The translations under genes and the position numbers were made by a program. The notes beneath the pieces are model-generated. The model was not told the origin of the DNA. It saw only the letters and a list, made by a program, of their open reading frames with translations, and ran no database searches. A stretch of 64,000 nt of DNA from contig JAKLDG010000001.1 in assembly GCA_022703645.1 (NCBI GenBank), positions 797,254 through 861,253 of the forward strand, given 5' to 3'. Source of the stretch: Patescibacteria group bacterium (lineage in GTDB: Bacteria > Patescibacteriota > JACPGU01). This document shows positions 1 through 64,000 of the stretch, in pieces. Every line of letters begins with the position of its first letter. The stretch's first letter is position 1.

Positions 1-406
1 AAAAACCTGCCTTCCGCAACTGTGATGTCATATTAGATTTATTGTTCAAAACAAAATCCATTATATCTTTGTAAAGTTGTTCTCGCGTAAAATCAAAGCG
101 GCTCTTGCCTTCTTCTTTTAATTTTCTTTCATACACAACTTGCGTTTCAAACCCTGCGTGATCCGCTCCCGGAAGCCACAGCGCAGAGAAACCTGCCATT
201 CTTTTCCAACGAATAAGAAAGTCCTGAATAACATACATCATATGCCCCGCGTGCAGGTTCGCATTCGCATTCGGAGGTGGAAGAATTATAGTGTATGGTT
301 TTTTATTCGCATCAATTTTTGGTGTAAAATATCCGCTTTCTTCCCATGCTTTATATATTTTTTCTTCAACATCTTTCGGGTTGTATGCTTTGGCAAGTTC
401 TTTCAT
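1..406 (-). CDS. valS: Valyl-tRNA synthetase, N-terminal fragment (gene continues beyond the left edge)
   Basis: Reverse-strand translation from ATG (rc of 404-406): MKELAKAYNPKDVEEKIYKAWEESGYF...ILPPPNANANLHAGH...LWLPGADHAGFETQVVYERKL. This has the class I aaRS HIGH motif and is near-collinear with the ValRS N-terminus (PPPNVTGSLHMGH / GTDHAGIATQ). It is not in the ORF track because it lacks a stop within the window. Confidence 0.8.
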   Translation of the reverse strand, partial: MKELAKAYNPKDVEEKIYKAWEESGYFTPKIDANKKPYTIILPPPNANANLHAGHMMYVIQDFLIRWKRMAGFSALWLPGADHAGFETQVVYERKLKEEGKSRFDFTREQLYKDIMDFVLNNKSNMTSQLRKAGF

Positions 407-492
407 TATTGTTTTTTTATTACTTTTATAATAAACTCTTAGTATAATACCATAAAACGTTGTTTTAAAAAATACCTCGGAGGATAACTATC

Positions 493-936
493 ATGCAAAA
501 TGAAGGTGAAAGCACCAAGTATGTAGGAATACCAGTTGGGGTAATCACATTTAACGTATTATGTTTTGGGGATATGGCGGATAGTTACTTTAGTGAAATT
601 AGCACGGGAATATTAAATATTTTAAGACAAGGAAATGCCTGCCAAATAATCATTGAAGCTCAAACTATGCAAGAAACCATTGCGGTTTCCGTGGGATTGC
701 AACGGGAAGTTTGCGAATCGCTATCTCCAGTCCCCGCACTTATCGAAAGTATAGAGTTTAAAGAGCATGCAGCTTATCTATCCAGCAACCCAGATGGTTC
801 AGAAAGTTATAAAAAAATTATTGTTGCTATTTATGCGATTGATATGACGCAAGCTTTAAGAAATAAACAAGGTTTTATTTCTCGAGTTGTTTCAAGAATA
901 AGAAAAGCACTAAAGAAAGAGGTTGTCCCGACATAA
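493..936 (+). CDS. Hypothetical protein (147 aa)
   Basis: ORF with SD-like ggagg 8-10 nt upstream of ATG; no recognisable motif. Divergent from valS. Confidence 0.45.
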   Translation: MQNEGESTKYVGIPVGVITFNVLCFGDMADSYFSEISTGILNILRQGNACQIIIEAQTMQETIAVSVGLQREVCESLSPVPALIESIEFKEHAAYLSSNPDGSESYKKIIVAIYAIDMTQALRNKQGFISRVVSRIRKALKKEVVPT

Positions 937-948
937 AAACTAAATTCA

Positions 949-975
949 GCGCACCTAAAAAGTGCGCTTTTTGTT
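949..975 (+). terminator. Rho-independent terminator (agcgcac-loop-gtgcgct + T-run)
   Basis: A GC hairpin followed by TTTTT lies between the 493..936 gene and the convergent tsaD gene. Confidence 0.6.
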
Positions 976-983
976 TACAAAAA

Positions 984-2084
984 TTATAATTCTTTATTCG
1001 ACATTACTTCAAAATCAAGATTGAAAGATTTTTTGTTTTTCTTATTTTTCAACTGGTATGCCGCGCAAGCAGCAATCATCGCCGCATTGTCACCACAGTA
1101 CTCTATCGGCGGAACACAAAAAGAAACTTTTTTGAATTTATTTTTAACCCTTACCCCAATTTCTTCTCTTAACCTTTTATTGGCTGCAACCCCTCCGCAA
1201 ATAGAAACTGTTTTTGCTTTATATTTTTCCGCAGCTTTTATGGTTTTTGTTGTTAAAATATCTACCACCGCTTCTTCAAATTCATAACAGAATAAGGGTA
1301 TAGCGTTTAGGGTAGAGGGTTTAGAATTATTTTTTATAAAATCTTGCCATTTATAAAGGACGGAAGTCTTTAGCCCGGAAAAAGAGAAGTTGAAGTCTTT
1401 CGAGTCCATCATTGATCTCGGGAAAAATTTTCCACTCCCTAATTCTTTATGTTGTGGCGAAGCCACTACTTCATTGGAAATTGGAAATTGGAAATTGGAA
1501 ATTTGTCTGCGATAACGCTCAGCTTCGGCTGAAATATTAGGACCGCCTGGATATGGCAGTTCCAGCACCCGAGCTACTTTGTCAAAAGCTTCTCCCGCTG
1601 CATCATCGAGCGTTTCGCCTAGATATTTATATTTTCCATGATCTTTCATGAGAATTAGCGAGGTATGACCGCCAGATACCAGCAAAACAACCGCAGGAAA
1701 CTTAAAGTTTTTGTTCCTGTCTATGAAATTGGCGTAAATATGCCCCTCCAGATGATTCATTGGTAGAATCGGCTTATCAAGCACTGCCGAAACCATCTTT
1801 GCGGTATTTACTCCAACAAGCAATGATCCAATTAATCCTGGCGCATGAGTAACTGCAATATAATCGATTTTTTTAAGACTAGTCTTTGCTTTTTGTAAAG
1901 CCTCGTCTAAAACAGGTAAAATCTGTTCCACATGAGCGCGGCTCGCAACCTCTGGGACAACACCACCGGTTTTTTTATGAATATCAATCTGACTTGCCAC
2001 AACATTTGATAACAAACCTTCTGCAGTATCATACACAGCGGCTGATGTTTCATCGCAAGATGTCTCAATGGCTAATATTCGCAT
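984..2084 (-). CDS. tsaD: tRNA N6-adenosine threonylcarbamoyltransferase TsaD (Kae1/Gcp family)
   Basis: MRILAIETSCDETSAAVYD... HLEGH and SGGV... motifs, full length 366 aa. It carries an in-frame ttggaaa x4 heptamer run (1474-1501), coding strand is minus, encoding ISNFQFPISNE. Confidence 0.9.
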   Translation of the reverse strand: MRILAIETSCDETSAAVYDTAEGLLSNVVASQIDIHKKTGGVVPEVASRAHVEQILPVLDEALQKAKTSLKKIDYIAVTHAPGLIGSLLVGVNTAKMVSAVLDKPILPMNHLEGHIYANFIDRNKNFKFPAVVLLVSGGHTSLILMKDHGKYKYLGETLDDAAGEAFDKVARVLELPYPGGPNISAEAERYRRQISNFQFPISNEVVASPQHKELGSGKFFPRSMMDSKDFNFSFSGLKTSVLYKWQDFIKNNSKPSTLNAIPLFCYEFEEAVVDILTTKTIKAAEKYKAKTVSICGGVAANKRLREEIGVRVKNKFKKVSFCVPPIEYCGDNAAMIAACAAYQLKNKKNKKSFNLDFEVMSNKEL

Positions 2085-2184
2085 TTTTTGGCTAATTATT
2101 GATTTATTATGAATAGTATGCTAATATTATAACATATAGTACTTTTAGAAAGATAGTTAAAAAATAAAACTTGTCTAGAAAAGG

Positions 2185-2481
2185 ATGGTGGTTGAATTGG
2201 ATGCAATACGCTTGCCAGAAGAAGGAACTTGGATAAATACCGATCATATGGAAAACACTGAGAAACCGAACTATTTATCCGAGAAAATAGCGTCCATCGT
2301 AAAAATGATCAAAAAAGGTGAGGCGACCAGCGTTTTTGTACAAGGTCACATAACCGACCCGAAGAACAGTTTGGAACTAATAGTACATCTGATTTCCAAA
2401 GGAATTTTTGCAACACAGATCGACCAAAAGAAAATTGATAAAACACTCTACCTCATCACCTGTACTACCCCCGAAAATTAG
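2185..2481 (+). CDS. Hypothetical protein (98 aa)
   Basis: ORF with aaggatgg SD-like sequence, followed by a hairpin terminator at ~2510-2545. Confidence 0.4.
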   Translation: MVVELDAIRLPEEGTWINTDHMENTEKPNYLSEKIASIVKMIKKGEATSVFVQGHITDPKNSLELIVHLISKGIFATQIDQKKIDKTLYLITCTTPEN

Positions 2482-2699
2482 GCGTGTAACAAGACCTGAT
2501 TAAACAAAAAACACTTCGCAATCCGGAGTGTTATTTTTTTCCCCAGAAATTGCTATTTTTTCATATTGAATTAATACTAATAAGATGTTAAAGTGAGATT
2601 AGTAAATAAAAGAGAGAAGGAAGGTGAATATCGCAAGCACCTTTAAAAAAGAGCTGTGTCTGACGAATAACCTAAATCCATTTCAAGAGGTATATACTA

Positions 2700-3062
2700 A
2701 TGCATAATAAAGACACACTCAGATGCGCTGCTAAGGATATCCTAAACAACCCCAAAGAGTTAGGAAGAATAGTGGCAGCCATTACTGGATCCAACCAAGA
2801 CCAAGATGAAAGACCATCGCGCTTGCTTATCACAGGAAAGAAAGCTGAGGATATTGAAAAGGCGGCACAAGACATTAATAAATCATTGGCAGATGTATCC
2901 GCATTGGAAATGTTCCATGTATGGTATATAAAAAACGGCATACCCCCAACTAATCCCAAAATTCATTGTTATTTAATTATTTATAATTGGGTATATGGGG
3001 GCAAAAAGTTTAGAGATGAGCAGGGTCGTTTTCTTGAAGAAGATCCTGCTATAAAAAGCTGA
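2700..3062 (+). CDS. Hypothetical protein (120 aa)
   Basis: ORF with gaggt SD-like sequence, followed by a strong terminator. Confidence 0.4.
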   Translation: MHNKDTLRCAAKDILNNPKELGRIVAAITGSNQDQDERPSRLLITGKKAEDIEKAAQDINKSLADVSALEMFHVWYIKNGIPPTNPKIHCYLIIYNWVYGGKKFRDEQGRFLEEDPAIKS

Positions 3063-3080
3063 AAACTCTTCAATAACACC

Positions 3081-3117
3081 AACCGTTCCTGTACACTTAA
3101 GGAACGGTTTTATTTTT
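3081..3117 (+). terminator. Rho-independent terminator (aaccgttcc...ggaacggtt + TTTTATTTTT)
   Basis: A perfect 9-bp stem followed by a T-run. Confidence 0.7.
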
Positions 3118-3142
3118 AAGAAAAAAATGCTATAATTCTCTC

Positions 3143-4039
3143 ATGGAACTGACTAATTTATTGCAATCGAAATCCTGGGAAGAATTCGAAAAGACTTTGG
3201 GTAATAAAACTTTTTGGGTTGATGATGCGCTTCTCATAAAAAACCCTCTGCCAAAGGGAATGTCTTATTTATATTGCCCGCGCGGACCGCGTGAGCTAAA
3301 TTCAGATTTTATCAAAAAAGCGACCGAGCTTGCAAAAAAAGAATCAGCAATATTTATACGAATTGAACCACTGGAAATACCCAATACTCAATGCTCAATG
3401 CCCAATTTGGTGAAGACAATAAATCTTAATCCTGCAAACACTCTGATTCTCGATTTGGCCAAGAGTGAAGATGCTCTCCTCTCTGAAATGAAACAAAAAA
3501 CTCGCTACAATATTAACCTTGCAATAAAAAAAGGGGTTGGAATCGAAGTAACTACTGATCCTGAAAAAGCTCAAATTTTTTACAATATTATGAAGCAAAC
3601 TTCTGCTCGTGATAAATTCGGAGCGCACTCTCTCGAGCATTACAAGAAATTACTTGAAGTCTTAGGTACAAATAAGATTATCCGTTTGTATTTGGCAAAA
3701 TATGAAGGAAGGTATATTGCCGCAAATATTGTTTCTTTTTTTGGCAACACTGTTTCCTATCTACACGGTGCTTCAGCAAACGAGTACCGTAATGTCATGG
3801 CCCCCTATCTACTTCAATGGGAAGCGATAAAGGATGCGAAAGTAGGCGAATATGAATACTATGATTTCTGGGGTATTGCTCCTGATGATTCACCAAAACA
3901 TAGGTGGTCAGGCGTAACACGATTTAAAAAAGGTTTTGGCGGTCAGCAGTTTGATTATCCAGGCACATATGATATTGTGATTTCAAAAAAGTGGTATTTT
4001 TTATACAAAGTTTTGCGCAAGTTAAACAGATTGTTCTAA
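3143..4039 (+). CDS. FemAB-family peptidoglycan-bridge aminoacyltransferase-like protein
   Basis: ~300 aa. Motifs resemble the FemX/FemAB family (SYLYCPRGP; ...APYLLQWEAIKDAKVGEYEYYDFWGI). The assignment is from motif memory, not a search. Confidence 0.55.
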   Translation: MELTNLLQSKSWEEFEKTLGNKTFWVDDALLIKNPLPKGMSYLYCPRGPRELNSDFIKKATELAKKESAIFIRIEPLEIPNTQCSMPNLVKTINLNPANTLILDLAKSEDALLSEMKQKTRYNINLAIKKGVGIEVTTDPEKAQIFYNIMKQTSARDKFGAHSLEHYKKLLEVLGTNKIIRLYLAKYEGRYIAANIVSFFGNTVSYLHGASANEYRNVMAPYLLQWEAIKDAKVGEYEYYDFWGIAPDDSPKHRWSGVTRFKKGFGGQQFDYPGTYDIVISKKWYFLYKVLRKLNRLF

Positions 4040-4147
4040 TTTTTGATTTTTGAATTTTTAATTTTATAAATAAATTTTAAATTCGAATTTTTAAAAATTA
4101 AGATTTTCCCCGTTTATTTAAAAATTAAAAAATTAAAAATTATAAAA

Positions 4148-5116
4148 TTGAATTCAGTCTTTCTCATTCACGGCGAAGATGACTATCTTGCCCGTGAAAA
4201 ATTAAATTTTTTTAAACAAGGTTTCATAAAAAAATATGGTGACCTAAATATTTCTGTTTATAATAATGAAAATATTGATCTCGATGGAATTATGAATGAT
4301 GTAGTTTCAGCACCATTTCTAAGTGAAAAGAAAATGATAATTCTCGAGGGGATATTAACGGAATTAAAAAAAGATGACCGCAAAAAATTTATTGAATTAA
4401 TCAAGAAAGTTCCGGACACATCTGTTTTTTTTATTTATGAAAATAGAAATCTGGGCGATAAAAAAACTAAGAATAAGGATATCGATGAAATCATCAAAAG
4501 CTTAAGAGCAAAAAATATTTTCGAATTTAAAAAAATATCAGAATTTGATATTGCGAAATATATCCAACAAAAAATAAGGTCCAGCGAATACAAAATGGAT
4601 TCACGCGCTATTAACACACTTGCAACTCTCGTCGGACCAAACACAAGACAGATTGATAATGAAATCAAAAAACTTTTTGCATATAAATTCCAAGAAAAAG
4701 AAATTACCGCTGACGATGTGCTCAATCTAGTTAAGGCAAATGTTAACAAGGGAGTATTTGACCTGACAGATGCATTAGCAAAAAAGGATTTGAAGGAATC
4801 ACAGAAAATTATTAAACATCTTGTCGAGACAGGAGAAAATCCGATTTCCATTCTTGGCATGATCACTTTTCATTTTAGGAATCTATTGCTGGTAAAATTA
4901 GCGCAAGCACAAAAGTTGAGAGAAGGCGATGTGATTAAAGAAACCGGTATGCACCCATTTGTTTATAAAAAAACTACTTCACAATCTCGGGGTTTTGATA
5001 TGAATAAAATCAAAGAAATTTATCACAAAATATGCCAGACGGATTTTGAAATGAAAACCGGAGAAAAGGAACCGGAATTAGCAATTGATCTACTGATTGC
5101 TAAAATTTGTATGTAA
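4148..5116 (+). CDS. holA: DNA polymerase III delta subunit
   Basis: The N-terminus LIHGEDDYL... is the HolA signature, ~320 aa. The start (TTG at 4148) is uncertain. Confidence 0.75.
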   Translation: MNSVFLIHGEDDYLAREKLNFFKQGFIKKYGDLNISVYNNENIDLDGIMNDVVSAPFLSEKKMIILEGILTELKKDDRKKFIELIKKVPDTSVFFIYENRNLGDKKTKNKDIDEIIKSLRAKNIFEFKKISEFDIAKYIQQKIRSSEYKMDSRAINTLATLVGPNTRQIDNEIKKLFAYKFQEKEITADDVLNLVKANVNKGVFDLTDALAKKDLKESQKIIKHLVETGENPISILGMITFHFRNLLLVKLAQAQKLREGDVIKETGMHPFVYKKTTSQSRGFDMNKIKEIYHKICQTDFEMKTGEKEPELAIDLLIAKICM

Positions 5117-7876
5117 TTATTTCTCTCCCCAATTATCTGCTTCTTTGCCTTCTACAATTAAAGGGCACTTGAGAACAAAAACATTTTGCATAATTTTTTT
5201 AATTTTCAATTTCCAATTTTCAATTTCCAACTCGGGAAGTTCAAATACCAATTCATCATGCACTTGCAAAATCATTTTTATATCTTTGTTCTTCGATAGA
5301 ATTTGTTTATCAATTTCAATCATCGCAAGTTTCATAATGTCAGCTGCCGTTCCTTGGATTGGCATATTTATCGCCATGCGCTCTGCGGCGCGTTTGATTT
5401 GCGCAACGCCCGATAATATATCGGGAATATAACGACGACGACCAAGGAGCGTTTCGACATAACCTTCTTTTTCTGCAAAGACAACCGTGTCATCCATATA
5501 TTTTTTAATAGATGGATATTCGCGGAAATATTCTTCGATAAATCTCCCCGCCTCCGCTGGAGTTTTTTCTACCGCCTGAGATAGTCCGTATGAAGATATT
5601 CCATAGATAATTCCAAAGTTTACAACTTTTGCAACTCTGCGCATATCTTTATCAACTTTTTCTGCCTCAACATCAAAAATAGCTGATGCAGTTTCTGTAT
5701 GAATATCGCGGCCTGTATTAAATGCATCCAACATTTTTTTATCGTTTGATACCGAAGCAACCACGCGCAACTCTATTTGCGAATAATCAAAGATGAGAAA
5801 TTTCTTTCCCTTTTCAGCAATAAATGCTTTGCGGATTTCCGCTCCAATCTCGGTACGAATTGGAATATTTTGTAGATTTGGATCGGATGAAGATAGGCGA
5901 CCGGTGGAAGTAATTGTTTGGTTGTATGACGTATGAACCCTGCCATCAAATTCATTTATCAATTTTGGTAAAGCTTCAATGTATGTGCTTTGAAGTTTTG
6001 TTAACTCGCGATATTCCATAATTAATTTTATAATCGGATGCACATCGCGAAGTTTCTCGAGCGAATCAGCTGCAGTGGACATGCCAGTTTTTGTTTTCTT
6101 CACATCCTGCGTACTAATTCCTAATTTCTTATATAAAATTTCTGCTAATTGCTGAGTTGAACTAATATTAAAATCTTCTCCTGCCAATTTAATAATCTTC
6201 TTTGAAAGATCGTCTATTTGAGTTTGAACTTTTCGGGATAATTTATTTAGGAATTTATCATCAATTTTTACTCCCCAAAATTCCATGTTGGTAAGAATTT
6301 TTACCAATGGCATTTCTACTGTGTAAAATAATTCTTCGGTCTTTTTTATTTCTCCTAATCTTTTCTTAAAAACTTCATAGAGTCTCCAAGTAATATCAGC
6401 ATCTTCTCCTGAATACTTGCATGCATCTTCGACACTAACTTCAGCAAATGATTTTTGTTTACTACCCGTTCCGATTAATTCAGAAATCTTCATGTTTTCG
6501 TGACCGAACTCGGAGAAAGCTAAAACATCGAGTGAATGGCCACGGCCGATTGGATTGATAATATAAGAAGCAATCATGGTATCGAAATATACCCCCTCAA
6601 CATCAACTCCAGATTTTTTCATGACAAGCAGATCGTATTTGAGGTTCTGGCCAATTTTTCTAATTTTTTCATTTTCAAAAATGGTTTTTAGTTTTTCAAG
6701 AACGAATTTCTTTTCTAATTGTACGGGCAGAATATTTTCTGTCCCTACGGCAATATGTCCCACTGGAATATAATATGCAGTATTTGCTTTCCATGAAAAA
6801 GATAGCCCAACTAGTTCTGACTCCATTGCTCCCAAAAAAGATGTTTCCGTATCAAAAGCAAATTCTTTTTGCTTCACTAATTCATCATAAAAATCATCGA
6901 AAGATTCTTGGGTATTTACTAAAATATAATTCACATCCGATTCTTTGTTTTGTTGATTTTTTGTTTTATTATTTTCTTTATTCACGCCATCAATTAGTTT
7001 CAACAACCTCCCCATCAAAGATCGGAATTCAAATTTTTGGAAAGTTGCGATTGCTTTTGCTTTGTCAAAATCATAAGTACAGCAATCTTCAATCTCAACC
7101 TTGATTGGAACGTTTAATTCTATAGTTGCCAGTCTCTTTGACATGTACGCGTTTTCTTTGTCCATGATAAGTTTATCTTTTACACTATTGCTAAAAGAAA
7201 AAACGTTATCATTTATTGCCTCGTAAATTCCATCGAGCGTTTTATATTTAATTATCAAATCCGTCGCTGTCTTCTCGCCTATTCCTTTTACACCCGGAAT
7301 ATTATCCGATGGATCGCCCCGCAAAGCTTTGTAATCAATAACCCTATCGGGTCCAAAACCATATTTTTGTTCGACAAGATCAGTATCATAAATAATGGTA
7401 TCTTTAATACCCTTCTTTAAAGTATAAACACGTGTATTATCATCAACGAGTTGAAGCGTGTCCATATCACCGGTAACAATATATGTATCGATGTTTAATT
7501 TTTTGTCATCAATTCTTTTGCAAAGTGTGCCGATCAGGTCATCTGCCTCAAATCCAGCAACTGCATAAATTGGAATATTTAGAGCGCCCAAAACTTCTTT
7601 GGCATAAGGAATTTGTTCATAGAGCTCATCAGGCGCTTTGACACGCGTTGCCTTGTATTCTTTATACTCTTCGTGACGAAAGGTAGGCGCCGCCATATCA
7701 AAAGTCGCCGCAATATAATCCGGTTTTATATCTTCGACAGCTTTGAGCAGTGTTGAAGTAAAACCATAAACAGCGCCAATATTTAGCCCTTCTTTTGTTC
7801 GAAGTGGAGGAAGAGCATGGAATGATCTGTGCACTAAGGCATTAGAGTCTATTAATAAAAAACGTTTTTTACGCAT
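5117..7876 (-). CDS. polA: DNA polymerase I (5'-3' exo, 3'-5' exo and polymerase domains)
   Basis: 919 aa. 5' nuclease N-terminus (LLIDSNALVHRSFHAL), polymerase motifs (DYSQIELR, QVHDELVFE). Confidence 0.9.
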   Translation of the reverse strand: MRKKRFLLIDSNALVHRSFHALPPLRTKEGLNIGAVYGFTSTLLKAVEDIKPDYIAATFDMAAPTFRHEEYKEYKATRVKAPDELYEQIPYAKEVLGALNIPIYAVAGFEADDLIGTLCKRIDDKKLNIDTYIVTGDMDTLQLVDDNTRVYTLKKGIKDTIIYDTDLVEQKYGFGPDRVIDYKALRGDPSDNIPGVKGIGEKTATDLIIKYKTLDGIYEAINDNVFSFSNSVKDKLIMDKENAYMSKRLATIELNVPIKVEIEDCCTYDFDKAKAIATFQKFEFRSLMGRLLKLIDGVNKENNKTKNQQNKESDVNYILVNTQESFDDFYDELVKQKEFAFDTETSFLGAMESELVGLSFSWKANTAYYIPVGHIAVGTENILPVQLEKKFVLEKLKTIFENEKIRKIGQNLKYDLLVMKKSGVDVEGVYFDTMIASYIINPIGRGHSLDVLAFSEFGHENMKISELIGTGSKQKSFAEVSVEDACKYSGEDADITWRLYEVFKKRLGEIKKTEELFYTVEMPLVKILTNMEFWGVKIDDKFLNKLSRKVQTQIDDLSKKIIKLAGEDFNISSTQQLAEILYKKLGISTQDVKKTKTGMSTAADSLEKLRDVHPIIKLIMEYRELTKLQSTYIEALPKLINEFDGRVHTSYNQTITSTGRLSSSDPNLQNIPIRTEIGAEIRKAFIAEKGKKFLIFDYSQIELRVVASVSNDKKMLDAFNTGRDIHTETASAIFDVEAEKVDKDMRRVAKVVNFGIIYGISSYGLSQAVEKTPAEAGRFIEEYFREYPSIKKYMDDTVVFAEKEGYVETLLGRRRYIPDILSGVAQIKRAAERMAINMPIQGTAADIMKLAMIEIDKQILSKNKDIKMILQVHDELVFELPELEIENWKLKIKKIMQNVFVLKCPLIVEGKEADNWGEK

Positions 7877-8003
7877 AAAAGTTGATTAAAAAATTTACAA
7901 TCTTCAGTTTTCAATTTTCAATCAATGACGCAATGTCTCAATGTTTGAAAATTAAATCATTGAAAATTTATTGAAAATTGCAAAATTGAGAATTGAAAAT
8001 TTG

Positions 8004-9344
8004 CTATTTGATGTATTTCATGACTATTTCTTTATCATTGAAAGGTTGTATCTTGCCAGCAATATTCATACCGGTTTCGGAACCTTTTCCGGTTATTACT
8101 AGTACATCACCTTCTTTTTGTACCATTAGCAGCGCCTTCTCAATTGCTTGTTCACGGTTTAAAATTATCTCGTAATCCATTTTCTCGATCTTATCATTAT
8201 TTTTAAATCCTTGCTCGATGTCATGAACTATTTCATACGGATCTTCAAAATATGGGTCTTCATTTGTCAGTATTGAATAATCAGCATATCCAGAAACGAT
8301 CTGGCCCATTAACGGCCTTTTCTTTTTATCTCTTCCGCCTCCACAGGAACCAAATACAGCAATTATTTTGCCGGTATAAATCTCACGGATTATTTTATAT
8401 AACTCCTGAAGTGAGTCCGGAGTTAAGGCATAATCGATTATCACATCATAACCCTTACTGCTTTTTATTCTATCAAGCCTACCAGCAACTCCAGAAAAAC
8501 TTTCAAGCGATGCTTTTAGTTTTTCTGCGGATATTCCAAAAATCATCGCAACAGATGCGCCAGCAAGAAGATTATATGTATTAATGGCTCCTAAAATTTT
8601 TGATTCAATTTTTAACCTGTCTTCCCCATAATTCAGATTAAATCTAATCCCTTCTTTACTTTGGGTTGGTATATCAGCCTTGATAATATTCTGCGCAAAT
8701 AAAGAACTGTCTTTTTCTATACCGAAACCAATTTTTTGTTCTGCATCAAATCTTAAGAAATCTTCTGCGTGTTTGTCATCAATATTTGCGATAATCGTTT
8801 TGCGCAATTGATTCGCATCAAAACCGATAAGTTTTTTTCTCTTACTTTTTGCGAGTTTTGCAAAAATTCTCTGTTTCGCTTTTTTATAATTTTCAAAACT
8901 TCCGTGAGCTTCTATATGTTCGGGTGTAAGATTGGTAAAAACAAGAATATCAAAATCAATACCATAGGTTCTATGTGATGCGATTCCTTCGGAAGAAACT
9001 TCCACTACCGCAACCTTGCAGCCATCTTTCACCATGCGACGCAACATCTTTTGGAGAGATAGACGTCCTAGCATAGTGTTCTTTGATTTATTTACCCATT
9101 CTTTGTTTCCAATTTTAAAATTGGCAGTTGAAAGCATGCCAGTACGGATACCATTGCTTTGCAAAACATGGGCTATGACATTTACCGTGGTAGTTTTGCC
9201 ATTTGTACCAGTAACACCGATCACGAGTAGTTCTTTGGCGGGAAAACGAAATATCGTTGCAGCAAGAGCTGACCATAAAAAATAATAAAGAGAAAAAATA
9301 AACTTCGGAGTATATTTACGAACTAATTCTTTTAACTTCTTCAT
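8004..9344 (-). CDS. Mur ligase family protein (MurE/MurF-like), with an atypical hydrophobic N-terminus instead of the usual N-terminal domain
   Basis: P-loop VIGVTGTNGKTTT and NLTPEHIEAHGSFENYKKAK, typical of the Mur ligase central domain. Only ~40 residues precede the P-loop and they are hydrophobic. Confidence 0.55.
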   Translation of the reverse strand: MKKLKELVRKYTPKFIFSLYYFLWSALAATIFRFPAKELLVIGVTGTNGKTTTVNVIAHVLQSNGIRTGMLSTANFKIGNKEWVNKSKNTMLGRLSLQKMLRRMVKDGCKVAVVEVSSEGIASHRTYGIDFDILVFTNLTPEHIEAHGSFENYKKAKQRIFAKLAKSKRKKLIGFDANQLRKTIIANIDDKHAEDFLRFDAEQKIGFGIEKDSSLFAQNIIKADIPTQSKEGIRFNLNYGEDRLKIESKILGAINTYNLLAGASVAMIFGISAEKLKASLESFSGVAGRLDRIKSSKGYDVIIDYALTPDSLQELYKIIREIYTGKIIAVFGSCGGGRDKKKRPLMGQIVSGYADYSILTNEDPYFEDPYEIVHDIEQGFKNNDKIEKMDYEIILNREQAIEKALLMVQKEGDVLVITGKGSETGMNIAGKIQPFNDKEIVMKYIK

Positions 9345-9367
9345 AGAGCAAAATTTAAATTTTGAAT

Positions 9368-10210
9368 TTACTTGATGATTTCCCTTATCCTCTCCTCGTG
9401 TTTTCTTTCCATATTGGTGGCAAAGTAACTACTGGATAGGTAAGATGCCAATACTATCCCGACAAAGACAACCAGATATCCTAATATATGTTTGAAAGTT
9501 ATTTCCGAAAAAGATACCGCAAAAACAAAACCAAAAATCAATTCAAAAATCAAAAACAACGCAAAAACCTTTTTATTTAATTTATGCCACAGTTTAAATG
9601 GCCAAATTTTTGCCAAAAATTTTACGAAGATAAATGAAAGAACTCCACCAACAACCATACTCCAAGCCATCCCCAATAAAAAATCAAAGGTAAATATCTT
9701 TGAAAGGAAAATGTCCGGGAAATTTGCATACCAGAAATCTTTGAATTGAGTAACTAATTGTGGTATGACAATTCTACCTCCCAAGTAACGAAAAATGCTT
9801 TCAATTAGAGTCAAAAATAGGAAGGATATAGCACCGTAGCGAATAGCATCGAAATACAGCGTTTTGTCATCTCTTTTTACTCCTAACGATGAAGATACAC
9901 TATCCCAAGCCCCGGAAATCTTTTCTTTATAACCTCCCTCTCCTATTTTATCACCAACACCTTCAACCATTCCTCGGACTTCTTTCATGATATTTCTTTT
10001 ATGAAGTGTTTTTTCTTCTTCCTCACCAAAAATATCATCACCTTTGATAATTTCGGCTATTTTTTCTCTTTTTTCCTGATCAATAAAATCAAGCGCTTCC
10101 TTGATATCACGATATTCAACACCTTGGTCCATGAGCCCTTTTCTTAATTGATCCATGTCAAATTGTGTGCGATACTTTTTTATGTAATCTACTAAGTCTT
10201 GATCTACCAT
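9368..10210 (-). CDS. Polytopic membrane protein, unknown function (co-oriented with the T4SS-like operon)
   Basis: Charged N-terminal half, then 4-5 hydrophobic helices. Confidence 0.4.
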   Translation of the reverse strand: MVDQDLVDYIKKYRTQFDMDQLRKGLMDQGVEYRDIKEALDFIDQEKREKIAEIIKGDDIFGEEEEKTLHKRNIMKEVRGMVEGVGDKIGEGGYKEKISGAWDSVSSSLGVKRDDKTLYFDAIRYGAISFLFLTLIESIFRYLGGRIVIPQLVTQFKDFWYANFPDIFLSKIFTFDFLLGMAWSMVVGGVLSFIFVKFLAKIWPFKLWHKLNKKVFALFLIFELIFGFVFAVSFSEITFKHILGYLVVFVGIVLASYLSSSYFATNMERKHEERIREIIK

Positions 10211-10377
10211 AGGTTTATTTATTTATAAAAACATATTCATAAATATTTAACGACTCATAATACTCATATTTTACCTCAAAATCAAAAAATAAGCAAAATA
10301 GATAGGATTTTTTAAGCCCCGCATAGATATGTGGGGCTAATCAATAAAAATAGCGATCATAATTCTGGAACTATTTT

Positions 10378-12441
10378 TTATGTCTTTTCCGTTTGTTCCA
10401 AAGTGGTTCCAGCTGCAGCAGCTTGTTCGATTTGCTGTTTTGGCGAGGTTGTGACAATTTGGTCTTCAGTATAGGAAGCAATGATTTTTATTGCGACATG
10501 GTTCAATCCCGCGAAGAAAAGGCCTTCGCCAACACCTGATTCAAGTAGCAGCGCTGCTTCAGCTTGAGTAAGATTAAAAGTTTTTGTTACAGCTTCAATG
10601 GAGGCTGGCGACTGACGCAAGAGCAATTGGAGCGATGAGTTGGTTATAATAGCTTTGCCATATTTATTTCCCAGAAAGTCCTCGACATCCTGCGCAATAG
10701 TGGTAAGACCGCAATAATATTTACGAGCTCTTTTGGCAATTGAGAAAATAAATCTGGCAGCATCCTCATGCTCCATCATTGTCCATGCTTCGTCAACTAT
10801 TAATAAGCGTTTCTTTTTCTCATGTTTGATCTTGGACCAAATAAAATCCAATACCATATACATGGCAATTGGTCGAAAAGAGGCTTCAAGATCCCGAATA
10901 TTGAACACCACGAAAGGATTATTCATATTAATATTAGTGGGCTGGTTGAAGAAATTGGAGAAAGTACCGGTAACATAACGGTCTAATCTTTTTACAATAG
11001 AATCAGCCTGAGGAATCTTCTTCAAAACCTCGTGAAAATCCGACATCAATGGCGGCGGATTTTTTTGGCTTTGTGGATCTTTGCTAATCCCCTTGCTTGT
11101 ATAAACATCAGCTAATGCTTTTTCTACAATCGCATCCTCTTCTGGGTTCATGGAGCCTAAAAGCAGGTTGAATAAACCCTTTAAAGTAATTAGGGCATTC
11201 CGGATATTGTCTTCTGCTTCAGCTTCGGTTGCATTATCGGGTAATTTTGTTAAATCAAAAGGATTAATACGGTCATCAGAAGAAAGACTCATGTTGAGAA
11301 ACGAACCTCCCACAACCTTACAAAGATTTTTATACTCGTTTTCTGGATCAATAATAATGATTTCTGCCCCGGTCATCATATAGCGCAAAGCTTCGAGTTT
11401 TACTGAATATGATTTCCCTCCGCCGGATTTTGCGAATACTACCGCATTGGCATTTTCGAGACTAAATCGGTCAAATATTATCAAACTATTATTATGACGA
11501 TTGATTCCATACATAATTCCTTCATTACTAGTCAGATCCATTGAAGCGAATGGGAAAGCAGTAGAAAGTGCGCCAGTATTCATATTTCTGGCAACATCCA
11601 AAAGATCACTTCCCAAAGGTATTGTTGAGCGGAAACCTTCACTCATCTGAAAACCAGCGCGTTTTGAGTAAATCAATGAACCGCCTAATTGGGATTCGAT
11701 ACGGCTTGACAACATATCCAACTCATCCAAAGTTTTAGAGTAGATAGTAATATAAATTGCAAATTGGAAAAGTTTCTCCTCGCCACGAGTCAATCTGTCA
11801 CGCAATTCTTCAATATCCTGGTAAGCTCCTTCCAATTCCGGATTACGAACCAATCCTTTTTCCGCCTCATTTTGAAGAGCCGCCTGTACTTGACCGGAAC
11901 GTTTGCGCAGTGTATCCAAAACTCCTTTTGTATCACGCGGATAAATAAACATCCCAATATCCATCGTCTGATCAATATTGATTAAAGGAGAGAGCCAGTT
12001 TGGGAAAATATATCTTGGATAATTAAAAATAAATAACGTTCGAATAAAAAGATCGTTGATAACTATATAGTTGGGAGTAATCTGCACAGAAGATGGAGCT
12101 ATCAGGTCGCGGATTGAAGCAAGACCTTTTTCATAGGTTCTTCGAGCTTCTTCTTCACGTTTCGCCGCTTCTTTTTTCAACCTTTCCTCTTCTTTTTGTT
12201 TTCCAATATCTATTGACATAGTTCTTGAACCAAAAAGAGAAAAACCTTTTTTTTGTGGAGCAGCTGCTACTGGGGATGGCTCAGTTTGAACCTGAGCAGG
12301 CGCGCCCACTGAAGTTGTATTTATTTGAACAGGCTGCATCGGCTGAGCCGTGGCAGTTGGATTTGCCATACCAGTATTGACCGGCGGATTATTTGTCGCC
12401 GGTGCCAATATTGAATCAATTATTTTTTTTGCATCATCCAT
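10378..12441 (-). CDS. virB4: VirB4/TrbE/TraC-family type IV secretion ATPase
   Basis: Walker A AKSGGGKS, Walker B LLIVDEAW (the DEAW hallmark of VirB4), 687 aa. Confidence 0.8.
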   Translation of the reverse strand: MDDAKKIIDSILAPATNNPPVNTGMANPTATAQPMQPVQINTTSVGAPAQVQTEPSPVAAAPQKKGFSLFGSRTMSIDIGKQKEEERLKKEAAKREEEARRTYEKGLASIRDLIAPSSVQITPNYIVINDLFIRTLFIFNYPRYIFPNWLSPLINIDQTMDIGMFIYPRDTKGVLDTLRKRSGQVQAALQNEAEKGLVRNPELEGAYQDIEELRDRLTRGEEKLFQFAIYITIYSKTLDELDMLSSRIESQLGGSLIYSKRAGFQMSEGFRSTIPLGSDLLDVARNMNTGALSTAFPFASMDLTSNEGIMYGINRHNNSLIIFDRFSLENANAVVFAKSGGGKSYSVKLEALRYMMTGAEIIIIDPENEYKNLCKVVGGSFLNMSLSSDDRINPFDLTKLPDNATEAEAEDNIRNALITLKGLFNLLLGSMNPEEDAIVEKALADVYTSKGISKDPQSQKNPPPLMSDFHEVLKKIPQADSIVKRLDRYVTGTFSNFFNQPTNINMNNPFVVFNIRDLEASFRPIAMYMVLDFIWSKIKHEKKKRLLIVDEAWTMMEHEDAARFIFSIAKRARKYYCGLTTIAQDVEDFLGNKYGKAIITNSSLQLLLRQSPASIEAVTKTFNLTQAEAALLLESGVGEGLFFAGLNHVAIKIIASYTEDQIVTTSPKQQIEQAAAAGTTLEQTEKT

Positions 12442-12918
12442 AGAATAGAATTTAGTATTTAGAATCTAGAATAACGAATTAGGAATGGTTTCTTGATCCT
12501 CTTATTAAACTATTTAATAATTTGTGAACATCTATACTTTTACTATATAAATTTGTAAATACTTCTTGATTTAGATAACCAATGTCCTTTCCTGCTATTA
12601 TTTGGTTTTGGACTTCAGTTACGGAACCGCTAGCGATATAATAAAACTGAATTTTTTCTTTATATGAATATCTTGTGAATCCTTCAGCTATGTTTGAAGA
12701 TATTGAAACAGCTGCTCTTCGAATTTGGCTTGTTAAACCATACATCTCATCTTTTGGGAAATCCTTTGTGGCATTATAAATCATTAAAACTAATTTATGC
12801 GCTTCCTGCCAAGTTCTTAAATCTGTAAAATTTTTAATCTTCTCTTTTTCTATATCCATTCTAAATCCTTTATTCGTTATTCTAAATTCCAGATTCTGTA
12901 TTCTAAATTCTTCCCCAT
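12442..12918. mobile_element. Candidate miniature insertion cassette: four-helix-bundle gene bracketed by ~38-bp imperfect inverted repeats
   Basis: Left flank 12455-12479 ...atttagaatctagaataacgaat. Right flank 12872-12909 attcgttattctaaattccagattctgtattctaaattct. A 13-nt perfect inverted core tagaataacgaat/attcgttattcta lies immediately outside the stop and start codons. Confidence 0.4.
12479..12859 (-). CDS. Four-helix-bundle protein (TIGR02436 family, the 23S-rRNA intervening-sequence protein type)
   Basis: 126 aa with TWQEAHKLVLMIYNATKDFPKDEMYGLTSQIRRAAVSISSNIAEG...YIASGSVTEVQNQI, the family consensus. It sits as a single gene between T4SS operon genes. Confidence 0.75.
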   Translation of the reverse strand: MDIEKEKIKNFTDLRTWQEAHKLVLMIYNATKDFPKDEMYGLTSQIRRAAVSISSNIAEGFTRYSYKEKIQFYYIASGSVTEVQNQIIAGKDIGYLNQEVFTNLYSKSIDVHKLLNSLIRGSRNHS

Positions 12919-13638
12919 CTAGATATTCATTTCTTTCGGCATTTTTTCAATCACCTCTGTTTCAAATTGTGATGCGTCAACTAATTTTTGCGCCGTACTC
13001 TGATCGGGATTATAAACACCATAAAATAGTTCAATCAATTCCTGCGTATCAAGCTGAATTGCGCGCACCCCAACTCCTTGCAGACCCATTGCTACTGTTT
13101 CAGCTTTTTGAATCAGATATTTTTTTTCATCAGCAAAACTCCCAACTGCAATAGCTCCTTTTCCTGCAGAAGAACTCCTTCCGACCGCTCCTACTTTTTT
13201 GAAAGCATTCGGATAGTGCGGGATAACAACGTAGAATCTTTTTTGCATAATATTTGTCTGCTGTATTATATTTTGCACAAATATAATATAGTCGCGAATT
13301 TGAATTTTTAGTAATTCGTTACTAATTTTTTTGGAATTTTCTGCTAATCCATCCAGATATCCTTCAAGATCAAGTTTGCGCGATTGGACTACTATTTGAA
13401 TAGGAAAGTCGAGAGAATTCAAGAATGATTGGAAACCGTAAATAATTCCGTTTCTTTCCAGCTCTGATTTTAATTCAAAGTTAACAGCAGAAGTGGAAAG
13501 TACCATACGCATACTTCCATCCTTCATTACGAGAATGCCCTCCTCAAAATGATCTATATCAATATAATATTGAGTCGAACCGGGTTTTGCGGGAGCAGTT
13601 TCTACCTGTCCCTTTTGTTTTTGTTCTTGAACTGCCAT
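12919..13638 (-). CDS. Hypothetical protein (239 aa) within the T4SS-like operon
   Basis: Co-oriented and tightly spaced with the VirB4 and VirB3-like genes; no assignable motif. Confidence 0.4.
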   Translation of the reverse strand: MAVQEQKQKGQVETAPAKPGSTQYYIDIDHFEEGILVMKDGSMRMVLSTSAVNFELKSELERNGIIYGFQSFLNSLDFPIQIVVQSRKLDLEGYLDGLAENSKKISNELLKIQIRDYIIFVQNIIQQTNIMQKRFYVVIPHYPNAFKKVGAVGRSSSAGKGAIAVGSFADEKKYLIQKAETVAMGLQGVGVRAIQLDTQELIELFYGVYNPDQSTAQKLVDASQFETEVIEKMPKEMNI

Positions 13639-13705
13639 TTTGTTTTTGTTTGAAATTTTTTTTTATTATACAACACTTATCTTTTTACGCAATTGCAAAT
13701 TCTTA

Positions 13706-14257
13706 TTAATCCAAAGGTAACTCTGTTAGATTCGTATCCGCTTTCACATTTTCTCTCAATGCCGATTGCACTACCCCTGGAGAGGCAACTCTACCTTCTG
13801 TTTCGTTCGATTCCGCATTCCAACCTTTTGTATCCAATGTTAATGCCAATTCATTCAATCGCGATCTTACCACACCGCTTCGCGCAAGTTTTGCCATTTC
13901 TTTCTGTTTTTCCTTTTCCTCACTACTTGCCTTCACCATAGTTCCAAAGTCTTTGAGTTTTGAAGCTTTCTGCCATTTCATCGTTTTTGGATTTTTCACA
14001 AATCCAAGTAGAAATGCCAAAAAAGTAAGGAATGGTCTTTCGTTAATCTTCACAAAAACTATCGCAATAGTCAGAACGGCTACCGGGGCATCAACAATCA
14101 TAACAACCATTAAACCAAACATCGGCATTAGAATTGTGTAAAGAACATAAATCAGCAGAACTCCACCAACCAAAAAACCGAATTGCTTGAGCGTGAAAGG
14201 CCCAATAATTTTATCTTCGACATCCAGGTTTTGTGGAACTTTATATTGATCTGGCAT
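13706..14257 (-). CDS. VirB3/PrgI-like small membrane protein (T4SS)
   Basis: N-terminal DKIIGPFTLKQFGFLVGGVLLIYVLY plus a second TM helix, immediately upstream of the VirB4 region in operon order. The fold-level assignment is inferred. Confidence 0.4.
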   Translation of the reverse strand: MPDQYKVPQNLDVEDKIIGPFTLKQFGFLVGGVLLIYVLYTILMPMFGLMVVMIVDAPVAVLTIAIVFVKINERPFLTFLAFLLGFVKNPKTMKWQKASKLKDFGTMVKASSEEKEKQKEMAKLARSGVVRSRLNELALTLDTKGWNAESNETEGRVASPGVVQSALRENVKADTNLTELPLD

Positions 14258-14272
14258 AGATTTAGCCTCAAT

Positions 14273-17041
14273 TTATAGATTTGAACTTTTCTTTTTTAAT
14301 GCATATTTAAATTTTTTCCTATCTGACTCGCTACCACCCTGAGAATCGGGTCTGCGCCAATTTAGCACTTCCTTCATCTCATTTGCATATAATTTCATTC
14401 TTTCACCGCTCGCCTTAATTTCTTCTGGTTTCGTTTTATCTACCAAAGCTATATCGGGATAAAATTGTTTTCCAAGTTCAAACGCCTTCTCTGGAGAAGC
14501 CCCCTCTATTGAGTTGGCAAATGATTCTAAATATTCGTAATACTTTTCTTCATCACCACCATATGCCATCATTAATGAGGGGTCATTTATTTCTGCGCGC
14601 ATTCTTTGAACATTGCTATTCTTAATTGCGCCGGTCAGTTTTCTTTCTAATCCCATAATCTTCCCATGTGAAATTGCTTCATCTGTTATAGCGAGTTTTT
14701 GACGGAAATTTTTTGCATCTGTTTCATTATTACCAAAATAACTTTTTATATCCTCATTTTTTTCTATCTTGTTCAATAAATCTGTTAAATCATCGTCTTC
14801 TAATGCTCCTAAATTCCCAACCTCCTTCATTTTTGCTTTCATTTCATTCCTTTTCCCTTCTAAAACCTTGCTAACGGCGTTTTTATTTTCTTGACTAAAC
14901 TTGTTTAAATCTAACTCTTTAATAATGTCTGGGTTTTCGCTCAAGCTCATTATAGCCGCTTCGTCCTTGAAATAATTGTCTACCGTTGGTTTCTTCCCTG
15001 TGAGCTCCCTATAATTCTTAAAGTTACTCCATATAGGTAGTTTTCCTTCTGGATCGATTCCTTGACCACGTAGTTTTTCTAGTTCTTTAATTGCGGTCAT
15101 TTGCTCCTGATCGCTCATAACACCTATCCCCTTTGCTTTATCTTGCAATACTTTTAATGATGCTGCGTGTTCGATCTTAGTTAATTTTGGATCAAGTATA
15201 GCATTACTTAAGGCGCGAGGTTGATAATTCCCTCTATTCTTTGCTTCAGCGAACATTTTATCGTTAAATGCTGGGCCAGTAAGGTTGTTTTGTTTATATT
15301 TGTCCCAATCCATTTCGGCAGCCTTTGCACGGGCAGCTCGCGGCTCTTCATATCTTTTCGGAATTTCCTTTGCTCCTAACACGGCTCTTGCATAACCAGA
15401 ACCAATTTTTTGACGCATTGTTTTGTTGTCTTCATCTGTTCTTTTTGCCGCTTCTTTTAATCTTGTCTCGGATCCTCTTTTTACCTGACTTCCCGCCCAT
15501 TTTTGAACATCTCCCATACCCTTCACCTTCCCACCGGTCGCTGCGCTGATTCCTTTATCCACTACGGTAGCTGCCTCTTTTGACATCTTCATTGTCATAG
15601 TAATACCAATATAAATTACAATAATTGCTAATATTAATTGTGTAAGATTGTAGTTTCCTTTTTCAATACCATTTGGGTCGATACCGAGATCGATAGTCGG
15701 CACAACATCGCCGGTAATGCTAATCGCCTTTGCACTAATATATAGAAACAATGCCACGAGAGGGCCCATAAAAACCCATTGCACGAAATATCCCGTCCAT
15801 TTTCCCACGAGATCAGTAACTTGTTTGAAAGGAATAACATTTGCTATATACGGCGTAGCAGAAAAAATGAAGAGAAGTTGTACTATTATTTTCCTCACCC
15901 ACAAAATCATCCAAGTATATAACAAGACTATAGTAAATGCCCAGATCGCGATAACCTTTACTACCACTGCAGCTAAAGCGACGCCGTCAAGTACCATAAA
16001 TGCGGAAAAACCGCCATTAAATATTGGGTCTATGCCCTCAGCAATACCACCAGATCCGGAACTTTGTAAAAATAGACCGACAAGGTAATTCGAAGCGTCA
16101 ACAAAAAGATTACAAATAGACAAGCTGAAATTAACCAACACTACTGCACCAATCATTGCCGGTATCATTTTCTTTACCTGCCAGCTTTCAAGTTTTTGAC
16201 CCAAGACCGATCCTAAGCCCAAAGTATTTAACACATTCAGTAGAGCCATTATCATAAAAGCCAACATAAATAGAACATTTATAATATTGCGAATTATCGT
16301 CCACATCTCAATCACAAAATTACCGGCTGCAATATTAGTTGGCAGGGTTAAAGAATTTGACATTCTATCAGTAGTTAGGAAATTATTAACAAGTAAGCGC
16401 GGTGGGAATAAGAAAATATCAAAAAATTTACAAAACATATTCTTTGGCAATTGTTTAAAGTCTTTCATCAAACCCATAAAATCCATTCCAGAAACATCAT
16501 CAGGACATTTGGAAGCATCGCCGGAACTACTTGACGAACCGCCTTTGACTGCCGCAGTTTTAGCTGCTGCCTGGACTTCGGCCTTGGTTAAGTTTGATTT
16601 TTTAACATCTTGCGCTGCTATTACTGCAGTATTAACAGCCCTAAGGTTTTCTTCTGTTACACCAGTAATTCCATTATTCTCATAGTACTCAAGAGTTCCA
16701 GGATTATCATTAACCGATATCGGCGGTACCGACTCCTCGCTGCTTTTTATTATCTCATCAACAACATTTTGTGCTTCGTCCGTAGTTAAATTTGCTTTTT
16801 TAACATCTTGCGCAGCTATTATTGCAGTGTTTACTGCGGTAAGATTATCGTCAGTTACATCATTGATGCCATAGCCTGAATAATATTCCAGTGTTCCTGG
16901 GTCATTGAGAGAAATCGGCGCTAGCTCCGCGGCACTTGCTTTTAAAGGGATGATCAGGGATATAAAAAAAGACAATACAAAAAGTACTGTCAGTATCAAA
17001 AACACCCTTTTATTTTTTCCTCCTTTTTTTTGAAAATTCAT
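14273..17041 (-). CDS. VirB6/TrbL-like polytopic T4SS membrane protein with signal peptide, duplicated N-terminal ~55-aa surface repeat and a long charged C-terminal domain
   Basis: Preferred start MNFQKKGGKNKRVFLILTVLFVLSFF (rc of 17039-17041); the track's longer ORF uses TTG. Tandem repeat ISLNDPGTLEYYSGYGINDVTDDNLTAVNTAIIAAQDVKKANLT / ISVNDNPGTLEYYENNGITGVTEENLRAVNTAVIAAQDVKKSNLT, then >=6 TM helices, then a ~450-aa hydrophilic tail. Confidence 0.5.
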   Translation of the reverse strand: MNFQKKGGKNKRVFLILTVLFVLSFFISLIIPLKASAAELAPISLNDPGTLEYYSGYGINDVTDDNLTAVNTAIIAAQDVKKANLTTDEAQNVVDEIIKSSEESVPPISVNDNPGTLEYYENNGITGVTEENLRAVNTAVIAAQDVKKSNLTKAEVQAAAKTAAVKGGSSSSSGDASKCPDDVSGMDFMGLMKDFKQLPKNMFCKFFDIFLFPPRLLVNNFLTTDRMSNSLTLPTNIAAGNFVIEMWTIIRNIINVLFMLAFMIMALLNVLNTLGLGSVLGQKLESWQVKKMIPAMIGAVVLVNFSLSICNLFVDASNYLVGLFLQSSGSGGIAEGIDPIFNGGFSAFMVLDGVALAAVVVKVIAIWAFTIVLLYTWMILWVRKIIVQLLFIFSATPYIANVIPFKQVTDLVGKWTGYFVQWVFMGPLVALFLYISAKAISITGDVVPTIDLGIDPNGIEKGNYNLTQLILAIIVIYIGITMTMKMSKEAATVVDKGISAATGGKVKGMGDVQKWAGSQVKRGSETRLKEAAKRTDEDNKTMRQKIGSGYARAVLGAKEIPKRYEEPRAARAKAAEMDWDKYKQNNLTGPAFNDKMFAEAKNRGNYQPRALSNAILDPKLTKIEHAASLKVLQDKAKGIGVMSDQEQMTAIKELEKLRGQGIDPEGKLPIWSNFKNYRELTGKKPTVDNYFKDEAAIMSLSENPDIIKELDLNKFSQENKNAVSKVLEGKRNEMKAKMKEVGNLGALEDDDLTDLLNKIEKNEDIKSYFGNNETDAKNFRQKLAITDEAISHGKIMGLERKLTGAIKNSNVQRMRAEINDPSLMMAYGGDEEKYYEYLESFANSIEGASPEKAFELGKQFYPDIALVDKTKPEEIKASGERMKLYANEMKEVLNWRRPDSQGGSESDRKKFKYALKKKSSNL

Positions 17042-17272
17042 TGTGTGTTTGTTTTTTATACACAAATATAGCAAAAATAAGGTTACATTCTTGTCCCTTT
17101 TGCCTTTCAATATTTATTATACTTACTGTGCAATAAAAGACAAGAGACCATTTGATATGAAAATCCCAAATCCTAAATCACAAATCCCAAACAAATCCAA
17201 ATTTTCAAAATTCAAAAGGGAACCCCGATTAATTTCAGAGTTCCCTCATTTGATTTATTGTTTAATTGTTTA

Positions 17273-18076
17273 TTATTTTTTCATTGCTTTGTTCCATAGA
17301 ACAACTTGATTTCTGCCATTTTCTTTTGCGAAGTAAAGCGCTTCATCAGCCTTGGCTATAACTTTTGGTATCAGCATATCAGTAACTCTGACGTTTGCTA
17401 TATCGCGTCCCTCTACAGAGTGAACACCGATACTTGCTGTTACGCGCACTTCTTTTCCAGTTCTTTTATTAATCGTGAACTTATTATTTTCAATTGCTTT
17501 AATGATTCTTTTTGCTGCTTCAACGCCTAATTCTTTTGGGGTATCAGGAAGCAATATCACGAATTCCTCGCCACCAAATCTGAATACTGAATCTGTTTCG
17601 CGGACTTGATTTTTTAGCGTACCGGCAACACCGCGCAAAACCATATCTCCTGCCAAGTGACCATATCTATCATTAACATGTTTGAAGTGATCAATGTCTA
17701 CCATCATAATAGTTAATGTAATCGGTTCAGAAAGTAATTGTTCGATTTGCAAATGTTTCGCTCGCAACCGTGCCAATTCTTTGGAAATATTATCAATAAA
17801 TGCTCTACGGTTATATACTTGAGTCAGTTCATCCATTGTAGCCAACATCTCATGTTTCTTGGCTTTTTCCTCAGCATTGAGCGCTAATACACCAAGCCAA
17901 AACATCGTGTCTTTTTCTTTCAGTTTACCTTGCTGAAAAAGTACAAGGATGTCTTCTGGACGCAGCGTTGAAAGATCTGACATTTTTTTCATCTTGGTAA
18001 GATTTCCGATACTGTCAGCAAGATCTTTAATTCTTTTATTCTCGTTAAGCGCAAATTGTAATGTGTTGGTTGTCAT
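17273..18076 (-). CDS. GGDEF-domain diguanylate cyclase (coiled-coil N-terminus, no obvious sensor domain)
   Basis: RRAF...MMVDIDHFKHVNDRYGHLAGD...FRFGGEEFVILLP: the GGEEF active-site motif and surrounding conserved blocks. Confidence 0.85.
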   Translation of the reverse strand: MTTNTLQFALNENKRIKDLADSIGNLTKMKKMSDLSTLRPEDILVLFQQGKLKEKDTMFWLGVLALNAEEKAKKHEMLATMDELTQVYNRRAFIDNISKELARLRAKHLQIEQLLSEPITLTIMMVDIDHFKHVNDRYGHLAGDMVLRGVAGTLKNQVRETDSVFRFGGEEFVILLPDTPKELGVEAAKRIIKAIENNKFTINKRTGKEVRVTASIGVHSVEGRDIANVRVTDMLIPKVIAKADEALYFAKENGRNQVVLWNKAMKK

Positions 18077-18331
18077 ATGTGTGTTTGTTTTTATTTCGAA
18101 AAACCATCTAACTGATTTTTCAAAATTAGATCATTGTATCACAGAAATATGAAAAAGTCAAGAATAATCATTGTACAATATTCTAAATATTTGTGTTATA
18201 ATTTGGCAAAAGAGAGTTGCCGTCTTTCTTTGCTTTGGTGTTAAAAAAAGAAAAATGGCTTTATATACCTGATTTATATATAAAAATACAAAAAATAGCG
18301 ACATAGATTTCGCTTACAAAAAGGAGGAAAA

Positions 18332-19963
18332 ATGGAAGATGAAATAAAAACAAACCAAACTGGTTTATCAGGTGATACTCCCCCAAATATCCCGGTATCG
18401 CCAGAAATTAACACACCAGTACGAAACTTATCCACAGACCCCAAACCGGCAGAAAATATTGATGATCTTTTGAATGGTACTGCAAGTTCTCCAAAACCTG
18501 CATCTGAAAGCAGTTCTTTTTATTATAATCCGGCACAAACATCAGCACCAACAAGCACACCAATACCGCCAAAAGAAGCCTCTAGTATCGACGCTTTCAA
18601 TAAAAGAATGGCCAGCTCAAGATCCAGCGGCGAAGGCTCAGGCAACAAAAAAATGATCATTGGTATAATAATAGCCGTTGTGGTTGTCGCGCTCGCTATT
18701 GCAGGATATTTATTGTATTTAAATACAAAAAAATATTCTGTAACTATTAACGTAAATCCGCCTGAAGCTAATATCTCAATACCCGGATCTGCCAATGCCG
18801 CTGCCAAAAACGGTAAATTAGTCCTAAATCTTAAAAAAGGAACCTACTCCGTATCTATTTCGAAAGATGGCTACTCAACCTTGAAACAAACACTTAATGT
18901 AAAAGGATCCAGCAGTGTGAATTATAATCTCTCACAGTTTTTGACTTTCAGCCCCGTACTTGAACAGAATATAATGAGCCCAATTATTAATACTGAATTG
19001 GGAACTATTATTTATCTGGAAAAAGGCGAACAATGGACATCAATTAAGGAGTATAATTATAACTCCGATGATAAAAAAACAGTTATATTGGCGGATTCAT
19101 TGCCTGATATCAAAAAAATCACATGGTCCAAAACATATCGACAAGCAGCTGTAAGAATCAAAAATTCTGAACAAAATAATGGCTCATTACTTCCTTTTCA
19201 GGAACAATACGGCGAAGGAACGGAAATGAATTGGGTGATTGATCTTGACCGAAAAGATGTAGTAAATGTAAACGTTAAACCTCTTAGCCCAGATATAAAA
19301 AACATTACATTCAAACCTGACGGCACCAAGATTGCATACTATTATAATAATGGAACCAAAAAAACACTGGCGATAGCAAATATCGACGGTACTAACTACC
19401 AAAATATCGTTGATATCAAAACCATTCAATTTGATCCGGACGTAATCTGGTCTTCAGATGGGGTAAGAATAGCAATATTTGCAGATAATCCTGGCGGAGA
19501 AACGAACGTCTTCGCCTATAATTTCGAAACTAAAACCGAGATCGACCCAAATACCAATATTGAAACTCCTTCTGGATCAACAAGCGGAAGTAATGCAAAA
19601 CTTTCAACTGACAATATATCTTACGGAGCATTGTTTTCACCGTCAGCTAGCAAGATCATATTTAATTCCGGAGCAAAATTGAGTATTTATGATTTTGAAA
19701 AAGAGGCCGGTTCCGCGCTGCTTGATACTGGAGCAGAAGCAAAAATAACGAACTGCACTTGGTTATCAGATGATACAGTAATTGCCGTAACAGACAATAA
19801 GGAGTTAGTAAAAATTAAAACAACCGGTGAAAAAATCACAATCCAAATCAATCAAGAAGGATTGCCTGAGACAATCACCGGAATAATTAATGATGTTTCA
19901 AATGTTTATTTAATTGGTGACACGGGAATTTTCTCAACTCCTATCGCAAATTTAAATAATTGA
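18332..19963 (+). CDS. Membrane-anchored protein with PEGA-like domain and PD40/TolB-like beta-propeller repeats
   Basis: Low-complexity N-terminus, one TM (IIGIIIAVVVVALAIAGYLLYL), YSVTINVNPPEANISIPG...GTYSVSISKDGY (PEGA-like), later WSSDGVRIAIFAD... PD40-like motifs. Confidence 0.5.
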   Translation: MEDEIKTNQTGLSGDTPPNIPVSPEINTPVRNLSTDPKPAENIDDLLNGTASSPKPASESSSFYYNPAQTSAPTSTPIPPKEASSIDAFNKRMASSRSSGEGSGNKKMIIGIIIAVVVVALAIAGYLLYLNTKKYSVTINVNPPEANISIPGSANAAAKNGKLVLNLKKGTYSVSISKDGYSTLKQTLNVKGSSSVNYNLSQFLTFSPVLEQNIMSPIINTELGTIIYLEKGEQWTSIKEYNYNSDDKKTVILADSLPDIKKITWSKTYRQAAVRIKNSEQNNGSLLPFQEQYGEGTEMNWVIDLDRKDVVNVNVKPLSPDIKNITFKPDGTKIAYYYNNGTKKTLAIANIDGTNYQNIVDIKTIQFDPDVIWSSDGVRIAIFADNPGGETNVFAYNFETKTEIDPNTNIETPSGSTSGSNAKLSTDNISYGALFSPSASKIIFNSGAKLSIYDFEKEAGSALLDTGAEAKITNCTWLSDDTVIAVTDNKELVKIKTTGEKITIQINQEGLPETITGIINDVSNVYLIGDTGIFSTPIANLNN

Positions 19964-19979
19964 TATTATATTAAATCTC

Positions 19980-21362
19980 ATGAATGATAATGCAAAAAGC
20001 GGCCTGTTCTGTTGTTTACTGCCGGCAATTTTATACATTGCTATTATAGTAATGCTGTTGGCTTTTTTATTATCAATACTTTCCCGCTCCGGCGGGCCTT
20101 GTTCTGGTGTAAAAAGTTTTCTCTTCAATGTCGTTTTGACGGGTAATTCACAAGAAGCGAAAGATGCTCTCTGCGGAGCATCAAAAGAAGCTTTTGGCGC
20201 GCCACCGGATGCAGCCGCTGGTGCATATATTTATGATGGTGGAAACACATCAAGCTGCAGTAGCACAGGATTAATTAATACATCTCGCTACATTAATGAC
20301 CCAAATCTTCCAGGCTGGATAAAAGACGCGTCTGATAAATATTTTGGGGGCGACCAAGCATTATTAATTTCTATTATTCAGGTAGAGTCGGGCTGGAAAC
20401 CAAATGCATATAACCCTTCTTCCGCTACAGGACTGGGACAATTTTTGACAAGCACTGCACAAAACAGAAAATGGGTTGAATTCCATGGTGGTACTGACCC
20501 ACAAGGCAAGACTTGGCCATTCGGAACTATTTATACCGACAAACCACCACCTTCTAATGACGCAAGGTTTGATCCTGAAAGATCTTTATATGCTGGCGCA
20601 AGGTATTTCTCTGAAACAATGGGATACCCAGACCTACAAGGTTTTAAAGATTGTAAAGGTGCTACGGGAATTCAATTAGCTTATTGCGCATATATTTATC
20701 ATTATAATGGAGGATGTTATTTAAAACCCGGATCATCGACATATTCTGCCACCCAAAAAGACCTCTGCACAGCCGCAGTGAAGGCTGGTAATGAAATGAA
20801 AACTAATTATGCAAATCTTACTAGTAAAGGTCAGTGTGTTGCAATCGCAGGAGCACTTGCTGATGGCCCTATCGGACCACTTGTTTCCGGAAAATGCAGT
20901 GAAAGAATAATGTCCGAAGCTCAAAAATATATTGGGATACCATATAGCCAAGGCAAACCTACTGGTTCACCAAATGGACATTGCGGAACAAATTCGAATG
21001 GTCGCGAAGGGGTGGGCTCTTTGGGAATTGATTGCTCTGGTTTTGTAAGTAGAGTATATAGGGATTCAGGAATATTCCCAGAAAACAAAAGAGGGTTGTG
21101 GTGTAATACTACAGCAACATTGCCAGGTAACTCACTTTTACGTAGATTATCCGGTCCCAAGGAGCTAAAAACTGGTGATCTAATTGTTTCTCCTGGACAC
21201 GTTGTAATATTTATTTCAACAAACACTGATGGTTCAGCAAGGATCATTGAATCAGGTGGTAGTGACCCTGGAGGTGGAAGTGTAAGAATTACAACTAGAA
21301 GTAAGGTTAAGGCCTTTGATATCAAAAGAAATGTATATCTCCGAGCGCAGGCCTGTGAATAA
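19980..21362 (+). CDS. Bifunctional cell-wall hydrolase: lytic transglycosylase (SLT) domain plus C-terminal NlpC/P60 peptidase domain, N-terminal TM (VirB1/PrgK-like)
   Basis: SLT motif LISIIQVESGWKPNAYNPSSATGLGQF. NlpC/P60 catalytic Cys context IDCSGFVSRVY with downstream GDLIVSPGHVVIFI. Confidence 0.65.
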   Translation: MNDNAKSGLFCCLLPAILYIAIIVMLLAFLLSILSRSGGPCSGVKSFLFNVVLTGNSQEAKDALCGASKEAFGAPPDAAAGAYIYDGGNTSSCSSTGLINTSRYINDPNLPGWIKDASDKYFGGDQALLISIIQVESGWKPNAYNPSSATGLGQFLTSTAQNRKWVEFHGGTDPQGKTWPFGTIYTDKPPPSNDARFDPERSLYAGARYFSETMGYPDLQGFKDCKGATGIQLAYCAYIYHYNGGCYLKPGSSTYSATQKDLCTAAVKAGNEMKTNYANLTSKGQCVAIAGALADGPIGPLVSGKCSERIMSEAQKYIGIPYSQGKPTGSPNGHCGTNSNGREGVGSLGIDCSGFVSRVYRDSGIFPENKRGLWCNTTATLPGNSLLRRLSGPKELKTGDLIVSPGHVVIFISTNTDGSARIIESGGSDPGGGSVRITTRSKVKAFDIKRNVYLRAQACE

Positions 21363-21417
21363 AAAATAGGGAGTCGAATTGCGGCTCCCTATCCTATTGA
21401 ACTGTAAATTTAATTTT

Positions 21418-21975
21418 TCAACCAGCCCCCTCTCCACATCTCTCATAAGGGGTTTGCTTAATAAGATTTCCCGAGAAATCTCTTACCACATTTCTTCCTT
21501 TGTACAAAACTTGATTAGGGCACTTTCTGCTATTATCCACGATTTGATCAATCACTTTGTATGAAAAAAATTTACCCTTAAGTATAGGCAATGTGTCGAT
21601 ATTACTATTCTCGATCGTTTTAATCTTCTTGGCTCCAATATTATAGATAACAATAATTGTTGTCATAAGATCATCATTGCTATCGAGACCATCAAAAATA
21701 AAATTCTTACCATTGGGTGACCATAAAATATTCGCTGTGCTTTGGATTATAAAACGGCTATCCTTTTTGAACTTTGCAGCAACTTTAAATTTGCTATTTT
21801 TGACTGCAAGTTCTTTTACGCCAATATAACAGTAGTCACTCGGCTCACAGAAAACCGCGACCATCCACATCCCATTGGGAGATAGAAACTCAGATATTTT
21901 TTTTGCAGCCTGCACATCAGTTGATCTCAACATCAATGCAAATATAAAGAACATTATCGCAACAGTTTTTTTCAT
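21418..21975 (-). CDS. Secreted protein with PD40-like motif (paralog 1 of 3)
   Basis: Signal peptide MKKTVAIMFFIFALMLRSTDVQA; WSPNGKNFIF motif. Confidence 0.5.
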   Translation of the reverse strand: MKKTVAIMFFIFALMLRSTDVQAAKKISEFLSPNGMWMVAVFCEPSDYCYIGVKELAVKNSKFKVAAKFKKDSRFIIQSTANILWSPNGKNFIFDGLDSNDDLMTTIIVIYNIGAKKIKTIENSNIDTLPILKGKFFSYKVIDQIVDNSRKCPNQVLYKGRNVVRDFSGNLIKQTPYERCGEGAG

Positions 21976-22070
21976 AGTCAGTCTCCTCTTTTCTCTGGTT
22001 TTTTAAAACTACTGCTTTATTTTTGAATTTTCTTTTTGAAAAAGAAAATGTAATAAAAAGCTATAAAATA

Positions 22071-22099
22071 ATAATACCATATTTGGCTAAATATCGCAA
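22071..22099 (-). promoter_or_regulatory. Sigma70-like promoter (TTGCGA-17-TATTAT on minus strand) with palindromic operator ATATTTAGCCAAATAT in the spacer
   Basis: rc reads TTGCGAtatttagccaaatatggTATTAT. The whole ~110-bp upstream region is duplicated (~75% identity) at 23525-23650. Confidence 0.5.
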
Positions 22100-22174
22100 T
22101 TATTACCCTATTCATGAAATAATAGAGAGCCCGTGAGGACTCCCTAAAATTTTGATTTAAAAAAACTTTGTTAC

Positions 22175-22858
22175 TCAATTCCCTTCTGAATCATATTCTG
22201 ACGCATACTCAACCTTTTCGAATACCTTGATCGCACGCTTCGAAATCTGTCTTCCTTCAAATGAGAACTCATACATAATCGCGTCATAAAACGTTGTGTT
22301 TGCGCCATCGCTAAAGCCGCCATCGACCCCAGATTGGTAGTCTTGAATGCATATAGAGAAAGAGTTTTTGTGCATAAAAATCTTTCCCTCGGGATTATAT
22401 GACACATCACCTTTTTTATCAGGAGCACAAAATCCCTCATGACTGCCGGGAGAGATAATGCTCTTTCCGAATACTCCTCCTTTTTCAGTGTCATACAAAG
22501 TTACATTTGAGTCATGGAGTGGAGTCCCGACTTTCAGAAAGACAAAATATCTACTGTCAGCTGACCATACTGGTTTACCAATAAACAGGGTGTGGTACTT
22601 CGCATATTCCTTTTTTTTGTCAAAGAAATATCCATCGGTTATAAGATAACTTTGCCCATTCATCTTCATATGAAAAGTACAGACAGTCTTATATTGAATA
22701 GTATTATTGGCAGCGCATACACTCTTTTCATAAGCTTCTTTGCAGTTGTGAACAGCTTTTTTCTTCCCGTCCGGTGAGGGATAAGAAGAGTTTGTGGCTC
22801 TTGCAATCCCTCCAAAAATAATCGACAGCACCACAGCAAACAAAATAATTCTTTTCAT
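22175..22858 (-). CDS. Secreted protein with PD40-like motif (paralog 2 of 3)
   Basis: Signal peptide MKRIILFAVVLSIIFGGIARA; WSADSRYFVFL...LYD motif; 28-bp spacing to the upstream paralog (operon). Confidence 0.5.
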   Translation of the reverse strand: MKRIILFAVVLSIIFGGIARATNSSYPSPDGKKKAVHNCKEAYEKSVCAANNTIQYKTVCTFHMKMNGQSYLITDGYFFDKKKEYAKYHTLFIGKPVWSADSRYFVFLKVGTPLHDSNVTLYDTEKGGVFGKSIISPGSHEGFCAPDKKGDVSYNPEGKIFMHKNSFSICIQDYQSGVDGGFSDGANTTFYDAIMYEFSFEGRQISKRAIKVFEKVEYASEYDSEGN

Positions 22859-22886
22859 TTCACTTTCTCCTTTTTGGATTTTTTTC

Positions 22887-23513
22887 TTACGGACAGTTTT
22901 CTATCGCAATATCCGCGCGAACCGTATGTTCTCTTTCTTTCCAAGATACTTTCTTTCCAGTTGCAAGATTTATTTGGAATTTTGTCGCTTTCCACCCGCT
23001 CTCACAATCAGCTTCACCCATTAGTGATAAGTGAAAATAGGTAAGCAATCCATCAGAAAAACGAACAAAACCCGGATAAGGAACGAATGATTTTTCTTTC
23101 GCTTTCGAAAGATATTTCTCGGAAATAAATCCAATGGTGTTGTCTACCACAGGATCATTATTGTTGAATGTATCCACTATCTTCCCGCTGCCGGTTTTCA
23201 AATCATAGAGAAAAAGATATGCTTCCCGAGAATTTTCCGATCCTGCTATGGCGATATAGCGTCCGCCCGGATCCCATGTAACTTCTGATCTTGGAACGCT
23301 TTCACCGGAAATACTAAATATCTGTTTTCTTGATTTTTGTGTTACGTTTCGAAGATAGTACCGACATGACCACGAACTTTCCCACGAGCCAGAACACTCC
23401 TTGTTTACCATAGCGCCACTTTTACTGACGTAATCTTTGTTGTCTTTTTCGGCCATGGCGTAAACCCCAAAAAAGAAAGCAAACAGAAAAACAAACCCGC
23501 AAATCCTTTTCAT
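22887..23513 (-). CDS. Secreted protein with PD40-like motif (paralog 3 of 3)
   Basis: Start moved to MKRICGFVFLFAFFFGVYAMA (rc of 23511-23513), preceded by a gggggaagga SD. WDPGGRYIAIAG...LYD motif. Confidence 0.5.
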   Translation of the reverse strand: MKRICGFVFLFAFFFGVYAMAEKDNKDYVSKSGAMVNKECSGSWESSWSCRYYLRNVTQKSRKQIFSISGESVPRSEVTWDPGGRYIAIAGSENSREAYLFLYDLKTGSGKIVDTFNNNDPVVDNTIGFISEKYLSKAKEKSFVPYPGFVRFSDGLLTYFHLSLMGEADCESGWKATKFQINLATGKKVSWKEREHTVRADIAIENCP

Positions 23514-23609
23514 TTCCTTCCCCCTTTTTTTTAATTTATTTTTTAAAACTGCTGCTTTTTTAATAACCTTTTCCACAAAAAAATAAATAAGTAAAAAGCT
23601 ATCGAACCA

Positions 23610-23638
23610 ATTATATTATATTTGGCTAAATATAGCAA
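23610..23638 (-). promoter_or_regulatory. Second copy of the sigma70-like promoter (TTGCTA-17-TATAAT) with the same palindromic operator ATATTTAGCCAAATAT
   Basis: rc reads TTGCTAtatttagccaaatataaTATAAT, with the same geometry as the 22071-22099 copy. Confidence 0.5.
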
Positions 23639-23786
23639 CATTTTTCTCGTTTAAAAAAAATAAATTTTATTAAAAAAACGCTAAAAAGCTACTTACATTG
23701 TGCCGGGTTTTTGGATACAATGAATATGGACAAGTGCGTCTATCTATTTTTGCGTATAAAAATATATTTTATTTATTTATAATTTT

Positions 23787-26700
23787 TTGTTCATGCCTGA
23801 AAAAGAAGAAAACCAAAACAAAAGCCAGACATCAAAAACTCCTGAAGCTGAAAAAGCTGCGTCATCAAACGCACTCCAAAAACAAGCGAGTGGTTCTTCT
23901 GGCGCAAATACCGGCATACCAACAGTCGGCAAAACAGCGAATAGCCCAACTGGGGGAATTGCTTCGAGTGGATCTGCGGGGGGAAGGGCTGGTGGTGCAA
24001 TTGGTGGTAATGCAGGGAAAGCAGTTGGCGGGGCGGCAGGAAAAGCCGGAGGAGGACCAGCTGGCGATGTACAAGATTATGCAAAAGGTGCAAAGGCCGC
24101 TGGGAAAGCAGCAATGGAAGGCGCAACAACCCCCGAAGATGAGGAAGCAATGGGAAGAGCCGCAGCCAAAGCAGCTGCTACAGCAGTAGCCGGAACGGCA
24201 GGAACAAAAGCACTAGAAACGGCTGAAAAAGTCCCGATCGCTGGAGAGCAACTGAAGAAAATATACAGTAAAGCAGGTAAGACAATATCGACCTCAATTA
24301 AAGTTATATCCTTTCTTATACTTCTGATTTTTGGCATGACTGCCATTATATTCTTTGCAATTATAAGCAGCATCAATAATGGATCAACCGGACAGACTGC
24401 GCCACAGAAAGCTGATCTCAATAACCCAACTCAGCGATCTGCCCTACATATTGTCCAAGCTTACACAGGTGATCAAGATATGAAAAGAGAAGCTGTTAAT
24501 GATATTTCCGAAGGGTTGATGACTAAAATTAGTACTGTTAAAGGAATACAAAACGCTGTTCCCATCAACCTTCCTTCAACAGTTTATGCAGAATCAGAAA
24601 GCGATGTTGATGAAACAGGCATTGACATTAAAGAAGACGGAACAAGTAACATACCAAGCAATGAGGTGAATCTAGATGAACAGGTTATTGATGAAACGAC
24701 TCAAGATTTACAATCTACTATTTTAGCCCTTAATACGGCTGACGATCAGAGCCCAGCAGGCATTACAGCTTTGAAAACAAAAGTTCAAGTATGGAAAAAC
24801 AGCCTCAGCGAAAGCGAAAAGACAAAATATAAAAACGAAATAGAAGAAATTGATAAAGATATCGGGCGCCTAACGGTTATAGCTTCCATAGGATCAACCG
24901 CAAAGTTAGTAATACCGGCAGCAGACCTGGCTTATATTAGAAATAATGAGGTTGATATTCGAGTAGTCCAAGCTTTAAATTATCTTGTTACCCCAAGAAA
25001 TCTCGGTGGAGCAGGATACAGAAAGATTAAGGTTAGGAGAATAAAAAGCCAGTACGACAGCAATAAAAGAAAGTTTGACCGAGAATGGTATGAGCCAGAA
25101 GATGCGGAGGAAGTTGTCAGCGCCCATTTCGAGGGACAGGCTTTTGATATATCAGGAATTGACTATGCTGAAAGAAGACTCTACAAAAAAAGAGTTATAA
25201 AGAAGATGAGTAAAACAGAACCTCGCCCGCCAGTTGATATTATGGTTGTTGACCAATCAACAAAACTTGGTAAGTCTGATGCTTTCGGAACATCGAACAG
25301 CAGCACTGGAAACACATTTGGAACGCTTTTTGAAAATCAAGCCTTGAGCGAACTATATTCAACAATCGCAGAAAACACCGGCTACGATTTCTCTCAATAC
25401 GACATCCGTGGCAGTAATCTGAATGATGCTGTGAAAACTATTGGTATTGTGGCTCTTGGCGAAGAACTTGGAATAAAAATTGATCCAATTCAAGATAATT
25501 CTTCATCAGAAAAATTCTTTTCTAATCTGGGAGGAAATCTAGTTTCAAGCTGCCTTGATATACCCGAAAGCGCTCTTAACATAGATAATCCTGAAGAAAT
25601 AACCAGCAACATAGGAAGGGAAACGATTGCCCAAAGAATGAAAATAGAAGCGCTATCTTTAAGTGGAAATACCTCTGCGGAGATACTTGAAAGTGTCGGC
25701 AAGAGAAAAATTGAAAAAAATCTAGGGATAAGAATTGGCTCACTAAACTATATGAGCGCAAACGATACGATCTTTGCTTACATTGGGCAAGTTATTGTAG
25801 AACAAACTCTTAATCTTGCAGGTGGTACATTTGCTGGCAACAACATTGACTCTATCAAGGAAAAAATTGGTGGTGATAGTTTTAATAGTATTTTTGCTAA
25901 TGATCCGGGGCAAATAGATGCTATTTTGAGCTTACCAATAGATGATGGCGACACTCAAAAACTCTTGGATAAAGAAGAGTCCCCTATTCAATATAAAGAA
26001 AAAATTGGCAGAGTTATTATCCAAGCAAAAGTATCGAATTATAAAAACCACAATACTGTCGGAGAAATAAAAAAAGTCAGTAGTGATAATATATTTGGTC
26101 GGTGCGGAGGAATGTTTAACCGAAACGCAAATCTTATTTCTTCTGAAAATGATTGTTACCTAATGCAAACAAGTAATACCCAGCAAAACCAACAAGATGA
26201 GGCTTTTGATATCCCAGAAGGTAGCGCCGCAAGATTGTTCCCAGAAAATGGAAGGTCGGATTTTCAAACTTTTCATGATATTGGGGTTGATGAGGTGGCG
26301 AAAAGACTAACTGATATCGAGGAAGAAAGACAAGAAATAAGAATGTGGTTAACTGAATATAAAGACAAACAGCTTGGAGAACTAACCTTCCTGCGCATCA
26401 GTGATGTTTTGGACAATATCACGGATCTTGAGAAAAAAATAAAGATTATCAGAGACAAAGGAGAAAAAACCACACAAGAAGAAAAAGATAACCTAAGTGA
26501 TTATACTTCACGACTGGAAAAGATTTCATGGGTAAGAAGCGCGGTCAGTCTGTCCAGCCCCAGTAGCATAGATGCTCTTCAGATTACTCTCGCCAAAAAT
26601 ATTGAGGAAGGAATCGATGGCGAAAATGCCTCAGAAATTCAGGCAAATCTCGATGGTTTCAATAGAGCACTGAATAAATATGAAATCTACAAGAAACAAT

Positions 26701-29700
26701 TATTTAATGACTATACTGAAGAAAAAAAACAAAGCCAGTTAGAAATGGCGAATTTTGCTGCTAATTTAATATTATTAGGAGGAAAGTTAACTGATGGAAA
26801 ATGGACATTTGGCAATTCGGATTTATTCACGGTAATTACAGAGGACCCATTGAACCAGTTGCTTGGATTACCAAATAACTCAGTATCAAAAATATTCAGA
26901 ACGGACAGCGGGTCAGATGTTTTTTATACTGTCGGAGAAAATAAAATTGAAGATGCAGATTACAAGCAAAATAATAACTACAAATCACGGGCGCTATCTC
27001 GGATGCAATTTCTTGAAACCCAAATAGATGCTAGTAATAAGAAAATTGAGGAACTAAAAAAAATAATGGGGCAGGATGCCAGCAGCCAAATTAAAATGTA
27101 TGAAAATAGTATTGCGGTTCTGCAGGATCAAGAAGCCATGGAGCAGGCAAACGCGCTAAGAGATAATAGCACCGCCGAAGAAATGGCAACCAAGAGAAAG
27201 AAAAGCGAATCTCTTGGAATAAAATGTTCCGATCTAAATATAAAAGATATTCTCAACGACCCCTCAAATCAAATCATAAAAATTGGCGCGAGTAAATTAG
27301 AGTCTTCATTGGAATTGCCGAGCGGTTCATTGGCAAACCAAGCAACAAATAGTGAAGAAGAATATCCTATTGATTACATTCCTGAACCAGAAGTGAGTCC
27401 TTCGGCGACAACTAAAGCACAGGGTAGTTTATTTGATAGTTCGGGTATTGGAGCTGCAAAAATAGAGGAGATACTCGAAATGCCAAGTGGGATTTTTGTC
27501 GGCACTGAATTATCGGAACTAATATATAACCTTGGTGGGGAAGAGACGCTATACAAATATTTCGCTCCAGATAATAGCTATGAAGAAATCCAAACCCAAC
27601 TGCCAATCAGCGCAACAAGCGAAGAATGGTTCCGTTCGATTTTCAAAAATACCGACGCAAAGTTAGGAATTGATGAGGGTTCAACATATGATCTTTTTGT
27701 TGAAGCTTTAACCCCAAATGAATATGCTGCTATAGTTGGCAAAAGCCATCTTGAAGGAGAAGGCCGAGATATAATTTCAAAAGAATTAAATTTAAATATC
27801 GGTGGATATGGAATTGGTTATGATGACATACAAAGCCTCTTAAAGGGCGATTATATAGGGGTTGCTCTAAAGCTTGGAGCGAAGACAATGGATGAGGGAA
27901 TGGATCTGCCTGAGGGAACAACAGACGGTTTGATTGACGATCCAGGCGCTGATTGCACCATCCAAAATGATGAGACAGGAACTATAGATAGTTGTATCTC
28001 TGGTATTCTTGAGGCGAGCGGAAAAGAAAAGCTTGCTGAGTATATGCACGTATACTCCCAAGCTACAATATCTGATAATACATCCGAAAACCTCGGACAA
28101 ACAAAAATTGAGGAAACATTAAATGAGATTCATCCTAACCCCGATCTCCCGCAAGGCTGGCTATCGGGCGCGAATTTGACTCAGGTAGTCGAAAATATCG
28201 CGCGCCTCAACAACGACAACCTGATGAAAAACATGGCTAAATATGATGCACAAACAATGAAGGATTCTGAAAATGCCATGTTACAAAAATTTGGATTTGA
28301 TCTGGAAGATACGACACAAAACACAGTAAAATCTCTACAAAAAAATGGCTTTGCATTAAATTCGCCTGCTTATATCGTCGCTAAAACGCTGGACGAACAA
28401 TTGAAAATTCCAGTCGGAACAACAGCGCAACTTTTCCAGGGGAAAATGACCTTGAAGAAATTCAAGAATATTGTTTATAAGAAATACTCTCAAAATGAGG
28501 TTAAGACTTTTATTTATGGTAAGCTATTTGATGACGAAACTATCAGCACCATGGAAAAACTTGGTATTAGCCAGGATTCGGTATTGGAATTTGCCACTGA
28601 TTTGGCAAACGGTGGTACAAAAACAAAGGATATGTTGGAGGCAAATAAAGATAAGATAACTGGAATTCTTTCACAGGGCAACGGTAGTGACGCATGGGGA
28701 GAAATGACAATTGAAAGCAGGCTTGACCCTGGAAAAAAATTGAAAAGCGGATGGTTTGCTGGCAGTACACTTCAAGATGTAAAACTCAATATTGCCGCAT
28801 TGATGAATGCGCCAGAAACCCTGCCAGCTGGTCTTACTTGGGACACATGGAGAAAAACCCTGGTAGCCAATACTGCCAGCTGGATGACATCAGCAGAAAA
28901 AAATCTCTTGGCAGCCTTCCAGATTACTGACGGTCAATTCCAAAACCTGAAAGCAATAAAAGACTTTGATTTTACGACAAGCGAAGGAAAACAATCATCA
29001 GCCTATAATGCTTTCTTGGCAGACGATTCATATTTCAGCTTGAAACCCGAAACAACATTGAAACTTTTTAAGGGAGAGATTAGTATTACAGACTACACAC
29101 ACAGAGTTCAAACTGCATACGCAACACACAAAGCAACTAGCGCAGCGGTCAAACAATTTCTACCGGAAAATGTTCAAGATGTTTTGAACCGGCATGGTTT
29201 ATCACCAGAAGATGTTGTTTACGGTATAAAAAATCCTGAAACCCTTTTTACCAAAGTCCTTATGACATCTATGTCAGAAAAAGAAATGGGAATATTGGTT
29301 GGTTTGGGTTCTGTTTTTGAAGGAACCAAATTCGGCGCAGGAATAGACCAAATAAAAGGAGAGTTTACCGATAATCTCGCTCAAAAGAAAATAGAACAAA
29401 CACTCGGTCTGATACCAGGAACATTTTCCAAAGACTCTTCACTCGAAGCGATAATGGAAGCTAATGGTGTCGCCAAATTTGCCGCAGCATTTCGAATTAA
29501 TACCAATTACAGCGAGTCGGAAGCCAACTTAAGAACTTTTTTGAAAAATTCTGTTTTTAGAAAAGATATTAATTCTCCTTATTGGAGTCAGACCACAAAT
29601 ATTTCGCGATCCACAACGGTAGATAATCTATTGGAAATATTAAACGTTGAAACGCCAAGAGGAAGCACAACTCCAACTAAAGCGCTACTACAAAAAGAAA

Positions 29701-31916
29701 TTAGTATTACTGACTATATTGAGCTAGTGAGAAAATCCGCGTTCACTCAAGTCGCTAAACCCGGATTTCTTACCGGTCTTGCGGCTTCGCTAGTAAGCGG
29801 AGGAATGGGAGACCAGAATGATCCGAAAACTCAAAAAATAATGAGTTACGCCAACCTGCTAACAAATGTTTATGAAACACTCAAAGATCCAAAATCATTA
29901 AGGAAAGATAAAGAAAAACAAGCCACGCTTTTTGCTTCTTTACAATCAGTAAGTGGCTTTGATCTCGATGATAAGGCTGGCTTTACGACAGGAACAATTG
30001 AAAACCTCATTAAATATCCCAATGAGGCGCCATCGATACTTCTCGCTCAGGGACTGCGCGGATTATCTGAAAAAATATTCGGTGAAAAAGACACTGGACT
30101 AAATGAACTTTTGACTCTTTTCCAATATTATATACCGACCGATATTTTAAACCCGGGTTTTTATTTTGGCGATGCCGAGATAAAAACAGATGCAGCAGAC
30201 AGCTGCCCAATAGGAAGTAAGGACCTATCGGAAGAAGAGATGGTTAATTTTGTAAAAAATAACAGAAGCCGCTGCGGACAATTAATTTTGAACACTACGC
30301 TCAAAGGTTTTATTGAGAATACTACAGCAGTTAAACAAGACATAATAAACCCTGATACCGGGGAGGTTACTGAGGGAGACGTGATAGTGCCTGGAATCCA
30401 ATTACCAGACAAAGATCTAGAAAATCTGAAAAAAGGCGACATGAAGATCTTTACCGCCATGAGTATCACAAACATGGTAAACCGCGCAAACACACAACTG
30501 GACGAGGAGGGGCATAACTCCCAGATAATACCTGCGGGATTCCAATTAAATTATGAGGATGTTGCCGCCGCAATGGGGCTGCGCAGCAAACTTACTGCAA
30601 GTGAAGAATCAAAAATGAGAGATGACTTTACACAAGATTATATAGAAAAAAATGGTATCCCACTTTTGCCAAATGACCTAAAAGAATATAAAAACGCCGA
30701 GAATCAATATATTTTAGACCACTCTGTTAATATAAAATCTATTGCGCGGAAAAATATGATCAATGGTTATATGGATGCGCAATTAATGGCTACGTTTAAA
30801 GTACGCGGTGTTACCCCAATACTACCCGGGTTTACTGCTGCAATGTTTAGCGGCAATGATAAAGATAGAAATAATATGCTTTTGGCTTGTGGTATTAATT
30901 ATGCGATAAGTACTACGGGTGTATTGGGACCAGACATAACCAACAACGCCTACATTATGGATGCGCTTAATTCGTTCACTGAAACTCGTGATATTAATAA
31001 GCTCAAGGAAAGTTTTGCCAGCAGAGAAGGTATCCAAAATACTGTCTTCAGTTTTGTTGACCAAGGTTTATCCAAAAAGCTCGGTATTGAACTACCCCCA
31101 GACACAGCAAAAAATCTCTTTAGCTATCTTACTACTGGGAAATTTAGCACCCCTGGTTTTAGTAAAGACACTATACAGGGTCAGGTATATGGATTAATAG
31201 ACAAACAAATTGGTCTTCCTTCGGGGACAACAGGGTCGCTTATTTCAAACTATAAGCAATTTGCAGCTGGAAACATGTCTCCGACACAATTTCTCCTCGT
31301 TGCTGTTCAATTACTTTTTGGTAAGGCACTGATGAAGGCAGATGCTGAGCTTGGGGTGCCACCCGGAACATTGTCAGCTGCAATTGGTGTTGGTGTTGCT
31401 TATCTGGCTATGACACAAATCGCCGCTAGTGTTGCCGCAGGATCAGTTAGCGCAGGATCATTTGCCGCTACCATGGGTCCGATAGGTCTCTATATAGCTG
31501 CCGCCATGTTTGTCTACACTTTAGTATTTGGATTTTCGAAAATAGAAATGCAGATGACGTGCCCTGGAGACCCGAGCTTTATTGCCGGTGGTCCAACAAC
31601 TCAATGGTGTAGAGCAGAAGAAGAGATGCCGCAACTTTTAACTTCCTGGGCACAAATAAATATACGGCGACTCATTGAAGATATGCTGCGAATAGATGAA
31701 CCGACGAGAACAAATGACCCCAACCTTTTCCCTACGATAATGGGTACTTTCCGGAAAGAAGACGTTGACTATTTCCATGGTCAAGAAACGCTTTCAAACG
31801 GTCAAAAAAGCCCTGGTCTTGCTGACGAAAAATATTCGCGCTATGAGGTATTTAGAGGAATGAGAGATCTTTGGCAGAGTGATTATATGGGCGACTTTGT
31901 TCACATTGGATATTAA
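23787..31916 (+). CDS. Giant membrane/surface protein (2709 aa)
   Basis: Gly/Ala-rich low-complexity N-terminus (locally GC-rich DNA 23900-24240). TM near residue 175 (ISFLILLIFGMTAIIFFAIISSI). Huge hydrophilic body with a recurring degenerate motif LG(I/L/V)P(S)GT..L and repeated KGEISITDY blocks. C-terminal TM cluster (AVQLLFG...AIGVGVAYLAMTQIAASVAAG...GLYIAAAMFVYTLVFGF). Confidence 0.7.
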   Translation: MFMPEKEENQNKSQTSKTPEAEKAASSNALQKQASGSSGANTGIPTVGKTANSPTGGIASSGSAGGRAGGAIGGNAGKAVGGAAGKAGGGPAGDVQDYAKGAKAAGKAAMEGATTPEDEEAMGRAAAKAAATAVAGTAGTKALETAEKVPIAGEQLKKIYSKAGKTISTSIKVISFLILLIFGMTAIIFFAIISSINNGSTGQTAPQKADLNNPTQRSALHIVQAYTGDQDMKREAVNDISEGLMTKISTVKGIQNAVPINLPSTVYAESESDVDETGIDIKEDGTSNIPSNEVNLDEQVIDETTQDLQSTILALNTADDQSPAGITALKTKVQVWKNSLSESEKTKYKNEIEEIDKDIGRLTVIASIGSTAKLVIPAADLAYIRNNEVDIRVVQALNYLVTPRNLGGAGYRKIKVRRIKSQYDSNKRKFDREWYEPEDAEEVVSAHFEGQAFDISGIDYAERRLYKKRVIKKMSKTEPRPPVDIMVVDQSTKLGKSDAFGTSNSSTGNTFGTLFENQALSELYSTIAENTGYDFSQYDIRGSNLNDAVKTIGIVALGEELGIKIDPIQDNSSSEKFFSNLGGNLVSSCLDIPESALNIDNPEEITSNIGRETIAQRMKIEALSLSGNTSAEILESVGKRKIEKNLGIRIGSLNYMSANDTIFAYIGQVIVEQTLNLAGGTFAGNNIDSIKEKIGGDSFNSIFANDPGQIDAILSLPIDDGDTQKLLDKEESPIQYKEKIGRVIIQAKVSNYKNHNTVGEIKKVSSDNIFGRCGGMFNRNANLISSENDCYLMQTSNTQQNQQDEAFDIPEGSAARLFPENGRSDFQTFHDIGVDEVAKRLTDIEEERQEIRMWLTEYKDKQLGELTFLRISDVLDNITDLEKKIKIIRDKGEKTTQEEKDNLSDYTSRLEKISWVRSAVSLSSPSSIDALQITLAKNIEEGIDGENASEIQANLDGFNRALNKYEIYKKQLFNDYTEEKKQSQLEMANFAANLILLGGKLTDGKWTFGNSDLFTVITEDPLNQLLGLPNNSVSKIFRTDSGSDVFYTVGENKIEDADYKQNNNYKSRALSRMQFLETQIDASNKKIEELKKIMGQDASSQIKMYENSIAVLQDQEAMEQANALRDNSTAEEMATKRKKSESLGIKCSDLNIKDILNDPSNQIIKIGASKLESSLELPSGSLANQATNSEEEYPIDYIPEPEVSPSATTKAQGSLFDSSGIGAAKIEEILEMPSGIFVGTELSELIYNLGGEETLYKYFAPDNSYEEIQTQLPISATSEEWFRSIFKNTDAKLGIDEGSTYDLFVEALTPNEYAAIVGKSHLEGEGRDIISKELNLNIGGYGIGYDDIQSLLKGDYIGVALKLGAKTMDEGMDLPEGTTDGLIDDPGADCTIQNDETGTIDSCISGILEASGKEKLAEYMHVYSQATISDNTSENLGQTKIEETLNEIHPNPDLPQGWLSGANLTQVVENIARLNNDNLMKNMAKYDAQTMKDSENAMLQKFGFDLEDTTQNTVKSLQKNGFALNSPAYIVAKTLDEQLKIPVGTTAQLFQGKMTLKKFKNIVYKKYSQNEVKTFIYGKLFDDETISTMEKLGISQDSVLEFATDLANGGTKTKDMLEANKDKITGILSQGNGSDAWGEMTIESRLDPGKKLKSGWFAGSTLQDVKLNIAALMNAPETLPAGLTWDTWRKTLVANTASWMTSAEKNLLAAFQITDGQFQNLKAIKDFDFTTSEGKQSSAYNAFLADDSYFSLKPETTLKLFKGEISITDYTHRVQTAYATHKATSAAVKQFLPENVQDVLNRHGLSPEDVVYGIKNPETLFTKVLMTSMSEKEMGILVGLGSVFEGTKFGAGIDQIKGEFTDNLAQKKIEQTLGLIPGTFSKDSSLEAIMEANGVAKFAAAFRINTNYSESEANLRTFLKNSVFRKDINSPYWSQTTNISRSTTVDNLLEILNVETPRGSTTPTKALLQKEISITDYIELVRKSAFTQVAKPGFLTGLAASLVSGGMGDQNDPKTQKIMSYANLLTNVYETLKDPKSLRKDKEKQATLFASLQSVSGFDLDDKAGFTTGTIENLIKYPNEAPSILLAQGLRGLSEKIFGEKDTGLNELLTLFQYYIPTDILNPGFYFGDAEIKTDAADSCPIGSKDLSEEEMVNFVKNNRSRCGQLILNTTLKGFIENTTAVKQDIINPDTGEVTEGDVIVPGIQLPDKDLENLKKGDMKIFTAMSITNMVNRANTQLDEEGHNSQIIPAGFQLNYEDVAAAMGLRSKLTASEESKMRDDFTQDYIEKNGIPLLPNDLKEYKNAENQYILDHSVNIKSIARKNMINGYMDAQLMATFKVRGVTPILPGFTAAMFSGNDKDRNNMLLACGINYAISTTGVLGPDITNNAYIMDALNSFTETRDINKLKESFASREGIQNTVFSFVDQGLSKKLGIELPPDTAKNLFSYLTTGKFSTPGFSKDTIQGQVYGLIDKQIGLPSGTTGSLISNYKQFAAGNMSPTQFLLVAVQLLFGKALMKADAELGVPPGTLSAAIGVGVAYLAMTQIAASVAAGSVSAGSFAATMGPIGLYIAAAMFVYTLVFGFSKIEMQMTCPGDPSFIAGGPTTQWCRAEEEMPQLLTSWAQINIRRLIEDMLRIDEPTRTNDPNLFPTIMGTFRKEDVDYFHGQETLSNGQKSPGLADEKYSRYEVFRGMRDLWQSDYMGDFVHIGY

Positions 31917-32218
31917 TATTCCTTAGCTTTGCTCTTGAAACGAATCCTTGTTATTGACTTATTTTGAAGTAATTTATTTATTGCGTCTAAAATATCTTTC
32001 TCTCTTAAATTAACCTCCTGTGAATAAACACTACCTGTTGTACTTAAATACAAACAATCATCGCGAGAGGATATTATTTTAACCTGTTTTAAAAAATCTT
32101 TATCAAATAACCCCTCTAAAGCCTTTTCTGCTTCATGACAAACAAGAGCCGCTTGGGCGGCTCTGTTTAAGTTTTTTCCAACCAAAACACTTTTTGTGAG
32201 TTTTCCGATTCTATCCAT
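31913..32218 (-). CDS. Small DUF721/DciA-like protein downstream of dnaN (tentative)
   Basis: 101 aa. Its position immediately after dnaN and its weak resemblance (...AALVCHEAEKALEG...LYLSTTGSVYSQEVNL...) match the DUF721/DciA family that occupies this locus in many bacteria. It overlaps the giant gene stop by 4 nt (convergent). Confidence 0.35.
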   Translation of the reverse strand: MDRIGKLTKSVLVGKNLNRAAQAALVCHEAEKALEGLFDKDFLKQVKIISSRDDCLYLSTTGSVYSQEVNLREKDILDAINKLLQNKSITRIRFKSKAKEY

Positions 32219-32245
32219 TGTTTTTTTGATTTTTTGCTTTGTTGT

Positions 32246-33370
32246 TTAATTCCTCAACGGCATTATTATATAAAGATAATCATTCTTCCCCTCACCTTTT
32301 ATTAACCCCGCGCTATTTGCACCACTGAATTTAATTTCGACATTTTTTTCAGGTATTGCAGATAATACGTCAAGAATATATTTAGCATTAAAAGACACCT
32401 CGATTTCTTTTCCCTTACTTTTTACTGGTATTTTGCTAACACTTTCACCAACCTGAACCCCTTGACCGATGATAGAAAGAATTCCTTTCTCGTCTTTTTC
32501 TTTGCCTTTTTCAAAAGAGACATTGACTTTTATACTATTCGCTGATTCTCTTGCAAAAAGACTTGCTACTTTACAAACATTGAACAATTCCTGTTTATCA
32601 ACAATTACTTCATTCTCAAATTCAGCTGGTATAATCTGTTCATAATTTGGATATTGGCCATCAATAAGTCTTGAGACAAGATGAATTGATCCAAAATTGA
32701 AAAGTATTTGATTTTCATCATAAGAAATATCTACTTTTTCTCCTGCATCTTTTAATATCTTACCTACTTCGTTAATCGTTCTTGTTGGGACAATAAAACT
32801 CTTATTCGTCTTCTCATTTTTTGTAATTTTAACCTTCTCTTCCGCTAATCTATAACTATCTGTCGCGACAATTTTTAAAATATCTTTCTCAATTTTAAAA
32901 AATATTCCAGAAAGTATTGGTCGGGTATTATCAGCTGCGGCCGCAAAGGCTACTTGATTAATCGCGTTCATTAAATCTCGTGATGTTACTGTAAAAGTAT
33001 ATTCTTCACTGATATCTGGGATTGATGGAAAATCTTCCGCATTAACACCTTTTATTGTCGCATTATATTTTTCACCTTCAATTAAAACATTATTATTATC
33101 GACACTAATATTAATTTTATCTTCTTTGATATTAGAAATAAATTCAGTTATTAATCTAGATGGTATTGCAATTGAACCGTCTTTTTCTATTTTTGCACCA
33201 ATCCAATAATTAATACCTAATTCAAGGTCTGTAGCAGAAATTTTTAATCTTCCTTGATCAGTTGAAACTAAAATATTATCTAAAATAGGCAATGAGCTTC
33301 TAACTGAAATTATTCTGGAACTGTGAATTAATGCTTTATTTAAATTTTCTTGTACGCAAGTTACTTTCAT
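32246..33370 (-). CDS. dnaN: DNA polymerase III beta sliding clamp
   Basis: 374 aa, MKVTCVQENLNKAL...PILDNILV...LKISATDLE; three-domain clamp length. Confidence 0.9.
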   Translation of the reverse strand: MKVTCVQENLNKALIHSSRIISVRSSLPILDNILVSTDQGRLKISATDLELGINYWIGAKIEKDGSIAIPSRLITEFISNIKEDKINISVDNNNVLIEGEKYNATIKGVNAEDFPSIPDISEEYTFTVTSRDLMNAINQVAFAAAADNTRPILSGIFFKIEKDILKIVATDSYRLAEEKVKITKNEKTNKSFIVPTRTINEVGKILKDAGEKVDISYDENQILFNFGSIHLVSRLIDGQYPNYEQIIPAEFENEVIVDKQELFNVCKVASLFARESANSIKVNVSFEKGKEKDEKGILSIIGQGVQVGESVSKIPVKSKGKEIEVSFNAKYILDVLSAIPEKNVEIKFSGANSAGLIKGEGKNDYLYIIMPLRN

Positions 33371-33688
33371 AAATTCCTCTTTTTGTTATTAAGACCTTTA
33401 ATTATTATTAATTATATTAATTAAATTTAATTAGTAATAGTAGTATTAGTGTTTGTGGATATTGTTAGTAAGTTTTAAAAAATTCTATTTAAAGGTCTTT
33501 TTGTTTGGGTGTTTAATTGTTGAGAAATATTTTTTGTTTTGATTTTTATTGGTGAAAAGTAGTGGAAGTATGTTGATAAAAAACTTTAGATTTTTGGCAA
33601 GAGTTTTTTTATCCACCATTTTGATTTTTTATAAACAATCTATCCACATGATTTATGCACTTTTCCACAATGGCTGTTGAAAATATGT
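33371..33688. promoter_or_regulatory. dnaA-dnaN intergenic region with DnaA-box-like 9-mers (oriC candidate part)
   Basis: ttatccacc (~33612), ctatccaca (~33649), ttttccaca (~33672), tgtggata (~33453); AT-rich 318-bp spacer. Confidence 0.6.
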
Positions 33689-35077
33689 TTATCTAAAAAA
33701 TCTTTCTTTTATACTATTAATTTCATGTTTGATTATATCATTAGATGAAAGCTCCTGGCTAATTTTGCTGCAAGCATGCATTATTGTTGTGTGGTCCTTA
33801 CCTCCTAATTCTTTGCCTATTTTAGGAAAAGAAAGATGTAGCTCTTCCCGCAGTAGATATGCAAGAATTTGGCGCGGATAAACTAATTCCTTGTTTCTTT
33901 TTTGTCCCAATATCTCATCAACCGAAATATCATAGAAATCAGCCACTTGTCTTAAAAGATCCTTAGGTGAAACATTCCTTTGCTTATCATTAAAAGAAGA
34001 CCCGCACAATATTCCTTTTACATCATCTAAGGAAAGAGTTTTATTATTTAGTTCCGAATGAGCCAAGATTCTGTTTAGCGCTCCCTCCAGTTCGCGTATA
34101 TTATTTTGGATATTTTTTGCGATATAATTAATGATTTCGTCATCAATGTCTTGTGATTTCTCCGCAGCTTTGTTTTGCAATATAGCAATCCTAGTTTCAA
34201 TATCGGGCGGATTGATATCTGCCAACATCCCCCACTCAAAACGTGAGACAAGACGAGCTTCCAGCGCAGCTATTGCTTTTGGGGGTCTATCGGAGGTCAT
34301 GACAATTTGCTTTGATGTGCTATGGAGGTCATTGAATGTATGGAAGAACTCTTCTTGTGTAGATTCCTTACCGGCTAAGAATTGGATGTCATCAATTAAT
34401 AATACGTCAGCACCGCGATAATTATTTTTGAATTGTTCCGCTTTGCCTTTTTTTATTAGAGAAATAAATTCATTAGTAAATTTTTCCGAAGTGGTGTAAA
34501 TAATCTTTTTTTTCTTATCCTTTCTGTGGATCTCGTTTCCTATTGCCTGCATTAGGTGTGTTTTTCCTAGGCCAACCCCTCCATAAATAAATAATGGGTT
34601 GTATGTCACGCCAGGGTTTTTGGAAACAGCCAGAGCAGCCGCATGGGCAAGGCGGTTTGATTCCCCAACAACAAAACTATCAAAGCAATATTTTGGGTTT
34701 AGCTGTCCAATTTCGGTGGTAATTGGTTTTTCGCCATAATCGATACTATTAGTTTCTTTGTATCCATTATTAATGTTGTCAGCCAACCCTTCTTTCCTTG
34801 GGGCAGTAGTATGTGCCATGCCTTTTGATCCTTGGCTATGCAGTATGTATTCGATTTTCTTTACATCACCAACATGATGGTTGAGAGTAGAGAGAATTTC
34901 TTGGTGAAATTTCTTTTGTAGCCAGTCTTTAGTAAATGCATTGGGTGTTCCAATTACAACTGTGTCATCTTTAATATTAATAATGGCAGTTTCTTTAAAC
35001 CACGTGGTAAAATTGGCCTTTGATAATAAGACCTCAAGTTCACCCAAACAAGTTGACCAGAGTTTTTCGATGTCCAT
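33689..35077 (-). CDS. dnaA: Chromosomal replication initiator DnaA
   Basis: Start set at MDIEKLWSTCL... (rc of 35075-35077). AAA+ Walker A GGVGLGKTHL; C-terminal DNA-binding domain (...HTTIMHACSKI). Confidence 0.9.
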   Translation of the reverse strand: MDIEKLWSTCLGELEVLLSKANFTTWFKETAIINIKDDTVVIGTPNAFTKDWLQKKFHQEILSTLNHHVGDVKKIEYILHSQGSKGMAHTTAPRKEGLADNINNGYKETNSIDYGEKPITTEIGQLNPKYCFDSFVVGESNRLAHAAALAVSKNPGVTYNPLFIYGGVGLGKTHLMQAIGNEIHRKDKKKKIIYTTSEKFTNEFISLIKKGKAEQFKNNYRGADVLLIDDIQFLAGKESTQEEFFHTFNDLHSTSKQIVMTSDRPPKAIAALEARLVSRFEWGMLADINPPDIETRIAILQNKAAEKSQDIDDEIINYIAKNIQNNIRELEGALNRILAHSELNNKTLSLDDVKGILCGSSFNDKQRNVSPKDLLRQVADFYDISVDEILGQKRNKELVYPRQILAYLLREELHLSFPKIGKELGGKDHTTIMHACSKISQELSSNDIIKHEINSIKERFFR

Positions 35078-35254
35078 CCTAAAATTTTTTAACAAAAAAT
35101 CTAAATGATTAATTCCATAGTAACATAAGTTATACACAGATTACAATATACAATTCACAGCTTTTATAAAAAATCCACAGCCTGTTGACAAGACATTCTT
35201 AAAAATTTATACTTAGTAGAGTAAAAAATCATCTAATACTAAATTTCAAAAGAA
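35078..35254. promoter_or_regulatory. Region upstream of dnaA with DnaA-box-like motifs and the divergent rpmH promoter (oriC candidate part)
   Basis: ttatacaca, attcacagc and aatccacag between 35140 and 35190. Confidence 0.5.
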
Positions 35255-35404
35255 ATGAAAAAAGGAACAAAAGCGCCACAAAAGAAAAAAAGCCTAAAAG
35301 TACACGGTTTTCGTAAAAGAATGAAAACGAAAGATGGAAGAAAAACTTTATCCGCGAGGCGCGCTAAAGGTAGAAAGAGAATCTCTGTCAGTGATAAAAA
35401 ATAA
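35255..35404 (+). CDS. rpmH: 50S ribosomal protein L34
   Basis: 49 aa [49 protein letters not shown]. It is not in the ORF track because it is under 60 aa. Confidence 0.85.
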
Positions 35405-35406
35405 AA

Positions 35407-35757
35407 ATGTTTTTTATGAAGGCTTCCAAAAGCATTCGAACGAATAAAGAATTTGACTTGGTATATAAAAAAGGAAAGGTGTTTTTTGGAACCTTTTTTG
35501 CTTTGCGTGTTTTAGTTGTTAAAGACGCTAAAGATTTTCGAGTTGGTATAGTCGTCAGTAATAAAATATTACCAAAAGCCGTGGAAAGAAATAAAAAGAA
35601 ACGTCAGTTGCGCGAAATAATTAGACTCAACCAAGGCAGGCTTATTTCGGGAGTATGGATTTCATTGGTATTAAAAAAAGGCTCAGAAGACAGTAATTAC
35701 CAAGAACTTGAAAAAGAATTTCTTTTGCTGGCAAAAAAAGCAGGGATAATCAGATAA
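35407..35757 (+). CDS. rnpA: RNase P protein component
   Basis: 116 aa basic protein ...VSNKILPKAVERNKKKRQLREIIR, immediately after rpmH. Confidence 0.8.
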   Translation: MFFMKASKSIRTNKEFDLVYKKGKVFFGTFFALRVLVVKDAKDFRVGIVVSNKILPKAVERNKKKRQLREIIRLNQGRLISGVWISLVLKKGSEDSNYQELEKEFLLLAKKAGIIR

Positions 35758-35758
35758 G

Positions 35759-36022
35759 ATGCAGTTTTTAAGAAAAGTACATAAAATTCCAAGAAAGTTT
35801 GCTATAATAGCTATTAGTGTTTATCAAAAAACACTTTCCCCTGATCATGGATGGTTGAAACACTGTTTCCCGCAAGGTTATTGCAGATTTTACCCGACCT
35901 GTTCAGAGTATAGTAAACAAGCTTTTGAAAAATATGGTTTTTTTAAAGGATTTTTTTTAGCAAACTGGAGGATATTACGTTGCAATCCTTGGAGTAAGGG
36001 TGGAATTGATGAATTAAAATAA
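35759..36022 (+). CDS. yidD: Membrane protein insertion efficiency factor YidD
   Basis: CRFYPTCSEY conserved motif; 87 aa. Confidence 0.85.
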   Translation: MQFLRKVHKIPRKFAIIAISVYQKTLSPDHGWLKHCFPQGYCRFYPTCSEYSKQAFEKYGFFKGFFLANWRILRCNPWSKGGIDELK

Positions 36023-36037
36023 TATTAAAAATGAAGC

Positions 36038-36829
36038 ATGTCTTTTTTATGGAATGAGGTTTTAGTAAGACCATTATTAAATCTCCTGCTATTTTTGTAT
36101 GATATTATGCCAGGCCACGACCTCGGTCTGGTTATTATTGTGATTACGGTAATCATTCGCTTGATAGTTTTGCCATTCGGTCTTAAAGCATCGAGGGCGC
36201 AACGCAAGATGAAAACATTAGCCCCGGAGCTAAATAAACTAAAAGAGACCCACAAAACCGATCAGCAAGCTCTAGCAAAAGCTCAGATGGACTTCTATAA
36301 GCAAAATGGCATAAGCCCCTTTTCAAGCTGTCTTCCAGTATTAATTCAACTGCCGATACTTTTTGCGCTCTATCGGGTTTTACGCGAGGGGTTAACAAAA
36401 ATAAACCCAGTCATGGTTTATAGTTTTATCCATCTTCCAGAAAAAATTAGTCCAATGTTTCTTGGATTCCTAGATTTATCACGTCCAGAAAAATATGTAT
36501 TACCGATAATCGCTGGTATAGGGCAATATATACTTGGGGTTATGACAACTCCGTCTAATAATTCAAAAAACGCTGGGCCAGAAGCTGCTATGACAAAACA
36601 AATGTTATATATATTTCCAGTAATGACGATTTTTCTGGCGCTGAGTGTTCCTGCCGGCTTGGTTTTTTATTGGATTGCAACGACGCTTTTTAGTATTTTA
36701 ACTCAAATCTATGTAAATCATGAGAAGAACAAAGAGGTTACAGTACGTATAAAAACAGCTGGTGCCGATCATCATCTGGTTATTCAAGAGGTCAAAGAAG
36801 GAGAAATGGTGGAAGAAGAGAATAAATAG
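36038..36829 (+). CDS. yidC: YidC/Oxa1-family membrane protein insertase (short form)
   Basis: 263 aa, 5 TM helices, ...ISPFSSCLPVLIQLPILFALYRVL. Confidence 0.85.
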   Translation: MSFLWNEVLVRPLLNLLLFLYDIMPGHDLGLVIIVITVIIRLIVLPFGLKASRAQRKMKTLAPELNKLKETHKTDQQALAKAQMDFYKQNGISPFSSCLPVLIQLPILFALYRVLREGLTKINPVMVYSFIHLPEKISPMFLGFLDLSRPEKYVLPIIAGIGQYILGVMTTPSNNSKNAGPEAAMTKQMLYIFPVMTIFLALSVPAGLVFYWIATTLFSILTQIYVNHEKNKEVTVRIKTAGADHHLVIQEVKEGEMVEEENK

Positions 36830-36866
36830 TTATAAAGTTGAAAGTTTTAAAGTTATAATGTAGGGG

Positions 36867-36892
36867 CGAGCCGGTGGCTCGTTCTTTATTTT
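36867..36892 (+). terminator. Rho-independent terminator after yidC (cgagcc-ggt-ggctcg + T-run)
   Basis: GC hairpin followed by ttctttatttt; it overlaps the stop of the convergent methyltransferase gene. Confidence 0.6.
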
Positions 36893-37437
36893 ATATAGAC
36901 AAATAGTTTTTCGAAATCTGGTTTTTGAGGATTAAGAATTATTGTTTGGATGGGGTTCCAATTTGGGAAGCAGGATGTGTTGGTTATTACAACAGATCCT
37001 TTTTTTAATTCTTTTTTCAATTTTTCTTCTAGTGGGGGCAACCAATCATACCAGAGATAAGAATAAAGCACATCTACTTCGGAAAGGTTTTGTTTAAATA
37101 TATCGTTTTTTATAAATTTGATTTTACGGTGCAAAATTAAAGCGCGAATTTTCGCAAAAAATATCCGCAGCCTGCTATTATCGATTGCAACAACTTCAAT
37201 GCTTGGAAGTTGTTTTTTAATAGCTAATGCAAATCTTCCACGCGCACATCCAAGATCATAAAAATTAGTTGCGTCCGGGTTTATCTCTTTGATAACCTCA
37301 ATTATCTTTTCAGTTGCTTTTAAGCTTGTTGGTAATGTATGTCCCATTAGTTGGTCAATAAGAACTAAAATATAGAGGATGAGAAAACCAACCATAATCA
37401 GACATAAAAGAGCCAAAAAAATTAAATAGTTACTCAT
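36886..37437 (-). CDS. Membrane-anchored class I SAM-dependent methyltransferase
   Basis: N-terminal TM, then the motif I-like DLGCARGRFAL. Confidence 0.55.
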   Translation of the reverse strand: MSNYLIFLALLCLIMVGFLILYILVLIDQLMGHTLPTSLKATEKIIEVIKEINPDATNFYDLGCARGRFALAIKKQLPSIEVVAIDNSRLRIFFAKIRALILHRKIKFIKNDIFKQNLSEVDVLYSYLWYDWLPPLEEKLKKELKKGSVVITNTSCFPNWNPIQTIILNPQKPDFEKLFVYIK

Positions 37438-38612
37438 TTATATTCTTTTATTGTTTCTTCTAGTAAAGCCCCTGCTACATTCTTTGGGGTTCCTTTTGTT
37501 GGGAAATGATGTAGCTCTATGCATGGCAAACTATTTAATTCCAAAATGGCACAAGGCTGCTCATTCCAAGGAATACTGATATCTTTTGCGATAAAATCCA
37601 TGCCAACCAGTTTTAAATCGAGGTGCTTTGCAATATCGCGAAACAACTTTAGATTATCGGGATGAATCGTTCCCGTAACTTCCTCCAGTTCGCCTCCGAA
37701 TTTCATAAAAGGATCTTTCTGTAGGTAAACAATGCCGCCCCTTTTTAGAATTAAATTTGGGTTAACGCTGTACTTAATATCATGATAAAGCCGATCGGTT
37801 TTTGTGCCAATATCTCTTTTTGGGTCAGTATTCTTTTTCTCGACCAATTCTTCAATGGTTGAAACCCCATCACCAACGATATTTGCGGGAATTTGTTTTA
37901 CGCAAAATACTTGGTTCCCAACTACAGTAGCCCTATAAACCCAAGAGTCAGGAATATATTTTTCTACGATAAACCTAGATGAGTATTTATTGACGCTGTG
38001 GATGGCCTTTTCTAGCTCATCAAGAGATTTTATGTTTGTTGCCACATGACGCGCCACAGATCCTGATCTGGGTTTCACAACGAGAGGAAAACCAGCTTCT
38101 TTCGCAAATAGATTAGCTCTTCGCTTTTGGAAAAACCAAAAACTCTTTCCCTGTACATACGGAAAACCTTCCTTTTTTAAAACTCTTTTTACTTGGTTTT
38201 TATCATCGATATTGAACTTTGAAGAATTGGTTAATGGAAGCCAACGGAATGTGAAATTCTTTTCCCAATCCGTTCTTAATTTTATGTTTCCAGTATATCC
38301 ATAGGGTCCTTTTTGCAGCGCTGCGTTCAAGCCCCGACTTTTTGCCTCTTCCAACAAAACCCTTGATTTAAGGGGTAATAATTCGGGTTCGAAGTTTTTT
38401 TCATATCGTACAACCTTGAGCAGTGACAGGAGTGATTCAAATACAGATCCAACCAGATTCTCAAATCCTTTTGGTAGGATATTTGGCAGCGTTGCCTCAA
38501 TTATAGACTCTGTCCATGTATGAAAATGATGGTTTGCCGACAACCCGCACTCTTCACAGAAGGCTCGTTTTTTTTCTTTCTTTGACATTTTTTTATTATA
38601 CAACAAATGCAA
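37434..38612 (-). CDS. ATP-grasp domain protein (RimK/cyanophycin-synthetase-like ligase)
   Basis: FPLVVKPRSGSVARHV...ELN..P fold signatures. An alternative start MSKKEKK at 38588 has a tataat just upstream. Confidence 0.5.
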   Translation of the reverse strand: MHLLYNKKMSKKEKKRAFCEECGLSANHHFHTWTESIIEATLPNILPKGFENLVGSVFESLLSLLKVVRYEKNFEPELLPLKSRVLLEEAKSRGLNAALQKGPYGYTGNIKLRTDWEKNFTFRWLPLTNSSKFNIDDKNQVKRVLKKEGFPYVQGKSFWFFQKRRANLFAKEAGFPLVVKPRSGSVARHVATNIKSLDELEKAIHSVNKYSSRFIVEKYIPDSWVYRATVVGNQVFCVKQIPANIVGDGVSTIEELVEKKNTDPKRDIGTKTDRLYHDIKYSVNPNLILKRGGIVYLQKDPFMKFGGELEEVTGTIHPDNLKLFRDIAKHLDLKLVGMDFIAKDISIPWNEQPCAILELNSLPCIELHHFPTKGTPKNVAGALLEETIKEYK

Positions 38613-38734
38613 ATAAGCGGTAAGCAGGTAAGTTATAAGTATTAAAGAGTAGACTTATCTTGAAAAACATTGATACAATTCGTTTTTTATGTTAAAATTA
38701 TTCAGTAATAGAAAAAATAACCTAAATAATAAAA

Positions 38735-38992
38735 ATGGCAAACTTAAAGGCGTCTATAAAAGACATCAAAAAATCAGCAAAAAAGAGAGCCCAAAACTTG
38801 TCTTATAAATCCAAAATGAAGAAAGCGATCCGAGCAGTGGAGGACGCGGTTGAAAAAGGAATGGACAAGAAAGGTCTCCTAGAATTAGTTTCAAAGGCCT
38901 ATCAGATAATTGATAAAAGCTGTAAGGTTGGAGTGGTTCATCGTAATAATGCAGCACGCAAAAAATCAAAATTAGCGAAAGCAGTAAAATAG
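38735..38992 (+). CDS. rpsT: 30S ribosomal protein S20
   Basis: 85 aa MANLKASIKDIKKSAKKRAQNL...AARKKSKLAKAVK. Confidence 0.85.
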   Translation: MANLKASIKDIKKSAKKRAQNLSYKSKMKKAIRAVEDAVEKGMDKKGLLELVSKAYQIIDKSCKVGVVHRNNAARKKSKLAKAVK

Positions 38993-39002
38993 TTCTCAAA
39001 TA

Positions 39003-39031
39003 AAAATCCCTCCAAAAGGAGGGATTTTTTA
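39003..39031 (+). terminator. Rho-independent terminator after rpsT (atccctcc-aaaa-ggagggat + T-run)
   Basis: A perfect 8-bp stem followed by tttttt. Confidence 0.75.
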
Positions 39032-39043
39032 GTTAAATACTTG

Positions 39044-39409
39044 TTATTGGGTCAAAAAATCCGTTCCTTCTCCTGCGCCAGTAATTCCCAACTTAGACAT
39101 TACGAATGACTTTAGAGCGAAAGCTAAGGCAATAATTACTACACCAATAATCGCATAAGCAATAGTCTTATTCGCTGTCGCTACCTTTTCCGGATTACCA
39201 GCAGAGGTAACATAATTAAAGCCACCCATAATTACATAAATAACTGCGACAAAGCCTGCGGCGCCCAACAGCACATTAAGAGCGGTGTTTACAAAATTCG
39301 CTAAGCCCCCCTCCTCAACAAATCCTTCAACTGCTAAGGCTTTATTGCTTGCAAAAAGTATTGCAGACGCAGAGATGCTTGTGCTAATTAATTTAATTCG
39401 TTTTGACAT
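39044..39409 (-). CDS. T4SS pilin-like small protein (VirB2/TrbC-like; signal peptide plus two hydrophobic helices)
   Basis: Signal peptide ...ASNKALA, then GGFNYVTSAGNPEKVATANKTIAYAIIGVVIIALAFAL. It shares the motif [ST]xGNP[DE]K with the next gene. Confidence 0.5.
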   Translation of the reverse strand: MSKRIKLISTSISASAILFASNKALAVEGFVEEGGLANFVNTALNVLLGAAGFVAVIYVIMGGFNYVTSAGNPEKVATANKTIAYAIIGVVIIALAFALKSFVMSKLGITGAGEGTDFLTQ

Positions 39410-39582
39410 AAAATCTCCTTATTATCCCCAATAAATAATGGGGCTAAATTATTATTTTTATTTGTTATATTTTTTGATTTCTTGTTTTCTTTTCTCATGG
39501 TTTTCGACCTTTGGTTTTATTTTATTATAAATTGCTTTTTTTGCAATATCTTTATAAAACACCATTCGTATATTCGTTAGGT

Positions 39583-40218
39583 TCAAGGGCTTGTTGTGGT
39601 TGAGCCAGGGGTATTTATTTGAAGTTGTTCTACTGCGCTGGGGTTGCTTGCTGGATTGATATTAGCATTATTATAACCGATAAAATTGATAATAAACTGT
39701 GATAAAGCGTAAAACAGTATCAGGACTACCAGCCCAAGCAAGGCATAAGTAATCATGGCGGTGGCTTTTTTAATTTTATCCGGATTGCCTGTGGAAAAAA
39801 GATAATTGATTCCACCCCAAGCGATCAGTAGCGCAACCAGCACAAATCCAAATTCAAGTCCCAGTGATAATATATCTCCCATAGTCTTACCAGCAAAAGT
39901 AAAAATTGCTGCTGAACTGGTTTGCCCCGAGGCTTTTTCTTGAACTCCACTCAGTAGTCCAAAAAAAACTCTTGCTCCTACCACCACTATTAATGAGGTA
40001 ATGCCTGCTTCTACATATTTACGCGCTTTTTTAATTTTATCTGGATTGCCACTGCTGCTAATATACATCAAGGTAGCAACCATAAATGATATAAGACAGG
40101 CAAGCAAAGTCAGCCAATAAGTAACAGAATAAAGCGAGCCAAGAAAATTTGTACTGAAATTAATATCGGTCAGGCTTGTTCCAGAGACGATACTATTAAA
40201 ATCAAGATTAGTAGCCAT
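39583..40218 (-). CDS. Tandemly duplicated T4SS pilin-like protein (two pilin modules in one ORF)
   Basis: Two copies of the module: ...YISSSGNPDKIKKARKYVEAGITSLIVVVGA... and ...LFSTGNPDKIKKATAMITYALLGLVVLILFYAL. Confidence 0.5.
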   Translation of the reverse strand: MATNLDFNSIVSGTSLTDINFSTNFLGSLYSVTYWLTLLACLISFMVATLMYISSSGNPDKIKKARKYVEAGITSLIVVVGARVFFGLLSGVQEKASGQTSSAAIFTFAGKTMGDILSLGLEFGFVLVALLIAWGGINYLFSTGNPDKIKKATAMITYALLGLVVLILFYALSQFIINFIGYNNANINPASNPSAVEQLQINTPGSTTTSP

Positions 40219-40226
40219 TGATTATT

Positions 40227-41591
40227 CTAATAATATTTTTTCAGCATATCATTGCCTCGGCTGACAGCAGTGTCCAGCGCGCTTTGAGAACTTTCCCCAT
40301 ACTTTGTAACAGAGTCAATCATATCAATGATTATTTTATCAAACGCTTCACCATTACCCTTATAAAAAGTCTTAGCATATTCCTTTTGTGTCTCAAAAAC
40401 TTTATCACTTCCACCGCTGATGCTAATAAGTGGGGATGGTTTTTTGGTTGCGGTGAGATACTGCGTTATATTTGCTGGGTCAGAAACAAATTTCATAAAA
40501 GACCAAGCCAATCCTTGATTTTTAGAATTACGAGAAACCGCCCAACCCCAATAATTTGCTAATGTGATATTACTTGGGGCACCCGTTATCTGAGGAAATG
40601 GAGCAACTTTAAGACTAATATCTGGGTTGATCTTTTTTATTTGCGGTATCATATATGAGTATCCTATCATCATCGCTACTTTGCTATTAGCAAAAGCCTC
40701 GATATTTGACGGAAAGTCAGATGACCATTTGTTGTTTTCATTACCATTTGCAAAAGCTGTATAGAAATCTAAGGCACTCGCTCCCGGATGTTTTATTTCT
40801 TCTGTTCCAGATTGTTTCTGGAATTGATTGAAAGTAAAAGTTCTTTTATCTTCTGAATTCATAATTGTTCCAGTCTGTAGCATCAAAGCCAATACTATAT
40901 CCTGAGAACGGGAAATATTACTTGTCAAACCCATTGCTATGCCTGCGTCTGCTTGTTGGGTTACTGTGCTTGTCACGCGGCCTTTTTTGTCATAATTAAC
41001 TATTGGGTGAGTTAGGATTTCAGCGTCTTTTATGACATCATCCCAAGTTGCGGGCGCTTCGACAATAGAGGCCTTATTAAACATTCTTGAATTATAGAAA
41101 AGCGCTAAGCTGTCACTATATAAAGGAAATGCATAAATATTTTTGTCTAAAACAAAGTCTTCATAAGCTGCTGGAAAGAATTTCTTTTGGTAGTCATCAA
41201 CAGAAATAATAGTGTCTTTTGCTGGGACCATCTTTGCTTTATGTTTTCCAATCCAGCTATTACTCACATAGAATATATCGGGTCCATTGTCCGAAGCAAT
41301 GGCATCAATAAGCATTGATTCATAATCCGCGTAATCTTTCATTACGTATGTAATTTTCGTGTCTGTGTAACCTTTTTGTTTATTGAAACTCTTAATTATT
41401 GGCTGCCAGGTATCACTACTATCAAAAACCCCCCAAATAACCAAACTATTTGTAGCGCCAGTATCAGTATTTTCTACTAGAGTCGTTCCGTTGTCTGGTG
41501 TTGTAGTAGTGGTTTTTTTCCCGCAACTCAATCCTGAACCGAATATAACCAAAAGAACACTCAAAAAAACTATGTATTTTGTAGCTTTCAT
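40227..41591 (-). CDS. ABC transporter extracellular solute-binding lipoprotein (family 1, sugar-type)
   Basis: Lipobox GSGLSC, ~450 aa with the SBP_bac_1 layout (...VIWGVFDSSDTWQ...IFYVSNSWIG...). Confidence 0.65.
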   Translation of the reverse strand: MKATKYIVFLSVLLVIFGSGLSCGKKTTTTTPDNGTTLVENTDTGATNSLVIWGVFDSSDTWQPIIKSFNKQKGYTDTKITYVMKDYADYESMLIDAIASDNGPDIFYVSNSWIGKHKAKMVPAKDTIISVDDYQKKFFPAAYEDFVLDKNIYAFPLYSDSLALFYNSRMFNKASIVEAPATWDDVIKDAEILTHPIVNYDKKGRVTSTVTQQADAGIAMGLTSNISRSQDIVLALMLQTGTIMNSEDKRTFTFNQFQKQSGTEEIKHPGASALDFYTAFANGNENNKWSSDFPSNIEAFANSKVAMMIGYSYMIPQIKKINPDISLKVAPFPQITGAPSNITLANYWGWAVSRNSKNQGLAWSFMKFVSDPANITQYLTATKKPSPLISISGGSDKVFETQKEYAKTFYKGNGEAFDKIIIDMIDSVTKYGESSQSALDTAVSRGNDMLKKYY

Positions 41592-41627
41592 TTATTTGGT
41601 ATTTTATTTTTATTTCTTCTTAAAAAG

Positions 41628-42071
41628 TTATTCCGCCTTTACCTTGATGGTCTTTCCTTTATTCTTTACTGCCTTTGGAATGCGGATGGTCAAAACCCCC
41701 TTTTTGTTAATTGAAGCATCAGCTTTGTCAGCTAATACAGCAACAGGAAGCGGTTGACTCCTTGCAAAAGATCCCCAGTAGCATTCACGTATTACATAGT
41801 CGTCACCAACTTCTTTGCGGTCCTCGTGTCTTTTTCCTCTAATATAGACGGAATCTTCATTAACATTTATTTCTAGATCCTCTGGGTCGACACCGGCGAC
41901 AGGAGCTTTGATAACCACATCATTATCGGTTTGGTACATATCGATTGATAATTGGCCTTCCGGTTCTTCAACATCTGTGTCATCATCGCTTGCTACAAGA
42001 TGTGTGTTTCTGCCAAATCCTAAAAAATCATCATCATCAGAAAAAAATTTTTCAATTTCACTTTTACTCAT
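41628..42071 (-). CDS. Hsp20/alpha-crystallin small heat-shock protein
   Basis: Alpha-crystallin domain ending ...KGVLTIRIPK; 147 aa. Confidence 0.8.
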   Translation of the reverse strand: MSKSEIEKFFSDDDDFLGFGRNTHLVASDDDTDVEEPEGQLSIDMYQTDNDVVIKAPVAGVDPEDLEINVNEDSVYIRGKRHEDRKEVGDDYVIRECYWGSFARSQPLPVAVLADKADASINKKGVLTIRIPKAVKNKGKTIKVKAE

Positions 42072-42343
42072 ACGTCATAATTCACTCCGTGCTTTCCGCA
42101 AAATCTTTTTGGAAAAAAGATTTTTCTACAAGCACTTCATGAATTCCTCCTTTTAAGAAAAAATCCTACTATATAATTTGGTATAGATTTTTTCTTGATT
42201 ATTTTTTATATTTATTTGTCTTTATTATAGTACATCAAATGAAAAACGCAATTCCTATTTTTTATTATAACCATGTTATAATACTTGTCATGAAAATAAG
42301 TATTTGATTTTACATTTATAGATACAAATAGTATAATATAATC

Positions 42344-45300
42344 ATGAAATTGAGAAACAAAATAGCTTATATTTTTATTCTTATCTCTCTCATATTTAGC
42401 GCGAGCTTGGTTAGTGTTCCAGCAAAAGCGCAAAGTGATCCACAGAATATCCCCAACCAGAAAATTGAGTATTCGTTTATAGTAAGTAGTACAGAATATA
42501 TTTCCAAAATATCTAAGAGCGATTTTGCTTTTACTGGGGTTGCAAGTTCTTGGAATAAAGATATATATAACCCACAGATATATTTAAGATCAGGTAAAAC
42601 AGAAAGTTCTTTAAGCGACTGGCAAATTATAACCCCCGAAAGTGATATGGGCCCGGATAATACCCCTAACGCAAATTTTTATTATGGGGATGTGTTCAAT
42701 GCAAACAAAGATAGCTACCTTCAATATAAAGCAGTATTTGATGCGCAAGATATTGGAAAAAATTTCTCTATATCTTTAAGTATCTTTGACGCTTCTGCTG
42801 CGCCACTTATTACTAAAATTTCAGCGGATAGCGCCGGTTTGGGTCCAAAAATAATTTCCAGATCAGCTTGGGGAGCAAATGAAAGCTATATGAATTGGAC
42901 TCCGGAATATAGCGAAGTAAAAGCGTTTATCATTCATCATACGGCTGGGGACGCGGGTTCGGGTATAATTGACCAGGCGAGCTTAATGCGTAATATTTAT
43001 TATGGACACGCGGTAAGTAATGGTTGGGGTGATATCGGTTACAATTATGTCATTGATTTTAATGGGAATATTTATGAGGGTAGAACTGGCGGAGGTTCTG
43101 TAGTGGCTGGTCATACTACCGGTTATAACTATGGTACTATTGGTATATCGGTAATGGGTGATTATACAACACGTGAATTTACGGAACAGCAGACACAAGC
43201 GCTTGCAGATCTAATTGCCTATAAATCTTTTCAAAATGGAATTGATCCTACCGGAATGGTTTATCTGAAAGACAAAACGATTTCTACAGTTGTTGGTCAC
43301 AGAGACCTCAATGCCACTCTTTGCCCGGGAACAAATATTTATACCAAAATTACAGATATAAAAAATCGAGCAAAGACCAAATTAGCTACTTATCCATCAA
43401 AACAAGTAAACGCGCAATTCATTTCCGCTGATGGTGGTACAAAGATCTTTGGCGGTGATACCAGCAAGTTCAATGTCAGTATAAAAAACAATGGAAATGC
43501 ACCGATATTAAGAGGTGGTTCACATCGTATTAATATTGTCAGTAATGGCGGTTCTGTTGTAGCAAATCTTGCGAATTCAGGTAGGAGTATCGAACCCGGA
43601 GAAACGGTAGCTATTAGCGTAGATGTTTCTGCTCCAACAACCACTTCAACGGTAAACCAAGCTTTTAGCGCAACGATTGATGGCGCGCTTATTGCGGGTG
43701 GAAATTTCTCAACGACTTTTAATATTGTGATGCCGCAATACAGGGCAAAGTTTAATGCAAAAAGCGCCGATTTGGTTTTACAGCCAGGTCAGAAAGGAAC
43801 AGTTTGGGTGGAATTCAAAAATGTCGGAAGCGAGAACTGGCAAAGTAATACGGGGTTAAAATTAGTAACCAAGTTTGGCAATAGTAGTTCCTATTATACT
43901 TCTGGGGATTGGGAATCCGGATCAAGTGTTGGAACATTTGACCAGCTTCCAGTAACAGCTGGGAGCATTGGCAGAATCTCTTTTCAAATAACTGCCCCCT
44001 CAACAGCCGGTAATTACAGAGAGAGTTTTAAATTAACAGCCAACCCATTACTTGAAGGTGGTTCTGATCTTGAAGTTTCTTTTGGTCTTGTAAACCAAGC
44101 TCCAAGTGGGCAGCTGATAAGTACTACTGAACAAAAAGTTTATAGCAAAAATATTTCTGATTATAGTTATCAAATTATTACTCAAAGTCCGTATCTTGAT
44201 ATGGTTACCGGAGATAAAAAAGAAGTGTTTATTGAGATAAAAAATACTGGCAAGACCAATTGGTACAAAGACACTCTTCGCCTGGGTACATTGAGAGTTG
44301 CGGATCGAGCAAGTATATTTGCCGATTCTTCTTGGAAATCAGCCAATCGTATTGAAATGCAGCAAACTAAAGTTGCTCCGGGAGAAAATGCGCGATTTCA
44401 GTTTACAGCAACTGCGCCAAACCAGGCCGGAAGTTTCAAAGAATATTTTGGCTTTGTTGCCGATGGAGTTGGTTGGATGAGTGATATCGGGCTTTATTGG
44501 GCGATTAATATTTCTGCTCCAGCGGTTCCAACTTCATCTAGTTCAACATCATCCGATCCCTATGCAATGCAATTAATCGATAAAGGCAACGATATAAGCG
44601 TTGCAAAGGGCATTGGTACAAATGTAAACATAAAGGTGAAAAATAACGGAGCTGCTACTTGGAAAAAAGGCGTAGTCAGACTTGGGACGTTTGAACCAAT
44701 GGATCGGGTGAGTACCTTTGCTGATACTAATTGGTTGAGTACAAACAGAATTGCTTTTGCAGAAACGGAGGTTGCGCCGGGAGGAATAGCAAATTTCAAT
44801 TTCACGATTAATTCAAGTAAAGATGTTGGTAACTATATAGAAAAATTCAAACTCGTTGCTGAAAATATTGCTTGGTTTGGGGTTGTTATACCAATAAATA
44901 TTTCAATCACAAATCCACCAGTTGTCAGTTTGCCTGCTACACCTAAGATAGGAGATGCTTTTGCATATGTTTCACAAAGTCCTCATCTAACTTTAAATAC
45001 CGGCGATACTGTTCAGGTTTGGATAGATCTGAAAAATACCGGAGATACAAATTGGGAAAAAAATTCTTTATCTCCTGTGCGTTTAGCTACAAATAACCCA
45101 CGTGATAGAACCAGCGCGTTTATTTCATCTAATCGCATTTCTTTGAATGATAATATTGTTTACCCTGGTAATACGACTCGCTTTAGTTTTAGTATTACAG
45201 CTCCGGGTACACCGGGTGTCTATAAGGAGTATTTTACTCTCGTGCGAGATGGTGTTTCATGGTTTAATGACATAGGAATTTATTGGCAATTTACAGTAAA

Positions 45301-46264
45301 TAAATCAACTCAACAAGATACTCAAGTTACGACAAATACTCCTACAACCGGAACGCTAACTAGTATTCCCGCAGGTACGCAAACGGTAAGAATTTCAGCC
45401 AGTGGTCCATTTATCGTAGTAAATGGACCCGAAGTAAAATTAGCTGAAGGTGGTGCTGGTGATTATATAGACGCATTTTATAAAGATGGAAAACATTATT
45501 TTAATTATAAAGGTCAAACTATACTTGCGGATGGTTGGGTGAGAGTTGTCCCATGGGCAGCACAAACCATTTTGACTCTTGATAACTATTCTGACAGACC
45601 AGCATGGAATACTTCGATAAATGATAATAAATTCAAGGGGGCTATAGAAGTACGTTATAGCACAAAAAATAGTCGGCTTTGGGTTATTGATGATCTAAAT
45701 ATTGAAGATTACCTCAAAGGTGTTTCTGAACCTCTCGAAAGCGGTCCCTATGAATATATTAAGGCAGCAGTTATTGCGGAGCGCAGCTACATTTATTATC
45801 ACTTGCAAAGGGGTGGCAGATGGCCGGATGATTTTATTACTCTCAAAAACTCGCGCAATGGTAATGGCGATGATCAGATTTATCAGGGTTACAATTTCTC
45901 AGCCCGCGCTGTAAATATTCCAAGAGCAGTATCTGATACAGCTGGGCAAGTAGTGACTTATAATGGTAATCCAGTTTTAACTCCCTACTATACGCAAAGT
46001 GATGGGAGAACCCGCTCGATTTCTGAAGTTTGGGGATCAAAACAGAGTGACTATCCGTGGTTAGTTTCTGTGCCTGATCCATGGTCTGCTGGATACCCAA
46101 TGTTGGGTCATGGCGTTGGTATGTCTGGTCGTGGCGCGAGAGGCTTGGCAGCGGAGGGTAAGAGTTATCAGGATGTACTAAAATATTTCTATACAGGAAC
46201 TGGAATCGGGAATATTAGTACGAACAGAAATATCCGAATTGGGATATATTACATAGAACAATAG
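42344..46264 (+). CDS. Secreted multidomain cell-wall hydrolase: N-acetylmuramoyl-L-alanine amidase (Amidase_2/PGRP) plus 5-6 copies of an unassigned ~85-100-aa repeat plus C-terminal SpoIID/LytB domain
   Basis: Signal peptide. Amidase_2 block SRSAWGANESY...FIIHHTAGD...GWGDIGYNYVIDFNGNIYEGR. Repeats with consensus NxG..W....RLGT..P.DR.S.FAD.SW.S.NRI....V.PG....F.F...AP...G.Y.EYF..VA.GV.WM.DIGLYW. C-terminal SpoIID-like ...YEYIKAAVIAERSYIYYHL...QIYQGY...YYTQSDGRT. Confidence 0.7.
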   Translation: MKLRNKIAYIFILISLIFSASLVSVPAKAQSDPQNIPNQKIEYSFIVSSTEYISKISKSDFAFTGVASSWNKDIYNPQIYLRSGKTESSLSDWQIITPESDMGPDNTPNANFYYGDVFNANKDSYLQYKAVFDAQDIGKNFSISLSIFDASAAPLITKISADSAGLGPKIISRSAWGANESYMNWTPEYSEVKAFIIHHTAGDAGSGIIDQASLMRNIYYGHAVSNGWGDIGYNYVIDFNGNIYEGRTGGGSVVAGHTTGYNYGTIGISVMGDYTTREFTEQQTQALADLIAYKSFQNGIDPTGMVYLKDKTISTVVGHRDLNATLCPGTNIYTKITDIKNRAKTKLATYPSKQVNAQFISADGGTKIFGGDTSKFNVSIKNNGNAPILRGGSHRINIVSNGGSVVANLANSGRSIEPGETVAISVDVSAPTTTSTVNQAFSATIDGALIAGGNFSTTFNIVMPQYRAKFNAKSADLVLQPGQKGTVWVEFKNVGSENWQSNTGLKLVTKFGNSSSYYTSGDWESGSSVGTFDQLPVTAGSIGRISFQITAPSTAGNYRESFKLTANPLLEGGSDLEVSFGLVNQAPSGQLISTTEQKVYSKNISDYSYQIITQSPYLDMVTGDKKEVFIEIKNTGKTNWYKDTLRLGTLRVADRASIFADSSWKSANRIEMQQTKVAPGENARFQFTATAPNQAGSFKEYFGFVADGVGWMSDIGLYWAINISAPAVPTSSSSTSSDPYAMQLIDKGNDISVAKGIGTNVNIKVKNNGAATWKKGVVRLGTFEPMDRVSTFADTNWLSTNRIAFAETEVAPGGIANFNFTINSSKDVGNYIEKFKLVAENIAWFGVVIPINISITNPPVVSLPATPKIGDAFAYVSQSPHLTLNTGDTVQVWIDLKNTGDTNWEKNSLSPVRLATNNPRDRTSAFISSNRISLNDNIVYPGNTTRFSFSITAPGTPGVYKEYFTLVRDGVSWFNDIGIYWQFTVNKSTQQDTQVTTNTPTTGTLTSIPAGTQTVRISASGPFIVVNGPEVKLAEGGAGDYIDAFYKDGKHYFNYKGQTILADGWVRVVPWAAQTILTLDNYSDRPAWNTSINDNKFKGAIEVRYSTKNSRLWVIDDLNIEDYLKGVSEPLESGPYEYIKAAVIAERSYIYYHLQRGGRWPDDFITLKNSRNGNGDDQIYQGYNFSARAVNIPRAVSDTAGQVVTYNGNPVLTPYYTQSDGRTRSISEVWGSKQSDYPWLVSVPDPWSAGYPMLGHGVGMSGRGARGLAAEGKSYQDVLKYFYTGTGIGNISTNRNIRIGIYYIEQ

Positions 46265-46336
46265 AAAACAAAAAAGCAATGAATCAAAAAAGGGCCTTTT
46301 AGAGGTCCCTTTTAAATTTACTAAAAAATGAACAAT

Positions 46337-46657
46337 TTAGGATGCAAATTCGACTTCAACCTCTTTTGTATCTACAGAAAAAGGTACATCTGATTTTGCA
46401 AGCGCTAAGGCGATTTCTCCCAAAATTTCGAACTGGCACTCAATAGCGCTTTCTTTTAAGTATGCGACAAAACGTTTGGCTGGCGCGCAGTCGCATTGAA
46501 TAAAGATAAATCTTTTTTTCTCTCCATCGTATTTAACCGCATACCCGCCGGATCCTATTGGGTTAAATGTGCTGTCAATACTTTCGATAATTTTTTTGTT
46601 GGTTTCATTTTTGGGTTCGTCTGGTCTTTTTAGTGTAATAACTGCAATTTTTGTCAT
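46337..46657 (-). CDS. Hypothetical protein (106 aa)
   Basis: ORF followed by a hairpin terminator at ~46290-46320; no motif. Confidence 0.35.
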   Translation of the reverse strand: MTKIAVITLKRPDEPKNETNKKIIESIDSTFNPIGSGGYAVKYDGEKKRFIFIQCDCAPAKRFVAYLKESAIECQFEILGEIALALAKSDVPFSVDTKEVEVEFAS

Positions 46658-46744
46658 GATGTTTTACTCCTTTTTTAAGGTATTTTTTGCTATATATAAT
46701 TTAGCATAAATAAGCCCTTTTGTAAAATATGTTAGAATAGTTTT

Positions 46745-47491
46745 ATGCTAAAAGATATTTATATTATCTTAAGAAACTTTTTGTTTGATCTCTTATTCCC
46801 CTGTTGTTGTCTTGGTTGCGGTGCAGAGGGGTCTTGGATTTGTCAGCAGTGTCTCAAAACTATTGATATTATAAAACAGCCCTTTTGTTCGGAGTGCAGA
46901 AGATCTACTTCATACGGAGAATTTTGTGACAGGTGCAAAAAAGATTTTGCGCTTGATGGGATTTTTATTTGCGCGAATTTTAACGAAGGAGTCCTCAAAG
47001 AAGCGATTCACCAATATAAATATAGCTTTGTTTTTGATATAGGGGAGATATTAGGGAAAATTATAAATGGAAAATTAAATTATGAATTAGGAATTATGAA
47101 TCATGAATTAAAATTTGACATGGTTGTACCGGTGCCATTGCATAAAAAAAGAAAAGCATGGAGAGGGTTTAATCAATCTGAGGTTTTAGGCAAAGTTATT
47201 GCGAAAAAATCAAATATTAAAATTGAGAAGAAAATCCTAGTACGTAATAAATATACAACTCCGCAAATGGAATTAGATAGAGATAGAAGATTGGAGAATT
47301 TAAAAGATGTATTTGAGATTAATAATGTAGGGATTGATAGCTATCAATCCCTACGGACAATACAGAATAAAAATATTTTATTGGTTGATGATATCACGAC
47401 AACCGGAGCAACGCTGGAAGAATGCGCCAAGGTTTTAAAAATAAATGGAGCAAAAAGTGTTTGGGCAATAGTTTTGGCAAAAGGTAAGTAA
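46745..47491 (+). CDS. comFC: ComF-family protein (ComFC-type phosphoribosyltransferase, competence/DNA uptake)
   Basis: N-terminal Cys-rich zinc-finger (CxxC...CxxC) plus C-terminal PRTase motif ILLVDDITTTGATL. Confidence 0.7.
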   Translation: MLKDIYIILRNFLFDLLFPCCCLGCGAEGSWICQQCLKTIDIIKQPFCSECRRSTSYGEFCDRCKKDFALDGIFICANFNEGVLKEAIHQYKYSFVFDIGEILGKIINGKLNYELGIMNHELKFDMVVPVPLHKKRKAWRGFNQSEVLGKVIAKKSNIKIEKKILVRNKYTTPQMELDRDRRLENLKDVFEINNVGIDSYQSLRTIQNKNILLVDDITTTGATLEECAKVLKINGAKSVWAIVLAKGK

Positions 47492-47523
47492 ACGAAAAAG
47501 CGCCGTAAGGCGCTTTTTCGTTT
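47490..47523. terminator. Bidirectional terminator (aaacgaaaaagcgcc-gtaa-ggcgctttttcgttt)
   Basis: A perfect palindrome with flanking A/T runs, between convergent comFC and the S8 protease gene. Confidence 0.75.
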
Positions 47524-49783
47524 ACTTAACTATGATATTCCAATAAAGCCCATTATCTTCCATCCAGTTAAATCCATCAGCAACCGGACGGAAATATTCA
47601 TTATAAACCCCGGCTGCGTTTGGAGCCTTTACCGAAAAATTAAACCTCACATTTTGTCCGGGAACAATAGAGTTACTACTCATAATGATTCTATTCGGGG
47701 ATAGCCATCCTGATCCAGAAATGGGGTTGTAGAAACTGCTTGTACGATCTAATGGGTTGGCGGTACCTAATTTAACAACTGATGAATCCCAAGTTATTCC
47801 GCCGGTGTTTTGATATTCAACCCAGAAGACAATTTGATCTCCTCTATTCATTATTATATAAGGGCTTTGACCAATATAAGATGCATGATAAGACTGTTTT
47901 TCAATTGTCACTTTCCAATAAAGACCAATGTCATTCATCCAGCTAATTCCTTCAGCAACAAGATTAAAATATTCATTGTATTGACCGCTAATTCCAGTCG
48001 GGGCGCTAAAAGTAAAATTAAAATGTGCTATTTCTCCATGGGCCACGACATCTTCCTGCATCGCAATGCGGTTGCTTGAAAGCCAAGAAGTGTCAGTAAA
48101 AATACTATTTCTGTCCATTGGATGAGTTGAGGCAAGGTGTACGCTCTGCTTGGTCCAAGTAGCACTACCCGTGTTTAAATAGGCAATACTCATAGTAGTT
48201 TTTTGTCCCGCAGAAATATTTGGGTATGGGCTTTGGCTTATTAGCTGATATTCATAATCACTTGGGTTTTGTGATATCAAAGTACTTGGAAGAGCAGAAG
48301 CATCACGAGTGTTTAATGTCTTTACCGTTCTGTTTCCTGAAGTGTCATAAACCTCGAAGGTTATTGTATGATCGCCAGCTTCCAAGTTATCAGTTTTTAT
48401 GCCAACATTAAATGATTGTTTTGGGTCGCTATTTAAAACATACCATTTGCTGCCGCCATCAATTTGATATCGAACGGTAGAGATATTACTACTGGTGACG
48501 TTTGGCAAAATATCGTTTCCATCTGTGTCATCGATAGCCGCACCATTTATGCTGTAACTGCCATTTCCTGCTTTATAAAAAGAAGAAATATTGAGAGACG
48601 GAGCGATAGTATCATAGTTTAGAGCGCTATAAGCGTCGAGTTTTCCATATCCAAGAGTCATAGTATAAAAGGCACCAGACATAGATGGAATTTTCTTGGC
48701 ACTTGATAAAATTCTTTTTTTAACTTGTTCTGTCGTTAAAGATGGATCTTTGGATAATAGAAGTGCCGCAGTAGCTGTTACCTGTGGGGTTGCAAAAGAA
48801 GTTCCAGTTAGATATTGATAGTGGTTAATTTGGTTTGAAACAATCCAGCTGGTTGTATAAATATTGTCTCCTAAAGCAACAAGTCCAATACCATCACCAT
48901 AGTTTGCGTAGGATGCTTTATAACCATTCGCATCAAGCGCACCGACGCCAATAGCATCAGGATTACGAGCCGGATTATCTACCAAGACTCTGTGGCTATT
49001 TCCTGTAGCAGCCACCACTAAGCAACCTTTGTTTTTTGCATAGGCTACGGCATTATCCAGAGTTGTACTTTCTTCCATTAAGCCCAAACTAACATTGGCA
49101 ACCCTGGCGCCATTATCGGCTGCATAAGTAAGCCCGCGAGCAAGATCTACCACATCACCTTCACCAGAGGCGGGAACGGCTTTTACTGCCATAATTTTTA
49201 CATTGGCAATTCCAGCAATACCCAATCCATTATTTTTTTGCGCTGCGACCACTCCTGCAACAGCAGTTCCATGCAGATTATCATCCATCGGATCATTGTC
49301 GTTATTTACAAAATCATACCCATGAAAACCTTGCGAATTGGCCCACATCATATTTCGCAGGTCTTCATGGTTGTAGTTCACACCAGTGTCTACAACGGCA
49401 ACAATGATTGATTGTGAACCAGTCGAAGTGTTCCATGCGTTTATTATATTTGAACTTTGCAGATATGTTTGCAGTGAATATCCAGGATCATTAGGGGCTT
49501 CTGAAATCTTCACTTTCTGGTTTTTTTCGATATAAACCGTCGCGATATTTTTTGATAGGATGTTTACTTGGTCGGCCGTCGCATTAATTTCATAAATACC
49601 AAGTTCATTAATTTTTTCAAAACTAGCCACACCAGTTTCGTTAAAAACATCTTCGGTCAAAGCAAAATCACGACTTTTTAATAAGTAGGATTGTTTTTCT
49701 TGCGCAGCAAAGACCTTATTCGTTGGTATAAATAAAAGAGAAAATAGTGTCAGAAACACTAATGCTAAACTGATTTTTTTCAT
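47522..49783 (-). CDS. Secreted subtilisin-like serine protease (S8) with a C-terminal array of the same repeat domain found in the 42344..46264 amidase
   Basis: Signal peptide. Catalytic triad contexts VVDTGV (Asp), HGTAVAG (His), GTSFATP (Ser). The C-terminal ~230 aa are two to three repeats, ...LGTANPLDRTSSF...NRI...VPGQNVRFNFSVKAPNAAGVYNEYFRPVADGFNWMEDNGLYW. Confidence 0.8.
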   Translation of the reverse strand: MKKISLALVFLTLFSLLFIPTNKVFAAQEKQSYLLKSRDFALTEDVFNETGVASFEKINELGIYEINATADQVNILSKNIATVYIEKNQKVKISEAPNDPGYSLQTYLQSSNIINAWNTSTGSQSIIVAVVDTGVNYNHEDLRNMMWANSQGFHGYDFVNNDNDPMDDNLHGTAVAGVVAAQKNNGLGIAGIANVKIMAVKAVPASGEGDVVDLARGLTYAADNGARVANVSLGLMEESTTLDNAVAYAKNKGCLVVAATGNSHRVLVDNPARNPDAIGVGALDANGYKASYANYGDGIGLVALGDNIYTTSWIVSNQINHYQYLTGTSFATPQVTATAALLLSKDPSLTTEQVKKRILSSAKKIPSMSGAFYTMTLGYGKLDAYSALNYDTIAPSLNISSFYKAGNGSYSINGAAIDDTDGNDILPNVTSSNISTVRYQIDGGSKWYVLNSDPKQSFNVGIKTDNLEAGDHTITFEVYDTSGNRTVKTLNTRDASALPSTLISQNPSDYEYQLISQSPYPNISAGQKTTMSIAYLNTGSATWTKQSVHLASTHPMDRNSIFTDTSWLSSNRIAMQEDVVAHGEIAHFNFTFSAPTGISGQYNEYFNLVAEGISWMNDIGLYWKVTIEKQSYHASYIGQSPYIIMNRGDQIVFWVEYQNTGGITWDSSVVKLGTANPLDRTSSFYNPISGSGWLSPNRIIMSSNSIVPGQNVRFNFSVKAPNAAGVYNEYFRPVADGFNWMEDNGLYWNIIVK

Positions 49784-49832
49784 ATCAATATTATATTATA
49801 TTATTCTGATTTGTGCAATATTCTTGATTAAA

Positions 49833-51188
49833 TTAAAGTGTTATTTCCTCATTTTCCTTTGGGATATATGCATTAACACCCAGCTCTTCTTTTAGCTTTT
49901 TCGCAAATTCACTACTTGCTTCCGGCTCACCATGGGTTACAAAAACAGTTTTTGGCATATTCTTTTTTTCCAGAATATTTTTTATCCAATTTATTAACTT
50001 TGGCTGGTCAGCATGAGATGAGTAAGCGGATATCTCGCGGATTTGAGCCCTCACTTCTACCTCCTTACCCATAATACGCACAACTGGCTCTCCGTCTTTT
50101 ATTCTTCGCCCCAAAGTACCTTTTACCTGATAACCGATAAAAAGAATGATATTATTCGGATCTGGCAGGTATAACTGTTCATGACCAAGAATTCTTCCTC
50201 CCGTACTCATTCCGGATCCGGCGATAATTACTTTTGGTTTTCTTTCTCTCTCAATAGTCTTTGATTGCTGTGCGGTTCTTGTGACTATCAGCCCCGGAAA
50301 ATTGAATATATCATGATCAGTTTTGATGGTTTCTCTTGCGGCATTGTCAAAATACCTTGGGTACTTGGCATATATTTCAGTAGCTTTGGTTGCTAATGGA
50401 CTGTCAATAAAAAAATTTATCTTGCCGATTCTCCCTTGGTTTGCAAGTTCGTTCAGTTCATAAAGTAATTCCTGGGTTTTTTCCAGCGCGAAAGCGGGAA
50501 TGAGCAGTACTCCTTTTTTCTCTTCCACTTCATCAAGAACCTTTTCAAGTTCCCCCATCCTTTTTTCTGATTTTTCATGTACTCTATTGCCATAAGTTGA
50601 CTCAATGATGATATAGTCTGCTTGATCAATTTTTTCCGGGTCTTCAACTATTGGGGCAGGAGGGTTACCAAGGTCACCAGAAAAAATAACGGTTTTTCCT
50701 TCAGCGAAAACTTTTAACATTGAAGATCCGAGGATATGCCCCGCATCCAGAAATTCCAAAAGCATATTACCAACTTTGAACGGTTTGTGATAATCAGTTC
50801 CTTGCCATAAATAAAGCGCTTTGTTCAGGTCATCTTCATCCCAAATCATCCTCTCGGGATCGCGTCTGGACTCATCGCGCATTAGTTTGAAAGTGTCATT
50901 CAAAAATATCATTCCGAGATCTTTTACTGGATCAGTCGAATAAATTGGTCCGTTAAATCCGCTTCTGATTAATTTTGGGATTCTCCCAATGTGGTCAATA
51001 TGCGAGTGTGTAGCGATAACGGCATCAATAGTTTTGGCATCAAAAGCAAAAGGTTCCATGTTTTTTCCTCGGTCAGCCGCGCTACCCTGAAACAAACCGC
51101 AGTCAATAATAATCCTTGTTCCTTCAGATTCGATAAGGTAGCAAGAACCTGTTACTCTGCCGGTAGCTCCCATGAATTTTATTTTCAT
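49833..51188 (-). CDS. MBL-fold beta-CASP ribonuclease (RNase J/CPSF-like)
   Basis: HSHIDHIGRIP metallo-beta-lactamase motif; 451 aa with a beta-CASP-like middle region. Confidence 0.6.
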   Translation of the reverse strand: MKIKFMGATGRVTGSCYLIESEGTRIIIDCGLFQGSAADRGKNMEPFAFDAKTIDAVIATHSHIDHIGRIPKLIRSGFNGPIYSTDPVKDLGMIFLNDTFKLMRDESRRDPERMIWDEDDLNKALYLWQGTDYHKPFKVGNMLLEFLDAGHILGSSMLKVFAEGKTVIFSGDLGNPPAPIVEDPEKIDQADYIIIESTYGNRVHEKSEKRMGELEKVLDEVEEKKGVLLIPAFALEKTQELLYELNELANQGRIGKINFFIDSPLATKATEIYAKYPRYFDNAARETIKTDHDIFNFPGLIVTRTAQQSKTIERERKPKVIIAGSGMSTGGRILGHEQLYLPDPNNIILFIGYQVKGTLGRRIKDGEPVVRIMGKEVEVRAQIREISAYSSHADQPKLINWIKNILEKKNMPKTVFVTHGEPEASSEFAKKLKEELGVNAYIPKENEEITL

Positions 51189-51270
51189 ATTTTTGATGTT
51201 TATTATTCTTTTTATTATACATTATTAGTTTAATAAAAAAACAACGAAATTAGTCGTCGTTTATTTAATT

Positions 51271-51466
51271 AATGGGCTTTAATTGAAAATGCGCGAACCT
51301 TTTTCAAATCTAAAAACTGAATTTCTGAATTGCATTTTGGGCGGAGCAATTCTGGGTGGGGGGCAGAATGCTCCGCCCAAAAACCCCGAATCCGAATTTT
51401 CCGCTCAATTTTCCGCCGCCGCTTCTTGCCGCAATTTAGGAAATTGCGGCTATTTTGAAATTTTGA
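51271..51466 (+). repeat. Inverted repeat A (left copy, ~196 bp) with GC-rich long hairpin plus terminator-like hairpin
   Basis: The reverse complement recurs at 54374..54569: ~150 nt identical apart from 1 mismatch. A 15-bp stem gggcggagcaattctg/cagaatgctccgccc has one bulge. The second hairpin ccgcaatttaggaaattgcgg is followed by a T-rich tail. Confidence 0.85.
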
Positions 51467-51473
51467 TTTTTAC

Positions 51474-52001
51474 CTATGTATTTTTTAAGACTTTCCCAAA
51501 AATATATGTATGTGTTACGGGTGGCTTTAAAAGTGTCCCCACAAATGGTTTTTTATTTAATTCTTTTATATTTAAAATTTTATAGTTATTAGCTTTATAA
51601 AATTTAATTGCCCAATCAGCCTTTTTCTGAGCTTCTAGCGCGATTGCATCTATTCCTAATCGTTTTGCTCTTTTTTCTATTTCAGAAAGTAACCCGCTTC
51701 CAACTCCTATTTTTTGATATTTTGGCAACACTTGAATCATACTTATCCAAAGAATACCATTCTCTTTAAGATAATATCTCATGGTGCCAACTATTTTATT
51801 ATTAATCGTAGCTATTAGAAATTTTCTCGTTTTTGCTGATTCTGCAAGATCTTTTTCTGATGCCTTTCCAACACAAAGCATCGTACATTCACTGGGTGTA
51901 AAAACGGACATGTATTGTTTGGCTTCTGAATTTTCTACTCTCGCAAATTCTTTATATTCAGATCCTTTTGGTTTTCTAAATTTTATTTTAATCATTTTCA
52001 T
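51474..52001 (-). CDS. GNAT-family N-acetyltransferase
   Basis: Start at MKMIKIKF (rc of 51999-52001). Acetyl-CoA motif ...LPKYQKIGVGSGLLSEIEKRAKRLGIDAIALEA. The upstream palindrome atttagccggctaaa (52091-52105) shares the half-site TTTAGCC with the PD40-gene operators. Confidence 0.7.
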   Translation of the reverse strand: MKMIKIKFRKPKGSEYKEFARVENSEAKQYMSVFTPSECTMLCVGKASEKDLAESAKTRKFLIATINNKIVGTMRYYLKENGILWISMIQVLPKYQKIGVGSGLLSEIEKRAKRLGIDAIALEAQKKADWAIKFYKANNYKILNIKELNKKPFVGTLLKPPVTHTYIFGKVLKNT

Positions 52002-52146
52002 TTTTATCCATTTTAAATATATCAGAACGACAGGAAAAAGTAAATAATTTAGGAAAATAAAAGTGATTTTTCTCTGTGGAAAAGTCATTTATTTAGCCGG
52101 CTAAACCCTAATATTGCACTCAAAATTTTGGCTTAATAAACGAATA

Positions 52147-52175
52147 TTGACTTTGCCGGCAAACTGTGCTATTAT
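52147..52175 (+). promoter_or_regulatory. Consensus sigma70 promoter TTGACT-17-TATTAT
   Basis: -35 at 52147-52152 and -10 at 52170-52175 with an exact 17-bp spacer. Confidence 0.6.
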
Positions 52176-52181
52176 GTATTT

Positions 52182-52262
52182 AGCATTCGTGAGGGCTTTG
52201 GCTCTCTCGCGGTCAAATGTTAAACTGCAGACGAGTGCTACCAGATTCTTTCTGGTTTTTTT
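52182..52262 (+). ncRNA. Candidate small RNA (~80 nt) defined by the consensus promoter and an intrinsic terminator; no protein-coding capacity
   Basis: Downstream of the TTGACT/TATTAT promoter. 7-bp closing stem gcattcg...cgagtgc (one G-U pair); terminator accagattctttctggt + TTTTTTT at 52240-52262. The 3' end abuts the stop of the convergent 52261..52755 gene. Confidence 0.4.
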
Positions 52263-52755
52263 ATTCTTCAAAATCAGTAGAGCTTAGTTTTCTTTTCTTG
52301 TTTCCGTTGGCATCAACAAACTCTATCCATGACGGGTACATGCTATAAAAGAATTTAACTCCGCCTTCAATTTCTTTTACAACCACTTTGATTCTCACTT
52401 CTTTTATAATAGCTACAAAAACATAATACCGAACCAACTTTGCTCTTTTCTCCCAGCGAGAATTTACTTTCTGACGAACTAACATATTTCTCTCGTCGTA
52501 TTCTTGTAGGGTGTGTGACTTCGTAATAATTTCAGGAACTAAATGTAATAGTCTCAATCGATTGTATTGTTCCACTTCGGATCTACCACGATTCCAAGAT
52601 TTGAAAAGCAGGTGTTCAAAACCTTCATTATTAAAATGCACAAAATCATCTAAATAAGGGCATTTAATTTTGCCAATGTTTTTGTACATTTCTTCGGCAT
52701 TTTCTCGTACCGTTTTGAACTTTTTCTCATCAAATTTTGGATTTTTGTTTTCCAT
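52261..52755 (-). CDS. Hypothetical protein (~164 aa) in IR-flanked cargo
   Basis: Start assumed at MENKNPKF (rc of 52753-52755); no motif recognised. Confidence 0.4.
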   Translation of the reverse strand: MENKNPKFDEKKFKTVRENAEEMYKNIGKIKCPYLDDFVHFNNEGFEHLLFKSWNRGRSEVEQYNRLRLLHLVPEIITKSHTLQEYDERNMLVRQKVNSRWEKRAKLVRYYVFVAIIKEVRIKVVVKEIEGGVKFFYSMYPSWIEFVDANGNKKRKLSSTDFEE

Positions 52756-52848
52756 GATTTTATTATAACATAAAAGTTGGCATGAGAATATCATTGTATT
52801 TTGCTCTGTTTTTGCATAATATGTAACTAATAAATAAACCAAAATTTT

Positions 52849-53895
52849 ATGACAGAAAAATTTGATCCAAGTAAACCAGAGTATAAGAAAGTCGAGGATT
52901 TACCAGAAGATCAACAACCACGATTTGAAAATGTTGAGGGCGGTGGTTTTGTAAATAAAGCCGCTCTTGAATTGTCCAAGGAAGATGCTCAAGAAAAAGC
53001 AACGAAAATTAATGAATGGGTAAACAGTAAAAGGAAAGGTAAATACAGTGAGCTTGATAATCCTGAATCTTCCATGGTATTTGAAAACAAGATAGAGACT
53101 TATGATATTCTTAAGCAAAGATTAGAAAAATTCGATGACATTACTGAAAGAGTTGAAAATTTAATATTGGAGGGGGGTGATTTTGATGTTTTGAGACCCG
53201 GATTTTGGAAGGATATGGTAAGAGCAGAAATGGAATTAGATCCGGCGAGAGGAGGTCTTTCTTGGAAAATAGCCATAGACATAGGCATAAGAGACTCTCA
53301 TATGTTTTTCTCTAGGATTATAGCACTTGATATATTCCATTCTTTGAAAAAAAAGGGATTACTTGACGATAATGATAAGAAACTGTTTTTAAAATCTATG
53401 CCAGTATTTGAGTTAGATAGCATATATACTAGGGGTCGTTCATTGTCACCCACAGCCCTTCTTGGCTACGAAAATGAGCTACTAGATTCTTTAGAAAAAT
53501 TATCACAGCGCGAGAATAGGGATGAAATAAATAAGGAGATTAATGAACGATCGCGCATTCATAGATCGATCTTTGACCTTCATAGATCATGTAATCGCCA
53601 TTTCTTTGAAGACTCTGGGTTCAGTGATATGGATGAATTTATTAAGGATGGAATGGGCGAAAAACAATTCAGGACCTATAATTCATTTAGATCGGGCATA
53701 GACAAGTCGCTTATAGAATATGAGGAACAAAATGAGTTTAAATATAGATCTGGACTCGCGGGCTGGGACGATTCTTATCCAAGAAACGCATTTACTCGTG
53801 GTATGGGCGATATAGATGTTTTTATTGATTTGGCAAAAGATGCTAAAAATAAAACTGAAAATGAAATAGAGCAAGATAAGAAAAAATCAAATTAG
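52849..53895 (+). CDS. Hypothetical protein (348 aa) in IR-flanked cargo
   Basis: Divergent from the 52261..52755 gene; acidic and charged; no motif recognised; hairpin terminator at ~53912-53935. Confidence 0.45.
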   Translation: MTEKFDPSKPEYKKVEDLPEDQQPRFENVEGGGFVNKAALELSKEDAQEKATKINEWVNSKRKGKYSELDNPESSMVFENKIETYDILKQRLEKFDDITERVENLILEGGDFDVLRPGFWKDMVRAEMELDPARGGLSWKIAIDIGIRDSHMFFSRIIALDIFHSLKKKGLLDDNDKKLFLKSMPVFELDSIYTRGRSLSPTALLGYENELLDSLEKLSQRENRDEINKEINERSRIHRSIFDLHRSCNRHFFEDSGFSDMDEFIKDGMGEKQFRTYNSFRSGIDKSLIEYEEQNEFKYRSGLAGWDDSYPRNAFTRGMGDIDVFIDLAKDAKNKTENEIEQDKKKSN

Positions 53896-54048
53896 CCAAT
53901 TGATAATTATAAAAGAGCGTCCAGCAGGGCGCTCTTTTCTTTCCCCTTAAATAGTCCTTCATCTCGCAGCTCCGCTGCGCCCCTCTAAATATAAAAACCT
54001 TGAATTTATATTCCTTAATAAAATTATATTTTTCTTATTATCATTTTT

Positions 54049-54255
54049 CTATTTTAATAGTTGGTCTACTTTTGTTCCGATAGCTTCAGCTAATTTCTCA
54101 ATGGTAGAAAGAGTGAGATTTCTCTTGCCATTTTCAATTCCACTAATAAAAGAACGATGAACTTTTAGTTTTCTCGCAATCGTTCCTTGTGATAATTTCT
54201 TTTTTGTTCTTATTTTTTTTAGATTTTTTCCTAATTGTGATGCTATTTTTGACAT
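54049..54255 (-). CDS. XRE-family helix-turn-helix transcriptional regulator (68 aa)
   Basis: LKKIRTKKKLSQGTIARKLKVHRSFISGIENGKRNLTLSTIEKLAEAIG is a canonical Cro/C1 HTH. Its promoter region has direct repeats ATAATGCAACA x2 (54270-54305, minus-strand reading). Confidence 0.85.
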   Translation of the reverse strand: MSKIASQLGKNLKKIRTKKKLSQGTIARKLKVHRSFISGIENGKRNLTLSTIEKLAEAIGTKVDQLLK

Positions 54256-54373
54256 ATAATTATTATCATTATAAATGTTGTTGCATTATTAGACAATGTT
54301 GCATTATAATGATACATGGATATTTGGGAGTCCTCATCATGCGCGCACGGGAGGGTGGGGCAAGCATGAAAAA

Positions 54374-54569
54374 ATCAAATTTCAAAATAGCGAGCCAATG
54401 GGATTGGCTCGCAAGAAGTGGCGGCGGAAAATTGAGCGGAAAATTCGGATTCGGGGTTTTTGGGCGGAGCATTCTGCCCCCCACCCAGAATTGCTCCGCC
54501 CAAAATGCAATTCAGAAATTCAGTTTTTAGATTTGAAAAAGGTTCGCGCATTTTCAATTAAAGCCCATT
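54374..54569 (-). repeat. Inverted repeat A' (right copy), reverse complement of 51271..51466
   Basis: ~150 nt identical to A. The terminal hairpin has a different sequence but keeps the fold (cgagccaatcccattggctcg versus ccgcaatttaggaaattgcgg). This is compensatory change conserving structure. Confidence 0.85.
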
Positions 54570-54714
54570 GAATTGGAGAGAGCGAAAAATTTGCGGGAAT
54601 TTTGACTCCTCGCTCGCCCCGAAGGCGGGCGGGGCGAGCGAGAATTGAAGCTGTAAAATCATAAGGTTCCAAGAAATTCCAAATGATGTTTTTATTTGAA
54701 ATCAGGCGGTTCGT
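54567..54714 (+). repeat. Inverted repeat B (left copy, 148 bp) abutting A', with GC-rich palindrome ctcgctcgcccc...ggggcgagcgag
   Basis: The reverse complement recurs at 56182..56328 with apparently perfect identity. It contains TGTAAAAT, an extended -10-like element oriented toward the recombinase gene. Confidence 0.85.
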
Positions 54715-54782
54715 GATAGCGGAGCTATCGTGAGCATTAGCTCACTCCAATTTTTTCCACAAGCGAAATAAATATAATCAAA

Positions 54783-56330
54783 ATGACCATGGACAAACAA
54801 AAACAACTACCACCCGATCAATGGTATCTCTACATTAGAAAAAGCACCGATGAAGAAGATCGTCAGGTTCTTTCTCTTGAAGCTCAAATGACCGAATTAA
54901 AAGAATTTGCCCAAAGGGAAAATGTAGAGATAACTGAAACATTTGTAGAAAAAAGAACCGCAAAAATACCCGGTCGCCCTGTTTTCAATGAAATGCTCTC
55001 TAAGCTGGAGAATAGCAATGGAAGAATTGGAATTTTAAGCTGGGCTCCCGACAGATTATCAAGAAATTCTGTCGATGGCGGAAAAATAATCTATCTTTTG
55101 GATATGGGTAGAATTGCCAGCTTAAAATTCCCTACCTTTGCTTTTGAAAATAATCCTTCGGGCAAATTCTTTTTGTCCATTTCTCTGTCTAACGCAAAAT
55201 ACTATGTAGATAATCTCGCGGAAAATGTAAGACGAGGCAATAGAGCAAAACTGCGTCGAGGCGAATGGCCAGGGCAAAAACCTTTTGGCTATATTTATGA
55301 CCACCGACTTAGAAACATTGTTCCCGACAAAAAGAAAGCGGAAAAAATCAAAATTATTTTTGAAGAATTTGCCACAGGCAAATACACTTACGAAACTATC
55401 TCTGATCGCATGATAGAATTTGGGATTAAAAGCAAGAGCGGGAAAAGAAAATCCAATCATGCGACAAACTATCTTTTAACTAATGCTCTCTACTGCGGAA
55501 TAATGAATTGGGATGGCGAGGCATACGAGGGAAAATACCAGCCGCTCATCTCAAAGCAATTGTTTTCAAAGGTTCAGGAAGTTCTACAAAACAAGAGCAG
55601 ACCAAGGCGAGGAGTCAGGGGCAACCACAATTTTCCTTTCTGCGGGCTTTTCAGGTGCTCTTGTGGCTCAATGTATACCGCTCAATGGGCTCGTGGCCAT
55701 GGCGGGCTTTACAGATACTACCGATGCACCAGAAAGCACGGAAAATGCTCCGAGCCGTATATCCAAGAAAAAGATCTGCAAAATAGAATCATAGAAAAGA
55801 TTAAAACAATTGCTTTGCCTGACGATTGGGCCGAGCCGATGTTAAATTACTTAGAACAAGAAAAAAAGAAAGAAGCCCAATCATCAAACGCTTTTGTCCA
55901 AGAGATCAACAAAAAACTTATTTCTACTCAAGATAAAATGGACAAACTTTTAGAACTTTATCTTGATAACATGCTTGACGAGGAAACTTACAAAATAAAA
56001 AAAGAAAGTCTCGTCAATCAAAAAATCGCCCTTAAGGACGAAAAACAAATTCTTGGGCAAAAGCGGATGAGCGGCTGGATCGAACCTACGATAGATTATA
56101 TTAAAACACTTGAGAAAGCCAAAAATATCAGCCCAGCGGTATCTCTCCCCGAGATTTCGCAATTTGTGGAAAAAATTGGAACGAACCGCCTGATTTCAAA
56201 TAAAAACATCATTTGGAATTTCTTGGAACCTTATGATTTTACAGCTTCAATTCTCGCTCGCCCCGCCCGCCTTCGGGGCGAGCGAGGAGTCAAAATTCCC
56301 GCAAATTTTTCGCTCTCTCCAATTCAATAA
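54783..56330 (+). CDS. Large serine recombinase (resolvase/invertase N-terminal catalytic domain, recombinase domain, zinc ribbon, coiled coil)
   Basis: N-terminus YLYIRKSTDEEDRQVLSLEAQ...RLSRNSVDGGKIIYLL (catalytic Ser region), Cys-rich CGLFRCSCG...YRCTRK, then coiled coil. The last 49 codons lie inside inverted repeat B'. Confidence 0.8.
   Translation: MTMDKQKQLPPDQWYLYIRKSTDEEDRQVLSLEAQMTELKEFAQRENVEITETFVEKRTAKIPGRPVFNEMLSKLENSNGRIGILSWAPDRLSRNSVDGGKIIYLLDMGRIASLKFPTFAFENNPSGKFFLSISLSNAKYYVDNLAENVRRGNRAKLRRGEWPGQKPFGYIYDHRLRNIVPDKKKAEKIKIIFEEFATGKYTYETISDRMIEFGIKSKSGKRKSNHATNYLLTNALYCGIMNWDGEAYEGKYQPLISKQLFSKVQEVLQNKSRPRRGVRGNHNFPFCGLFRCSCGSMYTAQWARGHGGLYRYYRCTRKHGKCSEPYIQEKDLQNRIIEKIKTIALPDDWAEPMLNYLEQEKKKEAQSSNAFVQEINKKLISTQDKMDKLLELYLDNMLDEETYKIKKESLVNQKIALKDEKQILGQKRMSGWIEPTIDYIKTLEKAKNISPAVSLPEISQFVEKIGTNRLISNKNIIWNFLEPYDFTASILARPARLRGERGVKIPANFSLSPIQ
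56182..56328 (-). repeat. Inverted repeat B' (right copy), reverse complement of 54567..54714; overlaps the 3' end of the large serine recombinase ORF
   Basis: A 147-bp apparently perfect match to rc(B); it encodes the recombinase C-terminal NRLISNKNIIWNFLEPYDFTASILARPARLRGERGVKIPANFSLSPIQ. Confidence 0.85.
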
Positions 56331-56550
56331 ATCCGATTGGATTGCTTACATTTACATTCCTGTGTTTGGCAGGATTGAGAAAATCAGGGTTGGTCGTATA
56401 TGGCGAACCAAAGTAGTCAACACAACACAGGAAAGATTAGATAACTATTATAAAAACTGCGAATATGTGATAACCCAATAACTACTGGGTTATTTTTAGT
56501 ATATCTGATTGCATTTTACCATACAATTAATTTTTTAGAAAGGAGTAAAA

Positions 56551-57120
56551 ATGAAAAAAGTAGCAATTTATGTTCGTTGCAGTACCGACAAGGGACAGGA
56601 TTTAGACACTCAAATACTGCCACTGAAAGAGTATGTCGCCAATCGTGGTTGGGAAGTCTACAAAATATATCAAGACTATGCTGAAAGCGGTTCAAAACAG
56701 GACAGAAAAGCCTTAAAAGAGCTAATGGATGATGCAAGACGACGCAAATTCCATGTTTGTGCCGTGGCACGCTGGGATAGATTTTCAAGGTCAACTCGGC
56801 AATTACTAGAATCATTGGAAACATTTAGAGCGGTTGGCGTAGATTTTGTCAGTCTGCATAATGCAACCGATACAACTACTCCCGAAGGAAAAATGTTTTT
56901 TACAATAATAGCTGGGTTTGCCGAATATGAAAGAGAACTGATAAGGAGTAGGGTTCTTGATGGTTTGAATAAGGCCAGAGCAAAAGGTAAAACTCTCGGC
57001 CGTCCAAAAGTTCCTATAGATATTCAAAAATTATTTCAACTAAAATCAGAAGGATTATCAATCCGAAAAATAGCAGAGGAATTGAAGGTTCCGAAATCAA
57101 CGGTGCAGAATTATATATGA
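56551..57120 (+). CDS. Small serine recombinase (Hin/Gin-like DNA invertase or resolvase) with C-terminal HTH
   Basis: 189 aa. VAIYVRCSTDKGQDLDTQ (catalytic Ser), ...VARWDRFSRS..., C-terminal LSIRKIAEELKVPKSTVQNYI HTH. Confidence 0.85.
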   Translation: MKKVAIYVRCSTDKGQDLDTQILPLKEYVANRGWEVYKIYQDYAESGSKQDRKALKELMDDARRRKFHVCAVARWDRFSRSTRQLLESLETFRAVGVDFVSLHNATDTTTPEGKMFFTIIAGFAEYERELIRSRVLDGLNKARAKGKTLGRPKVPIDIQKLFQLKSEGLSIRKIAEELKVPKSTVQNYI

Positions 57121-57150
57121 GCATAAAATGGCTTAAAATACATATTTTTC

Positions 57151-57179
57151 TTGACAATCATAGCGTTTTGTGGTATACT
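57151..57179 (+). promoter_or_regulatory. Perfect-spacing consensus sigma70 promoter TTGACA-17-TATACT
   Basis: -35 at 57151-57156 and -10 at 57174-57179. Confidence 0.65.
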
Positions 57180-57312
57180 GATTACATCAAAAATATCTTA
57201 TGAATATACCTTAACAATTCTACAAGAACTTGCTCACGAGGTGAGTCTTTATGATAAAATTTCTTTGTTAAAAATCTTGGGCGATATTTCGCCTGTATCC
57301 GAGGAGGATAAA

Positions 57313-57708
57313 ATGCCATACAAAGCAGCGACCACAGTATCAAAAAAGACAATAAGGGGTTCCGTTATCGTTGTAGCCCCGTCGGTAAGCAATATTGCAG
57401 ATAAAGTAGAAATTATTCTGGACAAGTATTACAAGAAAGCGGTTGGATGTGCCAACTATTGCTTTATTCCGCTTCAGATTCAGCAAATAAGTTTTCTGCG
57501 TGGTGGCTTTTATTGCGACATGCCTGCGTGTACGCAGTACAAGGCCGCCGTGATTTCTGCCGAGATAGACCCCTTCGTCCAAACAAACAAAAGGCACTGG
57601 AAGAAGTGGTTTGAAGAATTGATACAGGTAATCGGCGAAGAACTCGGTTGTTCGGAGCTGAAAATCACCTATACCGAGCTGGATGTGAAGGTGCTTCAAC
57701 AAGATTAA
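57313..57708 (+). CDS. Hypothetical Cys-containing small protein (131 aa) behind a strong promoter and SD
   Basis: Start moved to MPYKAATT..., preceded by gaggaggataaaATG. The track's longer ORF starts inside the promoter. No motif recognised. Confidence 0.45.
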   Translation: MPYKAATTVSKKTIRGSVIVVAPSVSNIADKVEIILDKYYKKAVGCANYCFIPLQIQQISFLRGGFYCDMPACTQYKAAVISAEIDPFVQTNKRHWKKWFEELIQVIGEELGCSELKITYTELDVKVLQQD

Positions 57709-57735
57709 AATCTCACAGAAGAGGGGTGGCTATTC

Positions 57736-57984
57736 ATGGCAATAAAATATCAGAAGTTGAGCGAGTTGAGCGAGAAGGCCAGAAAAATTCTCCTCAAAGC
57801 GAAACGGGGAGAAAAGGAGTTAGAGATAGATTATCAATCAGCAGGGCAGATAAGCAACTATCTTCATAACAAAGACTATCTGTCCGAGCAAGAGAGAGTA
57901 ATAATGGAAGAGGCTGATGAATACATGCGGAAGCAAGAAGATATACATATGCACCTCTGCGATACAGGCCAGTTTCCTTCCTGA
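57736..57984 (+). CDS. Hypothetical small protein (82 aa)
   Basis: SD-like gagggg upstream; charged helical composition. Confidence 0.35.
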   Translation: MAIKYQKLSELSEKARKILLKAKRGEKELEIDYQSAGQISNYLHNKDYLSEQERVIMEEADEYMRKQEDIHMHLCDTGQFPS

Positions 57985-58120
57985 TTTTTCAAAAACAACG
58001 CAACATGTGTTTTCGGAGGAATCCTTCAATTGGATTCCTTTTTTATTTCAAAAAATTTTAATTTTACGATAGCCTGCATCTAATAAAATAAAAAAACGGC
58101 TTAAATAACACAAAGTATTG

Positions 58121-58149
58121 TTGACAAATCTCAAAAAGTATGCTATAAT
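58121..58149 (+). promoter_or_regulatory. Perfect consensus sigma70 promoter TTGACA-17-TATAAT
   Basis: -35 at 58121-58126 and -10 at 58144-58149; downstream SD aaaggag before the 58225 ATG. Confidence 0.65.
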
Positions 58150-58224
58150 GGAAGTGTTTCTGATAATATTTTAATGAATAATATTTCGTACAATAAAAAA
58201 AAACTCAAAAAGGAGTGATAGCAA

Positions 58225-58629
58225 ATGACGAAAGTGGCTGACGATATTAATGAAATGGTTGAGACAAATTGTTGCAGATTCATAGTGCGACAGACGATGG
58301 ATGAACAAAAGGAAGACAGAGCCGTGGATACCGTAAAGGTTATACGTGCCATATACCACGAGCATATCAGACAGATTCAGCAGTCTATCCCAGACATTTC
58401 CGCAACAGCCGCCAAAGCACTGATTGAAAACCCAGATTCCGACTTTTTCTTGCCAGAAGGAGATATATGGTTTTTTGTTGAATGTTTACCAGACGATGAC
58501 CTAAAAAACCATTCTCCTGAAATACTGGCAGTAAAGATACTGGAATGGTCGGAAGAATTTATTAAAAATCACCCAAAAAAAACCAAGAAAGAAAACTGGT
58601 GGCGAAGGCTCTGCAAATTTTTCTCATAA
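58225..58629 (+). CDS. Hypothetical protein (134 aa)
   Basis: Strong promoter and SD; acidic protein, no motif recognised. Confidence 0.45.
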   Translation: MTKVADDINEMVETNCCRFIVRQTMDEQKEDRAVDTVKVIRAIYHEHIRQIQQSIPDISATAAKALIENPDSDFFLPEGDIWFFVECLPDDDLKNHSPEILAVKILEWSEEFIKNHPKKTKKENWWRRLCKFFS

Positions 58630-58734
58630 CCTTTATTCATGGACGACTCTTTTAAAAACGATATTTCATGCCGAGATATCGTTTTTTTATTGATACAAAT
58701 AGTTATGTGCTATAATAAAAAATAAAACATTATT

Positions 58735-59490
58735 ATGGATAAAAATAAAAAAGAACTTCCCATTTTTCTTCAAAATCCAAAAGTGAGAGGGATATCGAAA
58801 GAGGTTGTAGATTCTATTCCCAAAGATAAAAAAGTTTATCTAGTTGGCGGAATGGTCAGAAATGCTTTGTATTATCAGTATTTCAAGAAGATTCTGCCAT
58901 CGCGGGATTTTGATATTGCATTTGTCGGCAATAGACAGGGTTTTGTGAGCAATCTGATAAAAAAAGGATTCATATATGGAAAAACCAAGAAAAAAAATGA
59001 AATAGTATTAAAAAAATCCAAAATAAAAAAACCAAAAGCAATTCAAGATTATGTGGTTCTGGATATACATTCAGATGGAGACCAAGATATAAAAAAACAA
59101 ATAAAAGGAAAAGCGAATTTTACTATAGGCAGTTTTGCTTTAGAATTAAAGGATATTCTTTCTGAAGATTGGGCTGACAAAGTAATTACAACCCCACAAG
59201 CAGCCAAAGACTTAAAAAATAAACAAATTCGCGTTAATGCTTTGAATAAAGAACATCCTTTTCAAATCTTTTCATGCATACGATTGATGAGTTTGGGATT
59301 CAAAAAACCATCAAAGAAGGATATAGACAGGCTTCTGAAATTACTTTTTACAACAGACAATAAAGAAAGGTTTGATATAAATATCAAAAAAGTTTTTGAT
59401 TATGTAGGGGGAGAAAAGAAAGCTCGTATTTTACTAAAGAAATTAGGGATAAAAAAAGATATTTTTGATTTTAGTGTGATTCATAAATAG
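58735..59490 (+). CDS. Pol-beta-superfamily nucleotidyltransferase (CCA-adding/poly(A) polymerase head-domain-like; minimal NTase)
   Basis: YLVGGMVRNALYYQYFKKILPSRDFDIAF matches the [G][GS]x(n)DxD NTase signature (GGxVR(D/N)...DxD). It is only 251 aa with a Lys-rich tail and lacks the rest of a CCA enzyme. Confidence 0.5.
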   Translation: MDKNKKELPIFLQNPKVRGISKEVVDSIPKDKKVYLVGGMVRNALYYQYFKKILPSRDFDIAFVGNRQGFVSNLIKKGFIYGKTKKKNEIVLKKSKIKKPKAIQDYVVLDIHSDGDQDIKKQIKGKANFTIGSFALELKDILSEDWADKVITTPQAAKDLKNKQIRVNALNKEHPFQIFSCIRLMSLGFKKPSKKDIDRLLKLLFTTDNKERFDINIKKVFDYVGGEKKARILLKKLGIKKDIFDFSVIHK

Positions 59491-59856
59491 TTTTGTTATC
59501 TTGTCCCAAAAACCCCTCTAAAATTTAATAATTTTTTCTTCTGTTGAAGTTCCTAAAAAACACCGTCCAATATATAGTTGTTTTTGGGACAATATTTAAA
59601 GATGGGCTGAATAGTCCATAAAGTTTCTAAAAATACCGAACAAAATCCGAAAAATAGTTTAAAAAAGTTTCTACTCATACAAGGCCAATGCCCCAAAAAG
59701 TACCTCGGGGGGTGTTTCAAAAAAAATTCTTTTTTTATTTGACTTCACCCACATTAGACCCTTCTGTGTCTGGGGAAAATTTGGAAATAAAAATTGGTCA
59801 ATCAAAAAATTTTTCTATAATTTTTAAAAAAATACTTGACAAGTATAAAGTGAGAA

Positions 59857-60165
59857 CTATTTGATAGAGCTATCAAAATCTGTTGGCATATAGCCTGATG
59901 TGGTTGTACTGGTAACATTATTTACAATAATAGGCATCATTCTGTATGAGTCATTGGAGGTTGCCAATCCACTACTGGGTTGTTGTTCAAATGTTATGGT
60001 TGTTGGAATATGAAATCTATCTATACAACCAAAACTATCATCACAGGCCGAAGGCAGAACTAATGACCCTGCTGTCAGAATTGATAATGGAATCATAACC
60101 CAGCCATAATTTTCACTCCATACCGATAAACAATCAGCTTTAAAAATATTCTTTTTGTTGTACAT
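59857..60165 (-). CDS. Hypothetical protein (102 aa), last gene of the MazG-HAD-HAD operon
   Basis: 4-bp spacing to the upstream HAD gene. Confidence 0.35.
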   Translation of the reverse strand: MYNKKNIFKADCLSVWSENYGWVMIPLSILTAGSLVLPSACDDSFGCIDRFHIPTTITFEQQPSSGLATSNDSYRMMPIIVNNVTSTTTSGYMPTDFDSSIK

Positions 60166-60169
60166 ATCA

Positions 60170-60553
60170 TTATAAGTTACTATTGATAAACTTCTTTAAA
60201 TCTATTAAATCCCTCTTGTCTTTATCATAAAAATAAGTATTGATTCCAATGGATTGAGCACTCTTGACTGCGTCTGGACTGTGTTCAAAATAAATAACAT
60301 CTTGAGGCTCCAAATTAAAATGTTTCAATAAAGTTTTGTAATATTCTGGTTCTGATTTTTCAGGATTATGCTTTAAGGTAAAAATTTCATAAGGAATTTT
60401 ATCAAAACCAAGCTTTTTAAATTCTTCATCATTTGCATTTGTCAGAACTATCTTTTTATTTAGATAATCTTCCAACAAGTTATGCATTTCATCAAATAAA
60501 CCATTTTCGTTTACCAATGTTTCCCACGCATCAACTAAAATTGTTTTCTGCAT
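60170..60553 (-). CDS. HAD-like hydrolase (short form, degenerate motif I)
   Basis: ...IYFEHSPDAVKSAQSIGINTYFY resembles HAD motifs III-IV; 127 aa. Confidence 0.4.
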   Translation of the reverse strand: MQKTILVDAWETLVNENGLFDEMHNLLEDYLNKKIVLTNANDEEFKKLGFDKIPYEIFTLKHNPEKSEPEYYKTLLKHFNLEPQDVIYFEHSPDAVKSAQSIGINTYFYDKDKRDLIDLKKFINSNL

Positions 60554-60564
60554 GTTGCTCCTTC

Positions 60565-61164
60565 CTAATTGATTAATCCTATTCTTATTAAATCGCCTCT
60601 TAATTGTTTGGGGTCTTTAAAAAATATTGTCTTCATGCCTATTTTCTCTGCTGGTTCAAGATTATGTTCTAGGTCATCAACAAAAATACATTCTTCTGGT
60701 TTCATTCCACTTACCTCAACTGCCATCTGATAAATTTTGGGGTCTGGCTTGTGTACCCCAACTAAAGCCGAAACAATCGTGCTATCAAAATAAGAATCAA
60801 TTTTAAACTTGTCATTCAGAAATGGCCACCACTCTCTTGTTTGGTCTGACAATAAAATTAATTTTATTCCATTTGTTCTTAATTCTTTGCAAAGCTCTAT
60901 CATACCTTCATTAGGCTCAAAGAAATCCAAAAGAATCTCTTTTAATTTTCGCCAATCTTCTTTTATCCCAATTTCAGATAAGTAGTCTTTCCAAAACATT
61001 TCCTCTGAAATTTTACCAGAAAAATATTCTTTGTAATATTTTAAGAAAGAGTCTTTCGCCTTTTCAAACCCTATACCAAACCTATCTCCTGCATAATCCC
61101 AAAATTTCCAGATTCCTCTGTTCAAAAAAACTCCACCTAAATCTAAAATTATAGTTTTAATCAT
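60565..61164 (-). CDS. HAD-superfamily hydrolase (subfamily IA-like phosphatase)
   Basis: IILDLGGV (motif I-like), LLSDQ (motif II), KPDPKIY (motif III Lys), FVDD (motif IV). Confidence 0.65.
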   Translation of the reverse strand: MIKTIILDLGGVFLNRGIWKFWDYAGDRFGIGFEKAKDSFLKYYKEYFSGKISEEMFWKDYLSEIGIKEDWRKLKEILLDFFEPNEGMIELCKELRTNGIKLILLSDQTREWWPFLNDKFKIDSYFDSTIVSALVGVHKPDPKIYQMAVEVSGMKPEECIFVDDLEHNLEPAEKIGMKTIFFKDPKQLRGDLIRIGLIN

Positions 61165-61478
61165 TTCCAGCTTCTTTTATTATTTATTTCTTCTTTATCC
61201 CTAAATGCTTTTTCTAAATCAATATCAAACTTATTAGCTATCGCACATATAAATATTAGGGTATCGGCAAGTTCCTCTTCAACTGAACCAAACTTTGAAT
61301 TTAAATCAATTTTGTTGATATTCCCATGCTTTCGGATTGCTTTGAAAAGTTCCCCAACCTCCTCTCCTAACATCAGACAATTATTTAAAACATCTTTTGA
61401 AAAACCACGCTCATTTTCCATATCCAGAACATATTTTTGCAAATCTTTAAGGGTGGGTTGTTGGTTTAGGTGTAGCAT
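61161..61478 (-). CDS. MazG-like nucleotide pyrophosphohydrolase
   Basis: LGEEVGELFKAIRK...EELADTLIFICAIA: the all-alpha NTP-PPase EExxE/ExxD motifs; overlaps the next gene by 4 nt. Confidence 0.7.
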   Translation of the reverse strand: MLHLNQQPTLKDLQKYVLDMENERGFSKDVLNNCLMLGEEVGELFKAIRKHGNINKIDLNSKFGSVEEELADTLIFICAIANKFDIDLEKAFRDKEEINNKRSWK

Positions 61479-61482
61479 AATT

Positions 61483-61941
61483 TTAAATATTAAGTATTTT
61501 TCTAATCTCTACTGCCTTATCATGATTTTGCGTTGTAATATGCCTATCTCCTACTGAATAAAAAAGAGAGTTGGACAATGATATTAAATTACCAATAACT
61601 TTGTTTTTGTCTCCTTCATTAATGATTTTGAAAAGTTTTTTACATCTGGCAGCTTTATACACCGAAGAAAATTTACTAGCAACTCGTCTTAATTGTTTGG
61701 AGGCATGTTTGTAAAACGAAATCACTTCTTCGTTACCAAATGGTGTTGTTATTGGCATAATTGGATTAGTATAAACATTGCTGAAAAACATCATTTCTTC
61801 ATCAATCTCTCCGATAGCTTTTTTATATTCAATATATGGTTTTATATAAAATTCATTAATAATCAAGCCAACAACATAAACTACAATTCCGCCAATAATT
61901 GTTAAAGATGATGTCAAAACAATCTTTTCTATCTCTATCAT
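61483..61941 (-). CDS. Membrane-anchored hypothetical protein (152 aa)
   Basis: N-terminal TM helix; no motif. Confidence 0.35.
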   Translation of the reverse strand: MIEIEKIVLTSSLTIIGGIVVYVVGLIINEFYIKPYIEYKKAIGEIDEEMMFFSNVYTNPIMPITTPFGNEEVISFYKHASKQLRRVASKFSSVYKAARCKKLFKIINEGDKNKVIGNLISLSNSLFYSVGDRHITTQNHDKAVEIRKILNI

Positions 61942-61957
61942 AATATTATGCTTATTA

Positions 61958-62656
61958 TTATCTTTCTAATCCACAGGCCAAAACATCATTACTATCATCA
62001 AGTTGCTTAAAGGTCATTTTTGTGTAGTATCTTTGCCCACTAATATTTTCGTAATGAATAGTTATTAATATTTCTTTTTGTCTTTCTAATAATATTTCCA
62101 TCATTTTGTTTCCATCGTCTTCACATTTCATTCCCTTGGCTATGCTACAATCCCACTTTAATGCAAAATGGGTATGCCCACCCTTTGGTTCTATAAAGGT
62201 TTTATGTGGTGCAATGAGAAAAGAGTTTTCACCTTCAGGGATAACTATTTTGTCCATATAAACATTTTTTGCTATTCCTCTGCCAATATTTTTAAAGTAA
62301 AACAAGCCCGTGTCTTTTTCATAATTTAAAACTACAAAAGGAGCTCTTTCATAATCTAAACTTTTTCTTGTTATATCTTTCAAATCAAAAGTTTCCTTTG
62401 AATACCAAAAAACAATAACTGCAGTAATCCAAACAAATATAGCTGAAAACTTGTCATTTATGGTTATATTACTTATTTCAGGAAAAAAATATTTTATAAT
62501 TTGTTCACTATAAATTATTAAAAAAACACCAACAAAACAGATGGTCACCAAGAATTGTTTATATCTTTTTCTCCATAAAAAATCTAGCGCTCTAATTAAT
62601 ACATTGAGTTCCTTATTGCTATATTTATCCCAATCTTTTTTAAGATTCACAAACAT
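61958..62656 (-). CDS. Membrane hypothetical protein (232 aa)
   Basis: Two TM helices near the N-terminus; no motif. Confidence 0.35.
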   Translation of the reverse strand: MFVNLKKDWDKYSNKELNVLIRALDFLWRKRYKQFLVTICFVGVFLIIYSEQIIKYFFPEISNITINDKFSAIFVWITAVIVFWYSKETFDLKDITRKSLDYERAPFVVLNYEKDTGLFYFKNIGRGIAKNVYMDKIVIPEGENSFLIAPHKTFIEPKGGHTHFALKWDCSIAKGMKCEDDGNKMMEILLERQKEILITIHYENISGQRYYTKMTFKQLDDSNDVLACGLER

Positions 62657-62798
62657 ATTAATCTCCTTTAATTATTCGCATTTTTTCAAGTGCATGTTCT
62701 TTATCCATAATGATGATTATTTTATAACTACAATATAACAAAAAATCAGCTAAAAATCAACCAAAAAACAGGTCGCGAAGTTCCTGTTTTTTGGTTTA

Positions 62799-63056
62799 CT
62801 AATTTACTACAAGTTCCTTGATTTTTCTCTTGGCTTCATCATCTTCATTACTTAATCTATGCATTTCTTCTTTTGCTTCTTCTAGCTGGTTAGAGGAGAA
62901 AGTTTTTATTATTTCTGGCGGCTTTGCTTCTAAATCTACTAAATTTATTCCCAAGGTAGACATTACCTGAAGAACATACCTTGTCTTTTCATAAGGTTCT
63001 GTCCCATATCTAGGGTCTATATAGCTGTTGTTTTGTTCTTGTTGGTCTTGTTCCAT
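62799..63056 (-). CDS. Hypothetical acidic small protein (85 aa)
   Basis: ORF followed by a 14-bp perfect inverted-repeat hairpin (aaccaaaaaacagg...cctgttttttggtt) at 62760-62797. Confidence 0.35.
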   Translation of the reverse strand: MEQDQQEQNNSYIDPRYGTEPYEKTRYVLQVMSTLGINLVDLEAKPPEIIKTFSSNQLEEAKEEMHRLSNEDDEAKRKIKELVVN

Positions 63057-63060
63057 AGTA

Positions 63061-63552
63061 TTAGTGTAAACTTTGTTTACTATCTATTTCTAATTTTAAT
63101 AACTCTATCCTCGCTTTCTTGTATTGGTTGTTGGGGAATTGCATTACTTCTTTTGGCTGTTTTCCTCTTAAATCATATATAGCCAAAGATTCATTCATTT
63201 GAGCAACCAGCATAAAATTGTTTTTATTATAGATTTTTGGAAGTTCCTGTAAATTTGGTTCTTTACTTTTTAGTTCCTTGCCTTGTGATTTCTGCTTGAT
63301 TAGCTTTTTAAAGTCTTTTTTTGCTTCTCCCATCTTCTCTATCGGATATTCTTTGATTATTTTTTCTTTTTCACCTGAACTGTCAGTGATTTTTATTTTA
63401 CTTTCGGCATATATGGTGTGAAAAGTGAGCGCCCCAACTTCTGTCCCAGCCGTCATTTTTATCCCATTATAATGAAGGGCGAACTCTTTTCCACCTACCT
63501 CTTTCCAGAAAGGAACTTTGCTATCATAGCCATAGGGATTGATGTTTTTCAT
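63061..63552 (-). CDS. Hypothetical protein (163 aa)
   Basis: 4-bp spacing to the downstream gene; Lys-rich; no motif. Confidence 0.35.
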   Translation of the reverse strand: MKNINPYGYDSKVPFWKEVGGKEFALHYNGIKMTAGTEVGALTFHTIYAESKIKITDSSGEKEKIIKEYPIEKMGEAKKDFKKLIKQKSQGKELKSKEPNLQELPKIYNKNNFMLVAQMNESLAIYDLRGKQPKEVMQFPNNQYKKARIELLKLEIDSKQSLH

Positions 63553-64000
63553 ATGATTATTTTAGTTCCTGTGCTATATCGCTTATTACTATGATAGCGG
63601 AAATTAAGACTATAGTTAATAGATATTTAATTGGTTAGTTCCTTTACTTTTGCTTTTTGCTACGCTTTTATCTTTTATCTATTACTATTTTGCGTTTTCT
63701 TGTCTCTTTGAACCTTGTCTTACAGATTGAACCCTTAATTGACATTAATAAGAAAATGCATTTTTTTCTTACACTTTTTATTATTTTGTGTTCTCTAGTT
63801 TCTCTGTACCTTGGGTTATAGGTTAAGGTGGCGAACAAACTATTAAAAATTTCGGGGTTTATGTATTTTTGGTTGGCTATCTCCTGTGGGCGTGAAAATT
63901 TTCAATATTGTTTTGAGAATTACTTAAAAATGATTTAGAAAAATGCATGCGGTTTAGAGGTTATTCTGCAAAATAATAAAATCAATATTTTTTTAAAGAT

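What the first reader, a model, noticed from the sequence alone, without database searches (positions are those of the whole stretch)
9368..17041. T4SS-like operon (VirB6-like, VirB3-like, unknown, VirB4) in a small AT-rich genome, plus remote pilin and hydrolase genes
The minus-strand operon encodes a 923-aa VirB6/TrbL-like polytopic protein, a VirB3/PrgI-like protein, an unknown 239-aa protein, a VirB4 ATPase (DEAW Walker B) and a membrane protein. Elsewhere in the window are two T4SS-pilin-like genes (39044-40218), a lytic-transglycosylase/NlpC-P60 hydrolase (19980-21362) and comFC (46745). No relaxase, VirD4 coupling protein or VirB11 is present in 64 kb. The set therefore looks like the reduced T4SS-like machinery reported in CPR/Patescibacteria and proposed to serve DNA uptake or host interaction rather than conjugation (established knowledge, applied by inference).
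Basis: partly seen in the sequence, partly recalled or inferred. Interest (0 to 1): 0.6.

Follow-up and report, generated by a model that had tools for sequence, protein, structure and literature searches.

The report
Patescibacterial T4SS operon with inserted IVS-like cassette
This is an ordinary, already described chromosomal type IV secretion gene cluster of an ultrasmall candidate-phyla-radiation (CPR, Patescibacteria) bacterium; its one unusual detail is a small rRNA-intervening-sequence-like gene cassette inserted between the two halves of its split VirB4 ATPase.

Summary
The minus strand encodes a VirB6-like protein, PrgI/VirB3, a 239-aa protein, VirB4 and a 280-aa membrane protein. Two corrections apply. 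The "unknown" 239-aa protein is a TrsD homologue, that is, the separately encoded N-terminal part of VirB4.

The two pilin genes, the SLT+NlpC/P60 hydrolase and comFC are confirmed. Pfam scans of all 58 non-overlapping ORFs of 82 aa or more found no relaxase, coupling protein or VirB11. The locus is about 17 kb from dnaA and is syntenic with housekeeping genes in relatives, so it is not an ICE.

This is the Patescibacteria T4SS already described by Wang 2023 and Quinonero-Coronel 2025. Those papers report it as widespread, relaxase-less, pilin-bearing and essential for epibiotic growth in one cultured species.

The 126-aa gene lies in a 466-nt cassette flanked by inverted heptamer-repeat arrays, the same anatomy as the Coxiella 23S rRNA intervening sequence. 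Such cassettes are enriched in T4SS operons in my sample of CPR loci (14 of 16, binomial p about 1e-6). I found no report of this.

The parts
17116..17143 (-). Promoter-like site (TTGTCT, 16-nt spacer, TATAAT) upstream of the virB6-like gene. It is preceded by a terminator-like hairpin at 17216-17247 that closes the GGDEF gene.
   Evidence: This is a consensus match only. It argues for the ATG at 17041 rather than the TTG at 17110 as the start codon.
14273..17041 (-). Extended VirB6-like polytopic membrane protein (922 aa). It has an N-terminal TM segment, an exposed region of about 200 aa containing a tandem repeat of about 66 aa, a 5-6 TM core, and a hydrophilic C-terminal tail of about 430 aa.
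   Evidence: The protein itself has no Pfam or NCBIfam hit. Five of 20 syntenic CPR homologues hit PF04610 TrbL/VirB6, best E 2.8e-6. An AF2 model of the core has pLDDT 80 and pTM 0.75. The seven best Foldseek PDB hits are all TrwI/VirB6 of the R388 T4SS: probability 0.99-1.00, E 4.7e-3, TM 0.53.
13706..14257 (-). PrgI / VirB3-like protein (183 aa) with a two-TM hairpin at residues 21-72.
   Evidence: PF12666, E 1.5e-10, above the gathering score. TM segments. Homologues are found upstream of trsD in 72 of 79 sources.
12919..13638 (-). TrsD homologue: the separately encoded N-terminal part of VirB4 (239 aa, soluble).
   Evidence: NF045975 VirB4_plasma positions 110-233/894, E 1.6e-8. NF041427 TrsD, E 1.7e-4. 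CD1110 VirB4 positions 10-86/752. Of 23 homologues, 23 hit TrsD and 22 hit the VirB4 N-terminal part. The gene sits directly upstream of virB4 in 78 of 79 sources. It is fused in frame to virB4 in L054 and L064.
12446..12911 (-). IVS-like cassette. The 5' arm (12865-12911) and 3' arm (12446-12486) are inverted arrays of 7-nt units (AGAATTT / ATTCTAA). They enclose the 126-aa four-helix-bundle ORF of the S23p / 23S_rRNA_IVP family at 12479-12859.
   Evidence: PF05635 6.8e-39 and TIGR02436 1.3e-35. The arms are 41 nt and 78% complementary. The MFE fold pairs the two flanks around the ORF. Period-7 arrays were found by TRF. The cassette is absent from L001, L002, L003 and L081 at this site.
10378..12441 (-). 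VirB4 ATPase lacking the N-terminal domain (687 aa). Homology to VirB4 profiles starts after a P/Q/A-rich N-terminal region of about 98 aa.
   Evidence: NF045971 conju_CD1110, E 4.4e-112, profile positions 177-733/752, above the cut-off. PF19044, E 2.4e-29. PDB 4ag5, E 5.5e-53. Walker A and B motifs are in the translation.
9368..10210 (-). Clade-specific membrane protein (280 aa): a small N-terminal helical domain followed by a predicted four-helix membrane domain. Membership of the T4SS is unproven.
   Evidence: Only 17 representatives among 1.84 billion clusters. Found downstream of virB4 only in the window, L001-L003 and L081. The model is all-alpha, pLDDT 76. No PDB fold match, so it is not VirB8-like.
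19980..21362 (+). Candidate VirB1-type cell-wall hydrolase (460 aa) with an N-terminal TM segment, an SLT lytic transglycosylase domain and an NlpC/P60 peptidase domain.
   Evidence: PF01464, E 1.2e-12; PF00877, E 4.7e-5. The two-domain architecture is the one PMC12102498 describes for monoderm VirB1 proteins. Its link to this T4SS is inferred from proximity (about 3 kb) only.
39044..39409 (-). VirB2-like T4SS pilin (121 aa, two TM segments).
   Evidence: PF18895, E 1.8e-9. NF045849 Mbov_0395 pilin-like, E 2.6e-12, above the cut-off.
39583..40218 (-). VirB2-like pilin, apparently a duplicated module (211 aa, four TM segments, two Pfam stretches).
   Evidence: PF18895, E 3.2e-10, two stretches. 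NF045849, E 3.5e-9. TM segments.

Best explanation
The region is the core operon of the chromosomal, vertically inherited Patescibacteria-type T4SS, which derives from the monoderm MPF-FATA conjugation machinery.

Proposed working model; every step in it is inferred, not shown:
- The extended VirB6-like protein and PrgI/VirB3 form the membrane platform.
- TrsD, which is the detached N-terminal domain of VirB4, together with the 687-aa VirB4 ATPase forms the motor docked on that platform.
- The SLT/NlpC-P60 hydrolase opens the cell wall locally.
- The two VirB2-like pilins, encoded about 22 kb away on the other side of dnaA, are assembled into a pilus or conduit.

There is no relaxase or coupling protein in the window, and the cluster is embedded in conserved housekeeping synteny. 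The machine most likely serves contact-dependent exchange with a host cell (protein export or uptake of host material) rather than conjugation. This extrapolates from the essentiality of the homologous genes for epibiotic growth of Southlakia epibionticum.

In this lineage, a 466-nt cassette with the anatomy of a 23S rRNA intervening sequence has been inserted into the short trsD-virB4 spacer. It carries a four-helix-bundle ORF in the loop of a stem built from inverted heptamer arrays. I infer that it is co-transcribed and that its stem is an RNase III substrate that would cut the operon transcript between trsD and virB4.
For: Component identities.

CPR distribution and gene order: the best relatives are overwhelmingly CPR-labelled MAGs; TrsD in 78 of 79 sources, PrgI in 72, VirB6-like in 47, pilins in 35.

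trsD and virB4 are separate but tightly coupled in most loci. They are separate ORFs in 73 of 76 loci; the gap is between -4 and +30 nt in about 50 of these. They are fused in L054 and L064.

Chromosomal, non-mobile context:
- GGDEF-virB6-prgI-trsD-virB4-M280-murE-like-polA synteny at 57-75% amino-acid identity in L001 and L003; L002 shares it from prgI onward.
- dnaA and dnaN at 32.2-35.1 kb.
- GC of the block from GGDEF to the murE-like gene (8-18 kb) is 0.35-0.38, against 0.30-0.41 across the window.
- No relaxase, T4CP or VirB11 in 58 ORFs.

Literature:
- PMC12102498 reports VirB4 in 2,417 of 3,035 CPR genomes, a monophyletic clade within MPF-FATA, TrsD as the most abundant component, pilin arrays, rare relaxases and proximity to dnaA.
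- PMC10633639 reports the T4SS cluster and its pilins as essential in Tn-seq, with no coupling protein or relaxase.
- PMC12857230 summarises that the comEC deletion is viable.

Cassette: anatomy; absent in close relatives, leaving a spacer of about 11 nt without it; PMC4990558 for the matching Coxiella IVS anatomy and its RNase III excision.
Against: - No function was tested here. The substrate of any CPR T4SS is unknown.
- Absence of a coupling protein or relaxase is shown only for 64 kb of a contig of about 867 kb. PMC12102498 finds VirD4-like genes far from virB4 in many CPR genomes.
- No VirB8-like component was found.
- The pilin genes and the hydrolase are not in the operon, so their link to it is by inference.
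- I did not build a VirB4 phylogeny, so clade membership rests on nearest neighbours and profile hits.
- For the cassette, the whole-region fold is only modestly better than shuffles (z -1.65). RNase III cleavage is purely inferred. No rnc gene lies in the window.
Confidence: 0.85

Rival explanations
1. The cluster is part of an integrative conjugative element or degraded conjugative plasmid whose relaxase and coupling protein lie outside the operon. It would move DNA by conjugation.
For: The VirB4 best matches conjugation-family profiles (CD1110, Mycoplasma ICE Mbov_0397). The pilins match a Mycoplasma ICE pilin-like family. Two serine recombinases lie at 54.8-57.1 kb.
Against: - No relaxase or T4CP in 64 kb.
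- The cluster keeps the same housekeeping neighbours (GGDEF, murE-like, polA) in relatives as distant as 57-75% amino-acid identity.
- GC is not deviant.
- The recombinases are 37 kb away, beside a separate low-GC segment.
- In the literature only 15 relaxase genes lay close to virB4, among 2,474 VirB4 homologues (PMC12102498).
Confidence: 0.04
2. The machine imports DNA or nucleotides, in the manner of the archaeal Ced system or Helicobacter ComB. It would work with comFC and other competence genes to feed a cell that cannot make nucleotides.
For: Weak VirB4 hits to CedB and CedD profiles (E 2.9e-11 and 6.6e-4). comFC is in the window. PMC12102498 notes that T4SS and comF/recG/radA are co-located in class ABY1. 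A 2026 preprint proposes host RNA acquisition and mentions possible T4SS pili at the interface.
Against: - The CedB score is 42.7 bits against a cut-off of 700, so this is not a Ced orthologue.
- comFC is 30 kb away.
- In Southlakia a comEC deletion abolishes transformation but is viable, whereas the T4SS is essential (PMC12857230). The essential role is therefore not ComEC-dependent DNA uptake.
Confidence: 0.12
3. The 126-aa four-helix-bundle protein is a genuine accessory subunit or regulator of the CPR T4SS, not a selfish IVS-like passenger.
For: - 14 of the 16 four-helix-bundle ORFs found in the 80 related loci lie inside or abutting the PrgI-TrsD-VirB4 block, p between 2.6e-7 and 1.9e-6.
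- Counting the window's own copy as well, all 17 are co-oriented with virB4.
- The ORF is intact across the full Pfam profile.
Against: - It is present in only 14 of the 81 operons examined (13 of 80 related loci plus the window), and at four different positions.
- It is absent from the closest relatives at this site.
- It is bracketed by inverted heptamer arrays whose sequence differs from cassette to cassette.
- The family is known from rRNA intervening sequences, including in CPR.
- ORF-less versions of the hairpin occupy the same spacer in L081 and L001.
Confidence: 0.15

Closest known systems
Patescibacteria-clade T4SS (Southlakia epibionticum ML1 SEML1_0006-0019; survey of Quinonero-Coronel et al. 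2025, PMC12102498)
   Same: VirB4 with an adjacent TrsD homologue, PrgI/VirB3, VirB6, VirB2-like pilins and a two-domain cell-wall hydrolase. No relaxase or coupling protein nearby. Chromosomal, close to dnaA.
   Different: - The pilins are only two and lie about 22 kb from virB4 rather than in a cluster-embedded array.
- A clade-restricted 280-aa membrane protein follows virB4.
- An IVS-like four-helix-bundle cassette separates trsD from virB4. That paper's text and its held supplement do not mention this feature.
MPF-FATA conjugative T4SS of monoderms (pGO1/pSK41 TrsC-TrsD-TrsE; C. difficile CTn2 CD1110; pCF10 PrgH-PrgI-PrgJ)
   Same: The best profile matches are CD1110 VirB4, TrsD and PrgI. 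A split TrsD + VirB4-like ATPase arrangement occurs in the pGO1 subclass. The hydrolase has the SLT + peptidase architecture.
   Different: No relaxase, T4CP, VirB8-like (PrgL) protein or adhesin was found. VirB2-like pilins are present, which Gram-positive systems lack. The context is chromosomal housekeeping genes, not a plasmid or ICE.
R388 TrwI / VirB6 (PDB 7o3v, 8rt9, 8rtd)
   Same: The modelled TM core of the 922-aa protein has TrwI as its only confident structural neighbour.
   Different: About 12-14% sequence identity and TM-score about 0.5. The CPR protein has large extra N-terminal exposed and C-terminal hydrophilic regions (an 'extended VirB6').
23S rRNA intervening sequence carrying an S23p ORF (Coxiella burnetii, Leptospira; PMC4990558)
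   Same: Size (428-444 nt against 466 nt). Terminal inverted repeats form a long stem. Tandem heptameric repeats lie just upstream of the start codon. The ORF belongs to the same PF05635 four-helix-bundle family.
   Different: It is located in an intergenic spacer of a protein-coding operon, not in helix 25 or 45 of 23S rRNA. The heptamer unit sequence is different. Excision by RNase III is untested here.
Mycoplasma ICE transfer genes (Mbov_0395 pilin-like, Mbov_0397 VirB4)
   Same: NCBIfam hits for both pilins (above the cut-off for the 121-aa one), for VirB4 and for TrsD (N-terminal part of the Mbov_0397 profile).
   Different: The VirB4 score (313 bits) is below that family's cut-off (590). 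There is no ICE backbone here.

Membership tests
Patescibacteria-type T4SS | VirB4 ATPase whose nearest relatives are patescibacterial | tested here: met
   The 80 best loci in species-representative genomes are overwhelmingly CPR-labelled MAGs at 44-73% identity. NF045971 scores above its cut-off. No phylogeny was built, so clade placement rests on nearest neighbours only.
Patescibacteria-type T4SS | TrsD homologue (VirB4 N-terminal-domain-like) encoded next to virB4 | tested here: met
   Adjacent in 78 of 79 sources. In the window the two genes are separated by the inserted cassette.
Patescibacteria-type T4SS | VirB3/PrgI and VirB6 membrane components near virB4 | tested here: met
   PrgI matches PF12666 above the cut-off. 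VirB6 is supported by transitive Pfam hits and by the fold match to TrwI. Direct sequence-profile evidence for the window protein itself is absent.
Patescibacteria-type T4SS | VirB2-like pilin genes | tested here: met
   Two PF18895 genes at 39044-40218. They are distant from virB4 (about 22 kb).
Patescibacteria-type T4SS | No associated relaxase or coupling protein; chromosomal, often near dnaA | tested here: met
   None among the 58 window ORFs. dnaA lies at 33689-35137. The rest of the genome could not be searched.
Patescibacteria-type T4SS | Required for epibiotic growth; builds a pilus at the host interface | not testable with these tools
   Known only for S. epibionticum (PMC10633639) and suggested by microscopy in a 2026 preprint.
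Conjugative T4SS / ICE | Relaxase (MOB) plus oriT | tested here: not met
   No relaxase domain in any window ORF of 82 aa or more. oriT was not searched for.
Conjugative T4SS / ICE | VirD4/TcpA-type coupling protein | tested here: not met
   The only TraG/VirB4-type P-loop protein in the window is VirB4.
Conjugative T4SS / ICE | Integrase and att boundaries around the cluster; patchy presence among relatives | tested here: not met
   Flanks are conserved in L001-L003. The nearest recombinases are 37 kb away.
23S rRNA IVS elements with S23p ORF | PF05635/TIGR02436 four-helix-bundle ORF | tested here: met
   E 6.8e-39 and 1.3e-35.
23S rRNA IVS elements with S23p ORF | Terminal inverted repeats forming a stem that encloses the ORF, with tandem heptamers before the start codon | tested here: met
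   The same architecture is seen at most of the 17 cassettes. In at least 13 of them, by inspection of the consensus units, the downstream unit is the reverse complement of the upstream unit. Reference anatomy is from PMC4990558.
23S rRNA IVS elements with S23p ORF | Located within 23S (or 16S) rRNA | tested here: not met
   It lies between two protein-coding genes. No rRNA or any Rfam family is in the window.
23S rRNA IVS elements with S23p ORF | Excised from the transcript by RNase III | not testable with these tools
Diversity-generating retroelement (Avd accessory protein) | Reverse transcriptase and a TR/VR repeat pair nearby | tested here: not met
   The Avd profile hit is only E 2.2e-3. 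No RT domain is in the window. No TR/VR-like direct repeat lies near the ORF.
Ced / ComB DNA-import systems | CedB/CedA or ComB orthologues | tested here: not met
   CedB scores 42.7 bits against a cut-off of 700.

The most novel reading that the evidence does not exclude
S23p-type intervening-sequence cassettes are not confined to rRNA. These are four-helix-bundle ORFs enclosed by inverted heptamer arrays. In CPR bacteria they preferentially colonise the spacers of the T4SS operon around prgI, trsD and virB4.

There they would act as RNase III processing modules that cut the polycistronic transcript and uncouple expression of neighbouring T4SS genes. Alternatively, the encoded pentameric protein has been recruited by the T4SS. 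ORF-less heptamer palindromes in the same and other spacers would be their miniature derivatives.
Probability: 0.3. Interest if true: 0.55.

Novelty: new member of a known kind. Interest (0 to 1): 0.3.

Why it matters
The T4SS itself adds one more example to a system already catalogued in about 2,400 CPR genomes, so its main value is correct annotation. trsD should be named, VirB6 is now supported by fold, and the 280-aa gene stays unassigned.

The cassette is the part that could matter. It shows the S23p/IVS element family operating in mRNA operons with the same stem-and-heptamer anatomy as in rRNA. In my sample it is concentrated in an operon that is essential in the one CPR species tested. 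If RNase III cuts there, this would be a simple, testable case of a selfish or domesticated RNA-processing element shaping expression of a secretion machine in organisms that are otherwise hard to study.

Tried and rejected
1. DGR reading of the four-helix-bundle gene. Rejected: there is no RT, no TR/VR pair, and only a weak Avd score.
2. The 280-aa protein as a VirB8 analogue. Rejected: the model is all-alpha, has no PDB fold match, and only 17 representative clusters were found in the 1.84-billion-cluster library.
3. The bitopic 227-aa and 229-aa proteins at 22175-23576 as VirB8-like. PDB sequence searches gave nothing, and the two are not paralogues.
4. PDB sequence and profile searches with TrsD found nothing. 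The homology to the VirB4 N-terminus therefore rests on NCBIfam profiles and on the fused ORFs.
5. A word-indexed homologue search with the full-length VirB6-like protein returned only itself and hits to its N-terminal repeat in SLH-domain surface proteins. A profile of the TM core was needed instead.
6. Precomputed PF19590 labels on those homologues were not reproduced by my own Pfam scan of two of them at E <= 0.01. I do not use them.
8. Rfam and tRNA scans of the window were empty.
9. RNA duplex z-scores of the cassette flanks were noisy because the ORF starts were uncertain. The inverted-repeat and TRF analyses were more informative.
10. Promoter and terminator counts in the operon are no higher than in shuffled sequence. 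Only the one site before virB6 is used, and cautiously.

Full report
**1. Observation**

The window has 36-38% GC around the locus. Its long ORFs read in the standard bacterial code.

From 18076 down to 5117, all genes are on the minus strand. In transcription order they are:

| Gene | Coordinates | Size |
|---|---|---|
| GGDEF protein | 17273-18076 | 267 aa |
| Polytopic (VirB6-like) protein | 14273-17041 | 922 aa |
| PrgI | 13706-14257 | 183 aa |
| 239-aa ORF | 12919-13638 | 239 aa |
| 126-aa ORF | 12479-12859 | 126 aa |
| VirB4 | 10378-12441 | 687 aa |
| Membrane protein | 9368-10210 | 280 aa |
| Mur ligase (murE-like) | 8004-9344 | 446 aa |
| PolA | 5117-7876 | 919 aa |

A terminator-like hairpin (17216-17247) follows the GGDEF gene. 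A promoter-like site (17116-17143) precedes the ATG at 17041.

**2. Identity of the components**

*VirB4.* It matches the CD1110 VirB4 family above NCBI's cut-off (E 4.4e-112). The alignment covers only profile positions 177-733 of 752. It also matches PF19044 and the solved VirB4 C-terminal domain 4ag5 (E 5.5e-53). The Walker A motif (GGGKS) and Walker B motif (LLIVDEAW) are present.

*The 239-aa protein.* It matches the missing N-terminal parts of the same profiles:
- Mbov_0397 VirB4, positions 110-233 of 894, E 1.6e-8.
- CD1110, positions 10-86.
- The TrsD/TraD family, E 1.7e-4.

Among 23 homologues taken from related loci, all 23 hit TrsD and 22 hit the VirB4 N-terminal part. The 'unknown' protein is therefore TrsD, the detached N-terminal domain of VirB4.

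*PrgI.* It is above the Pfam threshold and has the expected two-TM hairpin.

*The 922-aa protein.* It has no family hit of its own. Three lines of evidence support VirB6:
- Five of 20 syntenic homologues hit TrbL/VirB6.
- An AlphaFold model of the TM core, built on 29 sequences, has pLDDT 80 and pTM 0.75.
- The seven best Foldseek hits in the PDB are all chains of TrwI/VirB6 from the R388 T4SS, with probability 0.99-1.00. Nothing else is significant.

Its layout is that of an 'extended VirB6': an N-terminal TM segment, an exposed repeat region, a 5-6 TM core and a hydrophilic tail of about 430 aa.

*The 280-aa protein.* It is all-alpha with a membrane domain. It has only 17 relatives among 1.84 billion representative proteins and no fold match. 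I cannot assign it to the T4SS. It is not VirB8-like.

*Genes outside the operon.* The two pilin genes, the SLT+NlpC/P60 hydrolase and comFC are confirmed.

**3. Context and relatives**

Scanning all 58 non-overlapping ORFs of 82 aa or more found no relaxase, coupling protein or VirB11. It did find dnaA, dnaN, rnpA, yidC and yidD at 32-37 kb. The T4SS operon is therefore about 17 kb from the replication-origin region.

The exact proteins are on record as hypothetical proteins of a 'Patescibacteria group bacterium' MAG, with a longest contig of 867 kb.

A search of one genome per species returned 191 confirmed relatives of VirB4. Of the best 80, most are labelled as CPR lineages. A few carry implausible labels.

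Mapping the window's proteins onto these loci by tblastn and by iterated HMMs gave the following counts out of 79 sources:

| Component | Sources with it |
|---|---|
| TrsD, directly upstream of virB4 | 78 |
| PrgI, upstream of trsD | 72 |
| VirB6-like gene | 47 |
| Pilins within 10 kb | 35 |

The closest relatives, L001 and L003, keep the whole order GGDEF-virB6-prgI-trsD-virB4-M280-mur-polA at 57-75% identity for the flanking housekeeping proteins. L002 keeps it from prgI onward. This is vertical, chromosomal inheritance, not an ICE.

trsD and virB4 are separate ORFs in 73 of 76 loci. The gap is between -4 and +30 nt in about 50 of these. They are fused in frame in L054 and L064. The fusions independently support the view that the two genes encode two parts of one VirB4.

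**4. What is already known**

PMC12102498 describes this system:
- VirB4 is present in 2,417 of 3,035 Patescibacteria genomes.
- It forms its own clade inside MPF-FATA.
- TrsD is the most abundant accompanying component, and that paper notes its remote homology to the VirB4 N-terminus.
- PrgI/VirB3, VirB6 and VirB2-like pilin arrays accompany it. VirB1 is variable.
- Relaxases are rare, and the cluster is often close to dnaA.

PMC10633639 shows that the T4SS cluster and its pilins are essential for epibiotic growth of Southlakia epibionticum. It found no recognisable coupling or relaxase proteins in that cluster.

PMC12857230 summarises that a comEC deletion abolishes competence but not viability. 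The essential role is therefore not ComEC-dependent DNA uptake.

**5. Mechanism**

The components and their conservation are shown. The following steps are inferred:
- VirB6-like protein plus PrgI form the membrane platform.
- TrsD plus VirB4 form the ATPase motor.
- The hydrolase breaches the wall locally.
- The VirB2-like pilins form a pilus or conduit towards a host cell, for protein export or uptake of host material.

Conjugation is unlikely. ComEC-independent nucleic-acid import cannot be excluded.

**6. The overlooked gene**

The 126-aa ORF is a full-length member of PF05635/TIGR02436, the four-helix-bundle '23S rRNA intervening sequence protein' family.

*Anatomy.* It is bracketed by 41-nt imperfect inverted repeats at 12446-12486 and 12865-12905. 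These repeats are arrays of 7-nt units: AGAATTT upstream and its complement downstream. The minimum-free-energy fold pairs the two flanks into a long stem enclosing the ORF.

Without the 466-nt cassette, the trsD-virB4 spacer would be about 11 nt, which is similar to the spacer in most related loci.

*Presence and absence.*
- The cassette is absent at this site from L001, L002, L003 and the closer relative L081.
- L081 and L001 carry an ORF-less hairpin of about 60 nt, made of similar heptamers, in the same spacer.
- An identical cassette in the same context occurs on contigs from several metagenomes.

*Comparison with a known element.* This is the anatomy reported for the Coxiella 23S rRNA IVS. 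[quoted passage not shown] Here the element lies in an mRNA operon.

*Distribution in the related loci.* An HMM search that converged after iteration found 17 such ORFs in 1.41 Mb of CPR DNA. Their properties are:
- All 17 are co-oriented with virB4.
- Fourteen of the 16 outside the window lie just upstream of prgI (5), between prgI and trsD (8), or just after virB4 (1).
- That block is about 25-29% of the sequence searched, giving a binomial p between 2.6e-7 and 1.9e-6.
- Most have flanking period-7 arrays.
- By inspection of the consensus units, in at least 13 cassettes the downstream unit is the reverse complement of the upstream unit, while the unit sequence differs between cassettes. I read this as selection for the stem rather than for the sequence.

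*Interpretation.* I read the cassette as a sporadic, mobile-looking IVS-type element with a preference for this operon. Its likely effect is RNase III cleavage of the transcript. The alternative, that the protein is a T4SS accessory factor, is less likely given its patchy and positionally variable occurrence.

PMC12102498 does not mention it in the text or in the supplement held here.

**7. Verdict**

The novelty of the T4SS itself is low, because this is a new member of a known kind.

The IVS-like cassette and its enrichment in CPR T4SS operons are the only potentially new elements. They deserve a proper census and a simple RNase III test.

Noticed in passing
window 12446-12911 (-); also L078 7052-7432 and 8625-9062, L057 7698-8120, L066 1648-2070, L042 8881-9246, L024 7078-7449 and 8557-8931, L054 8752-9210, L028 7732-8109, L001 7918-8292, L004 5805-6212, L047 620-988, L050 8855-9229, L023 8393-8758: Four-helix-bundle (PF05635) ORFs are enclosed by inverted arrays of heptamer repeats, the anatomy of a 23S rRNA IVS. 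They are inserted in spacers of CPR T4SS operons, always co-oriented with virB4. They are enriched there: 14 of 16 copies lie in about 25-29% of the sequence searched.
   Followed up: yes
window 7877-8003 (murE-like/polA spacer), window 4030-4155 (femAB/holA spacer), L081 826-959, L001 9824-9938: ORF-less palindromes built from heptamer arrays (for example AATTTTC x4.4 facing ATTGAAA x4.4) fold into hairpins of 60-110 nt, with z about -3. They sit in short spacers of co-directional genes. They look like miniature relatives of the ORF-bearing cassette and may be a genome-wide element family.
   Followed up: partly
window 1473-1503 (inside tsaD) and 5196-5230 (3' end of polA): A perfect (ATTGGAA)x4.4 heptamer array lies inside the tsaD coding sequence, where it encodes ...ISNFQFPISN... 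within an insertion of about 50 aa relative to the Pfam profile. Its 93% complement lies inside polA, 3.7 kb away.
   Followed up: no
L054 9086-11707; L064 5285-7717 (possibly L049): trsD and virB4 are fused in one reading frame in a few CPR genomes. In 73 of 76 loci they are separate ORFs, mostly with overlapping or tightly spaced ends.
   Followed up: partly
window 13068-13071 (G4 run in trsD); L082, L083, L084: Three short contigs from independent metagenomes are identical to the window over 1.9 kb except for one missing G in this run. The deletion frameshifts trsD into 200-aa and 49-aa ORFs. This could be a strain variant, phase variation or an assembly error.
   Followed up: partly
window 51271-51429 / 54411-54569 and 54567-54714 / 56181-56328: Two pairs of 148-159-nt inverted repeats (99% and 100% complementary) are present. 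One pair brackets about 3 kb carrying GNAT, LPD3 and unknown genes. The other brackets most of a large serine recombinase gene (54783-56330), and a small resolvase follows at 56551-57120. This looks like an invertible-segment system or a mobile element.
   Followed up: no
window 58000-64000: A low-GC segment (0.30-0.32, against about 0.37 elsewhere) holds small ORFs, mostly without Pfam hits, plus MazG-like and HAD-like genes. It lies next to the recombinases and may be foreign DNA.
   Followed up: no
window 23787-31916 (+): A giant 2,709-aa ORF with no Pfam hit at E <= 0.1. A homologue lies in the same neighbourhood (next to the PEGA-domain gene) in L003. It may be a surface protein.
   Followed up: no
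window 16576-16674 and 16774-16872 (N-terminal exposed region of the VirB6-like protein): A tandem protein repeat of about 66 aa (DNA copies 80% identical). Its only database matches are to SLH or Big_2 domain surface proteins and to a Clostridium botulinum protein, at about 40% identity over the repeat.
   Followed up: no
window 17273-18076 (-); L001 1368-2141; L003 4242-5024: A GGDEF diguanylate cyclase gene sits immediately upstream of the T4SS operon in this clade. This hints at c-di-GMP signalling next to the secretion genes.
   Followed up: no
L011, L016, L018-L021, L024, L028, L029, L032 and others: Many MAGs whose T4SS loci are typical of CPR are titled 'uncultured Gammaproteobacteria', 'Clostridia' or 'Nevskiaceae' in their records. 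These are probably taxonomic mislabels of the bins.
   Followed up: no

What the first reader, a model, noticed from the sequence alone, without database searches (positions are those of the whole stretch)
12442..12918. Four-helix-bundle (IVS-type) gene inserted between T4SS genes and bracketed by ~38-bp imperfect inverted repeats
The 126-aa TIGR02436-type protein gene is a single-gene unit between virB4 and the next operon gene. Its non-coding flanks are near-mirror images (left ...atttagaatctagaataacgaat; right attcgttattctaaattccagattctgtattctaaattct, with a perfect 13-nt core directly at both gene ends). This family is known from 23S rRNA intervening sequences and scattered CPR loci (established knowledge). 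Finding it as a mini-cassette with inverted ends inside an operon suggests a small mobile or recombination-inserted unit.
Basis: partly seen in the sequence, partly recalled or inferred. Interest (0 to 1): 0.6.

Follow-up and report, generated by a model that had tools for sequence, protein, structure and literature searches.

The report
Four-helix-bundle gene in heptad-repeat hairpin cassette
A small gene of the family known from 23S rRNA intervening sequences sits, as an inserted cassette between two arms of inverted 7-base repeats, inside a secretion-system operon of a candidate-phyla-radiation (CPR) bacterium, and this repeat architecture proves to be a family-wide trait that links these genes to the unexplained heptamer repeats and hairpins of many bacteria.

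Summary
Gene 12479-12859 (-) encodes a 126-aa PF05635/TIGR02436 protein between a TraC-like gene and a VirB4-like ATPase. Its flanks are inverted repeats, and each arm is a tandem array of 7-nt units (sense strand: NNAGAAT upstream, ATTCTNN downstream). The arrays run into the first and last codons, so the Shine-Dalgarno-like motif, the start codon and the stop codon all lie in a predicted stem of about 35-40 bp.

The same architecture flanks about 75% of 77 homologous genes from other CPR genomes, against 2% of control ORFs. It also appears in cyanobacterial and Bacteroidota copies, in an Azospirillum 23S rRNA intervening sequence, and in published data for Coxiella and Xanthomonas XCC0516.

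Across eight orthologous operons in relatives, the same junction is empty (2), holds an ORF-less heptad hairpin (5), or holds a 4HB gene of a different subfamily (1). The gene is therefore inserted, not ancestral.

Best reading: an IVS-type selfish cassette, transcribed by read-through. Its stem is probably cut by RNase III, as in rRNA, and it probably spreads at the DNA level through the heptad arrays. The processing and mobility steps are inferred, not shown. I found no paper linking PF05635 genes to heptad arrays.

The parts
12860..12913 (-). 5' arm: about 8 tandem 7-nt units (sense strand NNAGAAT; + strand ATTCTNN). It fills the gap from 5 nt after the TraC-like stop codon to the ATG, and the last unit overlaps the start codon.
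   Evidence: TRF periods 7 and 21; 11 matches vs 0.69 expected
12866..12870 (-). Shine-Dalgarno-like AAGGA inside the penultimate heptad, 6 nt upstream of the ATG; it lies within the predicted stem.
   Evidence: Read directly. Many homologous cassettes end in AGGAATT-ATG.
12479..12859 (-). 126-aa four-helix-bundle ORF (PF05635 / TIGR02436; relative of XCC0516, PDB 2GSC).
   Evidence: 26 invariant residues among 40 homologues.
12446..12486 (-). 3' arm: about 6 tandem units (sense strand ATTCNNN). It starts in the last two codons and the stop codon and ends 4 nt before the VirB4-like ATG.
12467..12479 (-). Perfect 13-nt core ATTCGTTATTCTA, whose inverted partner is at 12872-12884 (+).
12919..13638 (-). 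Upstream boundary of the insertion site: TraC-like gene (239 aa), a stand-alone gene of about 240 aa across CPR.
10378..12441 (-). Downstream boundary of the insertion site: VirB4-like ATPase (687 aa).
7892..8001 (.). Related ORF-less heptad hairpin (TTTTCAA / ATTGAAA arrays) between polA and the murE-like gene.
   Evidence: dG -29.6 kcal/mol
4034..4148 (.). Related ORF-less inverted heptad arrays (TTTTTGA / TTAAAAA) between the FemAB-like gene and holA.

Best explanation
The locus is an IVS-type cassette: a PF05635 four-helix-bundle ORF embedded between two inverted arrays of 7-nt repeats that extend into its first and last codons. It was inserted at the TraC-like/VirB4 junction of a CPR type-IV-secretion-like operon.

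Shown:
- The architecture is present at the stated coordinates.
- It is general across the protein family, including a bona fide 23S rRNA IVS.
- The gene is absent from this junction in seven of eight related operons.
- The junction and the operon are occupied repeatedly by non-orthologous cassettes.
- ORF-less heptad hairpins sit at the same and neighbouring junctions.
- The cassette is co-oriented with its neighbours, with no spacer beyond the arrays.

Inferred:
(a) It has no promoter of its own and is transcribed by read-through of the operon.
(b) In the transcript the arms pair into a stem of about 35-40 bp that sequesters the SD-like motif, the ATG and the stop codon.
(c) RNase III cuts that stem, as demonstrated for the Coxiella, Leptospira and Salmonella rRNA IVSs. 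This would release the 4HB mRNA and separate the flanking cistrons, which makes insertion into operons (or rRNA) tolerable.
(d) Spread occurs at the DNA level through the arrays. The most likely route is recombination or gene conversion between a cassette and a heptad hairpin already at the target, with the arrays acting as portable homology.
(e) The pentamer-forming 4HB protein binds the heptad repeats.
For: Anatomy of this locus.

Family-wide trait:
- 58/77 4HB genes against 8/348 control ORFs have phased inverted heptads.
- Median arm-to-arm alignment score is 12.5 against 6.0 for controls.
- The arrays run into ATG-AAT and AAT-TCN-TAA. The commonest register pairs base -1 with the second base of the stop codon (31/77).
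- Heptads differ between loci but stay complementary within a locus: GAAT/ATTC, GTAT/ATAC, GTAG/CTAC, GAAG/CTTC. A locus's own arms pair better than arms from different loci (17.2 vs 14.8 of 28 positions, p 8e-9).

Other phyla:
- Nostoc, Picosynechococcus, Riemerella, and an Azospirillum 23S rRNA IVS.
- Coxiella IVS: a 28-bp stem cut by RNase III, with heptameric repeats upstream of the S23p ATG (PMC4990558).
- Xanthomonas XCC0516: its start codon is overlapped by a GGGAATC x4 array lying 6 nt from accB (PMC4692102 supplementary Table A, row 15).

Insertion rather than ancestry:
- States of the junction in relatives.
- 9/80 4HB loci lie in this operon, yet their proteins are not nearest relatives.
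- L046 and L036 are 86% identical in different genomic contexts.

Read-through transcription: the upstream neighbour is on the same strand in 60/67 cases and the downstream neighbour in 68/76, with median gaps of 31 and 27 nt.

DNA-level maintenance of the arms:
- No strand asymmetry: sense and antisense duplex energies are -26.70 and -26.67 kcal/mol, and G.U mismatches number 35 against 48 A.C.
- Five near-identical ORF-less hairpins occur within one 7.4-kb locus, L085.
Against: - No RNase III cleavage data exist for any mRNA-borne copy, and no rnc gene lies in the 64-kb window.
- The lack of G.U over A.C bias means the pairing is not demonstrably selected at the RNA level.
- The fold of the whole 501-nt region is only modestly better than shuffles (z -1.8).
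- 17/77 loci fail the strict phased-array test. L035 and Pseudanabaena L093 have direct rather than inverted arrays, so a stem is not obligatory.
- The cassette is identical in three other samples of the same population, so there is no sign of recent movement or copy-number change.
- The protein has no recognisable catalytic domain.
- ORF-less hairpins near cassettes do not clearly share the cassette's heptad: 38% vs 22% within one mismatch, n=16.
- No target-site duplication was seen.
Confidence: 0.7

Rival explanations
1. Host-owned regulatory module. The heptad hairpins are intercistronic processing or stability elements of the operon, comparable to REP elements. The 4HB protein is a trans-acting factor that binds them to tune expression of the secretion genes. 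On this reading the cassette is domesticated, not selfish.
For: - ORF-less hairpins punctuate many junctions of the same operon in relatives and of atp, groESL and glt operons in Xanthomonas.
- The 4HB ORF is intact with 26 invariant residues, so it is under purifying selection.
- 9/80 4HB loci lie in this T4SS-like operon.
Against: - Two relatives have an empty junction, so the element is dispensable there.
- Cassettes occur next to unrelated genes: ABC transporter, mreB, PFOR, aminoacyl-tRNA synthetase, dinB, dnaK, cas operons and rRNA.
- Occupants of the same junction are non-orthologous.
Confidence: 0.18
2. Conventional DNA transposon or MITE. The arms are terminal inverted repeats recognised by a transposase encoded elsewhere, and the 4HB gene is a passenger.
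For: - Inverted termini.
- Dispersed near-identical ORF-less copies within one genome.
- DNA-symmetric complementarity of the arms.
Against: - No transposase lies in or next to the cassette. The only recombinases in the window are more than 40 kb away.
- No target-site duplication was seen.
- The arms are variable-length tandem arrays that overlap the ORF ends, unlike defined terminal inverted repeats.
- The passenger is always the same protein family, across several phyla.
Confidence: 0.07
3. Accessory protein (Avd) of a diversity-generating retroelement.
For: Weak similarity to bAvd (PF22296, E 4.5e-4). PF05635 and Avd are homologous (PMC10053308).
Against: - The Avd model scores 18.3 bits against a cutoff of 80.
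- No reverse transcriptase was found among the window ORFs of at least 110 aa that were scanned. A few such ORFs were not scanned.
- The gene is a single unit inside an operon.
Confidence: 0.02
4. Ancestral operon gene whose flanking symmetry is a chance product of AT-rich, low-complexity spacers.
For: The genome is 36% GC, and 7-nt arrays are common in the window.
Against: - Shuffle and control-ORF tests.
- The gene is absent from seven of eight orthologous junctions.
Confidence: 0.02

Closest known systems
ORF-bearing 23S rRNA intervening sequences (Coxiella burnetii, Leptospira, Brucella; here Azospirillum L095)
   Same: - Same protein family, oriented in the sense of the host transcript.
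- The ORF forms the loop of a long stem made by terminal inverted repeats.
- Heptameric repeats lie directly upstream of the ATG.
- The upstream SD-like motif is AG-rich.
- ORF-less short versions exist (Salmonella-type IVS; here the solo hairpins).
   Different: - The host transcript is a protein-coding operon, not 23S rRNA.
- The insertion point is an intercistronic junction, not the tip of rRNA helix 9, 25 or 45.
- The ORF is well conserved rather than decaying.
- RNase III excision has not been shown.
REPIN-RAYT systems (REP elements and their flanked transposase gene)
   Same: - A dispersed family of short palindromic elements at gene junctions.
- A single protein gene that is itself bracketed by inverted copies of those repeats.
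- In Xanthomonas, one heptad type genome-wide is the same type that sits at the 4HB gene.
   Different: - The protein is a 4-helix bundle with no Y1-transposase or other catalytic motif.
- The arms are tandem heptad arrays, not a fixed REP sequence.
- A cognate relation between ORF-less hairpins and cassettes is not established in CPR.
Over-represented heptameric simple sequence repeats (GGGAATC in Xanthomonas, GGGGAYT and STRR in Nostoc/Calothrix, TAACTGA in Beggiatoaceae, cyanobacteria and Bacteroidetes)
   Same: - 7-nt unit and intergenic or operon-junction location.
- Frequent convergent pairs able to form hairpins.
- Location close to, or overlapping, start codons.
- The same phyla are rich in PF05635 genes.
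   Different: The published work treats them as G-quadruplex or regulatory repeats and does not mention the 4HB/S23p family (0 occurrences in the main text of either paper; 'S23' also absent from the supplementary files of PMC4692102).
DGR accessory variability determinant (Avd)
   Same: Homologous four-helix-bundle fold that forms a pentamer, and a nucleic-acid-linked role.
   Different: No reverse transcriptase, no template/variable repeats, and the score is below the Avd model cutoff.

Membership tests
PF05635 / TIGR02436 four-helix-bundle (23S rRNA IVS protein, S23p) family | Score above the curated cutoffs of the family models | tested here: met
   PF05635 132.8 bits (cutoff 33.8). TIGR02436 121.9 bits (cutoff 24). 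PDB 2GSC (XCC0516) E 1e-18.
23S rRNA intervening sequence (IVS) | Located inside a 23S rRNA gene, at the tip of helix 9, 25 or 45 | tested here: not met
   No rRNA or other Rfam family in the window. The flanks are protein-coding genes.
23S rRNA intervening sequence (IVS) | Terminal inverted repeats that form a stem enclosing the element | tested here: met
   Arms of 41 nt, 78% complementary. The stem is present in the MFE and centroid folds. Duplex energy -34.1 kcal/mol.
23S rRNA intervening sequence (IVS) | S23p-family ORF in the sense orientation of the host transcript, with heptameric repeats before the ATG | tested here: met
   Compare Coxiella and Azospirillum L095.
23S rRNA intervening sequence (IVS) | Excision from the transcript by RNase III | not testable with these tools
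   Needs RACE, RNA-seq or in vitro cleavage.
DGR Avd | Avd model score above cutoff, plus an adjacent reverse transcriptase and template/variable repeats | tested here: not met
   NF033474 18.3 bits against a cutoff of 80. No RT found among the window ORFs of at least 110 aa that were scanned; a few ORFs in that size range were not scanned.
TIR transposon / MITE | Defined terminal inverted repeats with target-site duplication, and a cognate transposase | tested here: inconclusive
   Inverted ends are present but are variable heptad arrays. No duplication was seen at the junctions. No transposase lies nearby. The rest of the 867-kb genome was not available.
REPIN-RAYT | The flanked gene encodes an IS200/IS605-like Y1 transposase (RAYT) | tested here: not met
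   The only Pfam matches are PF05635 and bAvd.
REPIN-RAYT | The gene is bracketed by inverted copies of a repeat that is dispersed in the same genome | tested here: inconclusive
   Dispersed ORF-less hairpins exist, but sharing of the heptad with the local cassette is weak (38% vs 22%, n=16). In Xanthomonas the heptad is shared.

The most novel reading that the evidence does not exclude
PF05635 four-helix-bundle proteins are the protein partner of a previously unrecognised, pan-bacterial class of self-propagating heptad-repeat palindromic elements. ORF-less heptad hairpins and arrays would be the non-autonomous forms of this class. That group would include the GGGAATC, STRR and TAACTGA-type repeats, which have gone unexplained since the 1990s and 2000s, and the short rRNA IVSs. 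4HB cassettes would be the ORF-bearing forms. The protein would bind the 7-nt units and promote their amplification, homogenisation or homing into hairpins.
Probability: 0.25. Interest if true: 0.85.

Novelty: new variant of a known kind. Interest (0 to 1): 0.68.

Why it matters
- It moves the 'IVS' from an rRNA curiosity to a general cassette that colonises operon junctions in several phyla.
- It gives a very large uncharacterised protein family a concrete, testable nucleic-acid partner: the 7-nt repeats.
- It offers an explanation for the over-representation of heptameric repeats and convergent heptad hairpins in Xanthomonas, cyanobacteria, Bacteroidota and CPR.
- It warns that guilt-by-association calls for this family probably reflect promiscuous insertion rather than function. 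An example is '23S rRNA IVP' listed as CRISPR-linked in PMC10910872; cassettes sit between cas10 and cmr3 and between cas6 and cas4.
- For CPR genomes it identifies a common form of operon punctuation that gene callers ignore.

Tried and rejected
- A metagenome scan with the single 239-aa protein found nothing, because the peptide patterns were too strict. It was replaced by a homologue search plus contig look-ups.
- Rfam gave no family anywhere in the window.
- PADLOC gave no defence-system match.
- There is no second PF05635 gene in the window. Within-genome paralogues could therefore not be compared, because only 64 kb of the 867-kb contig is available.
- The strand-asymmetry test for RNA-level selection (G.U vs A.C mismatches, sense vs antisense duplex energy) showed no bias. 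I therefore do not claim that RNA pairing is what is selected.
- Heptad copy-number variation within the species: none. Three other samples are 99.9% identical and carry an identical cassette.
- The test of whether ORF-less hairpins share the neighbouring cassette's heptad was inconclusive.
- Heptad type against protein relatedness: only a modest correlation (45/62 nearest neighbours share type vs 32 expected), and the GTAT type is not monophyletic. The heptad type switches faster than the proteins diverge.
- The idea that the cassette split an ancestral VirB4 gene is rejected. The TraC-like protein is a stand-alone gene of about 240 aa throughout CPR.
- The Avd/DGR reading is rejected.
- Ralph & McClelland 1993 could not be read because it is not held. 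What I say about Leptospira comes from PMC4990558.
- Six literature searches found no paper linking PF05635/S23p with heptad arrays, apart from the passing remark in the Coxiella paper.

Full report
**1. What is at the coordinates**

The window is 36% GC. The exact protein is recorded in public data as a 'four helix bundle protein' of a Patescibacteria (CPR) bacterium, on a contig of 867 kb.

On the minus strand the gene order is as follows (for TrbL_3 in an orthologue):
- 945-aa membrane protein, VirB6/TrbL-like in relatives (14273-17110)
- PrgI-family protein (13706-14257)
- TraC-like, 239 aa (12919-13638)
- the 126-aa ORF (12479-12859)
- VirB4-like ATPase, 687 aa (10378-12441)
- 280-aa protein
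- MurE-like ligase

The 126-aa protein is a clear member of PF05635 (132.8 bits) and TIGR02436 (121.9 bits against a cutoff of 24). It is related to Xanthomonas XCC0516 (PDB 2GSC, E 1e-18). It is not an Avd: 18.3 bits against a cutoff of 80. It is the only copy in the window.

**2. The flanks**

The repeat finder reports arms 12446-12486 and 12865-12905 (41 nt, 78% complementary), together with four more pairings shifted by multiples of 7. The perfect 13-nt core is at 12467-12479 (-) and 12872-12884 (+).

The reason for the multiple registers is that each arm is a tandem array of 7-nt units:
- + strand 12858-12913: ATTCTAA ATCCTTT ATTCGTT ATTCTAA ATTCCAG ATTCTGT ATTCTAA ATTCTTC
- the complementary array at 12446-12486

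The pattern ATTCTNNATTCTNNATTCT (up to 2 mismatches) hits 11 times, ten of them in the two arms, against 0.69 expected.

On the sense strand the 5' array starts 5 nt after the TraC-like stop codon and runs into the ATG. The 3' array starts in the last two codons and ends 4 nt before the VirB4 ATG. A Shine-Dalgarno-like AAGGA (12866-12870) lies inside the 5' arm.

The minimum-free-energy and centroid RNA folds of 12430-12930 (-) both pair the two arms around the whole ORF. Arm duplex energy is -34.1 kcal/mol.

**3. The architecture is a property of the protein family**

A scan of one genome per species with an alignment of homologues returned 80 loci, and more than 581 matches existed. Nearly all are CPR, and the proteins are 55-66% identical to the query.

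Printing 70 nt on either side of each ORF showed heptad arrays ending at the ATG and the reverse-complement arrays starting at the stop codon in almost every case. The numbers:
- Phased (exactly 7-nt spaced) copies of a 4-mer upstream, with phased copies of its reverse complement downstream: 58/77 genes against 8/348 control ORFs in the same loci, Fisher p 1e-45.
- Median arm-to-arm alignment score: 12.5 against 6.0.
- Period-7 self-identity: 0.53 and 0.50 against 0.29.
- Median of 4 and 3 phased units per arm.

The arrays invade the ORF ends (typically GAATT-ATG-AAT ... AAT-TCN-TAA-TTC). In the commonest register, base -1 pairs with the second base of the stop codon (31/77).

The heptad differs between loci but stays complementary within a locus:
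- Core GAAT in 51 loci, GTAT in 17, GAAG in 3, GATT in 3, GTAG in 2, AATC in 1.
- A locus's own arms pair better than arms taken from different loci: 17.2 vs 14.8 of 28 positions, p 8e-9.
- Two contigs of the same genome can carry different types: L042 is GAAT and L047 is GTAT.

**4. Beyond CPR**

tblastn against plasmids found 30 records, mostly cyanobacterial. The flanks of six of them:

| Locus | Organism and context | Flanking arrays |
|---|---|---|
| L090 | Nostoc | GGGAAAA / TTTTCCC, inverted |
| L092 | Picosynechococcus, between cas10 and cmr3 | GGAGATA / TATCTCC, inverted |
| L094 | Riemerella | AAGGTTN / AACCTTN, inverted |
| L093 | Pseudanabaena, between cas6 and cas4 | (AAAGCTA)15 upstream, (AAAGCCA)10 downstream, direct orientation |
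| L091 | Calothrix | only a 3' trace |
| L095 | Azospirillum lipoferum | ACAGAGG-type, inverted |

L095 is a genuine 23S rRNA gene (Rfam LSU, 2548.8 bits). Its sense-oriented 4HB ORF is flanked by the inverted heptads listed.

The published description of the Coxiella IVS reports the same plan: a 28-bp terminal stem cut mid-stem by RNase III, and two or three tandem heptamers (GACAGAT) just upstream of the S23p ATG (PMC4990558).

In the supplementary table of Rehm et al. 2015, a GGGAATC x4 array overlaps the start codon of XCC0516 and lies 6 nt from accB. Convergent GGGAATC pairs sit at the gltB-gltD, groES-groEL, atpA-atpG, atpD-atpC and holC-pepA junctions (PMC4692102). That paper and MacGregor 2015 on TAACTGA repeats do not mention this protein family.

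**5. Inserted, not ancestral**

The TraC-like protein is a stand-alone gene of about 240 aa across CPR, so the cassette did not split a gene. States of the TraC-like/VirB4 junction in orthologous operons:

| Locus | TraC-like identity | State of the junction |
|---|---|---|
| L084 | 85% | ORF-less hairpin of inverted heptads with an 8-nt loop |
| L085/L086 | 67% | ORF-less hairpin |
| L087/L088 | 65% | ORF-less hairpin |
| L096 | 65% | ORF-less hairpin |
| L098 | 63% | ORF-less hairpin |
| L089 | 65% | empty, 31-nt gap |
| L101 | 57% | empty, 8-nt gap |
| L099/L100 | 60% | 130-aa PF05635 gene of another subfamily, no blastp similarity to the window protein, with AAATCCC/AATGACC-type arrays |

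L087 carries a 4HB cassette at a different junction of the same operon.

Among the 80 loci chosen only by 4HB similarity, nine lie in this operon:
- L020, L032 and L046 at the same TraC/VirB4 junction
- L024, L065 and L071 just upstream of PrgI
- L014 upstream of TraC

Their proteins are not each other's nearest relatives: they rank 4-60 of 76. L046's closest relative, L036 (86% identical), sits in an unrelated context. The operon is therefore a hot spot that was colonised repeatedly.

Elsewhere the downstream neighbours are diverse: ABC transporter, MreB, PFOR, an aminoacyl-tRNA synthetase, DinB, a P-type ATPase and DnaK.

**6. ORF-less hairpins**

These punctuate many junctions of the same operons:
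- Five near-identical copies (GCAATACGAAT...ATTCGTATTGC) in the 7.4-kb locus L085.
- Two near-identical copies in L096.
- Several heptad types in L098.

The window itself has such hairpins at 7892-8001 and 4034-4148. Arrays of period 7 are enriched in the window: 8 arrays, against 0-2 for periods 5-11. The three states (empty, hairpin, hairpin plus ORF) parallel the short and ORF-bearing rRNA IVSs.

**7. How it probably works**

Cassettes are co-oriented with the upstream neighbour in 60/67 cases and the downstream neighbour in 68/76. Median gaps of 31 and 27 nt are just the arrays, so there is no room for a promoter. Read-through transcription is the natural inference.

In the transcript the stem would hide the SD-like motif, the start codon and the stop codon. 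By analogy with the experimentally cut rRNA IVS stems, RNase III would release the ORF RNA and separate the flanking cistrons. This would explain why insertion into operons and rRNA is tolerated. This step is inferred.

The complementarity shows no strand bias: duplex energy is -26.70 (sense) against -26.67 (antisense), with each strand more stable in 38 loci, and G.U mismatches number 35 against 48 A.C. The heptad type changes in concert on both arms faster than the proteins diverge. Both observations point to DNA-level copying or homogenisation of the arms.

I therefore favour spread by recombination or gene conversion between heptad arrays, with hairpins acting as landing pads. I hold this with low confidence. 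Whether the arms belong to the element or to the target is not resolved:
- The phasing of the ORF ends with the arrays argues for the element.
- The Pseudanabaena direct arrays and the pre-existing hairpins in relatives argue for the target.

**8. Comparison and verdict**

The locus works like an ORF-bearing 23S rRNA IVS, but it fails the defining feature of being in rRNA. It resembles REPIN-RAYT in layout but has no transposase. It is not a DGR component.

I found no paper linking PF05635 genes to heptad arrays beyond the passing note for Coxiella. My rating is a new variant of a known kind, with interest 0.68.

Noticed in passing
window 7892-8001 and 4034-4148: ORF-less hairpins made of inverted heptad arrays. 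One (TTTTCAA/ATTGAAA) lies between polA and the murE-like gene. The other (TTTTTGA/TTAAAAA) lies between the FemAB-like gene and holA. They look like the ORF-less form of the cassette.
   Followed up: partly
window 1469-1508, 3374-3407, 5195-5232, 47076-47111: Heptad arrays lie inside real genes: tsaD, a FemAB-like gene, the 3' end of polA, and the linker of a comF-like gene (Pfam). The tsaD array (ATTGGAA)n and the polA array (TTCCAAT-type) are reverse complements of each other, 3.7 kb apart. I did not establish whether these are in-frame insertions.
   Followed up: partly
window 17161-17191: An (AAATCCC)n array lies in the spacer upstream of the T4SS-like operon, next to a terminator-like GGGAAC/GTTCCC hairpin. 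It is the same heptad type as the arms of the unrelated 4HB cassette in L099.
   Followed up: no
L020, L024, L032, L046, L065, L071, L014 (and the window): The PrgI/TraC-like/VirB4 operon of CPR is a hot spot for 4HB cassettes: 9 of 80 loci picked only by 4HB similarity lie in it, and the occupants are non-orthologous. The reason for the preference is unknown.
   Followed up: partly
L092 1492-1848; L093 1507-1866: Cyanobacterial 4HB cassettes sit inside cas operons (cas10-cmr3 and cas6-cas4). This may explain why '23S rRNA IVP' was listed as CRISPR-associated in PMC10910872. It may reflect insertion preference rather than function.
   Followed up: partly
L093 about 1400-1970: In Pseudanabaena the flanking arrays are long and direct, not inverted: (AAAGCTA)15 upstream and (AAAGCCA)10 downstream. 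This is an STRR-like exception that a stem model does not cover.
   Followed up: no
L001-L003 vs window 12919-13638: Three other samples of the same population (99.9% identical) carry a 1-nt indel that splits the TraC-like gene into pieces of 200 aa and 39-49 aa. This is either an assembly error or a real frameshift.
   Followed up: no
window 54783-56330 and 56551-57120: Two serine recombinase genes lie side by side (a large serine recombinase and a resolvase), next to several ORFs without Pfam matches. This may be an integrated element.
   Followed up: no
window 23787-31916: A 2709-aa ORF has no Pfam match at E 1e-3.
   Followed up: no
window 32246-35137: dnaN and dnaA are adjacent, so the window probably lies close to the replication origin. 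T4SS pilin-like genes are at 39044-40218.
   Followed up: no
PMC4692102 supplementary Table A (Xanthomonas campestris): Convergent GGGAATC array pairs with 21-67-nt gaps sit at the groES-groEL, atpA-atpG, atpD-atpC, gltB-gltD and holC-pepA junctions. This is the same operon punctuation seen in the CPR loci, and the same heptad overlaps the start codon of the 4HB gene XCC0516.
   Followed up: partly

What the first reader, a model, noticed from the sequence alone, without database searches (positions are those of the whole stretch)
21418..23650. Three paralogous secreted PD40-motif proteins under duplicated promoters that carry a conserved palindromic operator (ATATTTAGCCAAATAT) exactly in the -35/-10 spacer
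Genes 21418..21975, 22175..22858 and 22887..23513 each encode a signal-peptide protein with a WSxDG(R/K)Y...LYD PD40-like motif. Two ~110-bp upstream regions (21990-22130 and 23525-23650) are ~75% identical. On the coding strand both read TTGC(G/T)A-tatttagccaaatat(gg/aa)-TAT(T/A)AT, so an imperfect palindrome sits in the 17-bp spacer. That is the classic position for a repressor operator. A related half-site (TTTAGCC) forms a perfect palindrome upstream of the GNAT gene at 52091-52105. Together this suggests a small regulon of secreted proteins controlled by one DNA-binding factor.
Basis: seen in the sequence. Interest (0 to 1): 0.65.

Follow-up and report, generated by a model that had tools for sequence, protein, structure and literature searches.

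The report
Duplicated promoter cassette driving orphan secreted proteins
Two copies of one ~100-base promoter-plus-leader segment drive three orphan secreted proteins inserted in the type IV secretion locus of an ultrasmall (Patescibacteria) bacterium; the short palindrome inside the promoters could be a repressor site, but no test here supports that or a wider regulon.

Summary
The sequence facts hold. Three minus-strand genes (C 23513-22887, B 22858-22175, A 21975-21418) have signal-peptide-like N-termini. They form two transcription units, C-B and A. Each unit follows a sigma-70-like promoter, TTGC(T/G)A-17-TAT(A/T)AT, with ATATTTAGCCAAATAT in the spacer.

The two upstream regions are truly homologous: 81 of 105 columns, blastn E=3e-13, running from the -35 hexamer to about 23 nt before the ATG.

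- The palindrome has only 6-bp A/T arms. Such repeats occur in 2-5% of intergenic windows.
- It is not better conserved than the rest of the cassette.
- No further copy sits in a promoter in 82.6 kb of this genome or in 80 related loci.
- The GNAT "half-site" 7-mer occurs at chance frequency.
- No conserved leader RNA structure was found.
- The proteins have no homologues among 5.8 billion proteins. Only A and C are marginally similar. C, and weakly A, carry a beta-propeller blade motif; B is at noise level.
- The trio is absent from the same position in a related genome.

Best reading: a retained or propagated promoter-leader cassette co-expresses a lineage-specific secreted-protein module. 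An operator is possible (about 0.25-0.3). A regulon is unsupported.

The parts
23539..23638 (-). Promoter-leader cassette copy 1 (P1 plus the conserved part of the 5' leader of gene C)
   Evidence: It is homologous to 21999-22099: 81/105 columns, blastn E=3e-13. An nhmmer profile of the cassette finds only these two copies in 1.43 Mb.
23610..23638 (-). P1: -35 TTGCTA (23638-23633), 17-nt spacer, -10 TATAAT (23615-23610)
   Evidence: The consensus scan gives 10/12 matches. The sequence was read directly. No transcription start data exist.
23618..23633 (-). 16-mer ATATTTAGCCAAATAT (imperfect dyad ATATTT-N4-AAATAT), covering the last base of the -35 hexamer and 15 nt of the spacer
   Evidence: Exact match. 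In this copy the arms extend to 7 bp (TATATTT/AAATATA).
22887..23513 (-). Gene C: 208-aa orphan secreted protein (ATG start; annotated elsewhere from GTG 23576 as 229 aa, or as 189 aa)
   Evidence: It has a signal-peptide-like N-terminus and the RBS GGGGGAAGG. The word-index search of 5.8 billion proteins returned only itself. Residues 60-125 match WD40/PD40 repeat proteins. The AF2 model is all-beta (pLDDT 60, pTM 0.60) and its best PDB matches are beta-propellers, though weak.
22175..22858 (-). Gene B: 227-aa orphan secreted protein, second gene of the C-B unit (28-nt gap, own RBS AAGGAG)
   Evidence: Pfam PD40 E=0.31 and Kazal_2 E=0.007, both below their cut-offs. The AF2 model is unusable (pLDDT 45).
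22123..22146 (-). Intrinsic terminator after gene B
   Evidence: Terminator scan: 10-bp stem with 5 GC pairs, followed by TTATTT.
21999..22099 (-). Promoter-leader cassette copy 2 (P2 plus the conserved part of the 5' leader of gene A)
22071..22099 (-). P2: -35 TTGCGA (22099-22094), 17-nt spacer, TG-extended -10 TATTAT (22076-22071)
   Evidence: The consensus scan gives 9/12 matches and a TG before the -10.
22079..22094 (-). 16-mer ATATTTAGCCAAATAT in P2
   Evidence: Exact match.
21418..21975 (-). Gene A: 185-aa orphan secreted protein (HRY59958.1)
   Evidence: It is marginally similar to gene C (z 2.3-2.8) and has the same four-Cys layout: 43, 49, 152, 180 against 40, 50, 170, 207. It gives a weak hit to the profile of the locus-linked propeller proteins (E=0.023 among 93 ORFs).
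21360..21391 (-). Hairpin TAGGGAG...CTCCCTA followed by TTTTTT on the minus strand: terminator of gene A
   Evidence: Read directly in the sequence. The scan did not list it because the loop is longer than 8 nt.

Best explanation
The window comes from the chromosome of a Patescibacteria (CPR) metagenome-assembled genome. The finding lies inside its monoderm-conjugation-type type IV secretion (T4SS) locus near dnaA.

Three lineage-specific orphan genes sit on the opposite strand between the VirB1-like SLT+NlpC/P60 hydrolase gene and a 2709-aa giant-protein gene. They encode Sec-exported, Cys-containing, mostly beta proteins. They form two transcription units: C-B (P1, with a terminator at 22146-22123) and A (P2, with a terminator at 21391-21360).

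P1 and P2, with about 70 nt of leader, are two copies of one ~100-nt sigma-70-type promoter-leader cassette. Third codon positions of A and C are saturated, yet the cassette is still 77% identical. So the cassette has either been kept by selection or gene conversion since a promoter-plus-gene duplication, or it was copied later in front of the second unit.

The functional result I infer is that both units are transcribed from the same promoter type and are co-expressed. The 16-bp dyad is part of that promoter's spacer. It may be bound by a dimeric repressor (my estimate 0.25-0.3), but nothing measured here requires that.

Shown: gene structure, cassette homology, absence of homologues, absence from the syntenic site in a relative. 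Inferred: promoter activity, secretion, co-expression.
For: - Context: PrgI, a TrsD-like protein, a VirB4-like ATPase, an SLT+NlpC/P60 hydrolase, T4SS pilins, dnaA and dnaN. This matches the published Patescibacteria T4SS layout (PMC12102498).
- Promoters and terminators.
- Cassette homology: E=3e-13, 81/105 columns, against a 62% maximum for other intergenic 100-mers.
- Only two copies are found in 1.43 Mb.
- A versus C coding sequence: 27% amino-acid identity, 40% nucleotide identity, and 28% at third positions against 27% expected at random.
- No homologues: and no tblastn hit in 80 related T4SS loci.
- In relative L138 the PEGA/propeller gene directly abuts the giant-protein gene.
- Beta-propeller-blade similarity.
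Against: - There are no transcription data, so promoter activity, start sites and co-expression are inferred from consensus matches. Such matches are common in this AT-rich DNA: 35 found against 24 expected in 8 kb.
- Homology begins exactly at the -35 hexamer, and 15 of 17 spacer bases are identical. This would also fit selection on a spacer-specific binding site.
- Relaxed ATATTT-N4-AAATAT sites are mildly enriched: 10 extra sites against about 5 for control arrangements.
- Only about 9.5% of the genome could be examined.
Confidence: 0.6

Rival explanations
1. One reading: the 16-bp dyad is the operator of a dimeric DNA-binding repressor. The repressor occludes RNA polymerase at both promoters and controls a small regulon of secreted proteins, including the GNAT gene.
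For: - The dyad ATATTT-N4-AAATAT has half-site centres about 10 bp apart and sits between -35 and -10 in both promoters.
- 15 of 17 spacer bases are identical, although synonymous sites of the downstream genes are saturated.
- The relaxed dyad with a 4-nt gap is the most frequent of 39 gap and orientation combinations in 82.6 kb: 12 against about 5.
Against: - A 6-bp-arm inverted repeat occurs in 2-5% of intergenic 17-21-nt windows, so 1-2 of the roughly 45 promoter regions would carry one by chance.
- The two copies are not independent.
- The palindrome is not more conserved than the rest of the cassette (26% of shuffles; Fisher p=0.20).
- No further site lies in a promoter spacer in 82.6 kb. 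Near-matches are FemAB coding sequence.
- TTTAGCC is at chance frequency.
- The GNAT palindrome has a different structure and lies -17 to -4 from the ATG, inside a segment flanked by inverted repeats.
- No candidate regulator lies nearby.
Confidence: 0.25
2. Promoter propagation: the cassette is a 'putative mobile promoter' doublet. It was copied on its own in front of a gene unrelated to the first. Genes A and C share no ancestry and the palindrome is a passenger.
For: - The best 50-column window is 82% identical, which meets the criterion of more than 50 nt at 80% or higher with non-aligning flanking coding sequences (PMC3488235).
- Homology stops about 23 nt before the ATG, and the coding sequences do not align at the nucleotide level.
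Against: - A and C show marginal protein similarity, the same four-Cys layout and the same blade motif. This fits a joint promoter-plus-gene duplication better.
- Overall identity of 77% is below the 80% threshold.
- There are no terminal repeats or transposase, and only two copies were found.
Confidence: 0.2
3. The conserved leader blocks (ATAGCTTTTTA and AAAGCAGYAGTTTTAAAAAA) act at the RNA level, as a structured 5' UTR, attenuator or protein-binding site. They, rather than the spacer palindrome, are the reason the cassette is conserved.
For: The block AAAGCAG(T/C)AGTTTTAAAAAA is 19/20 identical and ATAGCTTTTTA is 11/11 identical, with a variable stretch between them.
Against: - Neither leader folds better than its shuffles (z -0.68 and +0.64).
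- The consensus structure energy is only -3.55 kcal/mol, with a single compensatory pair from two sequences.
- There is no Rfam match.
Confidence: 0.1

Closest known systems
Putative mobile promoters / duplicated promoters (Matus-Garcia et al. 2012, PMC3488235)
   Same: An intragenomic pair of ~100-nt upstream regions is homologous although the downstream coding sequences do not align at the nucleotide level. It is a doublet, the commonest family size in that survey.
   Different: Overall identity is 77%, against about 92% for typical doublets. The downstream proteins may be very distant paralogues. The two copies lie 1.5 kb apart in one gene cluster.
Steric-occlusion repressor operators overlapping the -35/-10 region (for example phage cI/Cro-type operators; own knowledge)
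   Same: A ~16-bp dyad with half-sites one helical turn apart, lying between the two promoter hexamers.
   Different: No binding protein, no second independent site and no preferential conservation. The arms are only 6 bp of A/T and the centre is asymmetric.
MerR-type promoters (dyad in the spacer; own knowledge)
   Same: A dyad located in the spacer.
   Different: MerR-type promoters have over-long spacers of 19-20 bp. Here the spacer is the optimal 17 bp.
Patescibacteria MPF-FATA-like T4SS loci near dnaA (PMC12102498)
   Same: VirB4-like ATPase, TrsD-like protein, PrgI/VirB3, VirB1-like hydrolase and VirB2-like pilins near dnaA and dnaN. No relaxase was seen in the window.
   Different: The three small secreted genes and their promoter cassette are not described there. 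They are absent from the syntenic site of a related genome (L138).
PD40/TolB-type and WD40 beta-propeller repeats (PF07676, TIGR02800)
   Same: They share the blade motif W-S/D-P/A-x-G/S-K/R-Y/N-F/I ... LYD. Gene C matches repeat units of WD40/PD40 proteins. The neighbouring PEGA protein carries a TolB-like propeller (E=6e-9).
   Different: They score below the Pfam threshold. At 160-205 mature residues they are too short for a closed 6-8-blade propeller. The model has only about 11 strands and low confidence.

Membership tests
PD40 repeat (Pfam PF07676) / TolB-like beta-propeller | Match to the family HMM at or above the gathering score (20.9 bits) | tested here: not met
   B scores 11.5 bits (E=0.31). 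A and C get no hit. NCBIfam gives none.
PD40 repeat (Pfam PF07676) / TolB-like beta-propeller | Several tandem four-stranded blades closing into a propeller | tested here: inconclusive
   The AF2 model of C is all-beta with 11 strands, pLDDT 60 and pTM 0.60. Its best PDB matches are all propellers, but with TM 0.25-0.36 and E about 1e-3. The model of B is unusable.
PD40 repeat (Pfam PF07676) / TolB-like beta-propeller | Sequence similarity to bona fide propeller repeat proteins | tested here: met
   This holds for C only. There are 79 hits at E<=1e-3, each matching C residues ~60-125 to repeated units. Seven of the 8 checked are WD40/PD40 proteins. The profile of locus-linked propellers gives C E=1.6e-4, A 0.023 and B 0.45.
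Paralogous gene family (A, B, C) | Pairwise similarity above chance | tested here: not met
   BLASTP E values are 0.25, 0.14 and 7. Smith-Waterman scores against 500 shuffles give A-C z=2.3-2.8 (marginal), A-B 0.07 and B-C 0.69.
Repressor operator within a promoter | Dyad symmetry overlapping the core promoter elements | tested here: met
   ATATTT-N4-AAATAT lies in the 17-nt spacer of both predicted promoters. The chance rate is 2-5% per window.
Repressor operator within a promoter | Conservation above the surrounding non-coding DNA | tested here: not met
   The 16-nt identical run is reached in 26% of shuffles. Core against rest gives p=0.20.
Repressor operator within a promoter | Further sites at other promoters (regulon) | tested here: not met
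   None was found in 82.6 kb of this genome or in 1.35 Mb of related loci.
Repressor operator within a promoter | A cognate DNA-binding protein that binds the site | not testable with these tools
   No helix-turn-helix gene lies adjacent to the trio. The only ones in the window belong to the recombinase region at 54-57 kb.
Putative mobile promoter (PMC3488235) | More than 50 nt aligned at 80% identity or higher upstream of genes | tested here: met
   The best 50-column window is 82% identical. The whole 105 columns are 77% identical.
Putative mobile promoter (PMC3488235) | Downstream and upstream coding sequences do not align | tested here: inconclusive
   There is no nucleotide alignment, and third positions are at the random level. 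A and C proteins are marginally similar.
MerR-type promoter | Over-long spacer of 19-20 bp carrying the dyad | tested here: not met
   The spacer is 17 bp in both copies.
Cis-regulatory leader RNA / riboswitch | Match to a known RNA family, or a stable conserved structure | tested here: not met
   Rfam gives no match. Fold z-scores are -0.68 and +0.64. The consensus structure energy is -3.55 kcal/mol.

The most novel reading that the evidence does not exclude
The ~100-nt cassette is under strong purifying selection because it carries the binding site of an unidentified regulator (the 16-bp dyad) and a leader element. Together these would couple expression of a fast-evolving, lineage-specific set of secreted beta-propeller-like proteins to the activity of the Patescibacteria T4SS, for example on host contact. 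As far as I found, it would then be the first cis-regulatory element defined for this T4SS. The trio would be T4SS-associated host-interaction factors, or inhibitors of the adjacent cell-wall hydrolase.
Probability: 0.15. Interest if true: 0.55.

Novelty: new member of a known kind. Interest (0 to 1): 0.3.

Why it matters
Regulation in Patescibacteria is almost unknown. Their chromosomal T4SS is reported as essential for epibiotic growth in the one genetically tractable lineage (as cited in PMC12102498).

A promoter-leader cassette conserved far beyond the coding sequences it drives gives a concrete handle for a reporter or pull-down experiment. It also marks three orphan secreted proteins as candidate accessory factors of the T4SS locus.

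As it stands, this is an ordinary duplicated promoter with an unproven palindrome. Its value is as a lead, not a discovery.

Tried and rejected
1. Genome-wide motif test. The genome is not among the GTDB representatives (no relative of the hydrolase was found). The JGI scan with TTGCNATATTTAGCCAAATAT returned 8 unrelated chance or coding hits and not the window's own locus.
2. Strain variation for footprinting. Every other assembly of the locus is 100% identical. P0084 differs only in how the GTG start is translated.
3. Orthologue footprinting. Genes A, B and C have no homologues. The cassette is absent from 80 related loci.
4. Near-matches to the 16-mer in the closest relatives (L136, L137) and at window 3688. 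All are one FemAB coding motif, YLAKY.
5. Leader RNA structure and Rfam. Both negative.
6. GNAT link. The half-site is at chance frequency.
8. Kazal_2 hit in B (E=0.007, 16.9 bits against a cut-off of 22.8). Below threshold and not pursued.
9. Relation of the trio to the neighbouring PEGA/TolB-like propeller. Only motif-level similarity.
Full report
**What is in the sequence**

Region 21360-23640 holds three minus-strand ORFs: C (23513-22887, 208 aa from the ATG), B (22858-22175, 227 aa) and A (21975-21418, 185 aa).
- Each starts with MK(K/R), a hydrophobic stretch and an AxA-type cleavage motif.
- Each is preceded by a Shine-Dalgarno sequence.
- C and B are 28 nt apart and are followed by a terminator at 22146-22123.
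- A has its own upstream region and a hairpin plus T-run at 21391-21360.

The consensus scan finds TTGCTA-17-TATAAT at 23638-23610 and TTGCGA-17-TATTAT, with a TG extension, at 22099-22071. The 16-mer ATATTTAGCCAAATAT occupies the last base of each -35 hexamer and 15 of the 17 spacer bases. It occurs exactly only at these two places in the window.

**The duplication is real**

The two upstream regions align from the -35 hexamer to about 23 nt before the start codon (21999-22099 against 23539-23638).
- blastn gives 76% identity over 104 columns, E=3e-13.
- A global alignment gives 81 of 105 columns identical.
- The same aligner gives a mean of 50% and a maximum of 62% for 1306 other intergenic 100-mers.
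- Conserved blocks are the promoter core (25/29), ATAGCTTTTTA (11/11) and AAAGCAGYAGTTTTAAAAAA (19/20). A variable middle separates them.
- A profile of the cassette finds no third copy in the window, in 18.5 kb of flanks, or in 80 related loci, 1.43 Mb in all.

The annotated GTG start of gene C at 23576 lies inside this non-coding homology. The ATG at 23513, with its RBS and signal peptide, is the better start.

**Is the palindrome more than chance?**

- The arms are 6 bp of A/T (7 bp in copy 1) around a non-symmetric AGCC.
- A 6-bp-arm inverted repeat occurs in 2.1-4.9% of 17-21-nt intergenic windows here. One or two of the roughly 45 intergenic regions would carry one by chance.
- The two copies descend from one sequence and count once.
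- Given 77% identity, an identical run of 16 is reached in 26% of column shuffles.
- The promoter core is not significantly better conserved than the leader (Fisher p=0.20).

The palindrome itself therefore carries little statistical weight.

The cassette as a whole, however, is far above neutral. Protein-guided alignment of A and C gives 27% amino-acid identity, 40% nucleotide identity and 28% third-position identity. The random expectation for third positions is 27%.

**Regulon test**

- With up to 3 mismatches the window has 12 matches against 3.1 expected. Apart from the two cassette sites these lie in coding DNA or lack a promoter context.
- The site at 3688, and the near-matches in the two closest relatives (L136, L137), are one homologous FemAB coding motif: TAT TTn GCn AAA TAT, which encodes YLAKY.
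- Flanking DNA recovered from other assemblies adds nothing (L130 1-9552; L133 12085-21101).
- The relaxed dyad ATATTT-N4-AAATAT with up to 1 mismatch occurs 12 times in 82.6 kb, against about 5 for other gaps and orientations. This is a mild excess, but none of the extra sites lies in a -35/-10 spacer.
- TTTAGCC occurs 10 times against 7.9 expected.
- The GNAT palindrome TTTAGCCGGCTAAA sits at -17 to -4 from the ATG. It lies inside a 3-kb segment flanked by 159-nt inverted repeats, next to serine recombinase genes.
- The rest of the genome could not be reached. The regulon is therefore unsupported, not disproved.

**Leader RNA**

- There are no Rfam matches.
- Neither leader folds better than its shuffles (z -0.68 and +0.64).
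- The two-sequence consensus structure is negligible (-3.55 kcal/mol).

**The proteins**

- The word-index search of 5.8 billion proteins returned only each protein itself, for all three.
- Pfam and NCBIfam give nothing above threshold. PD40 gives E=0.31, for B only.
- Pairwise BLASTP is not significant.
- Against shuffles, only A-C is marginal (z 2.3-2.8). A and C also share a four-Cys layout.
- An exhaustive phmmer search with C finds 79 weak hits. In each, residues ~60-125 match repeated units; 7 of the 8 checked are WD40/PD40 propeller proteins.
- The AF2 model of C, built from a 3-sequence alignment, is all-beta (pLDDT 60, pTM 0.60). Its best PDB matches are exclusively beta-propellers, but they are weak.
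- The model of B is unusable.
- A profile of the T4SS-linked PEGA/TolB-like propeller proteins ranks C, A and B directly after the self hit among 93 window ORFs. The E values are 1.6e-4, 0.023 and 0.45; B is at noise level.

In short, C, and probably A, carry propeller-blade-like units. Shared ancestry of all three is not shown.

**Context**

The window is Patescibacteria chromosome. It carries polA, murC-like, dnaA, dnaN and yidC genes together with a T4SS set: a VirB4-like ATPase, a TrsD-like protein, PrgI, an SLT+NlpC/P60 hydrolase and pilins. This is the layout described in PMC12102498. That paper reports nothing on promoters or on these small genes.
- In relative L138 (VirB4 67% identical), the PEGA/propeller gene directly abuts the giant-protein gene, with no hydrolase and no trio between them.
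- In a Berkelbacteria genome (L140) the order is hydrolase, PD40-like membrane protein, then a giant-like protein.

The trio is therefore a lineage-specific insertion among conserved T4SS-associated genes.

**Interpretation**

The best-supported reading is that one promoter-leader cassette, present twice, co-expresses a lineage-specific module of secreted proteins.

The cassette either descends from a promoter-plus-gene duplication (C and A) and was kept by selection or gene conversion while the proteins diverged beyond recognition, or it was propagated later. It marginally meets the published 'putative mobile promoter' criterion.

A repressor binding the dyad is compatible with the geometry, but no independent test supports it (my estimate 0.25-0.3). 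A regulon that includes the GNAT gene is unlikely.

**Verdict**

Novelty is low to moderate: a new member of a known kind. Interest is 0.3.

Noticed in passing
window 52148-52268 (+): A promoter TTGACT-17-TATTAT (52148-52176) has the perfect palindrome TTTGCCGGCAAA in its spacer. It is followed by an ~80-nt transcript ending in the terminator ACCAGATTCTTTCTGGTTTTTTT. The 86-nt RNA folds at -30.7 kcal/mol (z=-4.6, 0 of 200 shuffles as stable) and has no Rfam match. It is a candidate new small RNA.
   Followed up: partly
window 51271-51429 / 54411-54569 and 54567-54714 / 56181-56328: There are two adjacent pairs of long inverted repeats (159 nt at 99%; 148 nt at 100%). The second pair brackets the large serine recombinase gene at 54783-56330. 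Contig L131 from another sample carries 54567-56299 in the opposite orientation. This may be invertible segments, or an assembly ambiguity at a repeat only slightly longer than k=141.
   Followed up: partly
window 18332-19963 (+): A membrane-anchored PEGA-domain protein has a TolB-like beta-propeller (TIGR02800 E=6e-9) with PD40-type motifs. It is conserved next to the giant-protein gene in relatives L136 and L138, and a shorter propeller protein holds that position in Berkelbacteria L140.
   Followed up: partly
window 23514-23576 and 21934-21975: Start-site disagreements exist in public annotations. Gene C is called as 229 aa (GTG at 23576, inside the non-coding cassette homology) or as 189 aa. 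Gene A is called as 171 aa, which loses the signal peptide. The ATG starts at 23513 and 21975 have an RBS and a signal peptide.
   Followed up: yes
window 3688-3703; L136 20036-20051; L137 11757-11772: The closest matches to the 16-mer outside the cassette are one conserved coding motif of the FemAB-family gene (YLAKY). This is a caution for any motif scan.
   Followed up: yes
window 22027-22049 (-): The gene A leader contains a 21-nt palindrome, TTTTCTTTTTCAAAAAGAAAA, which is absent from the gene C leader.
   Followed up: no
window 23787-31916 (+): A 2709-aa protein with no Pfam domain is transcribed divergently from gene C. Its N-terminal region is conserved in L138 (33% over about 700 aa) and partly in Berkelbacteria L140.
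   Followed up: partly
L136 2354-3702 (+): The closest relative has four tandem ORFs of about 110 aa between the GGDEF gene and the homologue of the 945-aa membrane protein. This array is not present in the window.
   Followed up: no
window 12919-13638 (-) and 12479-12859 (-): A TrsD-like protein (homologous to the VirB4 N-terminus) lies upstream of the VirB4-like ATPase, with a '23S rRNA intervening sequence protein' four-helix-bundle gene between them.
   Followed up: no
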